The notes below the pieces were generated by a model. The model was not told the origin of the DNA. It worked only from the letters and a program-made list of their open reading frames with translations, and made no database searches. From Nitrospinota bacterium (GTDB lineage: Bacteria > Nitrospinota_A > UBA7883 > JACRLM01): a stretch of DNA of 64,000 nucleotides. This document shows, piece by piece, positions 1 to 64,000 of this stretch. The stretch covers positions 681,015 to 745,014 of the forward strand of contig JACQXA010000004.1 of the NCBI GenBank assembly GCA_016208975.1, read 5' to 3'. The first letter of the stretch is position 1. Each line of letters starts with the position of its first letter. The position numbers and the translations under genes were made by a program.

Positions 1-1
1 G

Positions 2-709
<708 letters not shown>

Positions 710-742
710 CTGGCGCGCTCACCGGCTTTCCATTTAATTTAC

Positions 743-783
743 GCCGCGGCGGTCCGGACATACCCGGCCGCCGCGGCTTTTTT
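743..783 (+). terminator. Rho-independent terminator after amt
   Basis: GC-rich inverted repeat gccgcggcggtccgg / ccggccgccgcggc followed by tttttt. Confidence 0.6.
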
Positions 784-853
784 GCCCCGCCAGCGCCACA
801 CGTAGCCATGCTAGAATCCCCCATCGTTAAAATACTCTCCACTTTTTAGAACA

Positions 854-1426
854 ATGGAAGAATATATTTTCACTGCGCCCGGTTCGGGGCAAAGCATTAT
901 CGTAAAAACCCTGGAGGGGTTGTTTCGCCCTTTCACCGGCTCCGTGGCGGAGGCTTTCTACCAAAAAAGCGGGCTGGTGTTTGAGACTATGCAGTCCCTG
1001 GCCACAACCGATTCCAGGGATTCCGCGGAACTGAACCCTGAAACCATGTTAAAAGAGCTGGAAATACTTATTGGGCTTTTGGAGGGGGACGAGTCCATGA
1101 CTCCGCCCCATTACGGGTTCCTGCCACCTTCCGGTGACGGGGCGGGATGGCTGGATTACGCTCGCGTCACACTGAAGGGTAAACCAGCGGAACTTCGCGG
1201 CGGGTTTGATAAAGCCCTTCTCACCGTTACCGTATGGCCCAACGCGCACAGGAACTATGACCTGCGGGAACTTTTAAACATAGTCTTCGACGATGGCGTA
1301 TACGCCGTTATGCGTAAACCTTCCTTAACCGTTTGGCGGGATGAATTAGGCGCGCTGACAGGATTTTTGGCCGGAGCGGTGGAGCGTAATGAGACGGTTA
1401 CGTTCTCTATATCCAAAACGGGATAA
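854..1426 (+). CDS. Hypothetical protein (190 aa)
   Basis: Intact ORF in intergenic space between amt and lptD with coding-like codon usage; no recognisable motif; no clear Shine-Dalgarno. Confidence 0.45.
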   Translation: MEEYIFTAPGSGQSIIVKTLEGLFRPFTGSVAEAFYQKSGLVFETMQSLATTDSRDSAELNPETMLKELEILIGLLEGDESMTPPHYGFLPPSGDGAGWLDYARVTLKGKPAELRGGFDKALLTVTVWPNAHRNYDLRELLNIVFDDGVYAVMRKPSLTVWRDELGALTGFLAGAVERNETVTFSISKTG

Positions 1427-1434
1427 GGCCGGGG

Positions 1435-3663
1435 TCAGAGCTTTTTCCTGGCGTAGGCTGGTTGTTCGCCGCCCAGGATGTCCCCGATACCCAGAAGAGT
1501 TATGGTAAACATTATCCTCCTTTCGTCCTCGGTGTAGGAAGAGCCGTCGGCGGCGGTCTTGGTAAGCTGGCGCTGGTCCAGGTTGATGGCCAGCCCCCAG
1601 CAATCTTCCCGGAACCGGGCGCGCACAAGGCTGTTGGTGGTCTTGGCGTTGGCCTCGTCGTACACCCAGGAGAAATCCAGCGACAGATTCCATGGAAGTT
1701 TTACCTCCAGATAAGCGGTGTCCCAGGTGGAGTCCTGCCCATCCTTGCCGCCCCATTTGTAAATCCTGTCAAGAGCGATATTGGCCACGTCCCAAAGCTT
1801 CAATCCAGCTTCAAGCGTGGAAGTTTCCCAGAACTTGTCATAATGGTTGTAGGTTGTGCTGTAATTGAAAAGAAGCCAATCCGCCGGGCGTGAGCGGAAC
1901 TCCAGCTGTAATGGGGCCAGCGGCCTTTTTTCGGTTTCCGGGCTTTCCGTCCTGTTGCTTTCGATAATGTCGAACGGCTGGGTGGCCACGAACCGGGCCA
2001 GGCTTACAGTTCTGCTGGATTCAGGCGATAAAACATCTTTTGCCAAAAGGTCGTTGGCTATTTGCAGGGCTACCGCGTTTGTGGGCGGGGCGCTGTCCAC
2101 AGTGTCTATCACATACACATTCTGCCGGTTTTCGCCGTCCATCTCATAACCGGGGATATAGTTCCACACCAGCTTCGGTGTGATGACGTGCTTTAATGCC
2201 GGGCGTTCGGGGGTTCCCGTTTCGAATATCCTGAAAAACTTCGGGCCGGTGACGGTGAAGGACGTCTGGTAATACTGGCGGGTGAAGCTTTCGTCCACCG
2301 GGTTTCCGGATGTGTCCTGCCCCCGGGAATACCATGTGGCCCGATACCATGCCGCCGCCTCCAGTGACAAAAACGGCGATATGGAAATCGGCATGCTTAT
2401 GGACGGGTAGAAATCGGCCCTCTCCACGTCAAAGGTGGTCCTGTATTCATCCAGCCCGTTCTCCGTGCGAAACCCGGTGTAGCTGGATTCCAGCGACCAG
2501 TATAACGGCGTCCCCTTTATGCTTTCTTTCTGGTTTATCAACCGCAACTCCGGGGTTTTTCTCAAGGTCTGGGCGTTGGAAGGGTCTAACGCTATCTGCT
2601 CCCTGGCCATGAGCGTCACCGTGCGGGTGGGCCATGACCTGGAGAATGTCACGTAACTGTCGTTATAGTTTCTGGAGCGGTCGGTGAGACTTTCGGAATA
2701 CTGCCTGCTTATGCTCTCCTCGCTCTCCTTGTTTATATGGAACACGTTCCTGATATTCCAGGGAAGGTTGTGGCGGTGGTCAAAAAGGACTCTCCACAGG
2801 TTCCTGTCGGTGGGCTGGTCCGGATCCGTCTCCTGAATGTATTCCCCGTTGAACTGCCCGGAAAAATCCCTGAAGATGTACCTGTATTCCGCCCCGTACT
2901 TGTTCCCCGCCTCACCCAGGTAATGATGGGTCAAAGTGGCGTCCATGTTGTCGGCGATGGCCCAGAAGAATTTGTTCTCCACCTGGAAACCCAGATTGTC
3001 CGAATAAGCCGGAGCGGGCATTAAAAATCCCGTCGCGCGCTTGTTTTTCACCGGAACCGGCAAGTAGGGCAAATAAAATACAGGGACACCGGCGGCATGG
3101 AACACCGGGTTGGTCAAATGGGCGTATCCGTCCACGGTGACATCCGCGTAGCTGGACTCTATCTCCCACTGTGGATCCTCACATTTGCAGGTTGTAAGCC
3201 CCGCTTCCCTGGCCACGTACCTGTCTTCCTCCACGCGCTGTATCTTCGCCCCGCGCAGGTTGTAGAGGTTGTCGAACTTTCCGCTGGCGCGATAGAGCGT
3301 GCCAAGCCCTGTTATGGTGTTAAAATCCGCCCGCTCCGCCTCCAGCCGGCTTTTCGGGTCCTGATACACCGCGGAGCCTTCCACCCTGCCGTCGCCGGTG
3401 TCCGGATTGTAAAAAATCACGTCACCGCTCAAGGTCTTGTCGCCATAAGACACCTGGGCGTTATCGTAGGCGGCCGTCTCGCCGGATTGGCTGTCTTTGT
3501 AAATCTGACCCGCGGTTATGGAGACAGGCGGCGCCGAAGGCGCGGACGCGGCTGGCGCCCCGGCGGGCGGCGCCGGTTGGGCGTATGCAATTCCGGCTAC
3601 GGATATGGCCAGCATGGCCGCTATTTGGCCGAAGCGGATTAATTTGAGAATAGTACTGTTCAC
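1435..3663 (-). CDS. lptD: LPS-assembly outer membrane protein LptD
   Basis: ~750 aa; signal peptide (ILKLIRFGQIAAMLAISVAGIAYA), LptD-like segment KRATGFLMPAPAYSDNLGF...AEYRYIF, beta-barrel-like C-terminus. Start set at in-frame GTG 3663; ATG at 3615 or ORF start 3714 are alternatives. Confidence 0.8.
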   Translation of the reverse strand: MNSTILKLIRFGQIAAMLAISVAGIAYAQPAPPAGAPAASAPSAPPVSITAGQIYKDSQSGETAAYDNAQVSYGDKTLSGDVIFYNPDTGDGRVEGSAVYQDPKSRLEAERADFNTITGLGTLYRASGKFDNLYNLRGAKIQRVEEDRYVAREAGLTTCKCEDPQWEIESSYADVTVDGYAHLTNPVFHAAGVPVFYLPYLPVPVKNKRATGFLMPAPAYSDNLGFQVENKFFWAIADNMDATLTHHYLGEAGNKYGAEYRYIFRDFSGQFNGEYIQETDPDQPTDRNLWRVLFDHRHNLPWNIRNVFHINKESEESISRQYSESLTDRSRNYNDSYVTFSRSWPTRTVTLMAREQIALDPSNAQTLRKTPELRLINQKESIKGTPLYWSLESSYTGFRTENGLDEYRTTFDVERADFYPSISMPISISPFLSLEAAAWYRATWYSRGQDTSGNPVDESFTRQYYQTSFTVTGPKFFRIFETGTPERPALKHVITPKLVWNYIPGYEMDGENRQNVYVIDTVDSAPPTNAVALQIANDLLAKDVLSPESSRTVSLARFVATQPFDIIESNRTESPETEKRPLAPLQLEFRSRPADWLLFNYSTTYNHYDKFWETSTLEAGLKLWDVANIALDRIYKWGGKDGQDSTWDTAYLEVKLPWNLSLDFSWVYDEANAKTTNSLVRARFREDCWGLAINLDQRQLTKTAADGSSYTEDERRIMFTITLLGIGDILGGEQPAYARKKL

Positions 3664-3878
3664 GCCCAAAGAATATAAAAAGCCGGGCGGCTTGGGGCGG
3701 CCCGAGAAAACCAATGAGAACCCTTACACGCTGGGGCCGATTCTATAGGCCCGGCGCCATTAAGTCAACGGCGCGGGAATCCTCATCCCGCGCGGGATCC
3801 ACCACCTGAAACTTTGCGGCCTTGCCCGCATGACGGCCCTGTGATAAGAATTTTGGTAAACAACCACGGTTTTTTCAA

Positions 3879-4844
3879 ATGGCCACCTCCGGTAATAGCG
3901 GCGACAAAAAACCATTCGAAGTCCCGCCACCCAGTATAACCTTCGCGGGAATTATCGAATCCGCCCCGGATTTCGTTATCGCCTACATCCTGCTGGTGTT
4001 CTGGATTACCCCCATGGCGGTGTCGCCTCATCTGTCGCCTGTCCGGGTGGAGGCCATAATCACGCTGGAGTTTTTCGCCATCCTCTCCGGCTGGTTCATG
4101 AGTTTCGCATTCATGCTTTTCAATTCTCCGGTTCTTCGATATATCGTCACCGGAATGCTGGCTTACGTTTTTGTTATCGGATTCGGCTCGGATTTCGCGC
4201 GGTTGAGCGGCGAGGCGTGGCCCATCCTTTCATTGCTTGGGCTGATGATAAACAGGGCCACCGCCGCCCTGGCCACAAGGGAGGAGGCCCGGGGAGCGTT
4301 CCTGTTCGCCTGGTCGATCCTTCATTTTTTAATGATGATGGGCGCGTTCATGATACAGGCGCCGTTTCCAATCCCCGATTTGGGGCTGACACCGGAGGCG
4401 GTGAAGGAAATGGCGCTGGTAAATCCGCCGCTGACGGCCCATGCGGCCGAGAGCATGGCCCATCCGGATAAATACATGGCATGGACGTTCTTATATTTCG
4501 CCATATCCGGCGCCGTAACCCTGTTTTACCTTGGCGGATTGAAGGAGCGAGTAGAGACTCACATGGGCGATCCCGCCAGGAACGTCTCCACGGACGGGGA
4601 AAAGCTGTGGACTTTCGGCCAGCAACTGGCGGCGGTGGTGATATTGACGATAGCCTTGATCTGGATGTTCGATCCGTTAAGCCAGCCTCGAAAAGCATCC
4701 AGGTCCGAAGAGGCTCCATGGCGCGCAGAGGAAGCCTTAAAGCTTCATCAAGACAACCTGGAAAGGATCGGGAAGGAATCCGCCACACGTGAACGACGCG
4801 CCTTGGAAAAAGCCCAACGCAATAGACAGAGACTTGGTTATTAA
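3879..4844 (+). CDS. Hypothetical polytopic membrane protein with charged C-terminal tail
   Basis: Multiple hydrophobic helices in translation; no family recognised. Confidence 0.55.
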   Translation: MATSGNSGDKKPFEVPPPSITFAGIIESAPDFVIAYILLVFWITPMAVSPHLSPVRVEAIITLEFFAILSGWFMSFAFMLFNSPVLRYIVTGMLAYVFVIGFGSDFARLSGEAWPILSLLGLMINRATAALATREEARGAFLFAWSILHFLMMMGAFMIQAPFPIPDLGLTPEAVKEMALVNPPLTAHAAESMAHPDKYMAWTFLYFAISGAVTLFYLGGLKERVETHMGDPARNVSTDGEKLWTFGQQLAAVVILTIALIWMFDPLSQPRKASRSEEAPWRAEEALKLHQDNLERIGKESATRERRALEKAQRNRQRLGY

Positions 4845-4849
4845 AAACC

Positions 4850-4999
4850 GGCAGTGTCCCGGTTTGATAACATGGGATAGATTCTTCGCTTGCGCTCAGA
4901 GTGACAACATAAAAAACCTTTGATACATTCTTATCCTGAACATAGCGTAAGCGAAGTGGATGTCTGTCCATTAATCGGGATTAAAACCGGGACACTACC
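4850..4999. repeat. MITE-like palindromic repeat, divergent copy A
   Basis: Terminal inverted repeats ggcagtgtcccggttt ... aaaccgggacactacc; internal cttcgcttgcgctcag / agcgtaagcgaag arms shared with copies at 38536 and 56918. Confidence 0.5.
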
Positions 5000-5013
5000 C
5001 TAAAATCGTTCTG

Positions 5014-5041
5014 TTGACAAAACCAGGTGTCATGATAAAGT
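5014..5041 (+). promoter_or_regulatory. Candidate sigma70-type promoter for tRNA-fMet
   Basis: TTGACA (5014-5019), 16 bp spacer, TAAAGT (5036-5041), ~15 nt before tRNA 5' end. Confidence 0.35.
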
Positions 5042-5055
5042 AGTTAATTCGCTGG

Positions 5056-5132
<77 letters not shown>

Positions 5133-5481
5133 AAAATCCAACCTCATCTTTTGAAACTCCCTAAAAGCTTTTCTAGGCCTCCCTTCCTCCATTTATCATC
5201 TCTTGTCTTGAACAACTCGCGAAGCTAAATATACTTGGCGCATTTTTCATTTCGCCGCCCTGTTTATGGAGGCAGTCTAAATCCGCGCCAATAAATTTTT
5301 TATCTGCCATCCGTTGTGGTTTGAACAATTACATGCACAGTCCGCATGGCGCAGAATACGCTGTATTTCTTTGTTTATTTAGACATTACCTTCCGTTGCT
5401 GATAGGAGCGCAAATCCATTTCCACACTGGAGGGTTGTCGCGTTTTTACTGCATCTAAACAGGCAGTAAATATACATCTTA

Positions 5482-5495
5482 TTGACCAAAGTCAT
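5482..5495 (+). promoter_or_regulatory. Candidate FNR/CRP-family (Dnr/NnrR-like) box upstream of the nitrite reductase module
   Basis: TTGAC-caaa-GTCAT, a 9/10 match to TTGAY-N4-RTCAA, ~185 bp upstream of the ncgA-like start. Confidence 0.25.
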
Positions 5496-5680
5496 AGTTT
5501 GGATTCTCGTGACGGTGTTAATCTCGGGCCCTCGCGGCTGGTTTTAGTTGTACAAAAGCGTGAATCCCCAATCGGCATTTAAAAAGGCATTAGCGCTCAC
5601 GCCGAAGTTTAAGGGGACGGCCGCGGTGATTCGGGCTGTTTTTCGCCGTGTTTGTCAATTCAAGAACAGGAGCATTTTCG

Positions 5681-6718
5681 ATGAGAAATTTTCGCTTTGC
5701 GGCGGTATTGATCGCTCTTCTCACGGTAGCCTTGGTTCCCGGCGCAAGCCGCGCCGAGAAACGCGCCTTTGACATGACCATAGAGGATACGAAAATAACC
5801 CTGGTGGAACAGCAGGGGTTCCACACCTTTGCGTTCAATGGACAGGTGCCCGGCCCGCTTTTCCATCTGAAGGAGGGGGACGATGTGTCCGTGAACGTGC
5901 ACAACCTCACAGCCCTTCCGCACACCATCCATTGGCACGGCTTGATCATGAAGAACAACTGGAAGAACGACGGCGTGCCGGGAGTGTCCCAGAACGCCAT
6001 CGAGCCGGGTAAATCCTTCACGTACAAGTTCGTGGCGGAGCCGTCCGGCACCATGTGGTATCACTGCCACGTCAACGTTAACGAGCATGTGGTGATGCGC
6101 GGCATGTGGGGCCCCTTCATCATAGATCCCAAGAAGCCCACCGAGTTGGAGAAGAAAGTCACCAAGGATTACATCCTGATGCTTTCCGACTGGGATTCCA
6201 AATACGCCTTCAAGCCCGGCTATGGCGGCGTGCCGGGGGATGTATACGATTACTTCACCATCAACGGCCGGTCATTCCCCGACACTCAGCCCATCCGCGT
6301 TAAAAAAGGGGATGTCGTAAGGATACGCCTAGTGGGCGCCGGGGAATTCATACACGCAATCCATCCTCATGGACATACATTCAAGGTGGCTTTCAAGGAT
6401 GGCAGGCCGTTGCCCGCGCCATATGAGGCCGACACCCTGATTGTAGGCCCCGGGGAGCGCTACGACATCATAATGGAAGCGAACAATCCCGGCCTCTTCC
6501 CTGTGCACGATCACGTGGATTCCCACACCCTCAACGGCGCAAAACCGATGGGCGGGCTCATGACAGTCATCGAGTATGAGGGAGTATCGGCCAGCGCCGA
6601 CCCGGTCTATGCCTGGAAAGACAAGATCTTCACGCCGGACTTCTATTATGAGGAGTCGCTGAAAAAAGGGCATGGCATGTTCGGCAATTCCTCGATGAAA
6701 GGCCAGGCCATCCAGTGA
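5681..6718 (+). CDS. ncgA: Two-domain multicopper oxidase (NcgA-like), secreted
   Basis: Signal peptide MRNFRFAAVLIALLTVALVPGASRA; copper motifs HWHG, HCHVNVNEHVVM (type-1 site in domain 1), HPHGH, HDH; SD aggag 8 nt before ATG. Confidence 0.85.
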   Translation: MRNFRFAAVLIALLTVALVPGASRAEKRAFDMTIEDTKITLVEQQGFHTFAFNGQVPGPLFHLKEGDDVSVNVHNLTALPHTIHWHGLIMKNNWKNDGVPGVSQNAIEPGKSFTYKFVAEPSGTMWYHCHVNVNEHVVMRGMWGPFIIDPKKPTELEKKVTKDYILMLSDWDSKYAFKPGYGGVPGDVYDYFTINGRSFPDTQPIRVKKGDVVRIRLVGAGEFIHAIHPHGHTFKVAFKDGRPLPAPYEADTLIVGPGERYDIIMEANNPGLFPVHDHVDSHTLNGAKPMGGLMTVIEYEGVSASADPVYAWKDKIFTPDFYYEESLKKGHGMFGNSSMKGQAIQ

Positions 6719-6729
6719 AAACAGGGGGA

Positions 6730-7422
6730 ATGATGGGATTCGCCAAAGTGGCGGCGATCGCCGCTACCACTGTCCTGCTAGGCGGTGTCGCCCATGCGGA
6801 AAGCGGCGAAGATATCCTCAAGAAGGACTGCTCGGGCTGTCACGCCCTTTCAAAGCCCGCCAGCTTCACAGTGGAGAGGGTCGTCAACCGAAAAGGGCCG
6901 GACCTTTATTACGCAGGGGACAAGTTCAACAAGCCGTGGCTTGTTAAATGGCTCCAGAATCCCGGGCGGATTCGCCCGGCCGGAGAATTCTATTTCAATC
7001 ATGTGAAGGCCACGTCCGAAGTGGACACCGTGGATGAAAAGTCCATTCCGTCTCATCCCGGCATGGGGAATGCGGAGGCCGTGGCCGTGGCGGACGCGCT
7101 TTCCGCTCTTTCGGAGCCCGGGCTTGTTGAAAAGGGGGGCTTCCTCAACGAAGAAGTCAACATGACCCTGGCCGGAATGTTTTTCGGAAAGCTTAGGGGC
7201 TGTTCGGCCTGCCACATGGGCAAGCCCGGCGCCGGAGGCAAATCGGGCCCCGAGTTATACACCGCCGCCGACCGGCTTAAGCCGGATTACATATTGGCTT
7301 ACATAAAGGACCCGCAGAAAATTGACCGCTATGTATGGATGCCAAAGCAGGAAATGAGCCCGGCGGACACGCAGAAGCTGGCGGGCTACATTCTCAGGCT
7401 TTCCGCCGGGGAGGCGAAATGA
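6730..7422 (+). CDS. ncgB: Diheme c-type cytochrome (NcgB-like)
   Basis: Signal peptide plus two CxxCH motifs (CSGCH, CSACH); starts 12 nt after the oxidase stop. Confidence 0.8.
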   Translation: MMGFAKVAAIAATTVLLGGVAHAESGEDILKKDCSGCHALSKPASFTVERVVNRKGPDLYYAGDKFNKPWLVKWLQNPGRIRPAGEFYFNHVKATSEVDTVDEKSIPSHPGMGNAEAVAVADALSALSEPGLVEKGGFLNEEVNMTLAGMFFGKLRGCSACHMGKPGAGGKSGPELYTAADRLKPDYILAYIKDPQKIDRYVWMPKQEMSPADTQKLAGYILRLSAGEAK

Positions 7423-7805
7423 CGCAGGGCAGAAAAGGGGTTTGGGGGATGTCCTGCGTAGCGGCTGTGTTCACCGCGGCCCTTGTGGCTCTGGCCTGGC
7501 CGGCTTCCGCGGCGACCAAGAGCGAAACGCTGTACAACGTCTATTGCGTCCAATGCCACGGGGTGACGCGCAACGGCAAAGGGATAAACAGCCCCGCCAT
7601 GGCTATCCAGCCGAGGGATCACACCGACGCCAAGGGAATGAGCGATATCCCTGACAGTCAACTGTTCAAGGCTATCAAGGAAGGAGGGATGGCGGTGAAT
7701 AAATCGTCACTCATGCCCGCATGGGGAGACGTGATGACAGACGAGGAAGTGAATGGGCTTGTCGCGTATCTGCGGCAGGTATGCAAATGTGGACCAACTA
7801 AATAA
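7419..7805 (+). CDS. ncgC: Monoheme c-type cytochrome (NcgC-like)
   Basis: One CxxCH (CVQCH), signal peptide; ATG overlaps upstream stop (ATGA at 7419-7422). Confidence 0.75.
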   Translation: MTQGRKGVWGMSCVAAVFTAALVALAWPASAATKSETLYNVYCVQCHGVTRNGKGINSPAMAIQPRDHTDAKGMSDIPDSQLFKAIKEGGMAVNKSSLMPAWGDVMTDEEVNGLVAYLRQVCKCGPTK

Positions 7806-7818
7806 GGGGAGTATTTTA

Positions 7819-8760
7819 ATGTCTTCGACCAAGTATCTAGGGGTTTTTCTGGGAGGGTTGATTGCGGCCTCCGTGGCGCTTTTCGCGCCGCAGGCTCAGG
7901 CCAAGGTGGTGAAAGTTACCTTCCACGCCACAGAAGTGGACTTGCCTATTGACAACAAGGGCACGCTGTACAAAACATGGACCTTCGACGGAAAGGTTCC
8001 AGGCCCGGTCGTCCGCGTGACCGAGGGGGACACTGTGGAGTTCACCCTGGTCAACGACAAGGCTAACAAGGTGTCCCACTCCATGGATTTCCACGCCGCC
8101 CGCACTAACGTGGTGACTGATTTCGCCTCCATAAAGCCCGGCGAATCCAAAAGCTACACTTTCACCGCTGATTACCCCGGCGTATTCTTCTATCATTGCG
8201 GATCCGACCCGATGATCCAGCATGTGGCCCGCGGCATGTTCGGCGTGATCATCGTCGATCCCAAGGACGCCAAGGCGTTGCCCAAGGCCGACAGGGAGTA
8301 TGTGCTGGTACAGTCGGAACTGTACAACAACCCCGAGGACGTGAACACCATGATGCAGGGAAAGTGGAACAACGTGGTGTTCAACGGCGGCATATTTAAG
8401 TACGACCCCGTGCATGACCCCAACGCCACCAGGTTCCTGGCCGCCAAGCCCGGCGAAAGGGTTCGCATATATTTTGTTAACGCCGGTCCCAACGAGTTCT
8501 CCGCGTTCCACCCCATCGCCGGAATATGGGACAAGGTGTACGCCGGCGGCAACCCCAAAAACGTATCCACCGGCATGCAGACTTTCGTTGTCGGGCCGGG
8601 GGACGGCGCGATCTTCGACCTGATATCTCCGGTTGAGGGCGGCAACGCCATAGTCACCCACTCGCTTAAATCGGCTCTTACCGGCTCAATAGCGGTGGTG
8701 CTGTTTTCTAAGGACGCCGACCCGAAGGCCGGCAAGGGTGAGCAGATTTTGGTCCGCTAG
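7819..8760 (+). CDS. nirK: Copper-containing nitrite reductase NirK-like protein
   Basis: Signal peptide; HSMDFHAA and YHC-x7-H-x4-M (FFYHCGSDPMIQHVARGMFG) matching NirK type-1/type-2 copper ligand blocks; SD aggggag before ATG. Confidence 0.8.
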   Translation: MSSTKYLGVFLGGLIAASVALFAPQAQAKVVKVTFHATEVDLPIDNKGTLYKTWTFDGKVPGPVVRVTEGDTVEFTLVNDKANKVSHSMDFHAARTNVVTDFASIKPGESKSYTFTADYPGVFFYHCGSDPMIQHVARGMFGVIIVDPKDAKALPKADREYVLVQSELYNNPEDVNTMMQGKWNNVVFNGGIFKYDPVHDPNATRFLAAKPGERVRIYFVNAGPNEFSAFHPIAGIWDKVYAGGNPKNVSTGMQTFVVGPGDGAIFDLISPVEGGNAIVTHSLKSALTGSIAVVLFSKDADPKAGKGEQILVR

Positions 8761-8774
8761 CAATTCCCCGTTGT

Positions 8775-8818
8775 GGCGCGGCTCCGGCTTTAACAGGAGC
8801 CGCGCCGCTCATTTATTC
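8775..8818 (+). terminator. Rho-independent terminator after nirK
   Basis: 11 bp perfect stem ggcgcggctcc / ggagccgcgcc followed by a T-rich tract. Confidence 0.55.
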
Positions 8819-8882
8819 GATATCTCTTTAGTGAGATAAACTTGGCGTTATGTACGGAATCAAAATGTCGGAGGATTTGAGT

Positions 8883-9146
8883 ATGGCAAGCCAAACCGTA
8901 ATGCGTGTTGTAATGATCGCTATGGCCGCCACCATGGTTGTTACCCACTTCGGGTCTCGCGCCCAGGCCGATGATGGTCACAAACACGCCGGAGCCACGG
9001 CCGTGGCAAAGAAAAAATATTATTGCACGATGGATCCGCAGGTCGTCTCGGACAAGCCGGGTAACTGCCCTGTTTGCGGCATGTATCTTGTGGAGATGAA
9101 AGAACCGGGGGCGCAAGAGGATAAAAAAAAAGTCCGGCCGCAGTAA
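8883..9146 (+). CDS. Exported heavy-metal-binding-domain protein; probably the N-terminal part of a frameshifted cusB
   Basis: Signal peptide then YYCTMDPQV...CPVCGM motif; stops 5 nt before the adaptor ORF just after an A9 run. Confidence 0.6.
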   Translation: MASQTVMRVVMIAMAATMVVTHFGSRAQADDGHKHAGATAVAKKKYYCTMDPQVVSDKPGNCPVCGMYLVEMKEPGAQEDKKKVRPQ

Positions 9147-9151
9147 GCTCC

Positions 9152-10306
9152 GTGGCCAGGAGCCTATGGGTATGCCCCATGCATCCGAACGTGAAGCAGG
9201 AGGGCAAGGGTAGTTGCCCCATTTGCGGGATGAACCTTGTTGAGAAGAAACCGGCGTCCGCTGGCAAGACGCCCGGCGCCACTGTGGACGCGGGCGCCCT
9301 TCAGCGCCTGGGGGTGAGGCTGGCCACGGCGCAGATGACCCGTCTTGAAAGAAAGATCAAGACCTACGGAATAGCCACCATGGACGAAACATCCATCGTC
9401 ACGGTAAATCCTAAAGTGGACGGCTGGATAAAAAGGCTCAACGCCAACACCGTGGGCAAGAAAATAAGGTCAGGGGATGTACTTTACGAGATATATTCGC
9501 CGGACCTTGTCCAGCGCCAGCGTGAATATATCGAGTTGATGCTCCGGCGCGACCAGCTCTCCGAAAGCATGAAGGATAACATCACGGGTCAAAACGCCGA
9601 GGTGCTGGCAAGCCTGGCGCGGGAACGCTGGCGCGCCAGGGAAAAACTGCTCCTTGCGGATATGGATGAGGAGACGTTAAAGCGGATCGAAGAGAAAAAG
9701 CGCCCCGTGGAGTTCACTCCCGTCCGCGCCCGCCGGGGCGGGGTGGTTACCGCCGTCACGGCGCGGGAGGGCGCCTACGTCACCCCCATGAGCCCGATAG
9801 TCACAATCGTGGATCTGTCCAGCGTATGGGTGGAGGTGCTTCTTTATCGCGACCAGCTCGAATGGGCGCGGGACGGGGCCGAGGCCACGGCCAGCCTGCC
9901 CGGCTCTGGAAAGCCGGTGGCCCAGGGCAAGCTTAGGTTCGTAAATCCCCTGATGGATCCCGCAAGCCAAACCCTGCGCGCAAGGCTGGAAGTTAACGGC
10001 GCCGCAACCGGCTTTACGCCAGGGATGAATGTGGATGTGCGCATAACGGCCGAATCGCGAGTGGCGCTTTGCGTTCCCAGGCCGGCGGTGATCCGGGACG
10101 GGCGCGGAGCGCGGGTTATGGTATCGAGAGGTAATGGGCTGTTCGCGCCGGTGCAAGTCAGAACGGGGGCCACCGACGGGGAAAACATGGAGATACTGGA
10201 GGGCTTGGCCGACGGGGATAGAGTGGCCGTCAACGGCCAGTTTCTGCTGGACTCCGCCGCCTCAATGAACGAGGCCGCCGAGAGGATGGGGCATCCGCAC
10301 AACTGA
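9152..10306 (+). CDS. cusB: CusB-type RND efflux membrane fusion protein with N-terminal metal-binding motif
   Basis: GTG start; VCPMHP...CPICGM motif then HlyD-like adaptor; no signal peptide of its own. Confidence 0.85.
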   Translation: MARSLWVCPMHPNVKQEGKGSCPICGMNLVEKKPASAGKTPGATVDAGALQRLGVRLATAQMTRLERKIKTYGIATMDETSIVTVNPKVDGWIKRLNANTVGKKIRSGDVLYEIYSPDLVQRQREYIELMLRRDQLSESMKDNITGQNAEVLASLARERWRAREKLLLADMDEETLKRIEEKKRPVEFTPVRARRGGVVTAVTAREGAYVTPMSPIVTIVDLSSVWVEVLLYRDQLEWARDGAEATASLPGSGKPVAQGKLRFVNPLMDPASQTLRARLEVNGAATGFTPGMNVDVRITAESRVALCVPRPAVIRDGRGARVMVSRGNGLFAPVQVRTGATDGENMEILEGLADGDRVAVNGQFLLDSAASMNEAAERMGHPHN

Positions 10307-10366
10307 AGTATGCGGAAAAAGCGTCCTGTAGTTTTCCGCCGTTTTAACCTCCACCGGTAAAATACG

Positions 10367-13300
10367 ATGATCGAAAAAGTAATAGCCTGGTCGCTGAGGA
10401 ACAGGCCGCTGGTCCTTCTGGGATCGCTTCTGCTGGCGGCGTGGGGCTGGCATTCTTCCCGCCACATGGCGTTGGACGCCATACCTGACCTTTCCGACAC
10501 ACAGGTGATCGTCAAAACCAGCTTCCCCGGCCAAGCCCCCCAGATAGTGGAGGATCAGGTCACCTATCCCCTGGCCACCGCCCTGCTTTCGGCGCCAAGG
10601 TCGGTGGCGGTCCGGGGTTTTTCCATGTTCGGCGAGTCGAACATCTACATAATCTTCGAGGATGGCGTCGACCCCTATTGGGCCAGGGCAAGGGTGAGCG
10701 AATATCTTGGCCAGCTTGCCGGCAGGCTACCGGCCGGGGTGACGCCCTCCTTGGGGCCGGACGCCTCAGGCGTGGGATGGATACTGGAATACGCCATCGT
10801 GGACAGGAACGGCTCCCACAACCCCGATGAGCTTCGGGCCATCCAGGATTTTTATCTGAAGTTCGAGTTGCAAAGTCTTCCGGGGGTGGCGGAGGTGGCC
10901 ACTGTTGGAGGCATGGCGCGGCAGTTCCAGGTTGAAATGGACCCGGACAGGATGACCGCCGCAGGGGTGACGTTGGAAAGCGTGGAAATGGCCATACGGA
11001 ACGCCAACGTTTCAGGCGGCGGCTCTGTCACCGAAATGAGCGGGGCCGAATACATGATCCGCTCCCACGGCCACCTTAAAACATTGGATGATTTCGGGCT
11101 TATATCACTGGGCATAAGCGACTCCGGCTCCCCTATCCTTTTAAAGGACATAGCCAATATACAGACCGGCCCTGAAACGAGGCGTGGCGTGGCGGACCTT
11201 GACGGCGAGGGAGAGGCTACCGGAGGTATAGTGATAATGCGGCCTGGCCAGAACGCCCTGGATATCATCAGCCGTGTCAAGGCTCGGCTTGAGGAGTTGA
11301 AATCCGGCCTGCCGCCGGGGGTGGAGATCGTGATCACCTACGACCGCTCCGGCCTGATCAACAGGGCCATTGACAACCTCACCGGCAAACTGCTGGAAGA
11401 GTCACTGGCGGTGGCGGCCGTGTGCCTGCTGTTTCTTTTCCATCTGCGCTCGTCTCTCGTGGCGGTGGTTACCCTTCCCCTGGGAATTCTTGCCGCCATC
11501 GGCGTGATGCGCCAGCAAGGGGCCCCGGCGGACATCATGTCCCTCGGCGGGATAGCCATCGCCATCGGCGCCATGGTGGACGCCGCAGTGGTGATGATAG
11601 AGAACATGCACAAGAGCATGGAGAAGGCCGCGCCCGGAGAGGACCGATGGGAGATAGTTTACAGAAGCTCGGTTGAAGTGGGGCCAGCGCTTTTTTTCTC
11701 CCTGCTCGTGATAACGGTTTCCTTCCTGCCCGTGTTCACGCTTACGGGCCAGGAGGGAAAGCTGTTCACTCCGCTGGCTTTCACCAAGACTTACGCCATG
11801 GCCGCCAGCGCCGCGCTGGCGATAACGCTCACGCCGGTCCTTATGGGCTATTTTGTCCGGGGCAGGATAGCGCCTGAGTCCGCCAATCCTCTAAACCGCT
11901 TTTTCCAGGCGCTGTACAGGCCAGCTTTGCTTACGTCCCTGAGGCATAAGGGGCGCACCATGGCGCTGGCAATGGCGCTCACCATATCGGCCTTGTGGCC
12001 GGCGGCCAGACTCGGTAGCGAGTTTATGCCTTCGTTGTACGAAGGGGATCTGCTCTACATGCCCACAACCCTTCCGGGCGTGTCGGTGGACGAGGCGGCC
12101 AGGATCACACAAATCACCGACAGGATCATCAAGACCATGCCGGAGGTGGAGCGGGTGTTCGGCAAGGCGGGCAGGGCGGAAACCGCCACGGATCCCGCGC
12201 CTCTTTCCATGCTGGAAACCACCATACTCTTAAAGCCCCAGAGCCAATGGCCCGCGGGCGAAAGCATAGACGACCTTGTGCGCAAGCTGGACGCGGCCGT
12301 TTCCCTCCCCGGCCTTATAAACTCCTGGGGATATCCCATTCGCACGAGGATTGACATGCTCTCCACGGGGATTAAGACTCCCCTGGGGGTGAAAATAACC
12401 GGGCCGGACTCCCAAGGAGTGGCGGATTTGGCCAGCGAGATCGAAATGGTCATCAAGAATGTGAGGGGAACGCGGAACGTGTTCGCCGACCGCGCCGCCA
12501 GCGGCAGGTACATAGACGTGGTTATGGACCGGGCCGAGTCGGCCAGATACGGTGTCAGCGCCGCGGACATTAAGAGGCTTATGGAAAACGCCATAGGCGG
12601 GGAGACCATAGGCTATGTGATAGACGGGCGGCAACGGTTCTCCATCGCCATGAGGGTTCCGCGCTCGTTCCGCGAATCCCCGGAGGCAATAGGCGCCACG
12701 CGCATCTCTACGCCGATGGGAGCGCAGATCCCTCTGAGCCACGTGGCCAGGGTTGAAATCTCCAACGGCCCGTCAGAGATCAAAAGCGAGAACGGCAGGC
12801 TGGCGGGCTATGTGTACATAGACATGGCGGGAAGGGATTTGGGCGGTTACGCCGGGGAGGCCAGGCTGGCCGTGACCTCGAAGATAAAACTCAAGCCCGG
12901 TTACGCTATCACGTGGTCAGGCCAATACGAGAGCATGGAGCGGGCGCGGGAGCGGCTCTATCTGGCGGTCCCTCTGACGCTGGCGCTGGTGTTCATCCTC
13001 CTTTACATGTATTTCCGAAGCGCCGGGAAGGTGGCGCTTGTGCTGTTAAGTCTTCCCTTCGCGCTGTCCGGCGGGCTGTGGCTGGTGTACCTGCTGGGAT
13101 ACAACCTTTCCGTGGCAGTGGCAGTGGGCTTTATCGCGCTGGCGGGGGTTGCGGCGGAGTTCGGCGTGGTGATGATTCTTTATATAGACAACGCGTTCAG
13201 GGAAGGAAGCGGTGGCGATGTAACTTCGGCGGTGATCCAGGGTGCGCTGGCCAGGATACGGCCCAAGATGATGACCGTTACGGTGATAGTGGCAGGCCTT

Positions 13301-13453
13301 CTTCCCGTAATGTTCTCGAGCGGGGCAGGGTCCGACGTGATGAAGCGGGTGGCGGCTCCGCTGGTGGGGGGCATGCTCACCGCGCCGCTACTGTCGTTGT
13401 TCGTCATTCCTGCGCTCTACGCCATATTCATCCGGGGAAAGGGCGATAAGTAG
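10367..13453 (+). CDS. cusA: CusA/CzcA-family heavy-metal efflux RND transporter
   Basis: 1028 aa, 12-TM RND topology, N-terminus MIEKVIAWSLRNRPLVLL... typical of the HME-RND family. Confidence 0.9.
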   Translation: MIEKVIAWSLRNRPLVLLGSLLLAAWGWHSSRHMALDAIPDLSDTQVIVKTSFPGQAPQIVEDQVTYPLATALLSAPRSVAVRGFSMFGESNIYIIFEDGVDPYWARARVSEYLGQLAGRLPAGVTPSLGPDASGVGWILEYAIVDRNGSHNPDELRAIQDFYLKFELQSLPGVAEVATVGGMARQFQVEMDPDRMTAAGVTLESVEMAIRNANVSGGGSVTEMSGAEYMIRSHGHLKTLDDFGLISLGISDSGSPILLKDIANIQTGPETRRGVADLDGEGEATGGIVIMRPGQNALDIISRVKARLEELKSGLPPGVEIVITYDRSGLINRAIDNLTGKLLEESLAVAAVCLLFLFHLRSSLVAVVTLPLGILAAIGVMRQQGAPADIMSLGGIAIAIGAMVDAAVVMIENMHKSMEKAAPGEDRWEIVYRSSVEVGPALFFSLLVITVSFLPVFTLTGQEGKLFTPLAFTKTYAMAASAALAITLTPVLMGYFVRGRIAPESANPLNRFFQALYRPALLTSLRHKGRTMALAMALTISALWPAARLGSEFMPSLYEGDLLYMPTTLPGVSVDEAARITQITDRIIKTMPEVERVFGKAGRAETATDPAPLSMLETTILLKPQSQWPAGESIDDLVRKLDAAVSLPGLINSWGYPIRTRIDMLSTGIKTPLGVKITGPDSQGVADLASEIEMVIKNVRGTRNVFADRAASGRYIDVVMDRAESARYGVSAADIKRLMENAIGGETIGYVIDGRQRFSIAMRVPRSFRESPEAIGATRISTPMGAQIPLSHVARVEISNGPSEIKSENGRLAGYVYIDMAGRDLGGYAGEARLAVTSKIKLKPGYAITWSGQYESMERARERLYLAVPLTLALVFILLYMYFRSAGKVALVLLSLPFALSGGLWLVYLLGYNLSVAVAVGFIALAGVAAEFGVVMILYIDNAFREGSGGDVTSAVIQGALARIRPKMMTVTVIVAGLLPVMFSSGAGSDVMKRVAAPLVGGMLTAPLLSLFVIPALYAIFIRGKGDK

Positions 13454-13823
13454 CGTGAAGGGGCCGGCTTGAGAGCCCCAAACTCGCCACTGGCGGCTTC
13501 CCGTGGAGCGGTGACACAGGAATACTGTTCATACTTTCAACTCTTGCCCTTATCACCTTCTCTTCCGGTGGGGTGATAAATCCCTCCGCAGGCTATGGCG
13601 GAGTTTGGCTTGCGCGGAATGATCTCTTGTTTCCCGGCCATTGGAGATTCTTAGGAGGGTGAGAACCACAGACGGCCCGGGAAAATTCCTTACAAAGAAC
13701 AACATGGAAACCAGTACCGGAACCCAAGCCATGAACCAGCGCCTTCCCCGCGACGATGAGCATGGTTAGAGTATCTTTGCCCGGATGCTAAATGCCGTCT
13801 GACCATTTTGCGGGCGGTAAATG

Positions 13824-15107
13824 TCACGCATGCCCCTCCTGGCCGTTTCCAATCTTGTACGGCAACCCGTTTTTGACGCCATTCTTCACGCCGTTTTTCT
13901 GTCCGTTCACCGTTTGGGCGCCAGATGAGCCGTTTATGGGCAACGTTACGGTAAATGCGCTTCCCTTCCCCTGTTCGCTTGATGACAATGTAACATCGCC
14001 TCCGTGGACGTTGGCTATCATCTTGGCCAGCGCCAGGCCGTGCCCCATGCCGCTGTATTTTCTCGCCAGGTTCTCCTCTATCTGCCGGAACCTGTCGAAT
14101 ATCCATTCCTTAACATGGTCTGGGATGCCGATCCCCTCGTCAATCACGTCCACAATCACAAACCCGGCCGGGTTATCAACCCTGGCCCTTACGATGATTC
14201 TCGATCCTGGTGGGGAGAACTTCATGGCGTTAGCCACCAGATGGAAGAAGAGAACTTCCAGTTTCTGATGATCCCCTACTATCTTCGGCTCCGGTTCCGG
14301 CAGAACCACATCCCACTTCCGGTTGTGTTCCGGAAACTCCATCTGCGCCTTCTTAACAGCCTCGCTGATGAGGTCGTTAAGCCAAACGTAGTGGCTATAC
14401 AATTTTGCGTTACCGGTGGCCAGTTTGGACATAAGCAGTATCTCCTCCACCATCCTCAATAGTGAGGAGCCGGCTTTCTGAATGAGTCCAGCCAGTTCCG
14501 GGGCTTTTTCCGCCGGAGCGGTGCCGTTGGCGATAAGCCTGGAAAAACCCAGAACCACCGTCAGCGGCGTGCGAAGCTCGTGGCTTATGTTGCTGAGGAA
14601 CTGCTCTTTTAACCTGGCCGAGGCTTCCGACCGCGCCTTTTCCTCCTTTAACTGGTCAATCGCGCTCTCCAGTTCCCGCATCTGTTCCTGAATCTTGCTG
14701 GCGGTCAGGTCCTGGTAAAGTTCCGCGAAATGGTTTTTCGCGTAATTGACAGCTTCGAAAACAAGGTTGAGCATCTTCGGTTGGTCGGAATGGGGGGCCA
14801 GGCTGAATATCCTTTGCGCCGCAACGCCCCGGAAAACCTCCAGCCCGTATTGCACCGCGCTAAGCGGAAAACCGTGAGCCAGCCGTTTGGCGGCTATGAA
14901 TCCGATGAAATCGTCCAGATGGGCGCGGTCGCCGTCTCTGATGAAACGCAGGTAGCCGTTGAAGGCGGAGGATACGGTGCCTAGAAGCTCGTCGTGGCTC
15001 CTGTCGGCGTACACCTGGTGCTTCCTGACATGCGCTATCCACTCGCCGATTATGCTTTCTTTCCCGCTGGAAAGGATGTGGCCTATATTTTCCCTGGCTT
15101 TTTGCAT
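13824..15107 (-). CDS. Sensor histidine kinase, apparently cytoplasmic
   Basis: H-box SHELRTPL, HATPase motifs (GSAFTVTLP); no hydrophobic TM segments; C-terminal NG(V/Q)K repeats. Confidence 0.85.
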   Translation of the reverse strand: MQKARENIGHILSSGKESIIGEWIAHVRKHQVYADRSHDELLGTVSSAFNGYLRFIRDGDRAHLDDFIGFIAAKRLAHGFPLSAVQYGLEVFRGVAAQRIFSLAPHSDQPKMLNLVFEAVNYAKNHFAELYQDLTASKIQEQMRELESAIDQLKEEKARSEASARLKEQFLSNISHELRTPLTVVLGFSRLIANGTAPAEKAPELAGLIQKAGSSLLRMVEEILLMSKLATGNAKLYSHYVWLNDLISEAVKKAQMEFPEHNRKWDVVLPEPEPKIVGDHQKLEVLFFHLVANAMKFSPPGSRIIVRARVDNPAGFVIVDVIDEGIGIPDHVKEWIFDRFRQIEENLARKYSGMGHGLALAKMIANVHGGDVTLSSSEQGKGSAFTVTLPINGSSGAQTVNGQKNGVKNGVKNGLPYKIGNGQEGHA

Positions 15108-15124
15108 CCCATATTGGCGTTACT

Positions 15125-15841
15125 TCATGCCCCCCTGCTTTCCACTATCCAGCGCGCTTTAGTAGAATCCAATATGGAGCGCTGGCATACCCTCACAACC
15201 TCCTCAAGGTCGTCTGTGATGGTAAGCGCGTCCATGTCCTCCTGCTTTATGTAACGGCGGTCCATGGGGCTGTTCCTGAGCCAGTCCAGCAGACCTTGCC
15301 AGAAATCCCGCCCCACCAGGATAACCGGAAAAGGAAGCGTCCGCTTGGTGCGGATGAGGGTTAGCGCCTCGAACAGCTCGTCCAATGTGCCGAACCCGCC
15401 GGGAAAAATGACGAAGGCCTGGGAATATTTCACCAGCATCACCTTCCGCACAAAGAAATGGCGCACCTTTATTTTGGGGTCGGTATAAGGGTTGCCCTCC
15501 TGCTCCAAAGGCAGGTCTATCTCCACACCGATGGACTTGCCGCCACTCTCCATGGCGCCCTTGTTGGCTCCTTCCATGATGCCCGGCCCGCCGCCGGTTA
15601 TCACGGCTATGCCAGCCTCGGAAAGCTTCTTTCCCAACTGGTCGGCCATCGTGTAATAAACGTCGTCCTCCGCGGCTTTGGCCGAGCCGAACACCGACAC
15701 CATGGGCTCCTGGCGGGAGAGCAGGTCGAACCCCTCCACAAACTCGGACATGATGCGGAAGAGACGCCACGAGTCCCCAACCTTCATCTCGTCGAGGACG
15801 TACTGGTAATTCCGGACGAAATCGTCTCTATCTTTCATCAT
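15125..15841 (-). CDS. LOG-family (TIGR00730) nucleotide hydrolase
   Basis: GGGPGIMEG and PGGFGTLDE motifs; start chosen at MMKDRDD rather than the longer ORF. Confidence 0.8.
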   Translation of the reverse strand: MMKDRDDFVRNYQYVLDEMKVGDSWRLFRIMSEFVEGFDLLSRQEPMVSVFGSAKAAEDDVYYTMADQLGKKLSEAGIAVITGGGPGIMEGANKGAMESGGKSIGVEIDLPLEQEGNPYTDPKIKVRHFFVRKVMLVKYSQAFVIFPGGFGTLDELFEALTLIRTKRTLPFPVILVGRDFWQGLLDWLRNSPMDRRYIKQEDMDALTITDDLEEVVRVCQRSILDSTKARWIVESRGA

Positions 15842-15966
15842 ATCCAGAACCGGTAATAAAGTGTCTTGCGCGATTTTAAATTTAAGCCGCCACGCCGGCC
15901 CAAAATGCAATTTTGCCCCTCGCGGGCGCGGTTTGCAAATGGAATCGCATGCGCGCCGGGCGGAAC

Positions 15967-18900
15967 TCAGCCTTGGGCGTGATCCTTCCCGTCGTGGGTA
16001 AGCGACACCCCGTAAAACCGGGACATCCACGAGTCCAGCAGGGAATAAAGCGCGGGCACCACCACCAACGTAAGTATAGTGGCGAAACCCATCCCGAACA
16101 CTATGGCGTCGGCCATGGGACCCCAGAACTCCGTGGAGTCCGACCCCATGGCGAACTTCATCTTGTTAAAATCGAAGCTTATCCCCAGTGACATGGGAAC
16201 CACGCCAAGGATGGTGGTTATTGCGGTAAGCAGGACGGGCCGGAGCCTGGTGAGCCCGGCGGTGACGATGGCGTCGAACTTGGGCATCCCACGCTCACGG
16301 AGCTTTATGGTGTAGTCCAGCAACACTATGGCGTTGCACACCACCACCCCCGCCAGGCTCACTATGCCTATGCCGGTCATGATGATGCCGAAGGGGCTCA
16401 TGGTTACCAGAAGCCCGATGAGCACGCCGATTATGGACAGCACGACCGAGGTGAGGATTATAGAAGGGGTGACTATGGAGTTAAACTCCAGTATCAGCAC
16501 CAGGGCGATGAGGAACACTGCGGTGAAAAAGGCGTTGGTCAGGAAGGTTTCCGCCTCCTTTTGCTCCTTCTCCTCGCCTGTATAGGATATCTGCACGCCC
16601 TCGGGCAGTTTCACCTTTTCGGCTACGGTTTTTTTCACCGTCTCCAACGTGGCGGCGCTGTTATACCCGGCCGCCACCTGTGCCCCCACGGAAATAACCC
16701 GCTTCTGGTCCAAGTGCATGATGTCCGAATATCCCGATGACGTGTCTATCTTCGTAACGGCGCTCAAGGGTATTTCCTTGCCCTCGTGGCGGATGAAATA
16801 ACTTTTCAGCTTTTCAAACCCGTCGCGCCTGTCCTCGGTGTAACGGACGCGGATGTCGTACTCGTCTTTCCCTTCCCTGTATATGGATGCCTTGGAGCCG
16901 TAGATTGCGGCGCGCACTCCCCCGGCCACATCGGTGGTGTTCAACCCATAGCTTGCGGCCTTCTCCCGGTCTATCTCTATCCTCAGCTCCGGCATGCCCG
17001 CCGAGTAATTGTTCTCCGCGTCCACCACGCCAGGAACCTTGGAGATGACATCCTCCAGCGTATGGCTCACGTCGGCAAGAACGGTGTAATCGTCCCCAAA
17101 CACCTCTATGTTGATGGGGGCCCCCACCGGCGGGCCCATCTGCTCGGCGCTCACCCGCACCCTGGCCCCTACAATCTCCCCGGTGGCGGCGGCGCGGATC
17201 TCGTCTTGTATGAGTTTGGTGGAATGTTCCCGTTCTTCCCGGGGTATGAAATCCACTATCACCCGGGCCTTGTTCCCCGGCCCGGATTCGCCCATCCCGG
17301 AAAAATCGAACACCCCGGCGGATACGCCCACGTTGGCCACGTATGTCTGCGTCTCTTTATACTTTTTTACTATCGCTTCTATTTTCCGTGTAAGCGCGTC
17401 CGTGGCGTCCACCGTAAAGCCTGTGGGGGCCTCCAGCTCCACAAACGTTTTTCTTGGGTCCGCCGATGGGAAAAACTCCACCCCGTGTCCAGCCACGGAA
17501 TAAACGGCGATGATCATCACCAACGCCCCAAACGACGCCGCCAGGGTCTTGCCACGGTGGTTTAACGCCCATATAAGCGCACGCCGGTATTGGCGCATCA
17601 GCGGCCCCATTTCCTCCTCGGAGCGCTGGGCGTAACTTTTGCTCCTGCTTTTAACGCTAAGCATCGTGGCGCACATGGTGGGATTTATCACCAGCGCCAC
17701 GAAAAGCGACGCCAGCAGGGCGATGATAACTGTGTACGGGATGTACACCATGAACTCGCCCATTATCCCCGGCCAGAAAATGATGGGCAGGAACCCGCAT
17801 ATGGTTGTCATGGTGGAGGTGATGACGGGCACTATCACCTCCCTGGTCCCTTCCAGCGCGGCGGTCTTCGCGTCCGCCCCCTCTTCGGCGTGGCGGAATA
17901 TGTTCTCCACCACCACTATGGCGTCGTCCACCAGCCTGCCCAGCGCGAGGATTATGGAGAAGAGCACCACCATGTTCAGCGTTATGCCGGCCGCTGACAA
18001 CACTCCGAACATGATCAATAGGGAAAACGGGATCGCCAGCGACACGAATACCGCCGCCCGCAGGCCAAGCGAGAAGAAAAGGGTGATAACCACCAGCGTC
18101 ACGCCGGTCACCACGTGGTTGCCCAAGTCGCTTAAGAACGTCTTTGTGTCCTGGCTTTGGTCGGCGGTGTAAACCACCTTGGTAGAGCGGGGAAACGAGC
18201 GCTCCTCCTGAGCCACCAGGGCCTTCACCGCATCGGCCACTTCTATTATGTTCTCGCCGCTCCTCTTCACAACGGATATGCTGATGCACTCCTGCCCGTT
18301 AAGCCGGGCCATTGTGCTTGTTTCCTTGAACCCGAACTTCACCTCCGCCAGGTCCCGCACATATACCGGCTTGTTGTCCACGGACCGGATAACGATATCC
18401 CGTATGATCCGGAAATCCTCAAACTCCCCCGGCAGGCGCACCAGGTACTTGTAGTCACCCAGGGTTATGGATCCGCCGGGGATGGTCACGTTCTCCCTGG
18501 CGATGGCGTCTTCCACGTCTTGCATGGCCAGCCCGTAATAGCGTAGCCGCGCCGGATCCACGTTAACCTGCACCTCGCGCTCCAGCCCCCCGGCCACCCG
18601 CGCCTCCAGCACACCGGGTATCTGCTCTATCTTGTCCTTTAGGTCATCCGCCACTTTCTTGAGCCGGGGCAGGCCATACCCTCCGGACATGTTCACGTAC
18701 AGTATCGGGATGTTGGAGAAACTTATCTCCGTCACCACCGGCTCCTCGGCTTCGGAAGGGATCTCCGAACGGGCCGAGCTCGTCTTATCGCGCACTTTTT
18801 GCAAGGCGGTGTCTATATCCACCGACGGCTCAAACTCCACCGTTATCGCAGAGATGCTCTCCTTGGATGAGGAGCGCATCTCTTTTATGTTCTCTATGCT

Positions 18901-19119
18901 CTTCAGCTCTTTTTCGATTTTCCGGGTCACCAGCGATTCCATGTCCGCCGGGGAAACGCCCGGATACACCGTGGTGACGATAACGAAGGGTATGGTGATG
19001 TCCGGCGAAGATTCCCTGGGCAGGGTGAAAAACGAATTTGTTCCAATGACGGCGATAATAAGAACCATGGCGTAAACCGCCATGTAGTTCTTGATGGAAA
19101 ACTCTGTGATTCTGGTCAC
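15967..19119 (-). CDS. RND multidrug efflux transporter (AcrB/HAE1-like)
   Basis: 1050 aa 12-TM RND permease. Confidence 0.9.
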   Translation of the reverse strand: MTRITEFSIKNYMAVYAMVLIIAVIGTNSFFTLPRESSPDITIPFVIVTTVYPGVSPADMESLVTRKIEKELKSIENIKEMRSSSKESISAITVEFEPSVDIDTALQKVRDKTSSARSEIPSEAEEPVVTEISFSNIPILYVNMSGGYGLPRLKKVADDLKDKIEQIPGVLEARVAGGLEREVQVNVDPARLRYYGLAMQDVEDAIARENVTIPGGSITLGDYKYLVRLPGEFEDFRIIRDIVIRSVDNKPVYVRDLAEVKFGFKETSTMARLNGQECISISVVKRSGENIIEVADAVKALVAQEERSFPRSTKVVYTADQSQDTKTFLSDLGNHVVTGVTLVVITLFFSLGLRAAVFVSLAIPFSLLIMFGVLSAAGITLNMVVLFSIILALGRLVDDAIVVVENIFRHAEEGADAKTAALEGTREVIVPVITSTMTTICGFLPIIFWPGIMGEFMVYIPYTVIIALLASLFVALVINPTMCATMLSVKSRSKSYAQRSEEEMGPLMRQYRRALIWALNHRGKTLAASFGALVMIIAVYSVAGHGVEFFPSADPRKTFVELEAPTGFTVDATDALTRKIEAIVKKYKETQTYVANVGVSAGVFDFSGMGESGPGNKARVIVDFIPREEREHSTKLIQDEIRAAATGEIVGARVRVSAEQMGPPVGAPINIEVFGDDYTVLADVSHTLEDVISKVPGVVDAENNYSAGMPELRIEIDREKAASYGLNTTDVAGGVRAAIYGSKASIYREGKDEYDIRVRYTEDRRDGFEKLKSYFIRHEGKEIPLSAVTKIDTSSGYSDIMHLDQKRVISVGAQVAAGYNSAATLETVKKTVAEKVKLPEGVQISYTGEEKEQKEAETFLTNAFFTAVFLIALVLILEFNSIVTPSIILTSVVLSIIGVLIGLLVTMSPFGIIMTGIGIVSLAGVVVCNAIVLLDYTIKLRERGMPKFDAIVTAGLTRLRPVLLTAITTILGVVPMSLGISFDFNKMKFAMGSDSTEFWGPMADAIVFGMGFATILTLVVVPALYSLLDSWMSRFYGVSLTHDGKDHAQG

Positions 19120-19122
19120 GGT

Positions 19123-20175
19123 TTATTTCCCGGAAATCTCCACGCGGTCGCCGTCCACCAAACTCCGCTGGCCAGATATAACCAGCTCATCCCCGGCCGC
19201 AAGACCGGAGCGCACCAGCGCCAACTCGCCGGAGACATCCTCAATCACAACCCGCCTCTGCCGGGCCGTAACCCCCTTCTCCACCACATACACCGCATGG
19301 CCGTCGGCCAGTTCCACCACGGCGTTCTGCGGGATGATTATGGAATCCGGCCCCAGGCTACGCCCGAAAGTTACCTTGGCGCTCATGTCCGGCAATATCT
19401 TCATATCACCGTTATCCACGGTGACCTCGCAATCGAACACCCGCGTAACAGGGTTCACCGCCGGGGCGATGAAACTTATTTTCCCTTCAAACTCCTTGTC
19501 CGGGAAAGCGTCGAAAGTGACCTTCGCCTTTTTCCCTTCGGAAAAATCCACCATGGATTTTTCCGGCAACCCTACGGAGATTTTTATCGGGTTCACCGCC
19601 ACAAGCCTGGCCAAGGGCTGGCCCGGGGCCACTATGGCGCCCACCTCCACCTCGCGGTTGACCATGGCCCCGGACAGGGGAGCCTTGATGACATGTTTGG
19701 CGAGGTACGCGCTGGCCCCGGCAAGCCGGGCCTCCGCCGCGTCCTGGTTCAGCCTGGCCTGCTCCATCTGAAACTCGGAGACGCCCGCTTTGCGCTCTTC
19801 GAGCGCCTTAAGCTTCCTGTGCTCCAGCGCCGCAAGGTCCCTCGCCGCCTGGGCGGCGGCCACGTCCGCGGCGGCGGTGGAACCGTCCAGCCATAAAAGC
19901 GGCTGGCCCGCTTTCACTCTGGCGCCTTTCTCAAAACCCAGGCGCGCCACCCTTCCCCCGGCCTCGAACGCCAACACCACTTCTTTCCACGCCTTGGCCA
20001 CCCCATTGAGGGTGAGGTCCTGCCTGAACTCGCCCGGCTCGATCTTCGACACTTTGACTTTCACCGTTTTCTTCTCGGCGGCGTTCTGCTGTGGCGGCGC
20101 GGCGGAGCCGGAGCAGGAAACGGCCATGGCCGCCACAGTGAACAGGACAAGGCTAGTTTTGTTTTTTCGCATCAA
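19123..20175 (-). CDS. RND efflux membrane fusion protein (HlyD family), lipoprotein
   Basis: Lipobox AVSC, coiled-coil and beta-barrel adaptor segments; 3 nt before the RND gene. Confidence 0.85.
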   Translation of the reverse strand: MMRKNKTSLVLFTVAAMAVSCSGSAAPPQQNAAEKKTVKVKVSKIEPGEFRQDLTLNGVAKAWKEVVLAFEAGGRVARLGFEKGARVKAGQPLLWLDGSTAAADVAAAQAARDLAALEHRKLKALEERKAGVSEFQMEQARLNQDAAEARLAGASAYLAKHVIKAPLSGAMVNREVEVGAIVAPGQPLARLVAVNPIKISVGLPEKSMVDFSEGKKAKVTFDAFPDKEFEGKISFIAPAVNPVTRVFDCEVTVDNGDMKILPDMSAKVTFGRSLGPDSIIIPQNAVVELADGHAVYVVEKGVTARQRRVVIEDVSGELALVRSGLAAGDELVISGQRSLVDGDRVEISGK

Positions 20176-21496
20176 TCTTCTCCCCGGCGGCGGAAAGGCC
20201 CATGGCGCGGATCAGCCGCGCCCTGGCCACGGCGTGTCCATATAACGTCCGGCCATGGCTTACCTGCGCCATTGTCAAAGCCCCGTGCGCGTCCAACAGC
20301 TCCAGATGCGTCGCCATGCCCACGCGGCGCCTCTCGCTGACTATCCTGTAAGTCTCCCGGGCGTGCTCCACGTTTAGCGACTGGCTCTCCACAAGCTCTT
20401 TGGCCCGCGTAAATTCGTCGAAGGCGGATTTGGCTTCCATAACCGTAAGCCGCTCCGCCCGTTCCATCTCAAGCCTGGCTATCTCCCGCTCGGACAGCCT
20501 CTGGTTCACCCGCGAGGCGCGCTCGGCCCCGTCGAACAGGTTGAGTTCCACTTTCGCGCCCACGTTCCATTCGTTTCGCCAGCCGAAACTGCCGTCGCCA
20601 CGGAAATCGCTATTGGAGCTACGATAGGCCCCGAAAAGCTTGGCGGTGGGATATAGCTCGCTTTTGGCGGCCCGCGCTATATTCTCGGCGGCTTCGTGGC
20701 CGGCACGGGCCGCAAGCAACTCCGGGCGGAAGGCTCGGGCGCTTTCCAGAGCCTCTTCAAGGCTAGTCTCCAGCGGTTCGTAAACCAACTCTCCGTCAAC
20801 TTCCACCGGCTCCAGCGGATCCATGGACACGCTCTCCAAAAGGGCCGACAATGCCCTTGAATAATCGTTCTTCGCGCCTATCAGCGCCGCCCGCGCTTCC
20901 GCCAGGCTTGTGGCGAACCGCATGACATCGTAGCTTGTGGCCAGCCCAAGCGCCTCCCTGTCCCTTGCGTCGGCGTGATGCGCCCCGGCCCGCTCCACCG
21001 TATCCTCATAGGCGCTTATAACCTGTCTGGCCAGAAGAACGGCGAACGCTTTGCTTTTCACGTCCGCCACGGCGTTGTTGAGCGCGGCTGTAACGCCGTT
21101 CTCCGCCATAGCCTCCAGCCGCTTGGCCGCGTCATACCCGGCGCCCACGGCCCCGGAGTAAATCCACTGGTTCAGCGACGCGTCCAGCGAATAGTTTTCG
21201 TCCGGCTGGAAACTCAGGCTCTGGCCCGGCGATATCTCATACTTGGGCACATTCCCCTCATGGCGATAGGTGGCCGAAAAATCGACATCCGGCAGTACCA
21301 GCCCGAAAGCCTCGCTCCGGCGGCTTGTGGCGTGGGCCAGCCGCGCTTTTGCTATTTGCGTGTCCACGCTCCGCTCCCCGGCCATGGACACAAAATCGTC
21401 CACCGTAAGTTTTTTAACGGCCGTCTCCCCGGCGGTGGCCATGGGCGCGCCCGCCATAAAAAATATTGCCGTTACTAAAAAGGTTGCTCTGGTCAC
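20153..21496 (-). CDS. TolC-family outer membrane efflux protein
   Basis: 447 aa, signal peptide, TolC-like repeated coiled-coil layout; overlaps adaptor start. Confidence 0.8.
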   Translation of the reverse strand: MTRATFLVTAIFFMAGAPMATAGETAVKKLTVDDFVSMAGERSVDTQIAKARLAHATSRRSEAFGLVLPDVDFSATYRHEGNVPKYEISPGQSLSFQPDENYSLDASLNQWIYSGAVGAGYDAAKRLEAMAENGVTAALNNAVADVKSKAFAVLLARQVISAYEDTVERAGAHHADARDREALGLATSYDVMRFATSLAEARAALIGAKNDYSRALSALLESVSMDPLEPVEVDGELVYEPLETSLEEALESARAFRPELLAARAGHEAAENIARAAKSELYPTAKLFGAYRSSNSDFRGDGSFGWRNEWNVGAKVELNLFDGAERASRVNQRLSEREIARLEMERAERLTVMEAKSAFDEFTRAKELVESQSLNVEHARETYRIVSERRRVGMATHLELLDAHGALTMAQVSHGRTLYGHAVARARLIRAMGLSAAGEKIDAKKQN

Positions 21497-22125
21497 CTCG
21501 CCTCCGCCTGATTGAAAAACGACCCCACCATGGCCTTTATCTGTTTGAGGTATTCTTTCATGTCCACCCTGGCGCCCATGCTCATAAGCTGGAGAAGCCC
21601 TACATATAAATTGATCAGCGCAATAGACAAAGTCTTCGCGTCCACCCCGGGCGAAAGTTCGCCGCTATTCTGCGCCTGCCGGATAATCTTTGCGAAGGCG
21701 TTTATATGGCTGTCGGTGTTCGACTTGCACGCCTTGAGGATGGCCGGGTTCCGCAACGCCTCGGCCCAAAGCTCCACCTCCAGCCGCACGTCCTGTTTCG
21801 GCATGGAACTAAGCTTTTCAAAAAATATGTCGGCAAGATTGGTAAGCGCCCCGTATGCGCCGCCATCGGAGTTTTCCGACACGTTTTTTATGATGGCGAG
21901 GTTTTCGACCCTTTCCCGTTCCGGCATTGCGGCGATTATCGCCTGTTTGCCGGGGAAATAACGGTACACCGCGCCGGGGCTCATGCCAGCCCGGGCGCAG
22001 ATGTCCTGCATGGTGGTTTTGTGGAATCCGTTACGGGAGAAGCAGGTGCAGGCGGCGTCCACAATCTGCCGTTTTCTGGCTTCCATGTGTTCCACATTCA
22101 TCCTGGGGGCCATTGGATTCTCCAA
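21493..22125 (-). CDS. TetR-family transcriptional regulator
   Basis: N-terminal HTH (KTTMQDICARAGMSPGAVYRYFPGKQAI); 4-nt overlap with tolC-like gene. Confidence 0.8.
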   Translation of the reverse strand: MENPMAPRMNVEHMEARKRQIVDAACTCFSRNGFHKTTMQDICARAGMSPGAVYRYFPGKQAIIAAMPERERVENLAIIKNVSENSDGGAYGALTNLADIFFEKLSSMPKQDVRLEVELWAEALRNPAILKACKSNTDSHINAFAKIIRQAQNSGELSPGVDAKTLSIALINLYVGLLQLMSMGARVDMKEYLKQIKAMVGSFFNQAEAR

Positions 22126-22268
22126 ACAGGCTATAAAAACGAACGTTCGTTCACTATATTGCGAAAAAGCCGTTTACCTGTCAAATATTTTCATGACCGC
22201 ACGGCTCCCGGCAGGCGGGGTTTATAGTAAAATCTGGGTTGGAGTTTAAATTTCGAATTGGAGGAGCT

Positions 22269-23285
22269 ATGTCTGAATGGTTTTACGCCCAGGGCTCGGC
22301 CAGCCAGGGCCCCGTTTCAGAGGATCAGATAAGGGAGCTTTACAAGCTTGGGACGTTGAACGGTGACACCCTGCTGTACGGGCCCGGCATGATGAGTTGG
22401 ACGAAGCTTAAACATCTGCCGCAGTTTACGACGGGTACCGCGTCTGGCGCCTCTATGGCTCCACCGCCGCTGGCCGCCTCCACTCAGGTAGCCCACGAGA
22501 TAGACTACCAGATCGTTGGCGAGGAGATGCAGTTTGTGGAGATCGAACTGGATCCGGAGGAAAGCGCCGTGGCCGAGGCCGGGGCAATGATGTATATGAC
22601 CCAGGAAATAAAAATGTCCACCGTGTTCGGCGACGGGTCCGGCCAGGAGCAGGGAGGGCTGATGGGCAAACTGCTGGGCGCTGGCAAAAGGCTTATCACC
22701 GGCGAGTCTCTCTTCACCACCGTGTTCACCCATGGCGGCCGGGCTGGCAAACAAAGGGTGGCTTTCGCCGCGCCATACCCGGGGAAAATCATCCCGGTGG
22801 ACTTAAGGGACATGGGCGGTAAGCTCATCTGCCAGAAAGACGCGTTCCTGGCGGCGGCCAAGGGCGTTTCCATCGGCATTCATTTCCAGAAGAAGATCGG
22901 CGTGGGCCTTTTTGGCGGCGAAGGTTTCATTATGCAAAAGCTGGAGGGGGACGGATATGTCTTCATCCACGCGGGCGGAACCATCGTGAAAAGAGACCTC
23001 ATGGCGGGCGAAACCCTGAGGGTGGACACCGGTTGCCTTGTGGCCCTGCAACCCTCGGTGAATTTCGACATCGAGTTCGTGGGCAACATAAAATCCGCCC
23101 TGTTCGGCGGGGAAGGCTTCTTCTTCGCAAACCTGCGCGGGCCCGGTACCGTATGGTTGCAATCGCTCCCTTTCTCACGGCTGGCTGGCAGGATACACGC
23201 CGCCGCGCTTCCCGGGCGGGGGAAAGATGAAGGCTCCCTGTTAGGCGGGCTTGCGGGTATCGGCGGAATTCTGGAAGGCGACTGA
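22269..23285 (+). CDS. DUF4339 (GYF-like) / TIGR00266 (AIM24-like) family protein
   Basis: N-terminal [25 protein letters not shown]...MMSWTKL then glycine-rich TIGR00266-like body; SD ggagga. Confidence 0.7.
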
Positions 23286-23875
23286 TGAGCGATAACGCCG
23301 TGGCTGTAAGTGGCGCGCCGGTGGTGATAGGCATCACCGGCGCCTCCGGCGTAATCTACGGAATCCGCCTTATGGAATCCCTCCGCAAGTGCGCGCCGGA
23401 GGCTCCCATACATCTGGTAATTACGCCCGCGGGCGAAAAGAACATCGGTATCGAGACAGGCTGGGCCCTAGAAAAAGTCCGGGCCCTGGCCCACGTTGTC
23501 CATGACTATCACAATCTGGCGGCGCCTGTCTCAAGCGGCACGTTCAAAACCCGAGGGATGGTTGTGGCGCCTTGCTCGATGCGCACATTGTCCGACATAG
23601 CTTTCTCCCGGGCGGACAATCTTCTGTCGCGGGCGGCGGACGTTACGTTAAAAGAGGGACGCAAACTTATCCTGGTACCCAGGGAAACGCCCCTTCACCG
23701 GGGCCATTTGGAGCTGTTATTGAAGGCGTCAACTCTAGGCGCCGTGATTTTGCCACCCATGCCCGGATTTTATTCGAACCCTCAAACGGTGGACGACATA
23801 GTAAACCACACGGTGGGTAAAATCATGGACCAACTGGGGGTGGAGCATGAGCTGTTCAAACGGTGGGGGCAATAA
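23285..23875 (+). CDS. ubiX: Flavin prenyltransferase UbiX
   Basis: VVIGITGASGVIYG flavoprotein fold, ~196 aa. Confidence 0.85.
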   Translation: MSDNAVAVSGAPVVIGITGASGVIYGIRLMESLRKCAPEAPIHLVITPAGEKNIGIETGWALEKVRALAHVVHDYHNLAAPVSSGTFKTRGMVVAPCSMRTLSDIAFSRADNLLSRAADVTLKEGRKLILVPRETPLHRGHLELLLKASTLGAVILPPMPGFYSNPQTVDDIVNHTVGKIMDQLGVEHELFKRWGQ

Positions 23876-23919
23876 AGTTAAAACAGCTGTTCTTCATTAT
23901 GGGAAGGGAAACCGTCACC

Positions 23920-24738
23920 TCACCAGTACTTCTCCACATGCACCTGGCCTTTGCCCCCCTCTTTAGCCACTTCAAATCCATCCAGTTCCAGTAGCTTCAC
24001 TGTGCTATCGGTCATGTCCGGTGAGCCGCAGACGAAAATATGGGTATCCTCCGGTTTCGGCTGGAACCCGGTTATTGACTTGATGATCTTCCGCGTCCAA
24101 ACATTCTGCACATAGCCGCTCATGCCCACCCAGCCGGCGCGCTCATCTTCCGGGCGGCTGACCACGGGGATGTACGTGAGGTTCCGCTGATGGTAAGACA
24201 GCGTGGAAAGCTCCGCCCTGTAGCCCAAGTCCCATGAGTGGCGCGCGCCATGGATTATGATGAACCTGCGTCCCGCGTCCATGATCATGTTGGAGCGGAT
24301 CATGCTCATAAACGGGGCAAGGCCCGTGCCGGTGGCGATCATTATGATGTTGGCTTCGGGCGGGGCCATGTCTATGGTGAACAGGCCCCGGAACTTCGGC
24401 GACATGTAAAACCTGTCCCCCTCCAGCAGGTTAAAAAGCCTTGGCGTCAGCTGGCCGGACCGTATCATGGTGATGTAGAACTCCAGGTACTCCTTGTTCT
24501 TCGATGAAGTGGTGATGGAGTAGGGGCGTTTTATCATCCTGGAGCCTTCAGCTATATCTTGCCCCTCCGGATCAGACAGCCAGTATCTCTTCGCGGAGGA
24601 AGGCAAACCCAAAATGGCGAACTGGCCGGGGGTAAAATCCGGAAGCTCCCATCCGTCCGGCCGCGCCTGCAGGATAATAAGCCCGGGGGCAACCTCCACC
24701 CGTTTCGTTACCACCGCGTTAAGCCTGTCGTCTTCCAT
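23920..24738 (-). CDS. fpr: Ferredoxin-NADP+ reductase
   Basis: RPYSI FAD-binding motif and GTGLAPF NADP motif. Confidence 0.8.
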   Translation of the reverse strand: MEDDRLNAVVTKRVEVAPGLIILQARPDGWELPDFTPGQFAILGLPSSAKRYWLSDPEGQDIAEGSRMIKRPYSITTSSKNKEYLEFYITMIRSGQLTPRLFNLLEGDRFYMSPKFRGLFTIDMAPPEANIIMIATGTGLAPFMSMIRSNMIMDAGRRFIIIHGARHSWDLGYRAELSTLSYHQRNLTYIPVVSRPEDERAGWVGMSGYVQNVWTRKIIKSITGFQPKPEDTHIFVCGSPDMTDSTVKLLELDGFEVAKEGGKGQVHVEKYW

Positions 24739-24856
24739 ATCCGTCCAGCGTCACATTATTTACCGGCAAGGATAGTTGTTTAATCCCCGTCTGTAAATGA
24801 AAACCCCGGGACTCTGTTGGAATCCCGGGGCTGGTTTGCGGTTTAAGCCGTAGCGG

Positions 24857-25873
24857 TTACGCCGGTGTCACACTTACCGTAGCCACCGTCGGCTGGCAAC
24901 CGGAGCCAGATCCGCCAGAGTAGGAGAAAGTGTACGGGAGCGTGCTTCCGTCACCAACCAATGTGATGCTACCCTCGTAGATGCCGGGCCCGCCCCACTG
25001 CGTCAGGGTCATGGTGCTTGACGTGGAGCCGCTGACAATCACCTCAACAGTATCGGCGGACTGGTTTGAATCCACCACCACGATGGACACAACCGTGCTT
25101 GCGCCTAGCCCTTTGCTGACCGAAGTCGGATTTGCGGTTATAGTGGCCGCCGTGCAGGCAGTAGCGCCGCCCAACGTAACGTTTATCTGGGCGGTTTGCC
25201 CCTCTTTGTCAATTGCATCGAGGGTATATACCGTACCTGTAAAGGCCGCGGCGTCCACCACGTACAATTCAATGGTGGTATCATTCACCACGTTGAACGC
25301 CAGCACCCTCGGGTCGGAAACAAACCACTCGATAGGCGGCAATCCGCCCCTGGCATAAACGTAAACCCCCGGAGCGCTAACGTCTGTTATGGTTATGGAG
25401 GCGGGCAGGATGGTTAGTGTGGCGAAATCGAATGAAAGGGGCACTGTAGCCTCCACGTCCAGCGACCGCGCCACCATGTCTATCCTGCCGGTGGATGTGG
25501 TGCCCTGTGCGCCAGCCACAAAGGTGGCCCGGGCCTTGCCGCTCCTGTCGGCCATGTAATAGGTGAACCCGTCGAGGGTGTTCACCGTGCCGCCGGTAAA
25601 TGTCCCGTACCCGGATGGAACATAGAAGCCCACCAGCGAAGACAGCCCGCTCACCGTGGCCGTCACCTCGATGGAGTCGCGGGCGTTCGCCCGGATGGAG
25701 TACCTGCCCTCGGAGTCCTTGGAAGCTCCGGTCACGTCCAGCGTAAGGCTGGGGGCGGAGGATGGTATTGTTTCGGAGTTTGTCTTACCGCAACCGGTCA
25801 ACGTGGCCGTAGCAAAGGCCATGACAGCCGCGATGACCATTCCCGTTTTGGCCCAACGCCGGTTCCTGTTCAT
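24857..25873 (-). CDS. Hypothetical lipoprotein with repeated Ig-like beta-rich segments
   Basis: Lipobox LTGC after signal peptide; Thr/Ser/Val-rich. Confidence 0.6.
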   Translation of the reverse strand: MNRNRRWAKTGMVIAAVMAFATATLTGCGKTNSETIPSSAPSLTLDVTGASKDSEGRYSIRANARDSIEVTATVSGLSSLVGFYVPSGYGTFTGGTVNTLDGFTYYMADRSGKARATFVAGAQGTTSTGRIDMVARSLDVEATVPLSFDFATLTILPASITITDVSAPGVYVYARGGLPPIEWFVSDPRVLAFNVVNDTTIELYVVDAAAFTGTVYTLDAIDKEGQTAQINVTLGGATACTAATITANPTSVSKGLGASTVVSIVVVDSNQSADTVEVIVSGSTSSTMTLTQWGGPGIYEGSITLVGDGSTLPYTFSYSGGSGSGCQPTVATVSVTPA

Positions 25874-25924
25874 CTTAGCATCCCACCTTCCAAAGGTTTT
25901 TGTCGTCATAAACGCCACGGAGCG

Positions 25925-27025
25925 TCAGCCGCCCCGCCTGCGTTCCCTTAATGCCTCTAACACCTCGCCGCGGGTAACATCTCCGCGAACCGAGCATTTG
26001 CCTATTCCGTCCAGAAGGGCGAACCGCACAACGCCGGCTTTCGCCTTCTTGTCCCGCTCCATGGCCGCAAGCAGGGCTCCTGGTTCAATGTCCCGCGGAA
26101 TTTCCGCCGGAAGCCCCGCCCGCCTGATCAGCGAGATTACCCTTTCAGCCTCGGCGGCGCCAAGCCCGCCTTTCATTCTTGAAAGACTGGCCGCCACCGC
26201 CATTCCCATGGCCACCGCGTGGCCGTGGGTGAACCTTTTGTACCGGGTCACCGCCTCCACCGCGTGCCCCGCGGTGTGGCCGAAATTCAGTATGGCCCTA
26301 AGGCCCGATTCCCGCTCATCAGCCCCAACTATCTCCGCCTTCATCCGGCAAGAGACCTCAACGCAGTATGCGGTCACGCCCGGCTGAAGGGCCACCAGTT
26401 CTTCAACGTGTTTCTCAAGATACCTAAAGAAGCCCGCCGAACCTATGCATCCGTATTTTATAACTTCCGCCACCCCGCCCAAAACTTCCTTTTCGGGCAA
26501 TGTGGCCAGCGCTCCAACATCCGAGATAACCAGGCTCGGCTGGTGAAACGCCCCGATAAGGTTCTTGCCTTTCGGGTGGTTCACCCCGGTTTTCCCGCCC
26601 ACCGAGCTGTCCACCTGGGCCAGCAACGTGGTGGGCGCCTGCGCGAACCGCACGCCGCGCATATATGTCGCCGCGGCGAACCCGGTTATGTCGCCTATCA
26701 CTCCACCGCCCAGCGCCAGCGCCAGGCAGTCCCTGTCGTACTTCCCTTCCACCAGCCGGTCATGTATCCGGCCTGCGGTTTCCATGGTCTTGAACTCCTC
26801 ACCATCGGGAAGCAGGAGCTTTTCCCACTTCACGCCGGCCTTCGTGAGCCCTTCGCCAAGCCTGCGTCCGTACAGCCCGAATACCTTGCGGTTCGAAACC
26901 ATAAGGACCCGGCCGCCAAGCCCGGCTACAAGCCGCCCGGCCTTATCGCCCAGCAGGCTTTCGCCAATAATTATATCGTAGGAGCGGGAGCCTAAAGGCA
27001 CCCGCGCCCTTCGGGTCTTTACCAC
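25925..27025 (-). CDS. aroB: 3-dehydroquinate synthase
   Basis: GGGVIGD nucleotide motif and metal-binding His block (FGHTAGHAVE). Confidence 0.9.
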   Translation of the reverse strand: MVKTRRARVPLGSRSYDIIIGESLLGDKAGRLVAGLGGRVLMVSNRKVFGLYGRRLGEGLTKAGVKWEKLLLPDGEEFKTMETAGRIHDRLVEGKYDRDCLALALGGGVIGDITGFAAATYMRGVRFAQAPTTLLAQVDSSVGGKTGVNHPKGKNLIGAFHQPSLVISDVGALATLPEKEVLGGVAEVIKYGCIGSAGFFRYLEKHVEELVALQPGVTAYCVEVSCRMKAEIVGADERESGLRAILNFGHTAGHAVEAVTRYKRFTHGHAVAMGMAVAASLSRMKGGLGAAEAERVISLIRRAGLPAEIPRDIEPGALLAAMERDKKAKAGVVRFALLDGIGKCSVRGDVTRGEVLEALRERRRGG

Positions 27026-27043
27026 TAAACCGCCAACCGATCT

Positions 27044-27514
27044 TTAGGCGCCAGTAGTGCCGCCGGTGCTTCCACCGCCGCTGGTGGACGGTATCACCTG
27101 CACCGGTATGGTCAGGGACATATCCTCCACCGTACCGGTAACGTAAATTATGCTACCAGCCGTCCCCTTAACCTCCAAAACACCAAAGAAGAACCCGTTG
27201 CTGTCCGTAACCCCCGAGGTGGATGTGTCCGGCCCGGCAAGGATCACCGAAACCCCGCCCGCCACGTTGCCGCGGGAATCGTGGACCTGCACGGTGAAAG
27301 TGACGGTGCCGTTGCTCTGTACGATTATAGGGGCTACCGACAAGTCAAAGTAATATCTGCTGGGATAAGTGGGGCCCACCGGGCCCACCTTCTCCTCCGC
27401 GGAGTTCTGTTCACCGGCGGAACCGCACTGAGTGAGCGCCAGAGGCGCCAGCAGAAGCGCGCCGATTACCAGTATCTTCTTCCAGTTAATCGCGTTATCC
27501 ATTGTCTTTGCCAC
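27044..27514 (-). CDS. Hypothetical lipoprotein downstream of pilQ
   Basis: Signal peptide with lipobox LTQC, Gly/Ser-rich tail. Confidence 0.6.
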   Translation of the reverse strand: MAKTMDNAINWKKILVIGALLLAPLALTQCGSAGEQNSAEEKVGPVGPTYPSRYYFDLSVAPIIVQSNGTVTFTVQVHDSRGNVAGGVSVILAGPDTSTSGVTDSNGFFFGVLEVKGTAGSIIYVTGTVEDMSLTIPVQVIPSTSGGGSTGGTTGA

Positions 27515-27523
27515 CTTCAGTTT

Positions 27524-29830
27524 TCAGTCCACGATTTTCGGCGTTATGAAAATCAGCAGTTCCTGGTTGTTCTTTGTCGTGCCGTCGTTCTTGAACAGCC
27601 ATCCCAACAGCGGTATCCTGCCCAGCCCGGGAACCATGGCCTGGGACGTGTTGGTGCTATCCTCGAAAAGACCGCCCAGGACCGCCGTCTCCCCATCTGC
27701 CACCAGCACTTCCGTCTTGGCCATCCTGGTCTCTATCGGGGGCGGACTGCCGGCCAGCGGCCTGTCCTTGTTAACCTGCAGGGTAAGCCTCATGTGCTTG
27801 TCCGGAGTCACATGGGGGGTGACTTTCAGCGAAAGCACCGCTTTCTTAAACTCGGTCTTGGTGCCTTCGGCCGAAGTGGTCTGGTAAGGAACTTCCTGGC
27901 CCGACTCTATCACCGCCTCTTTGTTGTTCATGGTGGTGATCTTCGGGTTGGAGATTATAACCGCCTCGCTGTTCTGCTCCAGGGCCATAAGCCTGGCGTC
28001 CAAAAGCGCCGTGCCGTTTACGGAACCAAGCGTAAGCCCGATGCCTGAAAGCGCCCCGCCGGCCCCGGCCGTTATCGGGAAGTTCACCGCCGAGCCGCCG
28101 CCGCCGGACGTAATGTTCGGCGAAGACACGCCAGTGCCGCCGGTTACCCCTATGGTGTTGGGGAACAGCGCTCCGGTGGTGTTGTTATAATAGCCGCCCC
28201 ACACTATGCCCAGGTTCTTCACCTTGTCGTGGGTGGCGGAAACAATCTTGGCCTCTATGAGAACCTGGGTTTCCTTCTTGTCCAGCTTCTCTATAAGGCT
28301 GGCCATCTCGGCCAGTTTCTCCTTGGTGTCCTTTACGATGATGCTGTTGGTGCGCTCGTTTATCTCCACCGAGCCCCGCTCGCTCTTCATCGAGTCCAGG
28401 TTCTTCTTGAGCTTGTCAGCGGCCTCGTAGTTCACCTCGAAAACCCGGGTGTACAGGGGCACAATCTTGGCCTCCGACTCCTTGGTCTTCACGGCGGTCT
28501 CCTTCTCCTTGGAGATCTCCTCGGTGGTGGCCACCCGGATTATGTTGCCCTCCTGGATCTTGTCCAGCCCGTTATTCTTGAGTATCACGTCCAGCGCCTG
28601 GTCCCACGGAACGTTCTTCAGCTTCATGGTCACCTGGCCCTTCACCTTCTCGGAGGTGATTATGTTGAGCCCCGCCACGTCGGCAATGATCCGCAGGATG
28701 TTATGGATGTCGGCCTTCTGGAAATCCAGCGAGATGCGCGCCCCGGCGTAAATGGCATCCTGCGCGCCTATCATTTCTTTCTCGGCCTCGGCGGCGGCTT
28801 TAGCCTTGGTGTCGGATACCTCCGTAGCCATGGCCAGCACCGTTTCCTCACCCATGTCCAAAAGGATCCTGTTGCCCTGGGTGGCTATGTTGTAAAGGGT
28901 CATCTCCTCCAGGTTAACCACAACCTTGGCTATGGGCGACTTGCCAGAGCGGAACTGGAACGCCGCGACGTTCTTGATTATGGAGCCTTCCGCGCTCACG
29001 CTTATCAACCGCTCGTCTTTTGCGTCTATTATCGTGTTGGGCAGGTCCACCGTAAGCCTGTTCATGTTGGCCCTGCTCAAAAGCTCATAGGCTGGCTCCG
29101 GCCTGGCCATGGTGATCTCCACCCGGCCCAGCTTTTTGTCCAGCTGGATGAACTTTACGTCCACGACCCGGTTTTGCCCTTCTTTAAGGGGAGTTTCAGC
29201 GACCAGCATGGTAGCGGGCGCCGCCTGTTCAGCGGCCATTACAGGCGCGGGCTCCACCACGGCGGGCTTAGCCTCTGGCTCGGCGGCAGGCGCTACCGCC
29301 GGCTCCGGGGCCGCCACTGGCTCTGCCTGCGCGGCCATCACCGGCGCAGGGGACTCCGGGGCTGGCACAGGGGCCTGTTCGGCCTCCATGGCTCCGGCCT
29401 TGGTTATAAGTATCCTCAAAGCGCCGGGATCGGAGCTGTCCACCGAGAAACTCACGTCATTGTTAAGCTCTATCTCCAGCCGCGAGTCGTTGGACTTGGC
29501 GAAGTAATAGGGCTTCACGTTCTTTACAAGCTCATGATTCACCGGCACGGTCGCCTGGAACATGGACATATCCACGTTGGACATGTCCACGATCAGCCTG
29601 GGCGGATCCGCAAGCTTGAACGCGGTGTGGGTTATGGGTCCGTCGGCCTCGAGCCTCACCTCCACCCGGTCCTCAGCCCCGGTTGTGGACAGGTCCTTAA
29701 CAGAGGTTGACCCGGCCACGGCCGTTTGGCTTTCCGTGGACTTGGTTAACGCCTTCTCACTGGCGCATGCCGCGACAGCCAGTGGCAAGGCTAGGAAGAT
29801 ATACACCAACCTCCTGGGGAACGTAATCAC
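27524..29830 (-). CDS. pilQ: Type IV pilus secretin PilQ
   Basis: Secretin C-domain (NPKITTMNNKEAVIESGQEVPY, VPGLGRIPLLGWLF, LLIFITPKIV) with Ala/Pro-rich N-terminal region. Confidence 0.85.
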   Translation of the reverse strand: MITFPRRLVYIFLALPLAVAACASEKALTKSTESQTAVAGSTSVKDLSTTGAEDRVEVRLEADGPITHTAFKLADPPRLIVDMSNVDMSMFQATVPVNHELVKNVKPYYFAKSNDSRLEIELNNDVSFSVDSSDPGALRILITKAGAMEAEQAPVPAPESPAPVMAAQAEPVAAPEPAVAPAAEPEAKPAVVEPAPVMAAEQAAPATMLVAETPLKEGQNRVVDVKFIQLDKKLGRVEITMARPEPAYELLSRANMNRLTVDLPNTIIDAKDERLISVSAEGSIIKNVAAFQFRSGKSPIAKVVVNLEEMTLYNIATQGNRILLDMGEETVLAMATEVSDTKAKAAAEAEKEMIGAQDAIYAGARISLDFQKADIHNILRIIADVAGLNIITSEKVKGQVTMKLKNVPWDQALDVILKNNGLDKIQEGNIIRVATTEEISKEKETAVKTKESEAKIVPLYTRVFEVNYEAADKLKKNLDSMKSERGSVEINERTNSIIVKDTKEKLAEMASLIEKLDKKETQVLIEAKIVSATHDKVKNLGIVWGGYYNNTTGALFPNTIGVTGGTGVSSPNITSGGGGSAVNFPITAGAGGALSGIGLTLGSVNGTALLDARLMALEQNSEAVIISNPKITTMNNKEAVIESGQEVPYQTTSAEGTKTEFKKAVLSLKVTPHVTPDKHMRLTLQVNKDRPLAGSPPPIETRMAKTEVLVADGETAVLGGLFEDSTNTSQAMVPGLGRIPLLGWLFKNDGTTKNNQELLIFITPKIVD

Positions 29831-29833
29831 GGA

Positions 29834-30760
29834 TCAACCCTCCTCTCGTCTGAGTTGCAATGGGGTGTCTATGGTCGTGAATTTGCCGGGAGCCGCCCCC
29901 GGCTTGCGGATCTTCTCCTTCAACAGGATGAAATCGGGTTGCATCTCAACAACCTTTCCGCATCTCTTGCCCACGTACATGTTCTTGTACACTGTGTAAC
30001 CCTTGCCGTCCGGCGTTTCAATCAGGGCCACCGGGCCTTTATCAGTCTCGATTATGCCAGCCAGTTTCAGGGAATCCAGGTCAAATCCTTCCAAAAGCTC
30101 TCTGGGCCTGTCCGGCTCACAAAGATCCTCTGCAATCACTTCAGCCTCCACCCCGCTTATGGCCACCAGCGCCCGGAATGGATCTCTCCGGCCGACTGGA
30201 TTGTAGCGCTCTTCGGGTTTCATGGAAGTGGGCCTCGCCTCCCCTTTCTCCAATGCGCCCAGGACGCTCTGGCTGGTTTCCGCCTGAGCCAGCTGGGTGG
30301 CCTTTTTGGGGATTTCCATGGAGCGGGACCACGTGTCCCCCTCCGCCAGTTTGCCCAGTTTCCAGACACCGGGCTTTTTCTTGTCCCTCAACCAGGTTTC
30401 TCCAACCACCTTGGAGTTGATCGGCTCGCCATCCTCACCGCGCACCTCGGTCCTTGTGTAAGAGACCGAGGCCAGATCCCCCTGCATGGTGACGGAGGTG
30501 ATCCTGGCGTTATAAACCTTGCGCCTGATGGCCAGTACTTTCAGGAAGTCTTCCTTGCTTATCTTCGCGTCGGTAAAATCCGGCGCCAGAAAGCTTTGGG
30601 CCATCTGCATGTTCCCGGAGGCTATGCCCAGGCTCAGCGAGTTGAACGAAGCCCGGACGTTGGCGGACTCATCCTCCGCGGCGCCCCTGAAGAAATAGGT
30701 GTACGCGACGTAACCGGCTATGGCCGCCACGCAAACCGCTATCGTTATCTTGCCCTTCAT
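29834..30760 (-). CDS. pilP: PilP-like pilus assembly protein with long N-terminal extension
   Basis: Position between pilO and pilQ; RRDPFRAL motif; N-terminal TM helix. Confidence 0.65.
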   Translation of the reverse strand: MKGKITIAVCVAAIAGYVAYTYFFRGAAEDESANVRASFNSLSLGIASGNMQMAQSFLAPDFTDAKISKEDFLKVLAIRRKVYNARITSVTMQGDLASVSYTRTEVRGEDGEPINSKVVGETWLRDKKKPGVWKLGKLAEGDTWSRSMEIPKKATQLAQAETSQSVLGALEKGEARPTSMKPEERYNPVGRRDPFRALVAISGVEAEVIAEDLCEPDRPRELLEGFDLDSLKLAGIIETDKGPVALIETPDGKGYTVYKNMYVGKRCGKVVEMQPDFILLKEKIRKPGAAPGKFTTIDTPLQLRREEG

Positions 30761-30813
30761 AATCTATAAGCCCGCGTTTGAAATAAACTGGCTTTGCGCC
30801 TGGGTTATAACCA

Positions 30814-31569
30814 TCATTTCTTGCCCCCCTCAGCGCTTGCCGGAGCGGCCGGTGGCGCTGGCGGAGCGCCAGGCGCGGGAACCGCGCCGGGAGCTGTTCC
30901 TGGAGCCGCCTTGCCCTTATCCCCATCCTTGGCGCCGACGGCGCCCTCGAGGAACCGGTAAGTGGTGGCCATACACGAAAGCTGGATCTTGGTGCCCTGT
31001 TGCTGGGCCTGTTGTTTGGCCGCCGGGGCCGCCTGCTTGGCGCCCGTGGCCACCGTCTGCATCTTCATGTCCCCGATGGTGACTATCCTGGGCAGATGCG
31101 CTATCTCGTCGAAGAACATGAGGATGTTATGGAACTTGCCGGTAACCTCTATGCTCACCGGCACCTCGGCGTAAAACTCCCTCATCTGCTCAGGCTGGGG
31201 TTTGAAAGTAAGGAACTCCAGCTGGCTCTGGGTGCCGAGGTTTGAAACCTGCTCCAGAAGCTCGGGGATTTCTTTTTCAGAGGGAAGCTGTTTTGCGGCC
31301 TCCGCCCGGTCGGCCTCCAGCTTGGTGATCTTTTCTTTGAGTTTGTTGAGCTTGCTGGCGTGGGCGCGGTTGTCCTCCACTTCCTTCTGGACCTTCGCCA
31401 GGTCCTGCTCCAGCTGGACTATGGTTTCGTCCTGACCGCGGATAACGAGGAAATAGAAGATGACCAGCAGAAGGACGGCCACGCCGCCCACCGCCGCGAA
31501 CCTTTGCCAGTTGGGCAAAGGATATAGCTTCTCGTAGGGGATTTTCTCAAAAACCTTGTCGAGATCCAC
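30814..31569 (-). CDS. pilO: Pilus assembly protein PilO
   Basis: Single TM then coiled coil, position in operon, Pro/Ala-rich tail. Confidence 0.7.
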   Translation of the reverse strand: MDLDKVFEKIPYEKLYPLPNWQRFAAVGGVAVLLLVIFYFLVIRGQDETIVQLEQDLAKVQKEVEDNRAHASKLNKLKEKITKLEADRAEAAKQLPSEKEIPELLEQVSNLGTQSQLEFLTFKPQPEQMREFYAEVPVSIEVTGKFHNILMFFDEIAHLPRIVTIGDMKMQTVATGAKQAAPAAKQQAQQQGTKIQLSCMATTYRFLEGAVGAKDGDKGKAAPGTAPGAVPAPGAPPAPPAAPASAEGGKK

Positions 31570-31617
31570 CGTCTTCCTCCAGGTTACGCCTATATGGCAA
31601 GGAACCGCCCGTCCGGG

Positions 31618-32265
31618 CTATTCCTTCTTCTCCTTCTTGGCCCCGTTCTTGGCCGAGGGCTTAGAGGCCGCCTTGGCCGCTTCCTCAGCCTCCTTCCGCT
31701 TTCTCTCCTCCTCCTGAATCTTCAACCCGATGGCGGTCATCGCCTGCACGGTGAATTTCATGAGGGTCTCATTACCGATCTTGGCCTGCGTGATCTCCTT
31801 GAGCTCCACGTTGGCGAACTGGTCCGACTCCTCCATGCCCTTCATGAGCCTGGCCACGGCCGTGTTCGCGAACGAATAACCCTGGACGGTCACCTGGCCC
31901 CGCAGGTCGTTGAGATTTGTCAGCCATATCTCCGGAGGGAGTATGACGTTGAGGTTGTCCAGGTAAGGCGTGGGGCCGCGCTTGAACTCCACCAGCATGT
32001 TGATGGCCCCCAGGATGGACGATAACTGCTTCTCCTGGACCTCCATCTTCCTGACTTCTTCTCTTATCTTCTTCTGGGTCTCCAGCTCCTTCTTGGAGCT
32101 TTCGATCTTCTCGGAGGTGTCGGTTATCTGGCTGGCCTTGGCCTGCCACCAGAACCCGCACAGCACGAAAGCGCCCGCGATGATCATCAGCCCCATCACA
32201 AGCTGTTGCTGTATTAACAGACGGTCTTTAGCGTGGCGGTCCGCGAGAAGGTTGATCCTGATCAT
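31618..32265 (-). CDS. pilN: Pilus assembly protein PilN
   Basis: Start MIRINLL, TM helix, coiled coil; ATG overlaps pilM stop. Confidence 0.7.
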   Translation of the reverse strand: MIRINLLADRHAKDRLLIQQQLVMGLMIIAGAFVLCGFWWQAKASQITDTSEKIESSKKELETQKKIREEVRKMEVQEKQLSSILGAINMLVEFKRGPTPYLDNLNVILPPEIWLTNLNDLRGQVTVQGYSFANTAVARLMKGMEESDQFANVELKEITQAKIGNETLMKFTVQAMTAIGLKIQEEERKRKEAEEAAKAASKPSAKNGAKKEKKE

Positions 32266-33359
32266 TTGTCGCCCAGCCTTCTGATGGCAAGCCCAACGGC
32301 CACAACGGCCATCGGCGCGATTTTCTCGATGTATTCCGGATCGAAGACCTTGGTGTTCACCTTTATGTTCCGGAAGGGGTTTATCAGCTCGCAGGAAAGC
32401 CCCAGCTCCTGGCCCATAATGGTCTCCACCCCTTCGATCATGGCGGTGCCGCCGCAAACGCGCACCCGCCTTACACGGCTCTCCGAGGTGCGGTGGTACA
32501 TGTCGAAAGTTTTCTTCAGCTCGTCGCAGATCGCGGCCAAACCGGCCTTTAAGTGGGGTATCACCTGCTCACGGCGGAGGCCCCCCTCAAACACGCCCAG
32601 CTTGTACTTTTCCGCTTCCTTAAAGGGCACGTTCATGTTCTTCTGGATCGTCTCGGATATCTTGTTGCCCCCCATGGGAATGTCCCTGGTGTAGGCGGTT
32701 ATGCCGTTCTCTATTATGTTCACGTTGGTGATTGAGGCGCCTATGTTCACCAGCGCCACGGTGTCGTCGGCGTCCAGCCCATACGCCGCCTCGTAACCGT
32801 TCTCCAGGGCGAACACGTCCAGGTCCGCCACCGACGGCTTGAGCCCAGCGTTCTTTAAAATTTCCGCCTGCTCGCCCAGCACATCCTTTTTCACGGCCAC
32901 AAGAAGCACGTCCATCTGCCGGTCTTCATTCTCCGGCAGTTTCTGCCCCTTCTTGGGGATGGGACCCTCGTGCTTGACTATCTGGAAATCTACATTGACC
33001 TCGTCTATGTCGAAAGGAATGTATTGCTCGGCCTCCTGCTGGATGGATTCGGCCAGGTCGTCTTCGCTCATAAGTGGCACGGTGATCTTCTTTATGATCA
33101 CCGACTGGCCGGAAACGGAGAAAGCGCAGTTCTTGATGGAAGAAGGCACCTTCTCGGCGGCCATGAGGTTTTTCAGGGTGTCGGATACGGCTCCGGGGTT
33201 CTCCACCTCCCGCTCCACGATCGCATCGGGAGGCAAGGGGATCATGCCGAAATTAGCGAGTTCGTAACCGCGCTTGGTCTTTTTGACTAGCGCAAGCTTT
33301 ATGGAGTAGGAACCTATGTCCACCCCAAGACAGGGCCTGTTGGTCAATGCGAATAACAC
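32262..33359 (-). CDS. pilM: Type IV pilus assembly ATPase-like protein PilM
   Basis: Actin-like fold signature (CLGVDIGSYSIKLALV). Confidence 0.85.
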   Translation of the reverse strand: MLFALTNRPCLGVDIGSYSIKLALVKKTKRGYELANFGMIPLPPDAIVEREVENPGAVSDTLKNLMAAEKVPSSIKNCAFSVSGQSVIIKKITVPLMSEDDLAESIQQEAEQYIPFDIDEVNVDFQIVKHEGPIPKKGQKLPENEDRQMDVLLVAVKKDVLGEQAEILKNAGLKPSVADLDVFALENGYEAAYGLDADDTVALVNIGASITNVNIIENGITAYTRDIPMGGNKISETIQKNMNVPFKEAEKYKLGVFEGGLRREQVIPHLKAGLAAICDELKKTFDMYHRTSESRVRRVRVCGGTAMIEGVETIMGQELGLSCELINPFRNIKVNTKVFDPEYIEKIAPMAVVAVGLAIRRLGDK

Positions 33360-33387
33360 GGCCTACCTCTTCTTTTTATGGAATCAG

Positions 33388-33618
33388 TCAGTCGTCGCCA
33401 AAAACCCCGACGCGGTCGTCCAGATCCAGCCCCAGGGCGATTAGAATCTTCCGCTTGGTGTCCAACCTGCAAAAGTACCCTTTCTCCACCCGATCGATGG
33501 TCTGAACCGAAAGCCCGGTTTTCCGCGCCAGCTCAGCTTTACTCATCATCTTGGACTCACGGATCTCCCTAACCCTGTTCGGCTTCAGCTCTTCTCGCCC
33601 ACCGCCAGCTTGCGACAT
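33388..33618 (-). CDS. XRE-family helix-turn-helix transcriptional regulator
   Basis: 76 aa; MSKAELARKTGLSVQTIDRVEKG HTH; 29 nt upstream of pilM on the same strand. Confidence 0.65.
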   Translation of the reverse strand: MSQAGGGREELKPNRVREIRESKMMSKAELARKTGLSVQTIDRVEKGYFCRLDTKRKILIALGLDLDDRVGVFGDD

Positions 33619-33619
33619 C

Positions 33620-33870
33620 CGTGACCCCTCCAGAAATATAGTCTCTAATTACTATAAAAAACCATTTCCGGAGAACTTATCACGAAAGAAACTTAATTGT
33701 CAATAATTATTTAAAATTTGGGGTTAATTAATTGTATATTACATTATATTAATATTCTATTTTAAATTATATGAAATAAAATCAACTAATTTAAACCCAT
33801 AAATAGATAATTACCAATTAATACACATGCCATTATATGATAATTAGCGTCAATTTTATGACACTACCTC
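33620..33870. other. Strongly AT-rich non-coding block
   Basis: ~250 bp of A/T-dominated sequence with repeated ttaatt/tatatta units, in sharp contrast to flanking GC-rich genes. Confidence 0.7.
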
Positions 33871-34359
33871 CTATAAGCGCTCTATCCGGGCGGACATACT
33901 TGTCAAATCCACCAACGCCACAGTGGAATCCTTTTTTATCCATCCGCAACATTCTCCCGGGTTGACTAGAAGTGATCCGTTTTTCTTTTGAACCACAGCC
34001 TCATGGGTATGGCCAAAAACGATGAGGTCCGCATTACCTTCTGAAAGGTCATGCGGAATTCGCGCAGGCTCGTGAAACATGGATACCCGTTTGCCTGAAA
34101 GCTCCAGACTATGGGGCCTGTCGTTCAGCGTCCAGCCGTCCGCGCCGAACATTCTGGAGAGCCCGTCTTTCTCACCATCGTTGTTGCCGAATACGGCGTG
34201 AAGCGGGGATTTTAGATTTTTGAAGGGGATAAGGGCGAATGGAGCCACAAAATCGCCACAATGGAGGACAGCGCCAACTCCCGCTTCATTGAAAAAGCTC
34301 ACGGCCTTTTCGATTTGCGGAATCCGGTCATGCGTATCTGAAACCACACCAATAAGCAT
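33871..34359 (-). CDS. Metallophosphoesterase, YfcE/MJ0936 family
   Basis: SDTHD, GDFV, GNND, GHTH metal-binding motifs. Confidence 0.8.
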   Translation of the reverse strand: MLIGVVSDTHDRIPQIEKAVSFFNEAGVGAVLHCGDFVAPFALIPFKNLKSPLHAVFGNNDGEKDGLSRMFGADGWTLNDRPHSLELSGKRVSMFHEPARIPHDLSEGNADLIVFGHTHEAVVQKKNGSLLVNPGECCGWIKKDSTVALVDLTSMSARIERL

Positions 34360-34584
34360 GCGCTCTCCCTTTGTAACATCCAGGGACGTATGTGTCCAAA
34401 AACCACCAACCTTTAACGAATATAACCTTAAATCAGGCGAAATTCAAACCTGTTTCTTCCAAAGGGTTTGAAAATCCGCAAATTTCATTTTTGCGGCGGC
34501 GTGATTTTTTTTAGCCCAATAAGCGGCATACGCAATTGCCAGCCGGGGTTTCCCCGGAAAGTTAATATGATTTTGAGTGGGATA

Positions 34585-34611
34585 TTGTCAAACGCGGTGT
34601 TCTTCTATAAT
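34585..34611 (+). promoter_or_regulatory. Candidate sigma70-type promoter for tRNA-Pro
   Basis: TTGTCA (34585-34590), 15 bp spacer, perfect TATAAT (34606-34611), 15 nt before tRNA. Confidence 0.4.
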
Positions 34612-34626
34612 ATGGACAATCTGTCT

Positions 34627-34703
<77 letters not shown>

Positions 34704-34847
34704 GTTCATCCTGGCCGAGCGCAGAAAACCTGTTCATCCCCTCTCAACCAGCCTCTCGCACGGGCCAGCGTGAACAATCTACGCCGGTGGCCGGATCAAA
34801 CATATATAATCCATTTCATCTTCCATTTTTCCCGATGGGGGTATGTT

Positions 34848-35825
34848 GTGCGAAGGATACTGGCTCTGGCGGCGCTAACGGTTTTTTCCATAATCGCCAT
34901 CACGTGCGGTGGCGGCTCATCAACAAGCGGCTCATCCGCGGGAAACGAATTGGCTGAAAGCTGTTCGTCAACCGCAACCTCCCGCGCATATCTCATGGCG
35001 TTCCATGTTTGCGACACTTCAACAGCCGTCTGTTCAAACCCGGCAAACCATTCAATAAGGCTAGCCGGTTCCGATGACGGATTGAACTGGACGTTGCTAC
35101 AGGATTTCGCCCCCCTCGCCGGTTCCGTGCCGGACATTGTTGAATATGACGGGGCCCTTTACATCTACCACACCGGCTTGGAGCATTACGCCAGCGTGAA
35201 CGCCTGCTTGCAGGTGACTGAAAGCGGCTCGGTGGCCATAAGCGGGGAAAGCGGCGGATTTGTGGATACTTCACTGATTTTGGTGGACGGCGCGTTGACC
35301 ATGTTCTATCTGCCAGGAATTATCGGGATGGATCCAGCCGGTTGCCAGGACTATCCATGCGTGAAAGAGATACATTCAGCCCGCAGTGTGAACGGTTCGG
35401 CATCTTCTTTCGCCCAGATCCCCGGGTCCAGGGCTTCTGCCAATCTGACGGGCGGGGTTTTTTCCGACCCTGATATTGTCAGTAGATCCAATGGCAGTTA
35501 CCTGCTTTATGTCTCCAGCGGCCAGAGCGTTCTGGGCTATTCATCCACCGATATTGACGGATCGTTCACCGGAGGCGTGACCATCAGCAACGGCGCGGGA
35601 GGCGTTCCCTCTGCCATCGAAGCGCCGGACGGCGCAATCTGGCTGTATGTCACCACAACGGTTGGCGGAGTGGAGGTTATCCGGCGCGCTTTACTGGCGG
35701 ACGACCTTACTCCCGCTTCATGGGTGGATTTTGTAACTGTAATGAATGGCTCCGCCCTTGGCCTCGGCGCCAGCGTGAGCGTGTCCAGCCCTTCAATCAT
35801 TCCCTGGCCATCAAGCTGGAAATAA
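34848..35825 (+). CDS. Hypothetical lipoprotein
   Basis: In-frame GTG start giving signal peptide (V)RRILALAALTVFSIIAITCGG with lipobox; the longer ORF from 34659 would overlap the tRNA. Confidence 0.55.
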   Translation: MRRILALAALTVFSIIAITCGGGSSTSGSSAGNELAESCSSTATSRAYLMAFHVCDTSTAVCSNPANHSIRLAGSDDGLNWTLLQDFAPLAGSVPDIVEYDGALYIYHTGLEHYASVNACLQVTESGSVAISGESGGFVDTSLILVDGALTMFYLPGIIGMDPAGCQDYPCVKEIHSARSVNGSASSFAQIPGSRASANLTGGVFSDPDIVSRSNGSYLLYVSSGQSVLGYSSTDIDGSFTGGVTISNGAGGVPSAIEAPDGAIWLYVTTTVGGVEVIRRALLADDLTPASWVDFVTVMNGSALGLGASVSVSSPSIIPWPSSWK

Positions 35826-36178
35826 CGGGGCATTTAATCCCCCGACCAGCCCCAAAATGCGCCATCCGTCCTTTCCAGCCGCTGTTCATCGCCTTTAAGT
35901 TGCAACCTCGCGCCCGGCGGTTAATCATGCGCCCATGGCCGGCGATTTGGAGATTGAATGATGATTGAGCGGAATTTGGCCCTCTGGTTCGTGCTGGCGG
36001 CCTTGGCGATCCCGTTCCCGGCCCTGGGGCTGGAGGAGGATCCGGAGTTCAAGGAAGCCCGGAAGATTTTCCTTCAGGCCCGGGACCATAAAGAAGGCGC
36101 GCTGGAAAAAGCGGACAATCTATGTGCTACAAAACCGGGCATTTCTATTTGTTGCTAACACCACTCAACTGCTTGCCT

Positions 36179-37549
36179 CTACCTCTCTATCAACACGTCC
36201 AGCGCCTGGTCCACGGTCTCCACATGCTCCACGGTTATCCCCGGCGGGATGTTGAATGCCGCGCGGGACTTGGGTATAACCGCCCGGGTAAAGCCGAGTT
36301 TGGCGGCCTCCATCACGCGGGACTCAAGCTGGGGCACCATGCGTATCTCGCCGCCCAGCCCCACTTCGCCCACCACCACCGTCCGCGCGTCCACCGCCGC
36401 GTCGCGGAAGCTGGAAACTATGGAAACAATAACCCCCAGGTCTATGGCGGGTTCGTCTATGCGCACGCCCCCGGCGGCGTTCACAAACACGTCTTCGCCC
36501 ATAATGTGGTACCCGGCCCGTTTTTCTATAATTGCGATTAAAATGGCTACCCGGTTCGGGTCCACCCCCACGGTGGTCCTTCTTGGCGACGGGTAATTGG
36601 TGGATGTCACCAGCGCCTGTATCTCCACCAGCAATGGTCTTGTGCCGTTCACGCAGGCCACCACAACACTGCCGGACACGGCTCCCGGTTTTTCCGACAG
36701 AAATATCTCCGAAGGATTGGCTATCTCCGTCAACCCCTCGCTTTTCATCTCGAATACCCCGATCTCGTTGGTGGAGCCAAACCGGTTCTTCACCCCGCGC
36801 AGGATGCGGAACGGGCTTCCCTTCTCCCCCTCGAAATACAGCACCGTGTCCACCATATGCTCCAGCAGACGCGGGCCAGCGATGGCGCCCTCTTTGGTGA
36901 CGTGGCCGATGAGAAATATGGGGATGCCGGTTTTTTTGCATAACGTAAGCAAGCGCCCAGCCGCCTCCCGCACCTGCCCCACAGTGCCGGGGGCCGACGG
37001 CAGTTCGTCGGTATATATGGTCTGGATGGAGTCTATTATCACCATGCACGGACGGACGTGGGAGATGTGACGGCCTATCTCCTCCACGTTTGTTTCGGGC
37101 AAGATAAGCAGGTTGCCCGCCATGCAGTCCAGCCGCTCCCCCCGCATCCTTATCTGCGCGGGGGACTCCTCGCCGGACACATAAAGCGTGGGGGCTATAC
37201 GGGCGAACCGGCCCGCCACCTGTAACAGCAACGTGGATTTACCGATACCAGGGTCGCCGCCTACAAGGGTCATGGATCCAGCCACCACGCCGCCTCCCAG
37301 CACCCGGTCCAGCTCGCCGATGCCGGTGGGAACCCTGTCTTCCGTGTCGGAAGTGACTTCGGTGATGGCCACCGGTTCTTCCTTGCCATGTTTTTCCAGC
37401 CAGGCTCGCCTGCTACCGGCGGGGGCCGGGGCGGCCTGGCGCTCTTCGGCGAAAGTGTCCCACTGGTTGCAGGAGGGGCATTTGCCCAACCATTTTGGGC
37501 TTTGATGCCCGCATGACTGGCAAATATAAAGGGTGGTGGCTTTGGCCAT
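36179..37549 (-). CDS. radA: DNA repair protein RadA
   Basis: N-terminal zinc ribbon CQSCGHQSPKWLGKCPSCNQW, Walker A GDPGIGKST, Lon-like C-domain. Confidence 0.9.
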   Translation of the reverse strand: MAKATTLYICQSCGHQSPKWLGKCPSCNQWDTFAEERQAAPAPAGSRRAWLEKHGKEEPVAITEVTSDTEDRVPTGIGELDRVLGGGVVAGSMTLVGGDPGIGKSTLLLQVAGRFARIAPTLYVSGEESPAQIRMRGERLDCMAGNLLILPETNVEEIGRHISHVRPCMVIIDSIQTIYTDELPSAPGTVGQVREAAGRLLTLCKKTGIPIFLIGHVTKEGAIAGPRLLEHMVDTVLYFEGEKGSPFRILRGVKNRFGSTNEIGVFEMKSEGLTEIANPSEIFLSEKPGAVSGSVVVACVNGTRPLLVEIQALVTSTNYPSPRRTTVGVDPNRVAILIAIIEKRAGYHIMGEDVFVNAAGGVRIDEPAIDLGVIVSIVSSFRDAAVDARTVVVGEVGLGGEIRMVPQLESRVMEAAKLGFTRAVIPKSRAAFNIPPGITVEHVETVDQALDVLIER

Positions 37550-37555
37550 GGAGGG

Positions 37556-38407
37556 TTATTGGGCCGGTTGGGATTCGGCGGCTTTTTTCGCGGCCTCCTC
37601 CATCTTTTTCTTTTCGGCCTGGATCTCCCGCCGGGATCCGCGTTTTCTTTCCACTTTTTCTTCTTCGGCTTTCACCGGTTGGGCTGGAGCGGTTCCAGGA
37701 GCTATCGCCTGCCCCGGAGCCCCGGCCTGTTTGCGCGGCCTGGGGACAACCTTGTGGTAAATACCCTCTTCCGGCGTTTCGTCTTCACCAGGGGCTGGAA
37801 CCCGCTCGTTATACGCCCAAACGATGCGATAGTTATAACCGGCTATTTCTTCCGGATGCAGGTTTATCTCATATTCAACTACGGCGGTTTCACCCGCCTC
37901 CAGCCGGTCCGGTTTTTTCTTCCCGCCGTCAAATTCGATGGCCAGGTCCGCCGCCCTTCGGGCTTCCACATGGAAAAGTATAAGGTCCAGCCGCAAACCA
38001 TCCACGGGATATTTGAAGTTGTTCTTCAGGGTGGCCCGGAGCAGGGCAAGGCCGGTCATGGTGTTTTCTATTTCCAGTTCCCCCACCATCTCCACGCCCT
38101 TGTCTTTTTCAGGCGCTTTTTCTTCGGCCTGCCCGTTCTCCCCATTGGCCACCCCCTCGCCGTTTTGAGCGGAGCCATTTGCAGGCGCTTCATTAACCGG
38201 GGCTTCCTCCTCCAGCGGAGGGCGCACATATTTCTCTGGAGCTACTACTTCTTTTTTTTCTTTAACCTTGGGTGGGGCGGAGTATTGGCTGTCGCCGTAA
38301 TGGGCCTGGCCTTTCTCATCCACCCACTTGTAGATACCCTGGGCGAGGGCCGGAGTGGGAAAACTAAGCGCGGCCGCCAACCCGGCGGCGATAACCTTTT
38401 GTTTCAT
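37556..38407 (-). CDS. DUF4124-domain secreted protein with charged low-complexity tail
   Basis: Signal peptide then GIYKWVDEKGQAHYGD motif; 6 nt upstream of radA. Confidence 0.7.
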   Translation of the reverse strand: MKQKVIAAGLAAALSFPTPALAQGIYKWVDEKGQAHYGDSQYSAPPKVKEKKEVVAPEKYVRPPLEEEAPVNEAPANGSAQNGEGVANGENGQAEEKAPEKDKGVEMVGELEIENTMTGLALLRATLKNNFKYPVDGLRLDLILFHVEARRAADLAIEFDGGKKKPDRLEAGETAVVEYEINLHPEEIAGYNYRIVWAYNERVPAPGEDETPEEGIYHKVVPRPRKQAGAPGQAIAPGTAPAQPVKAEEEKVERKRGSRREIQAEKKKMEEAAKKAAESQPAQ

Positions 38408-38535
38408 GAAGCGAAATTATATCGTATCGGCGCTTTTTAATAAATGGCATTCGGGCTTGCGAACCTCTTAGTGGAAATCGCCTAAGGTAAATGCTCCCAC
38501 TGAACCACCACGGTAGAAACATTCGGTTTCATTCT

Positions 38536-38686
38536 TAAAAAATGGGGTGGTGTCTCAGTTTGAATCTCAAATAATAGACAGATCCTTCACTTCGCTTGCG
38601 CTTCGCTCAGGATGACAATGTTATCAACGGCTGTTATATTGTCATTCTGGGCGTAAGTGAAGAATCTCCCCTGTACTTTCAAACTG
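38536..38686. repeat. MITE-like palindromic repeat, copy B
   Basis: 151 bp; terminal inverted repeats ggtggtgtctcagtttgaa / ttcaaactgagacactacc; near-identical to copy at 56918. Confidence 0.55.
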
Positions 38687-38822
38687 AGACACTACCAAAA
38701 ACGGCCACACATGTTACTAAAACCGGTTTTAGTGATAGAATGCCCTGATATTCAGAAGGTTGTGGTGGTTAATAGTGGCGCATCCAGCGCCTGCGAGATT
38801 TACTTAAATTCCTGGAGGAGCC

Positions 38823-39209
38823 ATGTCCGATTTTAGCACCCTTCTTGCCGTCAAAGACCTTATGAAACCGGAGATAGTGACGGCTTCCCATAACACAAGC
38901 GTTGAAGAAGCCGCAAAAACCCTGACGGAGAAGGCCATTTCCAGCATAGTCATCACCGACGATAACGGACACATAGCCGGCATCCTCACCGAAACGGAAA
39001 TAGTGCGCAACGTGGTAGCGAAAAGTTTAAACCCCGCCGCCACCAAGGTAAGCCAGGCCATGAACCCCGATGTCCAGCGAATCAATGGCGACACTTCCAT
39101 TTTCGACGCGCGCCACAAAATGGTGGAGCTGAACGTGAAGCATCTGGTGGTGGAGATTGGGGGCAAACCAGTGGGGCTTATTTCCTCTACCGCCCTGCTG
39201 GGTTCATAG
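38823..39209 (+). CDS. CBS-domain protein
   Basis: 128 aa with tandem CBS-like segments. Confidence 0.75.
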   Translation: MSDFSTLLAVKDLMKPEIVTASHNTSVEEAAKTLTEKAISSIVITDDNGHIAGILTETEIVRNVVAKSLNPAATKVSQAMNPDVQRINGDTSIFDARHKMVELNVKHLVVEIGGKPVGLISSTALLGS

Positions 39210-39221
39210 CCCAGACAAATT

Positions 39222-40034
39222 TTACCCGGCCTGGCTTATCAGTTCATGCAGGGCCTTGCCGGGGTTTTCCTGTTTCATGAAATGGGATCCTATCAGGAAA
39301 CCGTCCACCCCGGCTTCCATGGCGCGCCGTATCTGCTCCGGCGAGGAAATGCCGCTCTCGCTCACCACGGCCACGTCGTCCGGCAATAACGGCGCTATCC
39401 GCAACGCCGTGCCGGAATCCACCGCCAGCGTTGGCGACATGAAATCGCGGTTATTCACCCCGACCAGCCTGGGTTTCAGATGGGATATGCGTTCCCACTC
39501 TTTTTCGGAATGTATCTCCACCAATGGCTCAAGGTTGAGCTCCAGCGCCCGGTGATATAACGACTCGAAAGCCGACACATCCTGGAAATTCGCCACCATA
39601 AGCAGAACCGCGTCCGCTCCCAGGGCGGCTGTTTCCGCCAACTGCCACCGGTCCAGGATAAAATCCTTCCGCAATACCGGAAGGCTAACCGCCTCCCGCG
39701 CCATGGGCACATAAACAGGAGCGCCGCAGAAAAACCGGGCATCCGTAAGCACCGAAATGGCGCACGCGCCCGCTGTCTCATACGCCTGGGCAATCCGCGC
39801 CGGGTCGAAGCCCGTGGGTTTTATCATGGCCGAAGGAGAGCTACGTTTTATCTCGGCTATTATCCTTACCTTACCGCCTGGCGCTGTTAACACGGAGTAA
39901 AGCGAACGCGGCTTTTGCCCCTTCCGCTCCGCCGCGAAAAGCAGTTCTTCTTCAGACACCATGGCTTTTCCAAACCGCAATTCCTCCCGTTTGTGGGCAA
40001 GGATGGAATTTAAAATGGGATGAACGCCCGTCAT
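39222..40034 (-). CDS. trpC: Indole-3-glycerol phosphate synthase
   Basis: IIAEIKRSSPS and later TIM-barrel IGPS blocks; start chosen at MTGVHPIL, overlapping the malic enzyme stop. Confidence 0.85.
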   Translation of the reverse strand: MTGVHPILNSILAHKREELRFGKAMVSEEELLFAAERKGQKPRSLYSVLTAPGGKVRIIAEIKRSSPSAMIKPTGFDPARIAQAYETAGACAISVLTDARFFCGAPVYVPMAREAVSLPVLRKDFILDRWQLAETAALGADAVLLMVANFQDVSAFESLYHRALELNLEPLVEIHSEKEWERISHLKPRLVGVNNRDFMSPTLAVDSGTALRIAPLLPDDVAVVSESGISSPEQIRRAMEAGVDGFLIGSHFMKQENPGKALHELISQAG

Positions 40035-41752
40035 TTCTTCCTCTTGTATGGCAGATACACCGGTTTCCATATCCTGCCCTTGATTATTTCCCTGGGGGTT
40101 TTACCGGGCGGCGGCGCCGGGGCCACTCCCTGGCTTACCGCCGTATCGAACACCGCCTCGGCCACTTCAACGCTTACCTTGGGCAGGTCCACAACCCTTG
40201 GAAACACGCAATGGGTCTGCGCGGCGTCGGGCGGCATAAACTCCGACAGCCTGTGGGATGCGGCGGTGAACATTTCATCTGTTATGGATTTCGCCCCGCA
40301 GGCGATGGCGCCAAGCCCCACCCCTGGGAAGATAAACGCGTTGTTCCCCTGCCCCACCCTGTATGTTTGGCCTTCAAATGTTACAGGCGGGAACGGGCTC
40401 CCGGTGGCTACTATGGCCCGGCCATGGCTCCACTCGTAAATATTCTTGGGCAAAGCCTCGGTCTGGCTGGTGGGGTTGCTCAATGGGAATATCACCGGCA
40501 TCGGAGTATTCACGGCCATTGCCTCCACCACCGGTTTTGTGAATGTTCCCGGCTGGCCGGAAAAACCCAGCAGGACGGTGATCCTGGCGTTGGCCACAAC
40601 CTCTTCCAGCGTTATCTTTTCCGGGTTGGCCACGTTCCACTCCACCACCATGCCGCCATGCTTGGCGAACTCCATTTTGTAGCTTTCAGGGTCGGCCCTG
40701 TCTTGCGTTACAAGCCCGCGGCTGTCCACCACGTATATCCTGTTACACGCCTCATGCCTTGAAAGCCCTTTGCCTATCAACTCGTTCCTTATCTGCCGGG
40801 CCACGCCCATCCCCCCGGCCCCGGCGCCATACACCAGGAACTTTTGATCCGTAATGTCGGCGTCGGATATCTTCATGGCCCCGGTGATGCCCGCCAGCAC
40901 CACGGCGCCGGTACCCTGGATGTCGTCGTTGAAGGAAAGCAGGGAACCCCGGTAAGAGTCCAGGTTGGTAAAGGCGTTGCTCTTGGAGAAATCTTCCCAC
41001 TGCAGAAGCGCCTTGGGGAAATTGGTTTTCACCCCGTCCACGAACTTGCCTATGAACTCATCGTACTCGGCTCCGGTGAGCCGTGGCTTTCTTACCCCAA
41101 GGTATAAAGGATCGTTGAGAAGAGCCTTATTGTTGGTGCCCACGTCCAGCGAAATGGGAAGACATACCCATGGGGGAATGCCCGCGCCAAGCGTGTAAAG
41201 CGAAAGCTTTCCTATGGGTATGTTCATGCCCCCGGCCCCCTGGTCGCCAATACCCAAAATCCCCTGGTTGTCTGTGACCACGATTATCTCTATCTTCTCC
41301 GCCGGGAATGGGATGTTGCGGGCCATCCTGCCCATGTCTTCCACGTTGTCGGGGGTGATATAAAGCCCCCGGGCGTGCCGGAAAATGTGGCTCCCTTTCT
41401 GGCAGGCTTCCCCCACGGTAGGGGTGTAGATAATTGGCGCCATCTCTTCCAGATGGGCCGCCACCAGGGCATAAAAAAGGGTTTCGTTCCTGTCTTGTAG
41501 GGAACGCAGGTGGATGTATTTTTCAATGTTGGTGGGCTTGGAAAGATAATTTTCGTAAACCCTTATGCTCTGCTCCTCCAGGGTGGCCACGTGGGCCGGA
41601 AGAAGGCCCGCCAGCTCGAACTCGCGCCGCTCCTCTTCCGTAAACGCCGTCCCCTTGTTGAGCAGATGGTGGTACAGGATGTCAGACCCTACTTCATCTA
41701 TCTCCATGTACGGTTCGCCGTTTTTATCGCTGGCTATACGGAAGTGGCTCAT
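40031..41752 (-). CDS. maeA: NAD(P)-dependent malic enzyme
   Basis: 573 aa; malic enzyme blocks (FNDDIQGTGAVVLAG, VYGAGAGGMGVA). Confidence 0.9.
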   Translation of the reverse strand: MSHFRIASDKNGEPYMEIDEVGSDILYHHLLNKGTAFTEEERREFELAGLLPAHVATLEEQSIRVYENYLSKPTNIEKYIHLRSLQDRNETLFYALVAAHLEEMAPIIYTPTVGEACQKGSHIFRHARGLYITPDNVEDMGRMARNIPFPAEKIEIIVVTDNQGILGIGDQGAGGMNIPIGKLSLYTLGAGIPPWVCLPISLDVGTNNKALLNDPLYLGVRKPRLTGAEYDEFIGKFVDGVKTNFPKALLQWEDFSKSNAFTNLDSYRGSLLSFNDDIQGTGAVVLAGITGAMKISDADITDQKFLVYGAGAGGMGVARQIRNELIGKGLSRHEACNRIYVVDSRGLVTQDRADPESYKMEFAKHGGMVVEWNVANPEKITLEEVVANARITVLLGFSGQPGTFTKPVVEAMAVNTPMPVIFPLSNPTSQTEALPKNIYEWSHGRAIVATGSPFPPVTFEGQTYRVGQGNNAFIFPGVGLGAIACGAKSITDEMFTAASHRLSEFMPPDAAQTHCVFPRVVDLPKVSVEVAEAVFDTAVSQGVAPAPPPGKTPREIIKGRIWKPVYLPYKRKK

Positions 41753-42362
41753 TTTTTTAATCTCCCGTTTGAATGAACACCCCTGGATTTATCCATCATC
41801 ATTGCGCCGGGCGCAAAAACTCTCAAGGGTTTTTTGAGCCACGCCGATAAACAACGTAATAGGGCCGGAAATCCCCCGCGAAGGAATGTGGGGCGGCAAG
41901 ATTACCAAGGAGGGTAACATCATGGATACTGTGAATATTTTTGGGAGCGACCACAAGGGGGCCATCTTAAGGGCCTATCCGATGAAGAAACGATTGCCAC
42001 AGCTGGGCGCGGGAATGAATCTTTTTGATAAACCAGCGACAGCCGCCGGAAATTCCCGCCTCCGGGTACAGCCGGGTGGAGGTTTTGTGGCTTTAACAGC
42101 CTGATTTAACGTCGCATATCGTTCTTCAGGCCCGCCAGTTCCATTGGGGCGGGCCTGTATTCTTATTTAACGGGGGAACAACTCGCCACTAAATGTATAA
42201 ATCATGTTATTACAATATGTTATCACCTATTTAGGCTGTCCGCTTATTTTTGGAAGGCAGTTTTAACTTGTTCCAAATGTCTCGTTTCACGCATATCTGG
42301 CATTTGACTGGCGCTTGTTTATTAGTTTAAAATATGCATTTTTAAATAGTGGAGGTACGGCG

Positions 42363-42551
42363 ATGAAGAAGAAAATCGGTAAGGCGCCAACCTGTAAACA
42401 TTGCGGTGGGGCCATGATAGACAGGTTCGATGAGCTAACCTGCGTCATGTGCGGCAGGATTTCTAGCCACTCGTGTGAAAACTGTTTGAAATTAGAGGAG
42501 GAAAGGCCGGCATCCGCAAAGCGGGGCGGTAAGAGGGCCAGCGCGGCCTAA
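42363..42551 (+). CDS. Small zinc-ribbon protein
   Basis: CKHCGG ... CVMCG pairs; SD ggagg before ATG. Confidence 0.4.
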   Translation: MKKKIGKAPTCKHCGGAMIDRFDELTCVMCGRISSHSCENCLKLEEERPASAKRGGKRASAA

Positions 42552-42642
42552 TTTGTATCTCATTGAATTTTATACGGCGGGGGGTTACACAAAACCTTCC
42601 GCCGTATTTTTTTAGCCGCGATAATTCCCCCTTCACATTACA

Positions 42643-43950
42643 ATGAAAAACAAAGTGTTCATGGTTTCCCTGGGTTGCCCGAAAAACCAGGTGGATTCGG
42701 AGAAAACCCTTTACGCCCTCCAGCAAGCCGGAATGGAGATAGTGGCGGACGAAACCCAGGCGGACATCATAATCACCAACACCTGCGGTTTTGTGAACGA
42801 CGCCAAGCAGGAGTCCATAGACACCATTCTGGAGCTTTCCCGGCTGAAAAAAACAAATCCCGATGTGAAACTCGCTGTAATGGGTTGTCTTTCTGAGCGG
42901 TACAGGGATGACCTCAAGAAAAGCATCCCGGAGATTGACCATATCTTCGGAACCGCGGAACTTTCGCATATCGTTAGCGATCTGGCGCCAAAGAAAATCG
43001 AGGCTCCCCATGACCCGGACGATTCGGCGCGCATCCTTACCACCGCCCCTCACTGGGCTTATCTTAAAATAGCCGAAGGGTGTTCCAACAAATGCGCGTT
43101 CTGCATAATCCCGGCAATCCGGGGGCCATATAAAAGCGTTCCCGCAGATATGGCGCTAAAGGAGGCCAAAGCGCTGGCGGCCCGGGGAGTCAAAGAGCTT
43201 ATCCTGGTGGCGCAGGACACCACGTTGTACGGCGCCGACATCCATATGAAAAACGGTCTGGCGGAGCTTTTGAGGGGGTTGGTTAAAATACCGGGGCTTG
43301 AATGGATACGGGTGATGTACATGTACCCTACACTGGTGAATGACGAGCTGTTGTCGGTTATGGCCGGGGAAGAAAAAGTGGCGCCTTATTTCGACATGCC
43401 CCTGCAACACGCCGCCGACAGCGTGTTGAAAAACATGTTGCGGCCGGAGACCAACGGCTCCATCCGCGCCCTGCTGGAAAAAATAAAAAGACGGCTTCCC
43501 CATGCCGCGCTCCGCACCGCTTTTATCACCGGTTTTCCGGGTGAGACGGAAGCGGATTTCAAGGTTCTCCTAAACCTTGTGAAAGACGAAGAGTTCGACC
43601 ACATGGGGGCTTTCGTATATTCCCCGGAAGAGGGGACCTCGGCGTATGGAATGCCAGGCTCCGTGCCCCGGAAAAAAGCCGAGGAACGGTACGCGCGGCT
43701 GATGGAGACCCAAAAAAGCATTTCCTCAAGAAAACTGGAACGCAAAGTGGGCATGACCGGCAGGGTATTGGTGGACGGAATGGCGGGGGAAGAGATGTTA
43801 AATACCGGCAGGCTCATCACCCAGTCCCCGGGAATAGACGGATGCGTTATATTGGATGGGGTGGAGGCGGAGCCCGGCGATTTTATCCAGGTGGCTATAA
43901 CCGGCCACACCGAATACGACCTGATAGGGTCAGGCGCGGAAAATGTTTAA
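42643..43950 (+). CDS. rimO: Ribosomal protein S12 methylthiotransferase RimO
   Basis: N-terminal MVSLGCPKNQVDSE, radical-SAM CxxxCxxC (CSNKCAFC), C-terminal TRAM. Confidence 0.85.
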   Translation: MKNKVFMVSLGCPKNQVDSEKTLYALQQAGMEIVADETQADIIITNTCGFVNDAKQESIDTILELSRLKKTNPDVKLAVMGCLSERYRDDLKKSIPEIDHIFGTAELSHIVSDLAPKKIEAPHDPDDSARILTTAPHWAYLKIAEGCSNKCAFCIIPAIRGPYKSVPADMALKEAKALAARGVKELILVAQDTTLYGADIHMKNGLAELLRGLVKIPGLEWIRVMYMYPTLVNDELLSVMAGEEKVAPYFDMPLQHAADSVLKNMLRPETNGSIRALLEKIKRRLPHAALRTAFITGFPGETEADFKVLLNLVKDEEFDHMGAFVYSPEEGTSAYGMPGSVPRKKAEERYARLMETQKSISSRKLERKVGMTGRVLVDGMAGEEMLNTGRLITQSPGIDGCVILDGVEAEPGDFIQVAITGHTEYDLIGSGAENV

Positions 43951-44134
43951 TGTTTTCTTCTTCTACATCGGCCGGGCCTTGCAAATATTAGGAATGATCA
44001 CGGCGGCCATGGCCCTGCTCACCTATTTCAACCAGCAGGAAAACATGGGCACGATGATGAAAATAGCCGGGGCGGGCCTGGTGGAATTTTATGTGGGTTA
44101 CGGCATCACAATGCTCACCGGGAGAAAAGGATGA
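43943..44134 (+). CDS. Small hydrophobic protein
   Basis: 63 aa, two predicted helices, start overlaps rimO stop and stop overlaps cutA start. Confidence 0.35.
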   Translation: MFNVFFFYIGRALQILGMITAAMALLTYFNQQENMGTMMKIAGAGLVEFYVGYGITMLTGRKG

Positions 44135-44457
44135 AAGCCGGGGACAATATCGTTGTCCTGATTACAGCCGGGGGTGAGGACGAGGCGGAGCGGATAGCCA
44201 AAACCCTGGTGGAGGAGAATCTGGCCGCCTGCGTGAACATAATAAGTGGCCTCCGCTCCATATACCGGTGGGAAGGCAAGACCTGTGACGAGGGGGAGGT
44301 TCTGCTGGTGGTAAAATCCAGCGGGGCGCTGTTTGACGCGCTGGAAGAGCGGGCGCGGGCCCTGCATTCATACTCCACGCCGGAGATAGTAGCTTTACCC
44401 ATCACCCATGGGTCAGCAAAATACATGGACTGGCTGAACGGAAGCCTGAGGAAATGA
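44131..44457 (+). CDS. cutA: Divalent-cation tolerance protein CutA
   Basis: ~108 aa CutA1 fold signature. Confidence 0.8.
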   Translation: MKAGDNIVVLITAGGEDEAERIAKTLVEENLAACVNIISGLRSIYRWEGKTCDEGEVLLVVKSSGALFDALEERARALHSYSTPEIVALPITHGSAKYMDWLNGSLRK

Positions 44458-44939
44458 AACACAGCACTCGAATAAAGATATTCCGGGACGAGCATCATTT
44501 CGCCGCCGCTCATTTCCTGGTGGAAATGGGCAAGTGCGAGAGGCTCCACGGCCACAACTACGGCGTTACAGTGGAGATCTGCGCCGACCCGGCCATGAAC
44601 CACACCGTAACCGATTTCAACCGGATCAATCCATTGATCAAACGGGTTTGCGACACGCTGGACCACAAGATACTCATAGCCGGGGAAGACCCGCGACAGA
44701 CGCTCACCATCACCGGCGAGGAATTGGAGGCCCGGTTCGGCCCCAAACGGTTCGTGTTCCCCAAGTCCGACTGCGAGGTGTTGCCCGTCAAGGCCACCAC
44801 GGTGGAGCTTCTTTCGGCCTATCTAAGTGAAAAGTTGTTGGAGGCGCTAAGGCCGCTAGGGCTGGAAGGGCTTCAGTGGCTGGAGGTGGGCGTGAAAGAA
44901 GGCGGTTCCCAGATGGCGATACACAGGATGGAGTTTTAA
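44454..44939 (+). CDS. queD: 6-pyruvoyl-tetrahydropterin synthase / QueD-family protein
   Basis: HHFAAAH and CERLHGHNY zinc-binding motifs. Confidence 0.75.
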   Translation: MKHSTRIKIFRDEHHFAAAHFLVEMGKCERLHGHNYGVTVEICADPAMNHTVTDFNRINPLIKRVCDTLDHKILIAGEDPRQTLTITGEELEARFGPKRFVFPKSDCEVLPVKATTVELLSAYLSEKLLEALRPLGLEGLQWLEVGVKEGGSQMAIHRMEF

Positions 44940-44974
44940 AGCGCCTTATATACTGTTGCCAGATAGTTTTCACA

Positions 44975-46084
44975 TCACCAGCGCAAACTACCGCAAGGAG
45001 TTCTCTTGAACAAGGAACGCCAGAGATGGTCTTTTTCTGGTGGGGCGCCAATCTTGACGATCTCGATAAATCCCTTTGCCTGACCTTTTTTTGCGTTTTC
45101 AGTTATAGGCCCTGCATAGAAAGTTGAATCCTCAAGCTTGGTTATTGGTTCGGCCTTCCGGCCATCAATATCCCCGTATCCAAATGCAAGAATATTTACT
45201 TCATTCGGGCGTTTTGCGATGTAGCGAGACAGTTCAAGGGCTGTGGTGCTCGATATATAATTGGCGAGAACATCTTGGAGCAACCAGAATGTTTTACCGT
45301 TCCATGCAATGCCCACCTGAGATTTTACGATAAGTTGGCTTACCATCCGCGCCCATACCTGACGGTAGTTGATGCCTGGTCCATTATGGCTTGAAGGATC
45401 AATTATTGCGTCCTCGCAAGCCATCGGGATTTGGGTCCTTTTCTTCTTGTCGCCACCAGAGGTGCTTGAGGTCATAATCTCGACAATGGTTATTGGATCC
45501 GTGGGGAAATCTTCAATCCAATGCTCGCCATTTCGAATGGCTATCGTATAACCGTTTGCCTCTGCAAGTGGCAGTGTAGCTCGTTCTCCTTTCCCAATCA
45601 GTCCTGCTACCTCGGAAAGCCTCTTCCGGCCTGACCCCGCAATAATATAGTCAAACGAATAATCAAATGACTTTGCTTCATCATCGTCATTTCTCGTCTC
45701 AATCTTCATCTTCACTTCTGACCATGCGCGATATGTTCTGCCTGAGTCAAGTTGAGCATACTTTGCGAGTTGTGTCCGCACATGCGTTTGGTAGTCGGTC
45801 TGTGTTTGCGCGCGAAGTGATAAAAGCCGACGCGGGCAAACTATCCAAGGCTGTTCTCCATCACGAAGTCTAAGTGAACAAACACCGGATTGCACAATAA
45901 CCTTACCGGGGAAAAATTTCCGCAAATTACGGCTTTTGCGCAAATCTAATGCTGAAAGGTAACGGTTTCCACCACCATCACACTCAGCATCCATAAAAGG
46001 ACACCATGCTTTCGCTCGGTTTTCTGCGGCTTCCTCGTTCCAGCAATCAAGCCGGTATCCGTACAATTCAAATATCTTGCTCAT
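44975..46084 (-). CDS. Type II restriction endonuclease, putatively NotI-like
   Basis: Overlaps and follows the C5 methyltransferase gene; N-terminal four-Cys pattern WCPF...C...GVCSL...WIVCPRRL recalled as resembling the NotI metal-binding module; lower GC than surroundings. Confidence 0.6.
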   Translation of the reverse strand: MSKIFELYGYRLDCWNEEAAENRAKAWCPFMDAECDGGGNRYLSALDLRKSRNLRKFFPGKVIVQSGVCSLRLRDGEQPWIVCPRRLLSLRAQTQTDYQTHVRTQLAKYAQLDSGRTYRAWSEVKMKIETRNDDDEAKSFDYSFDYIIAGSGRKRLSEVAGLIGKGERATLPLAEANGYTIAIRNGEHWIEDFPTDPITIVEIMTSSTSGGDKKKRTQIPMACEDAIIDPSSHNGPGINYRQVWARMVSQLIVKSQVGIAWNGKTFWLLQDVLANYISSTTALELSRYIAKRPNEVNILAFGYGDIDGRKAEPITKLEDSTFYAGPITENAKKGQAKGFIEIVKIGAPPEKDHLWRSLFKRTPCGSLRW

Positions 46085-47189
46085 CCAAGAACCTCATTAT
46101 CTGTTGCCCAAGAATGCGAGCCAATGGAGGGGGAACGGAATTTGCCACCTGTCTATGTTGATCGAGATTTCGCACAGAACCCGTTCTGGATCTTATAGGA
46201 CCTTTAAGAATATAGTCGTCAGGATAACCATGTATCCTCATGTATTCGCGTGGAGTTAGATATCGGTTTTCAGTAGGATGATAGAATATCTCTCCGCATC
46301 GAAGAGTGTTTGCGGGTCGCTTGCGATGGAGGCGAAGATATTTCGTTGTGTCCTTAGGGGACAAACCGCACCGAAGTTCTTCACCTAGATGTGTTTGTGC
46401 GGAAAGATAAGATCCTTCTGGAACTTGAGCGATTCGTTCTCGATCTCTTGGTGGAGTCACATCAACATGACTATCAAGCCTTTCATAAACAGTTTTCCCC
46501 TGTATTTTGGAATCTGGTTTCCCAAGACCTTTGATTGCTTTTCCAGTTCCAACGTACGGTTGATAATGAAAAAGTCCATTGCATTCTTCCGCTGGAGCAT
46601 GGGTTCTCTCGGGAAAAACAAAACCATTACGTCCCCGCGTTGCAATGACAAAGAGCCGCTCTCGCAGTTGCGGAACCCCGAAATCAGACGCAAGAATGGC
46701 ACGCCATTTTGGAGTATAATTAATTTTCTCCAGTTCACTTAGAAAATTTTCAAAGACCTCACCTCGGCGATTCGTGTGACCTTTGGATGACAATAGCCCC
46801 TTGACTTGCTCAAGTAAAATCACTTTGGGTTGAATGGACTTTGCAAAGCGAATGATCTCAAAAAGTAGAGGACCCCGCTCGTCACTTAAACCAAGTTGCT
46901 TCCCAGCCAATGAAAACGACTGACATGGTGGACCACCGAATAGAATATCCAATTCACCTTTCTTAATGTTAAGTTCTTTCAGTAGTGATTGGGGATCGAC
47001 GTTGCGGATATCCTTTTGAATTATTCGTGAATTGTAATTGTTATTTTCCGCATTGGCCCGCAATGTAGCGCAACAATGTTCATCAATTTCCAGTTCAGCC
47101 AATACTTCAAAACCTGCATCTCTGATGCCAATATCCATACCGCCAGCCCCAGAAAAGAGACTTATTGATTTCCTGATGCTAGAATTCAT
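46068..47189 (-). CDS. DNA (cytosine-5)-methyltransferase
   Basis: Motif I FSGAGG, motif IV GGPPCQ, LLEQV (ENV-like); start at MNSSIRK. Confidence 0.85.
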   Translation of the reverse strand: MNSSIRKSISLFSGAGGMDIGIRDAGFEVLAELEIDEHCCATLRANAENNNYNSRIIQKDIRNVDPQSLLKELNIKKGELDILFGGPPCQSFSLAGKQLGLSDERGPLLFEIIRFAKSIQPKVILLEQVKGLLSSKGHTNRRGEVFENFLSELEKINYTPKWRAILASDFGVPQLRERLFVIATRGRNGFVFPERTHAPAEECNGLFHYQPYVGTGKAIKGLGKPDSKIQGKTVYERLDSHVDVTPPRDRERIAQVPEGSYLSAQTHLGEELRCGLSPKDTTKYLRLHRKRPANTLRCGEIFYHPTENRYLTPREYMRIHGYPDDYILKGPIRSRTGSVRNLDQHRQVANSVPPPLARILGQQIMRFLDEQDI

Positions 47190-47392
47190 CGTGATAGGTG
47201 ATAACGGTAGTAGTATTAGGGCGCGTTTTTTAAGCATTTTACACAAGAATTGTTATTATACCACCATCCAATTCAGACAATACGCGATAATTACCGACAC
47301 GTAATCGGAATCGTTTCATCAGCAACCTTTCGCGCCAAGGTGATTAAACCAAGTTTTTTACTTTGCCGAGTTTACGCCACCTTGCTAATCCA

Positions 47393-48559
47393 TCACTCCC
47401 CGTACACCACCATATCGTTGCGGTGGGCCACTTCGTCGTAAGTCTTGTACCCCAATATCGTTTCTATCAGGCTGGAGTGGCGCCCCATGATTTTCTCCAC
47501 CTCGTGGACAGGGTAGTTTATCAACCCTTTGGCGAACACCTTCCCGTCCGGCCCGGCGATGGATACGGCGTCGCCATCCTCGAACTCCCCTTCCACCGCC
47601 GTAATTCCAGACGCCAGAAGACTGCGCCCTTTATTAACGATAGCGTCGCGCGCGCCATCGTCCACCTGTATCTTGCCTGCGGGAACCAGGGTGTATTCTA
47701 TCCAGTGCCGTTTGCTGTCCAGCCGGTCTTCGTGGGGAAAAAAGAATGTGCCCGCCGTGGAAGGGCCTTCCATCGCGTCAAGCAAAACCCCCTGTTTCAT
47801 GCCCGGCAGGATTATGGTTGGGGCGCCGAACCTGGCGGCCTCGCCAGCCGCCCGCGCCTTGGAGGCCATGCCGCCAAGGCCGGTGGTGGATGAGGAATCA
47901 CCGGCCATGGATAGAATGTTTTCGTCCACTTCCTCCACATAATCCAGTTTCCGCGCGGAAGGGTCCAGCCTGGGGTCGGCCGTGTAAAGCCCTTCGACGT
48001 CGGAGAGGATAACCAGCAGGTCCGCCTCGATAAGGTTTGTGACCCGGGCGGACAAAGTGTCGTTGTCGCCGAACTTTATCTCGTCCACCGAAACCGTGTC
48101 GTTCTCGTTTATGACCGGGATCACGCCAAAATCCAACAGACTGTTGAGCGTGTTGCGGGCGTTCAAAAACCGGCGCCGGTCCCGCAGGTCGTCATGGGTA
48201 AGCAGGACCTGCCCCACTTTGTGCTCGTGTTTTAAAAAACTTTGCGCCCAGAGAGAAATCAGGCTTCCCTGCCCCAGCGCCGCCGCCGCCTGTTTTACGG
48301 GGATGGACAACCCGTGGCGGGGAATGCCCAGAATCCGCGTTCCCAGCGCTACCGAGCCGGAGCTTACCAGCGCCACATGGCGCCCGCCGGAGGCTATGGC
48401 GGAAACCTGCCGGGCTATTTCCGCCATGATCTGCGCGTTCACCTCGGCATGACCGCCGCCGGAAAGCACGCCGCTACCTACTTTGACTACAATGCGCCTG
48501 GCCGCGCCGACAAGTTTTTCGCGGCGGGCGGCAAGGGCGCTGGCTGAATCCGCTGTCAT
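47393..48559 (-). CDS. proB: Glutamate 5-kinase
   Basis: Amino-acid kinase fold (IVVKVGSGVL) with C-terminal PUA domain. Confidence 0.9.
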   Translation of the reverse strand: MTADSASALAARREKLVGAARRIVVKVGSGVLSGGGHAEVNAQIMAEIARQVSAIASGGRHVALVSSGSVALGTRILGIPRHGLSIPVKQAAAALGQGSLISLWAQSFLKHEHKVGQVLLTHDDLRDRRRFLNARNTLNSLLDFGVIPVINENDTVSVDEIKFGDNDTLSARVTNLIEADLLVILSDVEGLYTADPRLDPSARKLDYVEEVDENILSMAGDSSSTTGLGGMASKARAAGEAARFGAPTIILPGMKQGVLLDAMEGPSTAGTFFFPHEDRLDSKRHWIEYTLVPAGKIQVDDGARDAIVNKGRSLLASGITAVEGEFEDGDAVSIAGPDGKVFAKGLINYPVHEVEKIMGRHSSLIETILGYKTYDEVAHRNDMVVYGE

Positions 48560-49575
48560 GAGTTGGTTATTTTCACCAGCTTTTCAAGCTTTTCAAGGGC
48601 CACGCCGGTGTCTATGGATTTTTCGGCCAGGGGCAAGGCGTCGTCTATAAAATCGGCCAGCCCTCCGGCGCATATCACCGCCGCGGCGTTGAGAAGGGTG
48701 ATGTCCCGGTGGGCGCCTTTCTCCCCCTCCAGCACGTGGCGGGTTATCTTGGCGTTTTGCTCCGCGTCTCCCCCTTTTATGGAGTCAGGCTTATGGATGG
48801 GTATGCCGAACTGTTCGGGGGTTATGGTGAGGGTCTTCACCTGGCCGTTTTCCAGCAGGGCCATGTAGGTAGGGGCGGTAACGGTTATTTCGTCCAGCCC
48901 GTCCTGGCCATGGACAACGAAAGCTTTAACGGCGCCAAGTTTCCCAAGCGCCACGGCCAAGGGTTCGATAAGCTTCCGGTCGTAAACCCCCATCACCTGC
49001 CGCTTGGCCCCGGCGGGGTTGGTGAGCGGGCCAAGCACGTTGAATATGGTGCGGGCGCCTATGTCCCTGCGGGCGGGCATCACAAACCTCATGGCCGAAT
49101 GGAGCGCCGGGGCGAAAAGAAAACCTATGCCAGCCTCTTTTAGGCATTCCTCCACGCGGCTAACCTCCGCCTCCACGTTCACTCCCAGGGCTTTCAACAC
49201 GTCCGCCGAGCCGGATTTCGACGATATGGCGCGGTTGCCGTGTTTCGCCACCACCAGGCCCGCCCCCGCCGCCACAAACGCGGCGGTGGTGGATACGTTG
49301 AACGTGTGGGCGCCGTCTCCGCCGGTGCCGCAGGTGTCCACCACCGCGCCGGGGCCCGCTTCCACCTTCAACGCCTTGTCGCGCATAACCCGGGCCGCGC
49401 CGGTGATCTCCTCCACCGTCTCGCCTTTCATGCGAAGCGCCACGAGAAACGCGGCTATCTGCGCGTCCGACGCGCCGCCGGTCATGATCTGCTCCATAAC
49501 AAAGGTCATCTGCGTTTCAGTCAGGTCTCCCAGGTCCAGGAGCCGGGAGATCGCTTCCTTGATATTCATGCTCAT
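48556..49575 (-). CDS. trpD: Anthranilate phosphoribosyltransferase
   Basis: DTCGTGGDG and KHGNRAISSKSGSADVLKALG motifs. Confidence 0.9.
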   Translation of the reverse strand: MSMNIKEAISRLLDLGDLTETQMTFVMEQIMTGGASDAQIAAFLVALRMKGETVEEITGAARVMRDKALKVEAGPGAVVDTCGTGGDGAHTFNVSTTAAFVAAGAGLVVAKHGNRAISSKSGSADVLKALGVNVEAEVSRVEECLKEAGIGFLFAPALHSAMRFVMPARRDIGARTIFNVLGPLTNPAGAKRQVMGVYDRKLIEPLAVALGKLGAVKAFVVHGQDGLDEITVTAPTYMALLENGQVKTLTITPEQFGIPIHKPDSIKGGDAEQNAKITRHVLEGEKGAHRDITLLNAAAVICAGGLADFIDDALPLAEKSIDTGVALEKLEKLVKITNS

Positions 49576-49610
49576 CGTGGTTTTATTTGCGCTCGCCGTT
49601 GGTGGTGTTA

Positions 49611-50174
49611 TTAAAACTTCAGAAAATTCGCCAGAAGCTCTTTGCCATGGTCGGTCATTATGGATTCCGGGTGGAACTGCACCCCCTCGGTGGGGGCGGT
49701 CTTGTGCCTGATACCCATTATCTCCCCATCCTCCGAGCGGCTGGTTATCTCGAAAATGTCCGGCAGAGTGGCCTCGTCGGCCACCAGCGAGTGATACCGT
49801 GTGGCCCGGAACGGGTTGGGAAGCCCCCGGTAAACCCCTTTTCCGTCATGATGGACCATGCAGGTTTTGCCGTGCATCAGTGTTTTGGCCTTCACCACCA
49901 GGCCGCCGTAAGCCGCCGTCATGGACTGGTGCCCCAGGCACACCCCCAGGATGGGGATTTTCCCGGTAAAGGTCTTTATAACATCCACCGAAATGCCCGC
50001 CTCTTTAGGGGTTTTGGGCCCGGGGGAGATTACTATCCGCTCCGGCGCGGCCCTTTCTATTTCAGAAATCGACAGGGCGTCGTTCCTGGCCACCTTCACC
50101 TCCTGCCCCAGTTCTATCAGATATTGGGCAAGGTTGTAGGTGAATGAATCGTAATTGTCTATAAGCAGTAACAT
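49611..50174 (-). CDS. trpG: Anthranilate synthase component II (glutamine amidotransferase)
   Basis: GVCLGHQ catalytic Cys block, HPES His block. Confidence 0.85.
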
Positions 50175-50282
50175 CCGCGCCTCTTATGGCAATATGGTTG
50201 GGGATAGTATATGATTATTGAAGGTTATTTTGAAGCCGGACTGATAATTCTTTTGGCTCTCAGCCACTGATTTTTTAAATCC

Positions 50283-50861
50283 ATGAACCATAACGGCAAA
50301 GTGTTTGACGCGCGAAACTGGCGCAAGCTGGAATCCCCGGAGCGGCTTGAAAAAATGAATCCCGAAAAACTGGCCGCCGCCATGGGCCTTACCGGCGCCG
50401 AAAGCGTTTTGGACCTGGGGTGTGGAACAGGGTTTTTCGCCGCGCCTGTGGCAAGGATCTGCGCCAAACTGTACGGTGTGGACATCTCGCCGGAGATGCT
50501 TTCCATATTCGGGGAAAAGCTGAAGAACGGGTCTTCGCCAAACGTGGAGCTATTGCTGGGAAACGGCAAGACCATCCCCCTGGAAGATGGCGCCCTTGAC
50601 GTGGTTTTCCACGTGAACCTTTTTCACGAGATAGACGACCACAAAGCCTTCCATGCGGAAATAACAAGGGTTTTAAAACCCGGCGGCAGGCTCTTTACCG
50701 TGGACTGGCGCGCCATAGAGACCGAAGGCGGCCCGCCGCTCTCCCACAGGATACCCGAGGATAAGGCCGAAGAATCGCTTAAGCGGGACGGATTTTCATC
50801 CATCCGCCATATCAACATTTACGACAGCCAATATGTGATAGGGGCCGAGGCTTCAAAATGA
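50283..50861 (+). CDS. Class I SAM-dependent methyltransferase
   Basis: VLDLGCGTG motif. Confidence 0.75.
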   Translation: MNHNGKVFDARNWRKLESPERLEKMNPEKLAAAMGLTGAESVLDLGCGTGFFAAPVARICAKLYGVDISPEMLSIFGEKLKNGSSPNVELLLGNGKTIPLEDGALDVVFHVNLFHEIDDHKAFHAEITRVLKPGGRLFTVDWRAIETEGGPPLSHRIPEDKAEESLKRDGFSSIRHINIYDSQYVIGAEASK

Positions 50862-53065
50862 GTCCGGAGAAAAGCCAGCCCGTGGCCGGGCAAACAGCCT
50901 CACCATCTCACGGGAAAGAGGGCATGAAACCGCTGAGCCACAGCCACAATGCGTTGAGGCTGATGGCCATCACGGCCATCGCCATTTTCATCGCCGAAGG
51001 GTTGGTGATGTTCGTCCTGGCCCACTTGCCGCCGTTGCCCCCGCCAGTTACCGGCACGCTGGACGCGGCTTTGTTGACCGCCATAATCCTGCCTGCACTG
51101 TACAAGTTCTTCTACCAGCCTCTTATGAGACATGTAACAGAGCGGCTGGCCGCCGAAGACAAACTGCTTGAAAGCCAGCACAGGCTTGAACGGGCCCAGA
51201 AAACCGCCAAGCTCGGCCTTTGGGAGTACGACATAGCCAAGGGGGAAATTATCCTCTCCAGCGGCACAAAGCTGATCCTCGGCGTGGCCGGCGAGTCCGA
51301 CAAAATGACAGTGGACGAGTATTTTTCCATAATCCACCCCGCCGACCGGGGGGTTGCGCGGCTGGCCATCATGGATTCACTGGACTACACAAAACCCATA
51401 AACCTGGACTACAGGGTAAAACCAGCCAATGGCGAAGAGCGGGTTGTGCACCACTACGCCGAAAACTTCTACGGGAAAGACGGCTCGCTGGAGCGGATGG
51501 TTGGCGCGCTAAAAGACATTACCGACCGGGCCAGGGCCAACGAGGACCTGGCGCGGCTGGCCATGGCCGTGGAGCAGGCCGATGAGGCCATAGTGATAAC
51601 CGACATAAGCGGGATCATCCAGTACGTAAATCCCGCTTTCGAGCGCATTACGGGTTATGCCAGAGCGGAGGCCATAGGCCAGAATCCGCGCATATTGAAA
51701 AGCGGCAAGCACGACCACCAGTATTACGCGAACATGTGGAAGACCATTTCCAGCGGTCACGTGTGGCGCGGGCACATCATAAACAAGAACAAGGCCGGGG
51801 AGCTATACGAGGACGAGGCAGTCATTTCCCCCCTGCTGGACAAGGCGGGCCGGATAATTAACTACGTAGCCGTAAAAAGGGATATTACCCGGGAAGTGGA
51901 GCTTGAAAAACAGGTGCGCCACTCGCAGAAGATGGAGGCCATGGGGGCGCTGGCGGGCGGCATAGCGCATGACTTCAACAACATCCTCTCGTCCATAATC
52001 GGCTACACCGAGATGGCGATGGACTCCATACCGGAGCGGTTCGAGGCGCAGGACGACCTGAGGGAAGTGTTAAGGGCCGGCCGCAGAGCCCGGGACCTTA
52101 TCAAGCAGATCCTCACTTTCAGCCGTCAAAGCGAAAAGGACATGCGGCCCATACTGCCTCACATGATCATCCGGGAGTCGCTAAAGCTAATCCGGGCCTC
52201 CCTGCCCGCAAAGGTTAGTGTGCGCGAGGATATAGACGTCAACTCCGGCGTGGTATTGGCGGATCCGACGCAGTTGAACCAGGTGCTGTTAAACCTGATC
52301 TCCAACGCCAGCCATTCCATGAGCGCCCAGGGTGGCGAGATTAAAGTGGTCCTGGCCCATCGCGAAGTTAAAGAAACCATGCCCGCGGTGGCGGGGCTGA
52401 TACGCCCAGGTCAATACGTCACGCTCTGCGTGAGCGACATGGGACATGGCATAAGCAAAGAGGATATGGAGCGCATTTTCGAGCCGTTCTTCACAACCAA
52501 AGCACTGGGCGAGGGCACGGGGCTGGGGCTGGCGATAGTCCATGGCGTTATTACAAGCCACGATGGCGCCATTACGGTGGAAAGCGAACCGGAAAAAGGC
52601 TCCACGTTCTGCGTTTACCTCCCCCGGATAGAGGCCACCGCCGAGATAGAAGTGGAAATGGGAGGTGAAACGCCCAGGGGGACGGAGACCATAATGGTTG
52701 TGGACGATGAGGAGCCTGTGGTGAAGGTACTCAAACGCTCCCTGGCCAGACTGGGCTACAAGGTGGAGGCTTTCACCGATCCGCTGGCGGCCCTGGACTT
52801 CTTCAACAGCGCCCCGGAGAGGTTTGACCTTGTGATAACAGACCACTCGATGCCGAAGCTTTCCGGCCTGATGATGGTGGAGCGGATGGTGGCCACGCGG
52901 CCGGACATTCCGGTGGTGATCCTCACCGGGGCAAGCTCGGTGGTGTCGCTGGAACAGGCCAACACCCTGGGCATCCGGGGGGTAATAAACAAACCCGTCA
53001 CCAACGCGGAACTGGCCTCGGTGGTCCGCCGGGCCATGGACGGCGATTCGAACATAAGCAACTAG
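50858..53065 (+). CDS. Hybrid sensor histidine kinase with PAS domains and C-terminal receiver
   Basis: N-terminal TM helices, PAS-like segments, H-box [10 protein letters not shown], HATPase GTGLGLAIV, receiver MVVDDEEPV...DHSMP. Confidence 0.85.
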
Positions 53066-53162
53066 CCCGCCACCGTTCTCCGCTCTTTTTTTCTTGCCTT
53101 GCGCCTTGGCGCCTTATAATACCGGCAAGGGGACTAATTATAACCAGGTCAGGAGGGTAGTC

Positions 53163-53960
53163 ATGTCCGGCACGCTAACGGTAATTATCGTCCTAGCCAT
53201 TATCACGGCCTCTTCCATCCGCATTTTGAACGAATATGAACGGGGCGTCATATTCCGCCTGGGCCGTTATTACAAGGTAAAGGGGCCAGGCATGATAATA
53301 GTCTGGCCAGTGATAGATAAGATGGTGCGCATTTCCCTTCGCCTTGTGGCGCTCGATGTGCCCCCGCAAGACATCATAACGCGGGACAACGTGTCCATGA
53401 AGGTCAATGCGGTGGTCTATTTTAAAGTGGTGGAGCCGGAGAAGGCCGTCATCCAGGTTCAGGATTATTTTTACGCCACGGGCCAGCTTTCGCAAACCTC
53501 ACTACGGTCCGTGCTGGGGCAGGTGGATCTGGACTCCATCCTGGCCGAGCGGGACAAGATAAACCACGAACTGCAAGCCATTCTGGACAAGCGGACAGAC
53601 CCGTGGGGCATAAAGGTGAGCAACGTTGAGATAAAACATGTGGACCTGCCCGCCGAGATGCAACGGGCCATGGCCAAACAGGCCGAGGCCGAACGGGAAC
53701 GGCGCGCCAAGGTGATCAACTCCCTCGGCGAATTTGAGGCGGCCGCAAAGCTGGCCGAAGCGGCGGAGATCATTTCCGGCCGCCCTGCCGCGCTCACATT
53801 GCGTTATCTGCAAACATTACGCGAGATGTCCTCGGAACACACCACGAACACCATCATTCCGCTTCCCATCGAGATCGTGGAGCCGTTCCTGCACTCCATG
53901 CGGCAGGCCGCTAATAAAGCTGGCGGCACAAGGGCCGGTCAGCAATCCTCGGAAGCGTAA
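53163..53960 (+). CDS. SPFH/band-7 (stomatin-like) protein
   Basis: N-terminal TM helix then SPFH body, coiled-coil C-terminus; SD ggaggg. Confidence 0.8.
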
Positions 53961-54496
53961 AAGCTCACAAGGGTATCGCCGTATTTGCGGGATCGGGTAA
54001 GGCGAAGAGGCAAACCCCCTTCCGTTCCCGGCGGCGCGTGCCTTGCGCTGGATTCCATGACCAACGCGCCCCCTTTCGAAAGGACGGGGGCGGCTTCTTC
54101 CACGATCCGGGTTTCGTATCCCGCGTCCCACGGGGGATCGGCGTAGATTATGTCGAAATTGTAACCGCCTCTGGCCAAGCCGGCCAGCGCCTGAAAAACG
54201 TCGGCTTTCATAAGGGTGATGGCCGGTGAGCCTTCAAGCCTCAGCTTTTTGAGGTTCCGCTCCACCAGGTCCATCCGCCGGTTTTCCACCAGCGTCACCC
54301 GGGCCGCCCCTCTGGACATGGCCTCCAGCCCCATGGCGCCGGATCCGGCGAAGAGGTCCAGAAACGATGCGCCCGCCACTTTTTCGCCAAGAATGTTGAA
54401 GATGGCCTGTTTGACCTTGTCGGGAGTGGGGCGCACGTCCAGCCCTTTGGATGTGAACAACGTGGCGCCGCGATAAGCGCCTCCGGTGACTCGCAT
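53939..54496 (-). CDS. rsmD: 16S rRNA (guanine966-N2)-methyltransferase RsmD
   Basis: [14 protein letters not shown] and DPPW motifs. Confidence 0.85.
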
Positions 54497-54508
54497 GGCG
54501 GGCCTTTT

Positions 54509-54874
54509 TTAGCCCCTCCTTTTGGCCGTAGCGTTTTTCCGGCCCACCAGCACCGCGTCAACCATGGCCACAAGCCACACCGCCAGCGCGCCGGAAAGTA
54601 TCCACAAAAGCTTTTTTAGCCCGTCTATGAACTGGTCGTCCACGGTGGGGGCCCTGCCGCTCATTATGGCCTGATGCACAGGCGACGCGATGACAGCCAG
54701 CTGGAAGAAAAAGGCTATGGCGATGAGGACAGACACCCCCACGATTATCCAGCCTTTCACCTTCTGGTTGTTAGCCAGCTGGCCCGCGCCGGGAAACACG
54801 ATTGACAGGATAATCAACACCCCTATGGGCGGCAGATCCGTTTTTCCGGCAGGACCGGGCTGTTTCATCGCCAC
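54509..54874 (-). CDS. Hypothetical membrane protein
   Basis: 121 aa, three hydrophobic helices, operonic spacing. Confidence 0.5.
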   Translation of the reverse strand: MAMKQPGPAGKTDLPPIGVLIILSIVFPGAGQLANNQKVKGWIIVGVSVLIAIAFFFQLAVIASPVHQAIMSGRAPTVDDQFIDGLKKLLWILSGALAVWLVAMVDAVLVGRKNATAKRRG

Positions 54875-54875
54875 G

Positions 54876-55805
54876 TTACGCTATCTCGCCGCTGACGTCT
54901 TCGAAATGGGTGAGCCGCCGGAACCGCTGGAACCGCTGGGCTATCTCCTTGCGCTCCAGCTCCTTCAGCCTGTCCACCGAGAATTTCTCGACGGTGAACG
55001 ACGCCATGACCGAGCCCATGATGATGGCCTGCCTCAAACGGGTCTCGTTAAACTGCCCGTCACCCATGCGGGCCACATGCCCCATGAATCCGCCCGCGAA
55101 GGTGTCCCCGGCGCCGGTGGGGTCGAACACCTCCTCCAGCGGATAAGCGGGGGCGGCGAAAATCTCCCCATCGTGAAACAGCAGGGCGCCATATTCGCCC
55201 CGTTTTACGATAAGGGTTTTCGGGCCCATACCCATGATCCCCCGGGCGGCTTTCACCAGGTTGGCCTCACCGGCCAGCTGGCGCGCCTCGCCCTCGTTTA
55301 TCACCAATATGTGGACCCGTTTAAGGGTTTTCAACAGTTCATCGCGGGCTCCCTGTATCCAGAAATTCATGGTGTCGCAGGCGATGAGCCTGGGATTTTT
55401 CACCTGGTCCAGAACTTTTTGCTGGAGCTTGGGGTCTATATTGGCCAGGAACACATACTCAGAATTTTTATAGTCCTCGGGTAAAGTGGGGTCGAAATCC
55501 AGGAGGACGTTAAGATGTGTCTCCAGGGTCTTGGCCTCGTTGAGGTCGAACCCGTACTCCCCCTTCCAGTGGAAAGACTTCCCGCTGGAGCGTTGCACCC
55601 CTTTCAAGTCGATGCCGTTTTTTTCCAGCATGCCGATGTCACCATCGCCAAAATCGCTCCCGATCACCGCCACCAGGTTCACCTTTGTAAAATAACTTGC
55701 GGACAGCGAAAAATAAGTGGCGGACCCGCCCAGCGCCCAGTCCCGCTGGCCGAAGGGGGTTTTCACCGAATCGTAGGCCATGGTGCCGACGACGAGAAGG
55801 CTCAT
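54876..55805 (-). CDS. PfkB-family carbohydrate/nucleoside kinase
   Basis: Ribokinase-like GG dipeptide and DPTGAGDTFAGG motif. Confidence 0.8.
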   Translation of the reverse strand: MSLLVVGTMAYDSVKTPFGQRDWALGGSATYFSLSASYFTKVNLVAVIGSDFGDGDIGMLEKNGIDLKGVQRSSGKSFHWKGEYGFDLNEAKTLETHLNVLLDFDPTLPEDYKNSEYVFLANIDPKLQQKVLDQVKNPRLIACDTMNFWIQGARDELLKTLKRVHILVINEGEARQLAGEANLVKAARGIMGMGPKTLIVKRGEYGALLFHDGEIFAAPAYPLEEVFDPTGAGDTFAGGFMGHVARMGDGQFNETRLRQAIIMGSVMASFTVEKFSVDRLKELERKEIAQRFQRFRRLTHFEDVSGEIA

Positions 55806-55835
55806 TACGATAGTCTCCTGAAATAGTGTTAGCGG

Positions 55836-56345
55836 TTAGTTCTTGCCTTCTTCGGGCAATGGCCAATGGTCAAAATACATCATGGATGTTTTTTTGAACT
55901 CCCTGGTGGAGAAGAGGACGTCGTAGTCTTTTATCCCCGTCTCTTCGGCCATGCGTTTGGCTATCTGTTTCACCTCGTCTTCCGACTCCCCGTGGATCAT
56001 GGTGAACAGGTGGAACGGCCAGTCCTCAAACGACGGGCGCTCGTAGGCGTGGCTCACCTCGGGCCGGTTGGAAAGAAGCTCCCCAAGCCGCTGGCGGTCC
56101 GCCGCGTCGGGAACGCTCCACACCCCCATGCCATTGGCGGTGAAACCGGCTTTCTGGTGACGGAGGGTTGCGCCAAACCTTCTATAATATTTCTTCCCGG
56201 CGTACTCCCTGGTCTTGGCGATAACATCTTCTTCGGCGATTCCCAGTTTATCGGCGATGGACTTGAAGGGGTTCTTCGTCATGGGCAGGCTCCGCTGAAG
56301 CTCGGCCATTATCCTCACGTCGTAAGCGGTGATCTCTTTTTTCAT
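55836..56345 (-). CDS. Siroheme decarboxylase subunit, AhbB/NirH-like (Lrp/AsnC fold)
   Basis: HAYERP...WPFHLFTMIHG block typical of the NirDLGH/AhbAB family. Confidence 0.7.
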   Translation of the reverse strand: MKKEITAYDVRIMAELQRSLPMTKNPFKSIADKLGIAEEDVIAKTREYAGKKYYRRFGATLRHQKAGFTANGMGVWSVPDAADRQRLGELLSNRPEVSHAYERPSFEDWPFHLFTMIHGESEDEVKQIAKRMAEETGIKDYDVLFSTREFKKTSMMYFDHWPLPEEGKN

Positions 56346-56346
56346 C

Positions 56347-56844
56347 TTACGCCACCTCCTCCAACTCTCCGGCCTTCTCCTTGAACTTGAAGTCCACCTT
56401 TATCTTGAACTTCTTTATCATGGGCATGTTCCTCACGGGCCCATAGCCGGAGTCCCGCTCTATCTCGCTCAGTGTCTTGTCCACCGTCCCGGTGTCCGGC
56501 GCGATAAGGGTGAACCACAAGTTGTATTCGTGGTTGCGCTGATAGTTGTGGGTGACGCCCGGATAACGGCTCACAACCTTGGCCACGTCGCCAATTTTAT
56601 CCTGCGGCACACGCATGGCGCACAGGGTGGAGGTCCAGCCCAGCCCGCGGCTGTCGAAGCTGGCGCCTATACGGCGAATGATGCCGGTGTCGTAAAGTTT
56701 CTTGACCCTCCCAAACGCCTCGTCCTCGCTTACGCCGATCTCCGCGCCTATGATGGCGTAGGGGGCGTGATCCACGGGGAACCGGGTTTGGATAATGTTC
56801 AGGATTTTCCTGTCTATCTCGTCCATCGGTAAAATACTCCGCAA
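56347..56844 (-). CDS. Siroheme decarboxylase subunit, AhbA/NirD-like (Lrp/AsnC fold)
   Basis: N-terminal HTH (LDRKILNIIQ), NYQRNHEYNLWFTLIA block; 1 nt from partner gene. Confidence 0.7.
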   Translation of the reverse strand: MRSILPMDEIDRKILNIIQTRFPVDHAPYAIIGAEIGVSEDEAFGRVKKLYDTGIIRRIGASFDSRGLGWTSTLCAMRVPQDKIGDVAKVVSRYPGVTHNYQRNHEYNLWFTLIAPDTGTVDKTLSEIERDSGYGPVRNMPMIKKFKIKVDFKFKEKAGELEEVA

Positions 56845-56917
56845 ACAGCCGTTAATGTATCCGAAAGGATTTTATTTTAATACACTGGAGCCAAAAGGTA
56901 AAAGCAAGGAAGCTGGC

Positions 56918-57068
56918 GGTGGTGTCTCAGTTTGAATCTCAAATAATAGGCAGATCCATCACTTCACTTGCGTTTCGCTCAGGATGACAATGTTATCAAC
57001 GGCTTTTATATTGTAATTCTGGGCGTATGTGAAGAATCTCCCCTGCACTTTCAAACTGGGACACTACC
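56918..57068. repeat. MITE-like palindromic repeat, copy C
   Basis: 151 bp, near-identical to copy B with the same terminal inverted repeats. Confidence 0.55.
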
Positions 57069-57079
57069 AAGCCGGCGCT

Positions 57080-58459
57080 TCATTCCAGCCCGATGCCGCT
57101 TTGGGCCACAAGCTCGGCTTTCAACTCTTCCACCATGGCCGGATTGGCGGCGGCCAGGTTGGAGGTCTCGCCGGGGTCGCGCGACAGGTCGTAAAGCTCC
57201 GCCTTCCCCTCCGTGTCCGCGATCAGCTTGTAACCGCTTTTTATTATGGATAGCTCCTTGGTGGCTCCGCCCACCTGCTTGTAATAAGACAAGACCGGGC
57301 GATCTTCATAATTCACTTCGCCGGTATTCTCCATGATGGGCATCAGGCTTTTTCCGTCCACCCCCTCGACTGCCATCCCGAGGTAATCCAAAACCGTCGG
57401 CATTATATCGACAGACCGCACATATTCCGTTATTTCGCGGCCCCGGTCCTGGTTGGGCAGTTTGATAATCAGGGGGACATGCACCAGGGAGTTGTATAAC
57501 CCGTTTGACTGGCCGCCATGGGCGAAATACTTTTCATGGTCGGCGTTGTTCTCGCCATGGTCGGCGGTGATTATAAGCATCGCCTTGTCATAAAGCTTTT
57601 TCTCTTTGAGGAACTCTATGAAGCGGCCTATCTGGCAGTCGGCGTTATTTATCTCCGCGTCGTAGGCGGCGGTGTAAACGCGGGCGTCCGTATAATAACC
57701 GCCGCTGGCGGGACTGCCGAGAATCTCCCTGATGCCATAAGGTATCCTGTTGTAGTAAAGCAGGCCCATGCCGCCGTCGCCAGACTCGCCGAAATCCGAC
57801 ATCAACCGCTCCGGAGCCGAGATGAAAATCTCGTCGCCCACATAATCCGGGAAGAAATCGTTATTCGCGTCATATGGCCAGTGGGGCGCTAAAAGGCCGA
57901 TGAACATGAAGGTCTTTTGGTTCGACAGGTCGTGGCTGTCCAGCCATTCTATGGCTTGGTCCATGGCGGTGGCGTCACGGGTGTCTATCCCGTTCTCCGC
58001 CGAAGCGTACATATACTTATCCGAGAAACCGTTATGTAACGGCTCCACAAAAGCGTTGGTCTGCACCGAAACCGTGAGATAACCTTTTTCCGCAAGATAC
58101 TCGGGCAGTATCTTTCCGGTAAACGCTGATCCGTTGCGGTCGTTCATTTCATGATTGAAGGCATGTTTGGATAGCAGGATGGAGGCAAAAGATGGAAGCG
58201 TCCATGGGGCCGGGCTGATTGCGTTGAGGAAAACCATGGACTTTGGCGCAATGGATTCCAGGTTTGGGGAGGTGGCTCTGGCGTAACCGTGGATGGAAAG
58301 GTGGTCGGAACGCAACGTATCCACCACTATGAAGAAAATATGCGGTTGTTCCTCTTTGTTGAACACATAGGGCCCTTGGCTGTTGGATGACCCCCGTTCA
58401 CACGCCGGGGCCGCGGCGATTATCAGGGCGACAATAAGGTTGACGGCGATCCGCATCAA
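57080..58459 (-). CDS. Sulfatase-superfamily (alkaline-phosphatase-like) enzyme lacking the canonical C/S-x-P-x-R motif
   Basis: Signal peptide, metal-binding IFFIVVDTLRSDH block, ADHGE block; Thr-Leu-Pro-Ser-Phe where sulfatases carry Cys-x-Pro-x-Arg. Confidence 0.75.
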   Translation of the reverse strand: MMRIAVNLIVALIIAAAPACERGSSNSQGPYVFNKEEQPHIFFIVVDTLRSDHLSIHGYARATSPNLESIAPKSMVFLNAISPAPWTLPSFASILLSKHAFNHEMNDRNGSAFTGKILPEYLAEKGYLTVSVQTNAFVEPLHNGFSDKYMYASAENGIDTRDATAMDQAIEWLDSHDLSNQKTFMFIGLLAPHWPYDANNDFFPDYVGDEIFISAPERLMSDFGESGDGGMGLLYYNRIPYGIREILGSPASGGYYTDARVYTAAYDAEINNADCQIGRFIEFLKEKKLYDKAMLIITADHGENNADHEKYFAHGGQSNGLYNSLVHVPLIIKLPNQDRGREITEYVRSVDIMPTVLDYLGMAVEGVDGKSLMPIMENTGEVNYEDRPVLSYYKQVGGATKELSIIKSGYKLIADTEGKAELYDLSRDPGETSNLAAANPAMVEELKAELVAQSGIGLE

Positions 58460-58686
58460 TACGACCCCTTTACGCCATTTGCCAATAACATAGTTATTGA
58501 TTCCATTTTAATACGCCTTCGTTCAACACAATAGCGTTAGCGTAATGATGGAGCGCAGTAAATAACAGACTCGGCCACGTTGACTTGAACGTTGGCGCAA
58601 AGCTAGCATAGCCAATATGGGCGTTTTCCAATTAAGCAAGATAATCCACGGTTCGCTCCGTCGCGCCCCCAATTCGTCAATTCGTC

Positions 58687-60534
58687 TTGGAACGGGATAC
58701 GCCTGCGCTGGTTCATCAGATGATTGCCGGTAAAGCGCCAACTCACGGCGAGGGTAAGTTGTACACAACGGTTTTTGGGGCCGCATTTCTTTTTCGGCTT
58801 GCCCATCTGGCCCTCAGCGCGGGCAACCCCCTCTTGCGGATGCCCACGCTGGATGAAAGCTATTATATCGGCCTTGCCCGTTCCATCGCCAGCGGCTACA
58901 TCGTCGGGGAAAACCGTCTTTTCTTCATGGATCCACTCTATGGATATTTCCTTGGCGCCTTGTATTTTCTTTTCGGCGACGGGCTCATGCTCCCCAGGCT
59001 CATCCAGATGGTCATGGATTCCGCCTCCGCCGCCATCACGGCGCATATCGGGCTAAAAACCGGGGGGCGGTCCGTGGGCGTCATCAGCGGCATGTTGTAC
59101 GCCCTATACGGCCCGGCGGCGTTCTTTTCGCTCTTGACGTTAAAGACCACGCTTTCGGTGTTCCTGTCACTTCTATTCATATTGACGCTCCTGCGCGCCA
59201 TGGAGCGGGAGAGCGCAAGCCCTTGGGCTGGGGCCGGAATTTTGGGTGCTTTGGCCACATTATGCCGGGCGAACCTGATACTCATGCTACCGCTGGCGTG
59301 GCTGGCATCCCTCGCCGGCGTAAAAAAAAGGTGGCGCGCGAATTTGACCCACGGAATTGTTCTGACCCTGGCTTTTATGGCGGGCATCTCGCCAATCATA
59401 ATCCGCAGTCTCTACGTTTCCGGCGAAATCCAATTTCTACCCACACAAGGGGGCAGGCTCCTTTACGCATCCCAGAATCCTGACAATCTGACGGGACGCC
59501 ATAGAACACCGGCTTTCGCGCGGTCCGGCCCGGAAACCGCCGAGACGGATTTTCACCGGGAAGCGGAACGCAGGCTGGGGAAAAAGCTTTCACCCCCGGA
59601 GGTCTCAAAATACTGGCGTGGGGCGACAATCCGTTTCCTGGCGGAAAATCCCGCGATGGCTCCGGGCATCCTTTGGCGAAAGCTGAATATGATGGTTGCC
59701 GACTTCGAAATTCCCGACAACCATTCCTATCCCCAGGCGGCGCGGTTCTCGTGGGCGTTGCGTTTGCCGTTCCCAACTTTTGCGGCCCTGTTAGCCCTGG
59801 GGCTTCCCGGCCTGGCGATTGGGGCGTGGCGGGACCGCAGGTTCCTGGCGCTGACTATCCCGGTGATTGTGGCTTTCGCCACAATGCTGATTTTTTACCC
59901 TTCCGGGCGGTTCCGGATGGAGGCGACGCCTTTTCTGGCCATAGGCTCGGGCTTTTTAACGGTTTGGATCTGGAAACGTTATACGGAGCGCAGGTTTATA
60001 GCCATTGTAATGGCGGCGGTATTGTCCATCGGGCTTTTCGCATGGTCCAAGTCCGTTCCGCCTGTGGAGCCCTTAGCCGACGAGGCGTATTATCTGGCGA
60101 AGGCGTATGTCCACACTGGAGATTACAGGAAAGGCTATAAAACGGCGCTGGCCGGGGCGCGGGCTTTCCCGGACCAGTCGCGGTTCCGGGAGATCATGGG
60201 GCTTGCGGCCCTCACCGCCGGGGACGCAATGGAAGCCATCCGCCAGAACACCGAAGCGTTAAGGATGGACCCCAACTCCGCCGAAGCCCACCACAACCTG
60301 GGGCTGGCCTTTATAATGAAGGGGGATGCCGCCTCAGCGGTGGAATCTATTAAGCGCGCTTTGCTCATAGAGAACCGGGCCATAAGCCATTTGGCTTTGG
60401 CTAGAGCTTACAAAGCCCTGGGTCAAAAGGCTTCAGCCTTGGTGGAATACAAAACTTTCCTGGAAATGGCCAAACCAGGAGACCCGTTGCGGAAATCGGC
60501 GGAACAGGGCATGGTGAGCTTGGAACGCCAGTAG
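58687..60534 (+). CDS. GT39/ArnT-like membrane glycosyltransferase with C-terminal TPR repeats
   Basis: Multiple TM helices with early Asp-containing loop, C-terminal TPR-like helices (AEAHHNLGLAFIMKGDAASA). Confidence 0.7.
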   Translation: MERDTPALVHQMIAGKAPTHGEGKLYTTVFGAAFLFRLAHLALSAGNPLLRMPTLDESYYIGLARSIASGYIVGENRLFFMDPLYGYFLGALYFLFGDGLMLPRLIQMVMDSASAAITAHIGLKTGGRSVGVISGMLYALYGPAAFFSLLTLKTTLSVFLSLLFILTLLRAMERESASPWAGAGILGALATLCRANLILMLPLAWLASLAGVKKRWRANLTHGIVLTLAFMAGISPIIIRSLYVSGEIQFLPTQGGRLLYASQNPDNLTGRHRTPAFARSGPETAETDFHREAERRLGKKLSPPEVSKYWRGATIRFLAENPAMAPGILWRKLNMMVADFEIPDNHSYPQAARFSWALRLPFPTFAALLALGLPGLAIGAWRDRRFLALTIPVIVAFATMLIFYPSGRFRMEATPFLAIGSGFLTVWIWKRYTERRFIAIVMAAVLSIGLFAWSKSVPPVEPLADEAYYLAKAYVHTGDYRKGYKTALAGARAFPDQSRFREIMGLAALTAGDAMEAIRQNTEALRMDPNSAEAHHNLGLAFIMKGDAASAVESIKRALLIENRAISHLALARAYKALGQKASALVEYKTFLEMAKPGDPLRKSAEQGMVSLERQ

Positions 60535-60607
60535 CGAAACGTATAGTATTATTTTATTTTCATCGAACGCGCCATAAATTTGAGCGTTCGCAAAGGAGCT
60601 TCACGTT

Positions 60608-61660
60608 ATGGAAGAAATCATTGTCATCGCATTATGCCTCATGTGCAACGGCATGATGGCGGCATACGAGATGGCTTTCGTTTCGGTCCCGAAACCTTAC
60701 CTGAGAAGCCTGGCGAAAAAAGGGGACAAACACGCCCAATCGCTACTTTACCTGAGGGACAACCCTGAACGGACCTTGTCCGTGATTCAAATCGGCATCA
60801 CCCTGGTCGGAGCCATCGCCGCCGCAATTGGCGGCGCTGGAGCCGCTGAAACCATAGAACCTTTTTTCATCGAGACATTCGGAATGCGGGCGCCGGTAGC
60901 CGAATTCATGGCTGTGGCGCTGGTGGTCATTCCGATAACCTATCTCGGCGTTGTGGCGGGCGAGCTGGTCCCTAAAACACTGGCGATGCGGAATCCCGCC
61001 AAAATAGCTCTTGCGGGAACAAAATGGCTGTTCATGGCCGACCGGCTCCTGGCTCCTGTGATAAACATACTGGAATGGTCCACGAAAATGATCGTATGGT
61101 CCTTTTCCAGGGAAACAAGGGCGGCGGAAGCGCCCTCAGGGCCGGTATCCATTGAGATTGACGACTTATCCCCCGCTCATCAGAGATTCATCCTGAATAT
61201 GGCAGACATAGAAAACAAGCGAATAAACGACATGATGCTTCAATGGAGCCAAGTAATCCACATACGGAAAACCGATTCTCTGGCGGATGTAATGCAACTG
61301 GCGCTGAGCTCCGGCCACACTCGATTACCAGTCGTTGATGATGGCAATATTGTGGGCATACTGCACACGAAGGAATTCATCGCTTTCAGAGAGTCCGGGG
61401 AAACGGCCTGGCAATCAATAATCCGCCCTGTTTTAAAAATCCGCACCACAGATTCCGCTCTTGGCGCATTGCGGCTTATGCAGGATAAGAGGAGCCACAT
61501 GGCTGTCATTTATTCCCAAACCGGTGAGAGACAGGGCATCGTCACGCTTGAAGATATTATTGAGGTGGTTATAGGCGATATATACGATGAGGATGATGAT
61601 GAGGGAGCCAGAAAAATCTTCGCCGCCAGAGCCAGATCACGAATACGGTCCAGATTATGA
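60608..61660 (+). CDS. CNNM/HlyC-CorC family transporter (DUF21 + CBS pair)
   Basis: N-terminal 4-TM DUF21 then tandem CBS segments. Confidence 0.8.
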   Translation: MEEIIVIALCLMCNGMMAAYEMAFVSVPKPYLRSLAKKGDKHAQSLLYLRDNPERTLSVIQIGITLVGAIAAAIGGAGAAETIEPFFIETFGMRAPVAEFMAVALVVIPITYLGVVAGELVPKTLAMRNPAKIALAGTKWLFMADRLLAPVINILEWSTKMIVWSFSRETRAAEAPSGPVSIEIDDLSPAHQRFILNMADIENKRINDMMLQWSQVIHIRKTDSLADVMQLALSSGHTRLPVVDDGNIVGILHTKEFIAFRESGETAWQSIIRPVLKIRTTDSALGALRLMQDKRSHMAVIYSQTGERQGIVTLEDIIEVVIGDIYDEDDDEGARKIFAARARSRIRSRL

Positions 61661-61792
61661 TTGGCGCCGCCTAACTTCATGTTTGAGCTACCTGCATAGC
61701 GTATCGCAACTTAACTGTTACCTGGAAGTGGCTGTTACGCATATAATTGAAAAACCCGGTTATCCGGTGATATTCCAATAAAAGGATCGGCG

Positions 61793-62446
61793 ATGGATCA
61801 TATTATGGTAGCCCTGCCCAAAGGGCGGAACCTTAAACCCTCCGTTATATTATTGAGGGAGGTTGGGCTTGATTTTTCAGATGTTTTAGAAGACAGCCGC
61901 AGGCTGATATTCCAAGCCAAAACAGGCAACGCCACCGCCATTGTGGTGCGGGACACCGATATTCCTACCTATGTGGAGAACGGCGCGGCGGATTTGGGAG
62001 TATCCGGCGCCGACGTGCTGGCCGAGCAGGGGAAGGACCTTTACGAGCCGCTGGACTTAAAATTCGGATATTGCCGGATGGTGGTGGCCGAGCCCAAAGA
62101 GCTTTCGGTGAACGACAATCCCCGGAACTGGACCCATGTCCGCATCGCCACCAAGTTCCCCAACATTACCGAGTCCCATTTCGCCGGGCGCGGCGTGCAA
62201 ATAGAAATTATCAAACTATACGGCTCCATCGAGCTTGCCCCGCTGGTGGGCCTTTCGGAGCGGATAGTGGATCTGGTTTCCACCGGGGAAACCCTGCGGC
62301 AAAACGGCCTTTCAGAGGTTGAGCAGATAATGGAAATTACCGCCCGGCTCATAGTGAACCGCGCTTCGCTGAAAACAAAACATGACAGGATAAACCGCCT
62401 TATAAAGGACATGGACACGGCCTTACCCCGTCTTTCTTTATCTTAA
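61793..62446 (+). CDS. hisG: ATP phosphoribosyltransferase (short form)
   Basis: MVALPKGR start and LVSTGETL motif. Confidence 0.9.
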   Translation: MDHIMVALPKGRNLKPSVILLREVGLDFSDVLEDSRRLIFQAKTGNATAIVVRDTDIPTYVENGAADLGVSGADVLAEQGKDLYEPLDLKFGYCRMVVAEPKELSVNDNPRNWTHVRIATKFPNITESHFAGRGVQIEIIKLYGSIELAPLVGLSERIVDLVSTGETLRQNGLSEVEQIMEITARLIVNRASLKTKHDRINRLIKDMDTALPRLSLS

Positions 62447-62474
62447 CACCCTAAATATCAGACAATTATCCCTT

Positions 62475-62497
62475 GCAAGGCATATTCTGTGCCTTGC
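62475..62497 (+). terminator. Candidate hairpin after hisG
   Basis: gcaaggca-N7-tgccttgc stem then weak T-rich tract. Confidence 0.3.
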
Positions 62498-62660
62498 GTT
62501 CACTTTTCAACAACACCTTCGTAAAAAAGTACTCAAGTAAAAATTTCGCGCGGACGATACATAATCATGTTCGAGGAAAGGCTCGAACAACAAGAGGTTA
62601 AACGTAATAAAGCTTTGGCAAGGACGCTGGGGCTTAAAAATTTAGATCAGGGAGGACATC

Positions 62661-63518
62661 ATGGGTCTGCGAGTTTACAACAACCTTTACTCAGTGACCG
62701 CCCAGCGGCACTTGTCCAACAACAATGCGCAGTTGGGCACTTCTCTTGAACGGCTCTCTTCCGGTTTGAGAATCAACCGCGGCGCGGACGATGCGGCCGG
62801 CCTGGCCATATCTGAAGCTCTGCGGGGTGACATCCGCTCCCTCCAGCAGGCCTCCAGAAACGCCTCCGACGGCGTGAGCCTCATAAACACCGCGGAAGGC
62901 GCCCTCTCCGAGCAGTCTTCAATCCTTGTCCGTATGCGGGAACTGGCCTCCCAGGCCGCCACAGGCACCGTAGGCTCCACCGAGCGGCAGACCATTAACC
63001 GTGAGTTCAACGCGCTCCGGGCCGAGATAGACAGGATCTCGCTGGTCACCGAATTCAACGGGCAGAAACTTCTGGACGGCTCTTTGGCCGCAGGTATCCC
63101 CGCTGGCGGATCTGTGGTGATCCATGTGGGCATGCAGGCCACGGTAAACGACCGCATCAACCTAAACAGCGCGGTGGACCTTACCGCCATAGACTCCACA
63201 GGTTTGAACATCACCAACATATCGGTGACCCATGTCCAGTCGGCCCTGGATTCCATGTCCCGGTTGGATTCGGCCCTGTCAACCGTGACGGAAGGCCGCG
63301 GTAAACTGGGCGCGGTGCAGAACCGGCTGGTGCACACCATCAACAACCTGGCGGTGAGCTCCGAGAACCTGCAGGCCGCCGAATCGCAGATCCGCGACGC
63401 CGACTACTCTCTGGAAATATCGAAATTCACCCGGAACCAGATACTGGTGCAGGCCGCCACGGCGATCCTGGCCCAGGCCAACCTGGTACCGCAGACGGTG
63501 TTACAGCTCTTGGGTTAA
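62661..63518 (+). CDS. fliC: Flagellin (short, 285 aa)
   Basis: Conserved N-terminal (LSSGLRINRGADDAAGLAISE) and C-terminal (QILVQAATAILAQANLVPQTVLQLL) flagellin blocks; SD agggagga. Confidence 0.9.
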   Translation: MGLRVYNNLYSVTAQRHLSNNNAQLGTSLERLSSGLRINRGADDAAGLAISEALRGDIRSLQQASRNASDGVSLINTAEGALSEQSSILVRMRELASQAATGTVGSTERQTINREFNALRAEIDRISLVTEFNGQKLLDGSLAAGIPAGGSVVIHVGMQATVNDRINLNSAVDLTAIDSTGLNITNISVTHVQSALDSMSRLDSALSTVTEGRGKLGAVQNRLVHTINNLAVSSENLQAAESQIRDADYSLEISKFTRNQILVQAATAILAQANLVPQTVLQLLG

Positions 63519-63548
63519 AAGGGAAAAGGATTTTCCCAAACCTTTGAA

Positions 63549-63582
63549 GGCGGAGCCCTACGGAAGGGCTCCGCCATTTTTT
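63549..63582 (+). terminator. Rho-independent terminator after flagellin
   Basis: ggcggagccc-tacggaa-gggctccgcc followed by attttttt. Confidence 0.6.
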
Positions 63583-63743
63583 AGCTGGAACAAAGGCCAA
63601 CTGGTTCCAATCCGGCAAAATGCTTGGAGTTTCAATGAATTATGTGCTATATTGAGGCCGTAATAAAAAGCTAAAGCTCACGGGCCGGCGTACCGATAAA
63701 TAAGCAAGATTTAAATTATCCGGCGTCATAACAGGGTAGCGGT

Positions 63744-64000
63744 ATGGCTATTACAGTAGATGGGCTTATCTCGGGGATGAACACCACATCCATAATCAGC
63801 CAGATTATGGAGATAGAGCGGCGCCCCATTCAGCTCATAGAAGACAAACGCACGGTGCTTTCCAACGAGAAAGCCGCCTGGCAGGAAGCGAGCACCCGCA
63901 TGCTCGCCCTGGAGTCCGCCGCCGCAAAGCTCAGCTCCACCAGCAAGTTCGCCAGCCGGAGCGCCACTTTCGCCAACAACAATTCCGCCGCCGGGACTGT
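63744..64000 (+). CDS. fliD: Flagellar filament cap protein FliD, N-terminal part; continues beyond window
   Basis: Own translation from ATG 63744: MAITVDGLISGMNTTSIISQIMEIERRPIQL... resembling FliD N-termini; directly downstream of flagellin. Confidence 0.55.
   Translation, partial: MAITVDGLISGMNTTSIISQIMEIERRPIQLIEDKRTVLSNEKAAWQEASTRMLALESAAAKLSSTSKFASRSATFANNNSAAGT

What the first reader, a model, noticed from the sequence alone, without database searches (positions are those of the whole stretch)
44975..47246. Lower-GC islet with a Type II restriction-modification pair; endonuclease may be NotI-like
Seen: two overlapping minus-strand genes in a stretch that is visibly AT-richer than its surroundings. 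The upstream one is a C5-cytosine methyltransferase (FSGAGG, GGPPCQ). The downstream 369 aa protein has four spaced cysteines near its N-terminus (WCPF, AEC, GVCSL, WIVCPRRL). Established, from my recollection of the family: NotI carries an N-terminal four-Cys iron-binding module and is paired with a C5 methyltransferase. Inference: a horizontally acquired NotI-family system with an 8 bp GC-rich target; one GCGGCCGC site occurs in the window at 53739-53746, so it must be methylated or the specificity differs.
Basis: partly seen in the sequence, partly recalled or inferred. Interest (0 to 1): 0.55.

Follow-up and report, generated by a model that had tools for sequence, protein, structure and literature searches.

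The report
NotI-fold restriction-modification gene pair
This is an ordinary, horizontally acquired two-gene restriction-modification cassette whose nuclease has the fold of the rare-cutter NotI, but it belongs to an uncharacterised sister branch that uses a different kind of protective methylase, so its DNA target is unknown.

Summary
Two overlapping minus-strand genes sit in the deepest GC trough of the window (0.456 against 0.567). The upstream gene is an intact C5-cytosine methyltransferase. Its real start is probably the ATG at 47189, not 47246.

The 369 aa protein hits no Pfam, NCBIfam or PDB sequence, but it is a true NotI-fold enzyme:
- Profile-profile probability 97.4 %.
- Four invariant cysteines, and an aligned catalytic Asp and Glu.

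Close orthologues are already named "NotI family restriction endonuclease" in RefSeq.

Genuine NotI and four orthologues are paired with an N4/N6-type methylase (PF01555), whereas this clade is paired with a C5 methylase in 78 of 80 genomes. Specificity could not be determined, and a GCGGCCGC target is not supported. The window has two such sites, not one, which is within chance.

The cassette consists of the two coding sequences only. It keeps about 45 % GC in hosts of 41-70 % GC and is scattered over more than 15 phyla. Verdict: a new member of a known kind, of low to moderate interest.

The parts
44975..46084 (-). R gene: 369 aa NotI-fold restriction endonuclease (putative).
45836..46003 (-). 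N-terminal Cys4 metal-binding module (C28, C35, C69, C83, including the invariant CDGGGNR and WIVCPRR motifs).
   Evidence: The four Cys are invariant in 69 sequences down to 25 % identity. C28, C69 and C83 align with NotI C42, C65 and C81. The NotI Cys4 motif binds Fe (PMC4081073, PMC4176176).
45323..45667 (-). PD-(D/E)XK catalytic core: FD145Y on strand 2, E202-I-M204 on strand 3, and the helix N239...R246...Q250...K254.
   Evidence: Aligned to NotI D160, E182-I-Q184, N230 and K245. These residues are invariant or nearly invariant. NotI is a PD...ExQ enzyme (PMC4081073).
45518..45637 (-). Insert of about 40 aa (two helices plus a hairpin) between core strands 2 and 3. It is absent from NotI and from the divergent branch of the family.
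   Evidence: It appears as a gap in NotI in hhalign. Secondary structure. Shorter family members match in two stretches that skip this region. Its function is inferred only.
46068..47189 (-). M gene: 373 aa C5-cytosine DNA methyltransferase. The mechanical ORF extends to the TTG at 47246.
   Evidence: PF00145 1.3e-64 and TIGR00675 5e-58. Motifs I, IV (PCQ), VI, VIII, IX and X are present. Orthologues align from the ATG at 47189.
46257..46649 (-). Variable target-recognition region of the methyltransferase, between motifs VIII and IX.
   Evidence: No similarity to any solved methyltransferase. Conserved among the 78 orthologues, which are 55-84 % identical over the full length. Unrelated to the methylase of the divergent branch.
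46068..46095 (-). M/R junction: a GAGG Shine-Dalgarno-like motif (46095-46092), the R start ATG (46084-46082), and the M stop TGA (46070-46068). The overlap is 17 nt.
   Evidence: Read from the sequence. The same junction is conserved in relatives, with a 17 nt overlap in 40 loci and 8 nt in 12.
47190..47392 (-). Low-GC (0.40) spacer between the proB stop and the M start. It contains TGGTATAAT (47263-47255), which resembles an extended -10 element. It is not shared with any related cassette.
   Evidence: The promoter role is inferred from the consensus only, and the scan tool did not call it because there is no -35 element at the right spacing.

Best explanation
This is a compact Type IIP-style restriction-modification cassette. 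The C5-cytosine methyltransferase (46068-47189) methylates a specific, still unknown, C-containing site on host DNA. The 369 aa protein (44975-46084) is a Mg2+-dependent PD-(D/E)XK endonuclease of the NotI fold that cuts the same site when it is unmethylated. Its N-terminal Cys4 module binds a structural metal (Fe in NotI) that positions DNA-recognition elements. Catalysis uses D145 and E202. The usual Lys (Gln in NotI) is Met here, so its role is probably taken by another invariant basic residue such as K254. The R gene starts inside the 3' end of M behind its own GAGG motif, so R translation is coupled to, and follows, M translation. That would let methylation precede restriction after transfer. 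The cassette consists of the two coding sequences only, has moved repeatedly between distant phyla, and landed here between a PTPS/QueD-like gene and proB of a Nitrospinota genome.

Shown: the gene pair, its motifs, the fold, the homology, the linkage, and the composition and distribution.

Inferred: nuclease activity, the metal, the coupling mechanism, and the roles of individual residues. The specificity is unknown.
For: - **Methyltransferase:** PF00145 1.3e-64 with all catalytic motifs.
- **Sequence homology:** hmmsearch of the family profile against the PDB puts NotI top at E 0.004 in three collinear pieces. hhalign against NotI gives 96.7 % and against a 22-sequence NotI-family profile 97.4 %, E 1.1e-11, over 201 columns.
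- **Conserved residues:** C28, C35, C69, C83, E202 and K254 are invariant, and D145, M204 and N239 are nearly invariant, in 69 sequences down to 25 % identity.
- **Linkage:** an orthologous C5 methylase lies directly upstream in 78 of 80 genomes. The two exceptions are truncated R genes. M and R identities correlate at r = 0.88, and the overlap junction with GAGG is conserved.
- **Mobility:** similarity to relatives is limited to 47189-44981. Module GC is 0.454 +/- 0.042 against flanks of 0.558 +/- 0.064, and it is lower in 61 of 64 loci. The family is in 280 species-representative genomes over more than 15 phyla plus one archaeon. Vsr, resolvase and integrase genes are neighbours in some loci.
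- **Annotation:** RefSeq names the 76 %-identical orthologues 'NotI family restriction endonuclease'.
Against: - No biochemical evidence for any member was found with these tools.
- The third position of the catalytic motif is Met, which cannot do what Lys or Gln does. Activity therefore needs a compensating residue, and that is only inferred.
- There are no hits in Pfam, NCBIfam or PHROGs, and only a 30-residue weak PADLOC REase_II hit. The control shows that the Pfam NotI model misses NotI itself as well.
- No depletion of any particular site was detectable in host DNA, so there is no in silico sign of restriction pressure.
- No empty site was found to prove the insertion.
Confidence: 0.85

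Rival explanations
1. It is a true NotI isoschizomer system. The nuclease cuts GCGGCCGC and the C5 methylase protects that 8 bp site.
For: The fold and Cys4 module are the same as in NotI. Two of the three NotI residues reported to contact the second and seventh C:G pair are conserved: N230 aligns with N239 and G190 with G210.
Against: - Structure-based identity to NotI is only 19 %, and the C-terminal ~110 residues do not align.
- H189 is Ser here.
- All five NotI-clade loci use a PF01555 amino-methylase, not a C5 methylase.
- GCGGCCGC is not depleted in about 1 Mb of carrier flanks, with 74 observed against 77.7 expected.
- The two sites in the window are within chance.
- Specificity has clearly diversified inside the wider family: the methylase of the divergent branch is 26 % identical with a different variable region.
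Confidence: 0.08
2. It is an EagI/Eco52I-like system. A NotI-fold nuclease cuts the inner hexamer CGGCCG and is protected by a C5 methylase that makes CGG(5mC)CG.
For: M.EagI is a C5 methylase acting on CGGCCG (PMC3141236), which is the kind of partner seen here. EagI's site is the core of the NotI site, and the window nuclease shares NotI's core fold. CGGCCG is mildly under-represented in carrier flanks, with 537 observed against 743 expected.
Against: - No EagI or Eco52I sequence was available, so no homology test could be run.
- There is no relative of the cassette in 5,426 complete E. coli genomes or in plasmids.
- The CGGCCG deficit is weaker than that of many other hexamer palindromes in the same data.
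- That EagI is related to NotI in sequence is only my recollection, and I could not confirm it in the papers held.
Confidence: 0.15
3. The 369 aa protein is not an active restriction enzyme. It is a decayed or repurposed partner of an effectively solitary methyltransferase, for example a DNA-binding or regulatory protein or a repair nuclease.
Against: - D145, E202 and the four Cys are invariant or nearly invariant in 69 sequences down to 25 % identity. The Met itself is conserved across the whole family rather than being a lesion of this copy.
- The genes are full length in 78 of 80 loci, with strict linkage and co-variation with the methylase.
- In the divergent branch the R gene sits behind a controller-type HTH gene, as in classical C-regulated R-M systems.
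Confidence: 0.05

Closest known systems
NotI restriction endonuclease (Nocardia otitidiscaviarum; PDB 3BVQ/3C25)
   Different: Identity is about 19-25 %. The second Cys is in a different position (C55 against C35 within an invariant CDGGGNR motif). The motif is ExM instead of ExQ. The base-contacting H189 is Ser. There is a 40 aa insert between core strands 2 and 3. The C-terminal third does not align. The partner methylase is C5 (PF00145) instead of N4/N6-type (PF01555). The specificity is unknown.
RefSeq 'NotI family restriction endonuclease' WP_143117037.1 (Allochromatium warmingii) and WP_143339796.1 (Ectothiorhodospira magna)
   Same: These are direct orthologues. They are 76 % identical, the same length, and have the same upstream C5 methylase with the same overlap.
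   Different: They are names from automated annotation only, and I found no experimental characterisation. The window's own copy (MBI4666155.1) is deposited as 'hypothetical protein'.
EagI/Eco52I restriction-modification systems (CGGCCG, with a C5 methylase making CGG5mCCG)
   Same: A C5-methylase-protected Type IIP system whose site is the core of the NotI site (PMC3141236, PMC3089450). This is the only characterised combination I could find in the papers held that would fit 'NotI-related site plus m5C protection'.
Divergent branch of the same family (for example P0238 in L172 and P0216 in L171)
   Same: The same Cys4 and catalytic motifs, at 25-29 % identity. In L172 the partner is a C5 methylase.
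   Different: An HTH_3 controller-type gene lies upstream of R. The methylase is convergent, 459 aa long, and has an unrelated variable region (26 % identity). The 40 aa insert is missing.

Membership tests
NotI-fold restriction endonucleases (structural superfamily of 3BVQ) | Overall three-dimensional similarity to NotI that clearly exceeds similarity to other PD-(D/E)XK nucleases. | tested here: met
NotI-fold restriction endonucleases (structural superfamily of 3BVQ) | N-terminal tetra-cysteine metal-binding module. | tested here: met
   C28, C35, C69 and C83 are invariant in 69 sequences. Three of them align with NotI C42, C65 and C81. Metal identity and occupancy cannot be tested here.
NotI-fold restriction endonucleases (structural superfamily of 3BVQ) | PD...ExQ catalytic motif (D160, E182, Q184). 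| tested here: inconclusive
   The Asp and Glu align and are conserved (D145, E202). The third position is a nearly invariant Met, not Gln or Lys (PMC4081073).
NotI-fold restriction endonucleases (structural superfamily of 3BVQ) | Statistically supported sequence-profile similarity to the NotI family. | tested here: met
   hhalign of family against family gives probability 97.4 %, E 1.1e-11, over 201 columns. hmmsearch against the PDB puts NotI top at E 0.004.
Pfam PF12183 (NotI) | A score above the gathering threshold (22 bits). | tested here: inconclusive
   There is no hit for the window protein or for 27 close relatives. Three divergent members give sub-threshold hits, the best at 18.2 bits. 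The model also fails to hit NotI itself and two orthologues at E <= 0.01, so the test does not discriminate.
NotI orthologues / isoschizomers (GCGGCCGC systems) | A partner methyltransferase of the N4/N6 amino-methylase type (PF01555) directly upstream. | tested here: not met
   All 5 NotI-clade loci have PF01555. The window and 78 of 80 relatives have PF00145 C5 methylases.
NotI orthologues / isoschizomers (GCGGCCGC systems) | Direct sequence similarity to NotI at the orthologue level (the NotI clade stays at 40 % identity or more). | tested here: not met
   phmmer against the PDB finds nothing. Neither family search, each listing its best 120 hits, shows a member of the other family. Identity is 19-25 % in structural and profile alignments.
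NotI orthologues / isoschizomers (GCGGCCGC systems) | Conservation of the residues that read the site (known to me only for the second and seventh base pair: N230, H189, G190). | tested here: inconclusive
   N aligns with N239, which is conserved. G aligns with G210, also conserved. H aligns with S209, which is changed. Contacts to the other base pairs were not available because the NotI paper is not held.
NotI orthologues / isoschizomers (GCGGCCGC systems) | Cleavage of GCGGCCGC. | not testable with these tools
   Site counts in the window (2 against 4.5 +/- 2.3) and in carrier flanks (74 against 77.7) are uninformative.
Type II restriction-modification system | An intact DNA methyltransferase with all catalytic motifs. 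| tested here: met
   PF00145 1.3e-64 and TIGR00675 above its cut-off. Motifs I FSGAGG, IV GGPPCQ, VI, VIII QLRER, IX and X are present.
Type II restriction-modification system | A separate nuclease gene stably linked to the methylase across hosts. | tested here: met
   78 of 80 loci, r = 0.88 between M and R divergence, and a conserved overlap.
Type II restriction-modification system | Site-specific cleavage that is blocked by the cognate methylation. | not testable with these tools
   This needs biochemistry or a methylome.

The most novel reading that the evidence does not exclude
The C5-methylase-linked sister clade of NotI (about 1200 proteins, none found characterised here) recognises a site not covered by any known prototype, possibly a long G+C-rich rare-cutter site. 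It would cut with an unusual PD...ExM active site in which the canonical Lys/Gln function has moved to another residue, such as K254 on the following helix, assisted by a 40 aa helical insert that NotI lacks.
Probability: 0.3. Interest if true: 0.4.

Novelty: new member of a known kind. Interest (0 to 1): 0.25.

Why it matters
For this genome it simply marks a recently acquired defence or selfish cassette, and it upgrades a "hypothetical protein" to a NotI-fold restriction endonuclease.

More generally, the analysis shows that NotI-fold enzymes split into at least two large clades with different protective chemistry: m4C-type PF01555 methylases for NotI proper, and m5C for this clade. It also shows that the current Pfam NotI model recognises neither NotI itself nor this clade.

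Cultured carriers exist (Allochromatium warmingii DSM 173, Thiothrix eikelboomii ATCC 49788, Ectothiorhodospira magna, Thiospirillum jenense). The specificity could therefore be determined easily, and if the site is long the enzyme could be a useful reagent. None of this would surprise a restriction-enzyme specialist.

Tried and rejected
1. **Direct family and sequence searches of the 369 aa protein.** Pfam, NCBIfam, PHROGs, and PDB by phmmer and by a close-family profile gave nothing. PADLOC gave only a 30-residue weak hit.
3. **Specificity from site statistics.** Counts of GCGGCCGC and CGGCCG in the window are within chance. A Markov-model palindrome analysis of about 1 Mb of carrier flanks and of the window showed only generic palindrome depletion and nothing specific.
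4. **Specificity from the methylase.** Its variable region matches no solved methyltransferase. M.HaeIII, M.HhaI and DNMT1 match only the catalytic motifs.
5. **Annotated homologues.** None in plasmids, phages or complete E. coli genomes. There are only 4 distant relatives in 2.9 million viral contigs.
6. **Empty-site proof of insertion.** The closest ProB loci in metagenomes are at most 52 % identical and not syntenic.
7. **Flanking repeats.** Only short chance-level matches, with no terminal repeats or target duplication.
8. **My impression of a toxin remnant.** I thought the 26-codon ORF upstream of M (MKRFRLRVGNYRVLSELDGGIITILV) was a RelE/ParE toxin remnant. It has no support in Pfam, NCBIfam or the PDB, so I dropped it.
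9. **The NotI structure paper (PMC2390919).** It is not held. The supplement of the Orlowski and Bujnicki classification is not held either. I therefore could not check the full set of NotI DNA contacts or whether EagI belongs to the NotI group.
10. **Promoter and terminator scan of the islet.** Counts equal the shuffled expectation.
Full report
**Observation.** They overlap by 17 nt. The quoted peptide motifs are all present. GC falls to 0.42-0.47 across 44.9-47.4 kb against 0.55-0.63 on each side, and at 1 kb resolution this is the deepest and widest trough in the window. Two details need correcting. First, the upstream ORF's TTG at 47246 is only the mechanical limit. Protein and nucleotide similarity to every orthologue begins at the ATG at 47189, giving 373 aa, the length called in other genomes. 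Second, the window contains two GCGGCCGC sites (38370 and 53739), not one, against 4.5 +/- 2.3 in shuffles.

**The methyltransferase.** It is an unremarkable, intact C5-cytosine DNA methyltransferase: PF00145 at 1.3e-64 and TIGR00675 at 5e-58. Motifs I (FSGAGG), IV (GGPPCQ), VI, VIII (QLRER), IX and X are in order. The region between motifs VIII and IX, which sets the target in this family (established knowledge of C5 methylases), resembles no solved methyltransferase. M.HaeIII, M.HhaI and DNMT1 match the catalytic parts only.

**The 369 aa protein: first searches.** Direct searches were empty. There is no Pfam, NCBIfam or PHROGs family and no PDB sequence. PADLOC gave only a weak 30-residue REase_II hit over GVCSL...WIVCPRRL. 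The protein belongs to a large and strongly conserved family. There are 1186 hits in the 90 % clustered collection, still 62-86 % identical across unrelated phyla, and 263 clusters at 50 % identity in the exhaustive search. The identical protein is MBI4666155.1 of a Nitrospinota MAG, deposited as hypothetical. In an alignment of 69 members down to 25 % identity, C28, C35, C69, C83, W80, P84, R86, E202, R246, K254, W267 and Q270 are invariant. D145, M204, T205, N239, R241 and Q242 are nearly so.

**Is it NotI-like?** Yes, on three independent lines of evidence.
1. *Sequence profile against the PDB.* A profile that includes divergent members puts NotI (3BVQ/3C25) first among 177,635 PDB sequences (E 0.004), in three collinear pieces. 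These pair WC28PF with TC42PF, GVC69 with GVC65, WIVC83PRR with WLVC81PNR, FD145Y with FD160W, E202-I-M with E182-I-Q, and the helix N239...K254 with N230...K245.
2. *Profile against profile.* hhalign gives 96.7 % against NotI alone. Against a 22-sequence alignment of genuine NotI relatives it gives 97.4 %, E 1.1e-11, over 201 columns.

The literature held confirms that NotI has a mono-iron Cys4 structural centre and a PD...ExQ active site (PMC4176176; PMC4081073). Public annotation already reflects the kinship. The 76 %-identical proteins of Allochromatium warmingii and Ectothiorhodospira magna are 'NotI family restriction endonuclease' in RefSeq and 'Restriction endonuclease NotI' in UniRef. 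The empty Pfam result is not evidence against this, because the current PF12183 model does not detect NotI itself or two orthologues at E <= 0.01. It gives only sub-threshold hits to three divergent members of the window's family.

**How it differs from NotI.**
- Identity is only 19-25 %.
- The last ~110 residues do not align.
- The second cysteine lies elsewhere: NotI C55 against C35, which sits in an invariant CDGGGNR motif.
- The Gln of ExQ is a conserved Met.
- A 40-residue helical insert (residues 150-189) sits between core strands 2 and 3. It is missing from NotI and from the shorter, divergent members.
- Three NotI residues are reported to read the second and seventh C:G pair. N230 and G190 are conserved as N239 and G210, but H189 is Ser209 (PMC3089450).
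- Most importantly, the partner methylase is of a different class. NotI in the N. otitidiscaviarum genome, and four orthologues at 40-45 % identity, all have a PF01555 N6/N4-type methylase directly upstream. Because GCGGCCGC has no adenine, that enzyme must make N4-methylcytosine. This last step is an inference from established knowledge of PF01555.

**Linkage and mobility.**
- Among species-representative genomes, 280 encode a relative. The best 80 span Pseudomonadota, Latescibacterota, Cloacimonadota, Kiritimatiellia, Planctomycetota, Lentisphaerota, Chloroflexota, Verrucomicrobiota, Spirochaetota, Bacillota, Bacteroidota, Actinomycetota, Armatimonadota, Nitrospirota, Myxococcota and one Methanomassiliicoccaceae archaeon.
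- In 78 of those 80 an orthologous C5 methylase (55-84 % identical over its whole length, variable region included) lies directly upstream. One exception is an R gene cut by the contig end and the other is a partial R gene.
- M and R divergence from the window pair correlate at r = 0.88 over 74 loci.
- The junction is conserved. A GAGG-like motif lies 7 nt before the R start, and the M stop lies inside R codons 5-6. The overlap is 17 nt in 40 loci and 8 nt in 12. This arrangement is the basis for inferring translational coupling. There is no controller gene.
- Nucleotide similarity between the window and every relative is confined to 47189-44981, that is, to the two coding sequences. The closest relative is about 74 % identical in DNA.
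- Over 64 loci the cassette keeps GC 0.454 +/- 0.042 while the host flanks range from 0.41 to 0.70 (mean 0.558). It is lower than its flanks in 61 of 64. The window fits the pattern at 0.456 against 0.567.
- Neighbours differ from genome to genome and sometimes include Vsr, resolvase or integrase genes.
- The cassette is absent from the plasmid, phage and E. coli collections and almost absent from viral contigs, with 4 distant hits.
- In this genome it lies between a convergent PTPS/QueD-like gene (after CutA and a RimO-like radical-SAM gene) and proB.
- I could not find an empty site or flanking repeats.

**The wider family.** Two of the most divergent members show another layout. An HTH_3 controller-type gene lies directly upstream of R, and in one case a convergent 459 aa C5 methylase follows. 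Its variable region is unrelated to the window's (26 % identity). C5 pairing thus seems general for the family, but specificity and regulation have diversified.

**Specificity.** It remains undetermined. Site statistics carry no signal, and the methylase variable region has no characterised look-alike among the data I could reach. One concrete hypothesis is an EagI-like system. M.EagI is a C5 methylase making CGG(5mC)CG (PMC3141236), and EagI cuts the inner hexamer of the NotI site (PMC3089450). I had no EagI sequence and could not confirm from the papers held that EagI is related to NotI. I give this 0.15, a true NotI specificity 0.08, and leave the rest to 'some other site'.

**Verdict.** This is a real, intact, horizontally acquired Type II restriction-modification cassette. 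Close orthologues are already annotated as NotI family and nothing about the architecture is unusual, so this is a new member of a known kind. Two mildly interesting points emerge. The NotI fold splits into an m4C-type-partnered clade and a large, apparently uncharacterised, m5C-partnered clade with an ExM active-site variant. And the current Pfam NotI model misses both.

Noticed in passing
window 47190-47392 (-): A 200 nt low-GC (0.40) spacer lies between the proB stop and the methylase start, and it is not shared with any related cassette. It contains TGGTATAAT (47263-47255), which resembles an extended -10 element. It also holds a 26-codon ORF, MKRFRLRVGNYRVLSELDGGIITILV*, that reminded me of RelE/ParE toxin C-termini. 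Pfam, NCBIfam and the PDB give no support for that.
   Followed up: yes
The total of two is within chance expectation.
   Followed up: yes
Pfam PF12183 against P0290 (NotI), P0317 and P0405: The current Pfam 'NotI' model does not detect NotI itself or its orthologues at E <= 0.01. It gives only sub-threshold hits to divergent members of the window's family. The model seems to represent some other branch of the superfamily.
   Followed up: partly
L171 2727-4176; L172 2761-5447: Divergent members of the family have a different operon layout. An HTH_3/HTH_31 controller-type gene lies directly upstream of R, and in L172 a convergent 459 aa C5 methylase with an unrelated variable region follows.
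   Followed up: partly
window 33000-34700: A second short low-GC patch (0.46) lies just upstream of tRNA-Pro(GGG) at 34627-34703. It holds a 76 aa XRE-like HTH ORF (33388-33618, -) and a 162 aa ORF (33871-34359, -). It was not analysed further.
   Followed up: no
window 42363-42551 (+): A small ORF with two CxxC pairs (KHCGG...CVMCG), zinc-ribbon-like, sits in an AT-rich intergenic patch upstream of the RimO-like radical-SAM gene.
   Followed up: no
L004 4411-4749; L003 2857-4823: In other hosts the cassette sits beside a Vsr mismatch endonuclease gene (L004), or beside TIR-domain (ThsB-like) genes and resolvases (L003). That suggests residence in defence or mobile islands.
   Followed up: no
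L043 (Methanomassiliicoccaceae archaeon MAG) 10001-11098: An orthologue 57 % identical, with its C5 methylase, occurs in an archaeal MAG from a termite-gut data set, which indicates inter-domain transfer of the cassette.
   Followed up: no

Follow-up and report, generated by a model that had tools for sequence, protein, structure and literature searches.

Two adjacent genes on the minus strand of a 64-kb window (the whole stretch of DNA that was analysed) were confirmed, as far as comparison of sequences allows, to specify both subunits of a siroheme decarboxylase (EC 4.1.1.111), one of AhbA type and one of AhbB type, which belong to a known enzyme family. The host is a groundwater member of the Nitrospinota and belongs to the basal class UBA7883. 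The most likely use of the pair is in a route from its decarboxylated product to heme b, the kinase, membrane protein and RsmD encoded downstream having no tetrapyrrole role; this reading, which is drawn purely from context, is given a probability of roughly two in three. The pair is an ordinary member of its enzyme family that has been mis-named in GenBank, and its presence suggests that basal Nitrospinota make tetrapyrroles from siroheme.

Gene organization

The preliminary description of this DNA reported two neighbouring ORFs with the Lrp/AsnC fold, followed in the same direction by a PfkB-family kinase, a small membrane protein and rsmD, and the gene string was found to be as described (Table 1). 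The five ORFs are tightly packed on the minus strand between positions 53939 and 56844, the spacers in the order ahbA-ahbB-pfkB-membrane protein-rsmD being 1, 30, 1 and 12 nt. The window proteins are deposited in GenBank as MBI4666163 to MBI4666167 under the label 'MAG: Nitrospinae bacterium'.

Table 1. Features of the window discussed in the text, with their positions and the matches on which their names are based.
Feature	Position	Strand	Length	Remarks
ahbA, predicted siroheme decarboxylase alpha-type subunit	56347..56826	-	159 aa from ATG	
ahbB, predicted siroheme decarboxylase beta-type subunit	55836..56345	-	169 aa	
PfkB-family kinase	54876..55805	-	309 aa	PF00294
Small membrane protein	54509..54874	-	121 aa	weak DUF5683 match, E = 0.004
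rsmD, 16S rRNA (guanine966-N2)-methyltransferase	53939..54496	-	185 aa	TIGR00095 129.9 bits (cut-off 117.5), PF03602 144 bits
Promoter-like site upstream of ahbA	56874..56902	-		TTTACC-17-TAAAAT, 9/12 consensus matches
NirK, copper nitrite reductase	7753-8760			73% identity over 285 aa to PDB 4KNS

The ORF obtained mechanically for ahbA extends from 56347 to 56844, with a TTG start at 56844. The ATG at 56826 is the more likely start, since it is preceded by a GGAG at a distance of 10 nt, AhbA orthologues begin at the same point with an MDExD sequence, and the GenBank entry MBI4666167.1 is 159 aa long. The ATG of ahbB follows the TAA stop of ahbA by a single nucleotide and is preceded by GGAGGAGG, a strong Shine-Dalgarno sequence; this spacing, together with the Shine-Dalgarno sequence, suggests that ahbA and ahbB are translationally coupled. 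As ribosome-binding site of pfkB, AGGAG is located 9 nt before the ATG. In consensus scans, which constitute weak evidence, no terminator-like site was found between the five genes on the minus strand, and the promoter-like site was located about 50 nt upstream of ahbA, inside a gap of about 250 nt that separates the latter from a sulfatase gene. The spacing from ahbA to rsmD fits one transcription unit, in which the PfkB kinase, the membrane protein and RsmD would probably be co-transcribed neighbours devoid of a role in tetrapyrrole synthesis.

Identity of the two subunits

In both proteins the domains PF22451 (NirdL-like_HTH) and PF17805 (AsnC_trans_reg2) are predicted at E-values between 1e-11 and 1e-30, and these matches are far beyond chance. 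The alpha-type protein reached 169.7 bits with the NCBIfam model NF040708 of AhbA (cut-off 140) compared to 75.7 bits with NF040707 of AhbB, and the beta-type protein 177.6 bits with NF040707 (cut-off 125) compared to 63.7 bits with NF040708. Each protein is thus matched best by its own model, which shows the pair to be composed of one alpha-type and one beta-type subunit. The best relatives of solved structure are the siroheme decarboxylases 4CZD/4UN1 and 4CH7/4CZC. The alpha subunit aligned with AhbA of Desulfovibrio desulfuricans (PDB 4CZD_A) at 146 bits and 48% identity, and with the N-terminal half of NirDL of Hydrogenobacter thermophilus (4CH7) at 98.8 bits. The corresponding values for the beta subunit were 99.8 bits and about 35% identity with D. 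desulfuricans AhbB (4CZD_B), and 108 bits with the C-terminal half of the same NirDL.

In siroheme decarboxylases a conserved HxYxR motif of each subunit faces the cavity between the subunits and defines the active site (Palmer et al. 2014, PMC4145669). According to the same study, the iron is coordinated by His115 of AhbA, whose Arg119 binds a propionate. Catalysis is attributed to three residues of AhbB, namely His98, Tyr100 and Arg102, with a contribution from Lys152, and the R102A exchange abolishes activity. When aligned to the motifs of 4CZD, the window proteins exhibit HNYQR in the alpha and HAYER in the beta subunit, and both motifs are kept in all seven of the seven Nitrospinota orthologue pairs aligned. 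The lysine of a KKTSM element in the beta subunit aligns with Lys152B of D. desulfuricans AhbB. The assignment as an AhbA/AhbB-like siroheme decarboxylase pair, made in the preliminary description, is therefore borne out by scores above the NCBIfam cut-offs, by the presence of both domains and by the intact HxYxR motifs.

The enzyme would be a heterodimer of Lrp/AsnC fold, with the active site between its two C-terminal beta-sheet domains. The acetate side chains at C12 and C18 of siroheme would lose their carboxyl groups to give 12,18-didecarboxysiroheme. By analogy with AhbA/B of D. desulfuricans, the His and Arg residues of the alpha motif may bind the iron and a propionate; the decarboxylation itself may be performed by the His, Tyr and Arg residues of the beta motif.

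Host lineage and phylogeny of the subunits

The closest genome matches were Nitrospinota MAGs, in which AhbB is 61-80% identical, and two of them, HyVt-426 and nWMHbin6, are placed in class UBA7883 (Kop et al. 2024, supplement). In the literature this class is described as basal, subsurface-associated and rDSR-bearing, rDSR being a siroheme enzyme. The ahbA-ahbB pair is conserved across the basal Nitrospinota, in many MAGs, and the gene context was compared at 11 Nitrospinota loci (L002-L008 and L054-L057). No cultured Nitrospina was present among 49 genome matches or among the best 120 AhbB homologues, which reached down to 48% identity, both searches being biased towards close relatives. No discussion of heme biosynthesis in Nitrospinota was found in the literature consulted, including the Nitrospina gracilis genome paper and Kop et al. 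(2024), and nothing on this subject was found in a 2023 paper on Nitrospirota and Nitrospinota.

A neighbour-joining tree of the subunits (153 columns, 200 bootstraps) separated the alpha and beta families at 99% bootstrap, with one window protein in each, grouped with other Nitrospinota. Support for the deep nodes is low (bootstraps 28-57%). The Nitrospinota alpha clade adjoins D. desulfuricans AhbA with only 28% support, and the sister group of the beta clade (57%) consists of groundwater 'Deltaproteobacteria' in which a lone AhbB-like gene lies beside a NirF-like Cytochrom_D1 gene. The nearest relatives of the beta subunit outside the Nitrospinota are 52-54% identical, and at one of these loci (L011) there is also an AhbD/NirJ2-like radical SAM gene. 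Neither window subunit falls within the Azoarcus clades of NirD/G (90%) or NirL/H (77%). The phylogeny of the subunits, which had been proposed as a check on the pathway, thus gave a firm alpha/beta assignment, whereas the vicinity of the beta sister group to NirF-like genes and the weakness of the alpha node mean that it does not decide between heme b and heme d1.

Heme b or heme d1

Didecarboxysiroheme is converted either to heme b, via AhbC (12,18-didecarboxysiroheme deacetylase, TIGR04546) and AhbD (heme b synthase, TIGR04545), or to heme d1, via NirJ, NirF and NirN. For the present organism a use in heme b synthesis is proposed; the genes of AhbC and of AhbD, or of a different coproheme decarboxylase, would then lie in other parts of the genome. 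A Pfam analysis of the 46 large ORFs of the window revealed no ahbC, ahbD, nirJ, nirF, nirS or hem gene, and none of these was found in the 11 related Nitrospinota loci. The annotated ORFs include an ammonium transporter, RND efflux systems, pilMNOPQ, trp and his genes and flagellin, and the sole radical-SAM protein of the window (42643-43950) is a methylthiotransferase of the MiaB/RimO type. The classical late enzymes HemE, HemN/F, HemY/G and HemH were likewise not found in the window, which covers only 64 kb, the genome measuring at least 2.2 Mb.

A homologue of AhbD was sought by tblastn with the verified AhbD of Methanimicrococcus (locus L039, 545 bits), and none was detected in the window or in the Nitrospinota loci. 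A screen for CxxxCxxC, directed at the same set of pathway genes, likewise yielded nothing in Nitrospinota. With the AhbD/NirJ2-like protein of L011 as query, the best 120 matches were all of the 'Deltaproteobacteria' type; the results obtained with cluster representatives and 15 cluster look-ups contained no Nitrospinota name, the proteins retrieved belonging to other lineages or being unnamed metagenome proteins. That ahbC and ahbD were found neither in the window and the Nitrospinota loci nor by these searches counts against the heme b reading.

The nir cluster of Azoarcus (L050) served as a positive control, with a NirF-like Cytochrom_D1 gene upstream of the decarboxylase genes and a NirJ-like gene downstream. 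Its NirDL fusion passes the Ahb models with 242 and 156 bits and its NirH with 164 bits; NirG, with 106 bits, remains below the cut-off. Since true heme-d1 proteins exceed the NCBIfam Ahb cut-offs, an 'Ahb' name identifies the enzyme and not the pathway. The NCBIfam names AhbA and AhbB were thus rejected as pathway evidence, and the practical lesson of the control is that heme b biosynthesis cannot be told from that of heme d1 by these names.

The same control bears on the first alternative, in which the pair is the equivalent of NirD/L/G/H and provides heme d1 for a NirS encoded elsewhere in the genome, heme b being made by the classical route. This is considered unlikely, although the reaction and the family would be the same, the models also accept genuine NirDL and NirH, the score of the beta subunit is a little better with H. 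thermophilus NirDL than with D. desulfuricans AhbB, and its sister group adjoins genes of the NirF type together with a radical SAM gene resembling AhbD/NirJ2. In the window and in the 11 Nitrospinota loci, no nirS, nirF, nirJ, nirE or nirN gene is present within 10 kb of the pair, an absence that favours heme b; the genes of Azoarcus, by contrast, belong to a nir cluster. The position of both subunits outside the Azoarcus Nir clades, with the alpha subunit closest to Desulfovibrio AhbA (48-49% identity), argues in the same direction, as does the fact that many MAGs retain the pair within a conserved string of housekeeping genes, while NirS is reported from only some members. The synthesis of heme b is also favoured by the nature of the host class, since a supply of siroheme and a pathway of the anaerobic type would both fit its description as a basal, rDSR-bearing lineage of the subsurface. 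Close homologues are named 'siroheme decarboxylase subunit beta' and 'Siroheme decarboxylase AhbB, alternate heme biosynthesis pathway' by two annotation pipelines, in line with the preferred reading.

The nitrite reductase of the window had been described as of the copper type, and the match to 4KNS (Table 1), the NirK of Nitrosomonas europaea, upholds this. Its ORF lies 47 kb from the ahbAB pair, scores below the cut-off of TIGR02376 (197.8 compared to 296.3 bits) and follows genes for a two-domain multicopper oxidase (519 bits to 3G5W) and a cytochrome c. The presence of NirK in the window speaks for heme b and against heme d1. NirK is found in most Nitrospinota, and some UBA7883 MAGs encode NirS besides NirK (Kop et al. 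2024), so that the NirK of the window does not exclude a NirS elsewhere in the genome and the heme d1 reading gains a point from these MAGs. The earlier argument from NirK to a heme b route holds in part: the nitrite reductase is of the copper type, but NirS is reported from some UBA7883, the models accept Nir proteins, and no ahbC or ahbD was found in the window or in the 11 related loci.

A possible hybrid route to heme b

In a further alternative AhbAB and AhbC would lead to Fe-coproporphyrin III (coproheme), and an oxygen-tolerant, Cld-like enzyme of the ChdC/HemQ type would replace AhbD in the last step to heme b. Fused AhbAB proteins are encoded in hem operons of Bacillota, which normally use ChdC, and this indicates that the decarboxylase occurs outside the classical Ahb organisms. 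ChdC alongside the Ahb pathway is discussed for Haloferax (PMC5746218), and the metabolic figure of the Nitrospina gracilis genome paper includes a protein of the chlorite-dismutase family. The 64-kb window contains no ChdC or Cld gene, and the hybrid route is regarded as distinctly unlikely.

The PfkB kinase and its neighbours

The preferred reading, a siroheme decarboxylase pair serving heme b, assigns no tetrapyrrole function to the genes downstream. The PfkB kinase scored below every NCBIfam equivalog cut-off, and its closest structure is PDB 3KD6, with 364.6 bits over the full length. The gene order ahbA-ahbB-pfkB-(membrane protein)-rsmD recurs at six loci (L003, L004, L007, L008, L054 and L055), and copies of the membrane protein, 33-47% identical, occupy the same place in L003-L006.

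The conservation of ahbA-ahbB-pfkB down to 56% AhbB identity, and a spacer of 30 nt free of terminators, could suggest a functional link between kinase and decarboxylase, the former acting, for instance, on a tetrapyrrole-related or cofactor substrate. Such a coupling is very improbable in view of the remaining contexts: ahbB and pfkB are interrupted in L005 and L006 by unrelated genes, some of them encoded on the other strand, L057 contains ahbAB without pfkB, and the genes of 65% identical orthologues of the kinase in Nitrospirota and 'Deltaproteobacteria' are located immediately after a PNP_UDP_1 nucleoside phosphorylase gene, with no ahbAB in their vicinity. On these grounds the functional link was rejected. 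The predicted kinase most likely takes part in nucleoside or sugar salvage. Its adjacency to ahbAB is lineage-specific synteny and probably has no functional meaning; of the operon with PfkB proposed in the preliminary description, the gene order is real and a functional connection probably is not.

Annotation of the pair in public databases

In GenBank both subunits are named 'Lrp/AsnC family transcriptional regulator' (MBI4666166.1 and MBI4666167.1). That they are transcription factors and not enzymes is scarcely credible, for although the alpha subunit gives an HTH_AsnC-type match of 31 bits, the fold is shared with the regulators and DNA binding by AhbA/B is not excluded (PMC4145669), the alpha subunit reaches only 42.6 bits with LysM (cut-off 180), 28.1 with LrpA (250) and 23.2 with AsnC (227), the beta subunit matches no regulator equivalog model, the enzyme models give 170-178 bits, and the catalytic HxYxR motif is present in both. 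The public annotation of the two entries is thus corrected to that of predicted enzymes.

Implications for the Nitrospinota

It is tempting to speculate that basal subsurface Nitrospinota (UBA7883 and its relatives) make all their heme by the siroheme-dependent radical-SAM route of the anaerobic type and that the class Nitrospinia, the aerobic nitrite oxidizers that branched off later, has lost the pair. This wider proposal is tentative and at present rather doubtful, and its second part is suggested by negative hints only, that is, by the lack of cultured Nitrospina among the 49 genome matches and the best 120 homologues. If it were true, the heme pathway would mark the anaerobic-to-aerobic transition within the Nitrospinota, and the Ahb route would extend beyond archaea and sulfate reducers. 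Should ahbC and ahbD be confirmed, the alternative heme route would include a phylum whose better-known members are aerobic nitrite oxidizers.

Comparison with known systems

PDB 3KD6 is a structural-genomics entry with no function assigned, and the likeness to it concerns the PfkB neighbour and not the decarboxylase. The fused AhbAB proteins of Bacillota (Tepidibacillus, L017; Paenibacillus, L021) are 38-44% identical to the window pair, and both of their halves pass the AhbA/AhbB models. They differ from it in being single polypeptides encoded between hemB-like and hemL-like genes, while the subunits of the window are unfused and have no hem neighbours.

NirDL of H. thermophilus (4CH7, 4CZC) and NirD/L/G/H of denitrifying Proteobacteria, here represented by the Azoarcus nir cluster L050, share with the window pair the family, the HxYxR motif and, as predicted, the reaction. 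These Nir proteins are either fused or present as four paralogues, and their genes stand in nir clusters next to those of NirF and NirJ. In contrast, the window pair is unfused, lacks nir neighbours and falls outside the Azoarcus clades.

AhbA/AhbB of D. desulfuricans (PDB 4CZD, 4UN1) differ from the window proteins in that the beta subunit of the latter is only about 35% identical, that the host of the window pair is a member of the Nitrospinota and not a sulfate reducer, and that no ahbC or ahbD was detected in the window as a partner gene. The two systems are alike in that the subunits are paralogues made as separate chains of about 160-170 aa with the Lrp/AsnC fold, in the HxYxR motif of both subunits, in the lysine of the beta KKTSM element, and in the alpha subunit, which is 48% identical (146 bits).

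Naming and relatives of the siroheme decarboxylase subunits

The GenBank records of both decarboxylase subunits of the window, MBI4666166.1 and MBI4666167.1, carry the name 'Lrp/AsnC family transcriptional regulator', and siroheme decarboxylase is the name given to close homologues of the pair in other records. The heme d1 proteins NirDL and NirH from a nir cluster of Azoarcus exceed the cut-offs of the NCBIfam 'equivalogs' NF040708 (AhbA) and NF040707 (AhbB), and therefore 'Ahb' names assigned automatically are no indicator of a heme b pathway.

In Tepidibacillus and Paenibacillus the two subunits are fused in one protein (358 and 385 aa, respectively) encoded inside a hem gene string; the flanking genes are hemB-like and hemL-like, as identified from N-terminal sequence only. 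The Tepidibacillus fusion was confirmed by the NCBIfam models. A different arrangement was found in groundwater 'Deltaproteobacteria' MAGs (loci L009-L011), in which an AhbB-like gene, with no AhbA partner, lies beside a gene for a 398-aa, NirF-like Cytochrom_D1 protein. At L011 a gene nearby encodes a radical SAM protein of AhbD/NirJ2-like type that has an additional C-terminal PF08369 domain; its family comprises more than 100 clusters. The lone AhbB-like protein may act as a homomeric decarboxylase, and the system to which it belongs would then be d1-like but unusual.

The PfkB kinase encoded downstream of ahbB in the window is a member of a highly conserved subfamily, the nearest structure being PDB 3KD6. 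Outside Nitrospinota (loci L058-L061) its gene is located directly 3' of that for a PNP_UDP_1 nucleoside phosphorylase.

Location of the features discussed (window coordinates unless a locus is named)
Feature	Position	Strand
ahbA/ahbB pair	55836-56826	-
PfkB kinase	54876-55805	-
NirDL and NirH, Azoarcus nir cluster	L050 2678-4760	
Fused ahbA-ahbB in hem string, Tepidibacillus	L017 5182-11818	
Fused ahbA-ahbB in hem string, Paenibacillus	L021 5220-10561	
Lone AhbB-like and Cytochrom_D1 genes	L009 9995-12222	
Same	L010 9995-13516	
Same	L011 7672-10426	
Multicopper oxidase, cytochrome c, NirK	5648-8760	+
Cytochrome c of this row	6715-7422	+
RND system 1: membrane-fusion protein with heavy-metal-binding domain, AcrB-type pump	9152-13453	+
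RND system 2: outer-membrane factor, fusion protein, pump, TetR regulator	15967-22125	-
tRNA-Pro(GGG)	34627-34703	
388-aa ORF site	34627-35825	+
369-aa ORF	44975-46084	
DNA cytosine methylase	46068-47246	

Other genes of the window

Two RND efflux systems are present. Between 42000 and 48000 the G+C content falls to 0.485-0.516, compared with about 0.57 elsewhere, and this patch contains the DNA cytosine methylase gene and an overlapping 369-aa ORF with no match in Pfam; the two probably constitute a restriction-modification pair. In a second lower-G+C stretch a 388-aa ORF, likewise with no match in Pfam, starts inside tRNA-Pro(GGG); this ORF is possibly spurious, and an integration hotspot at the site is another possibility.

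The multicopper oxidase, cytochrome c and NirK genes are consecutive. The two-domain oxidase scored 519 bits against PDB 3G5W, and NirK, which at 197.8 bits falls below the TIGR02376 cut-off of 296.3, is 73% identical to PDB 4KNS, the NirK of Nitrosomonas europaea. Such high identity to a betaproteobacterial ammonia oxidizer points to horizontal transfer. The gene order matches that of the ncgA-ncgBC-nirK cluster of N. europaea.
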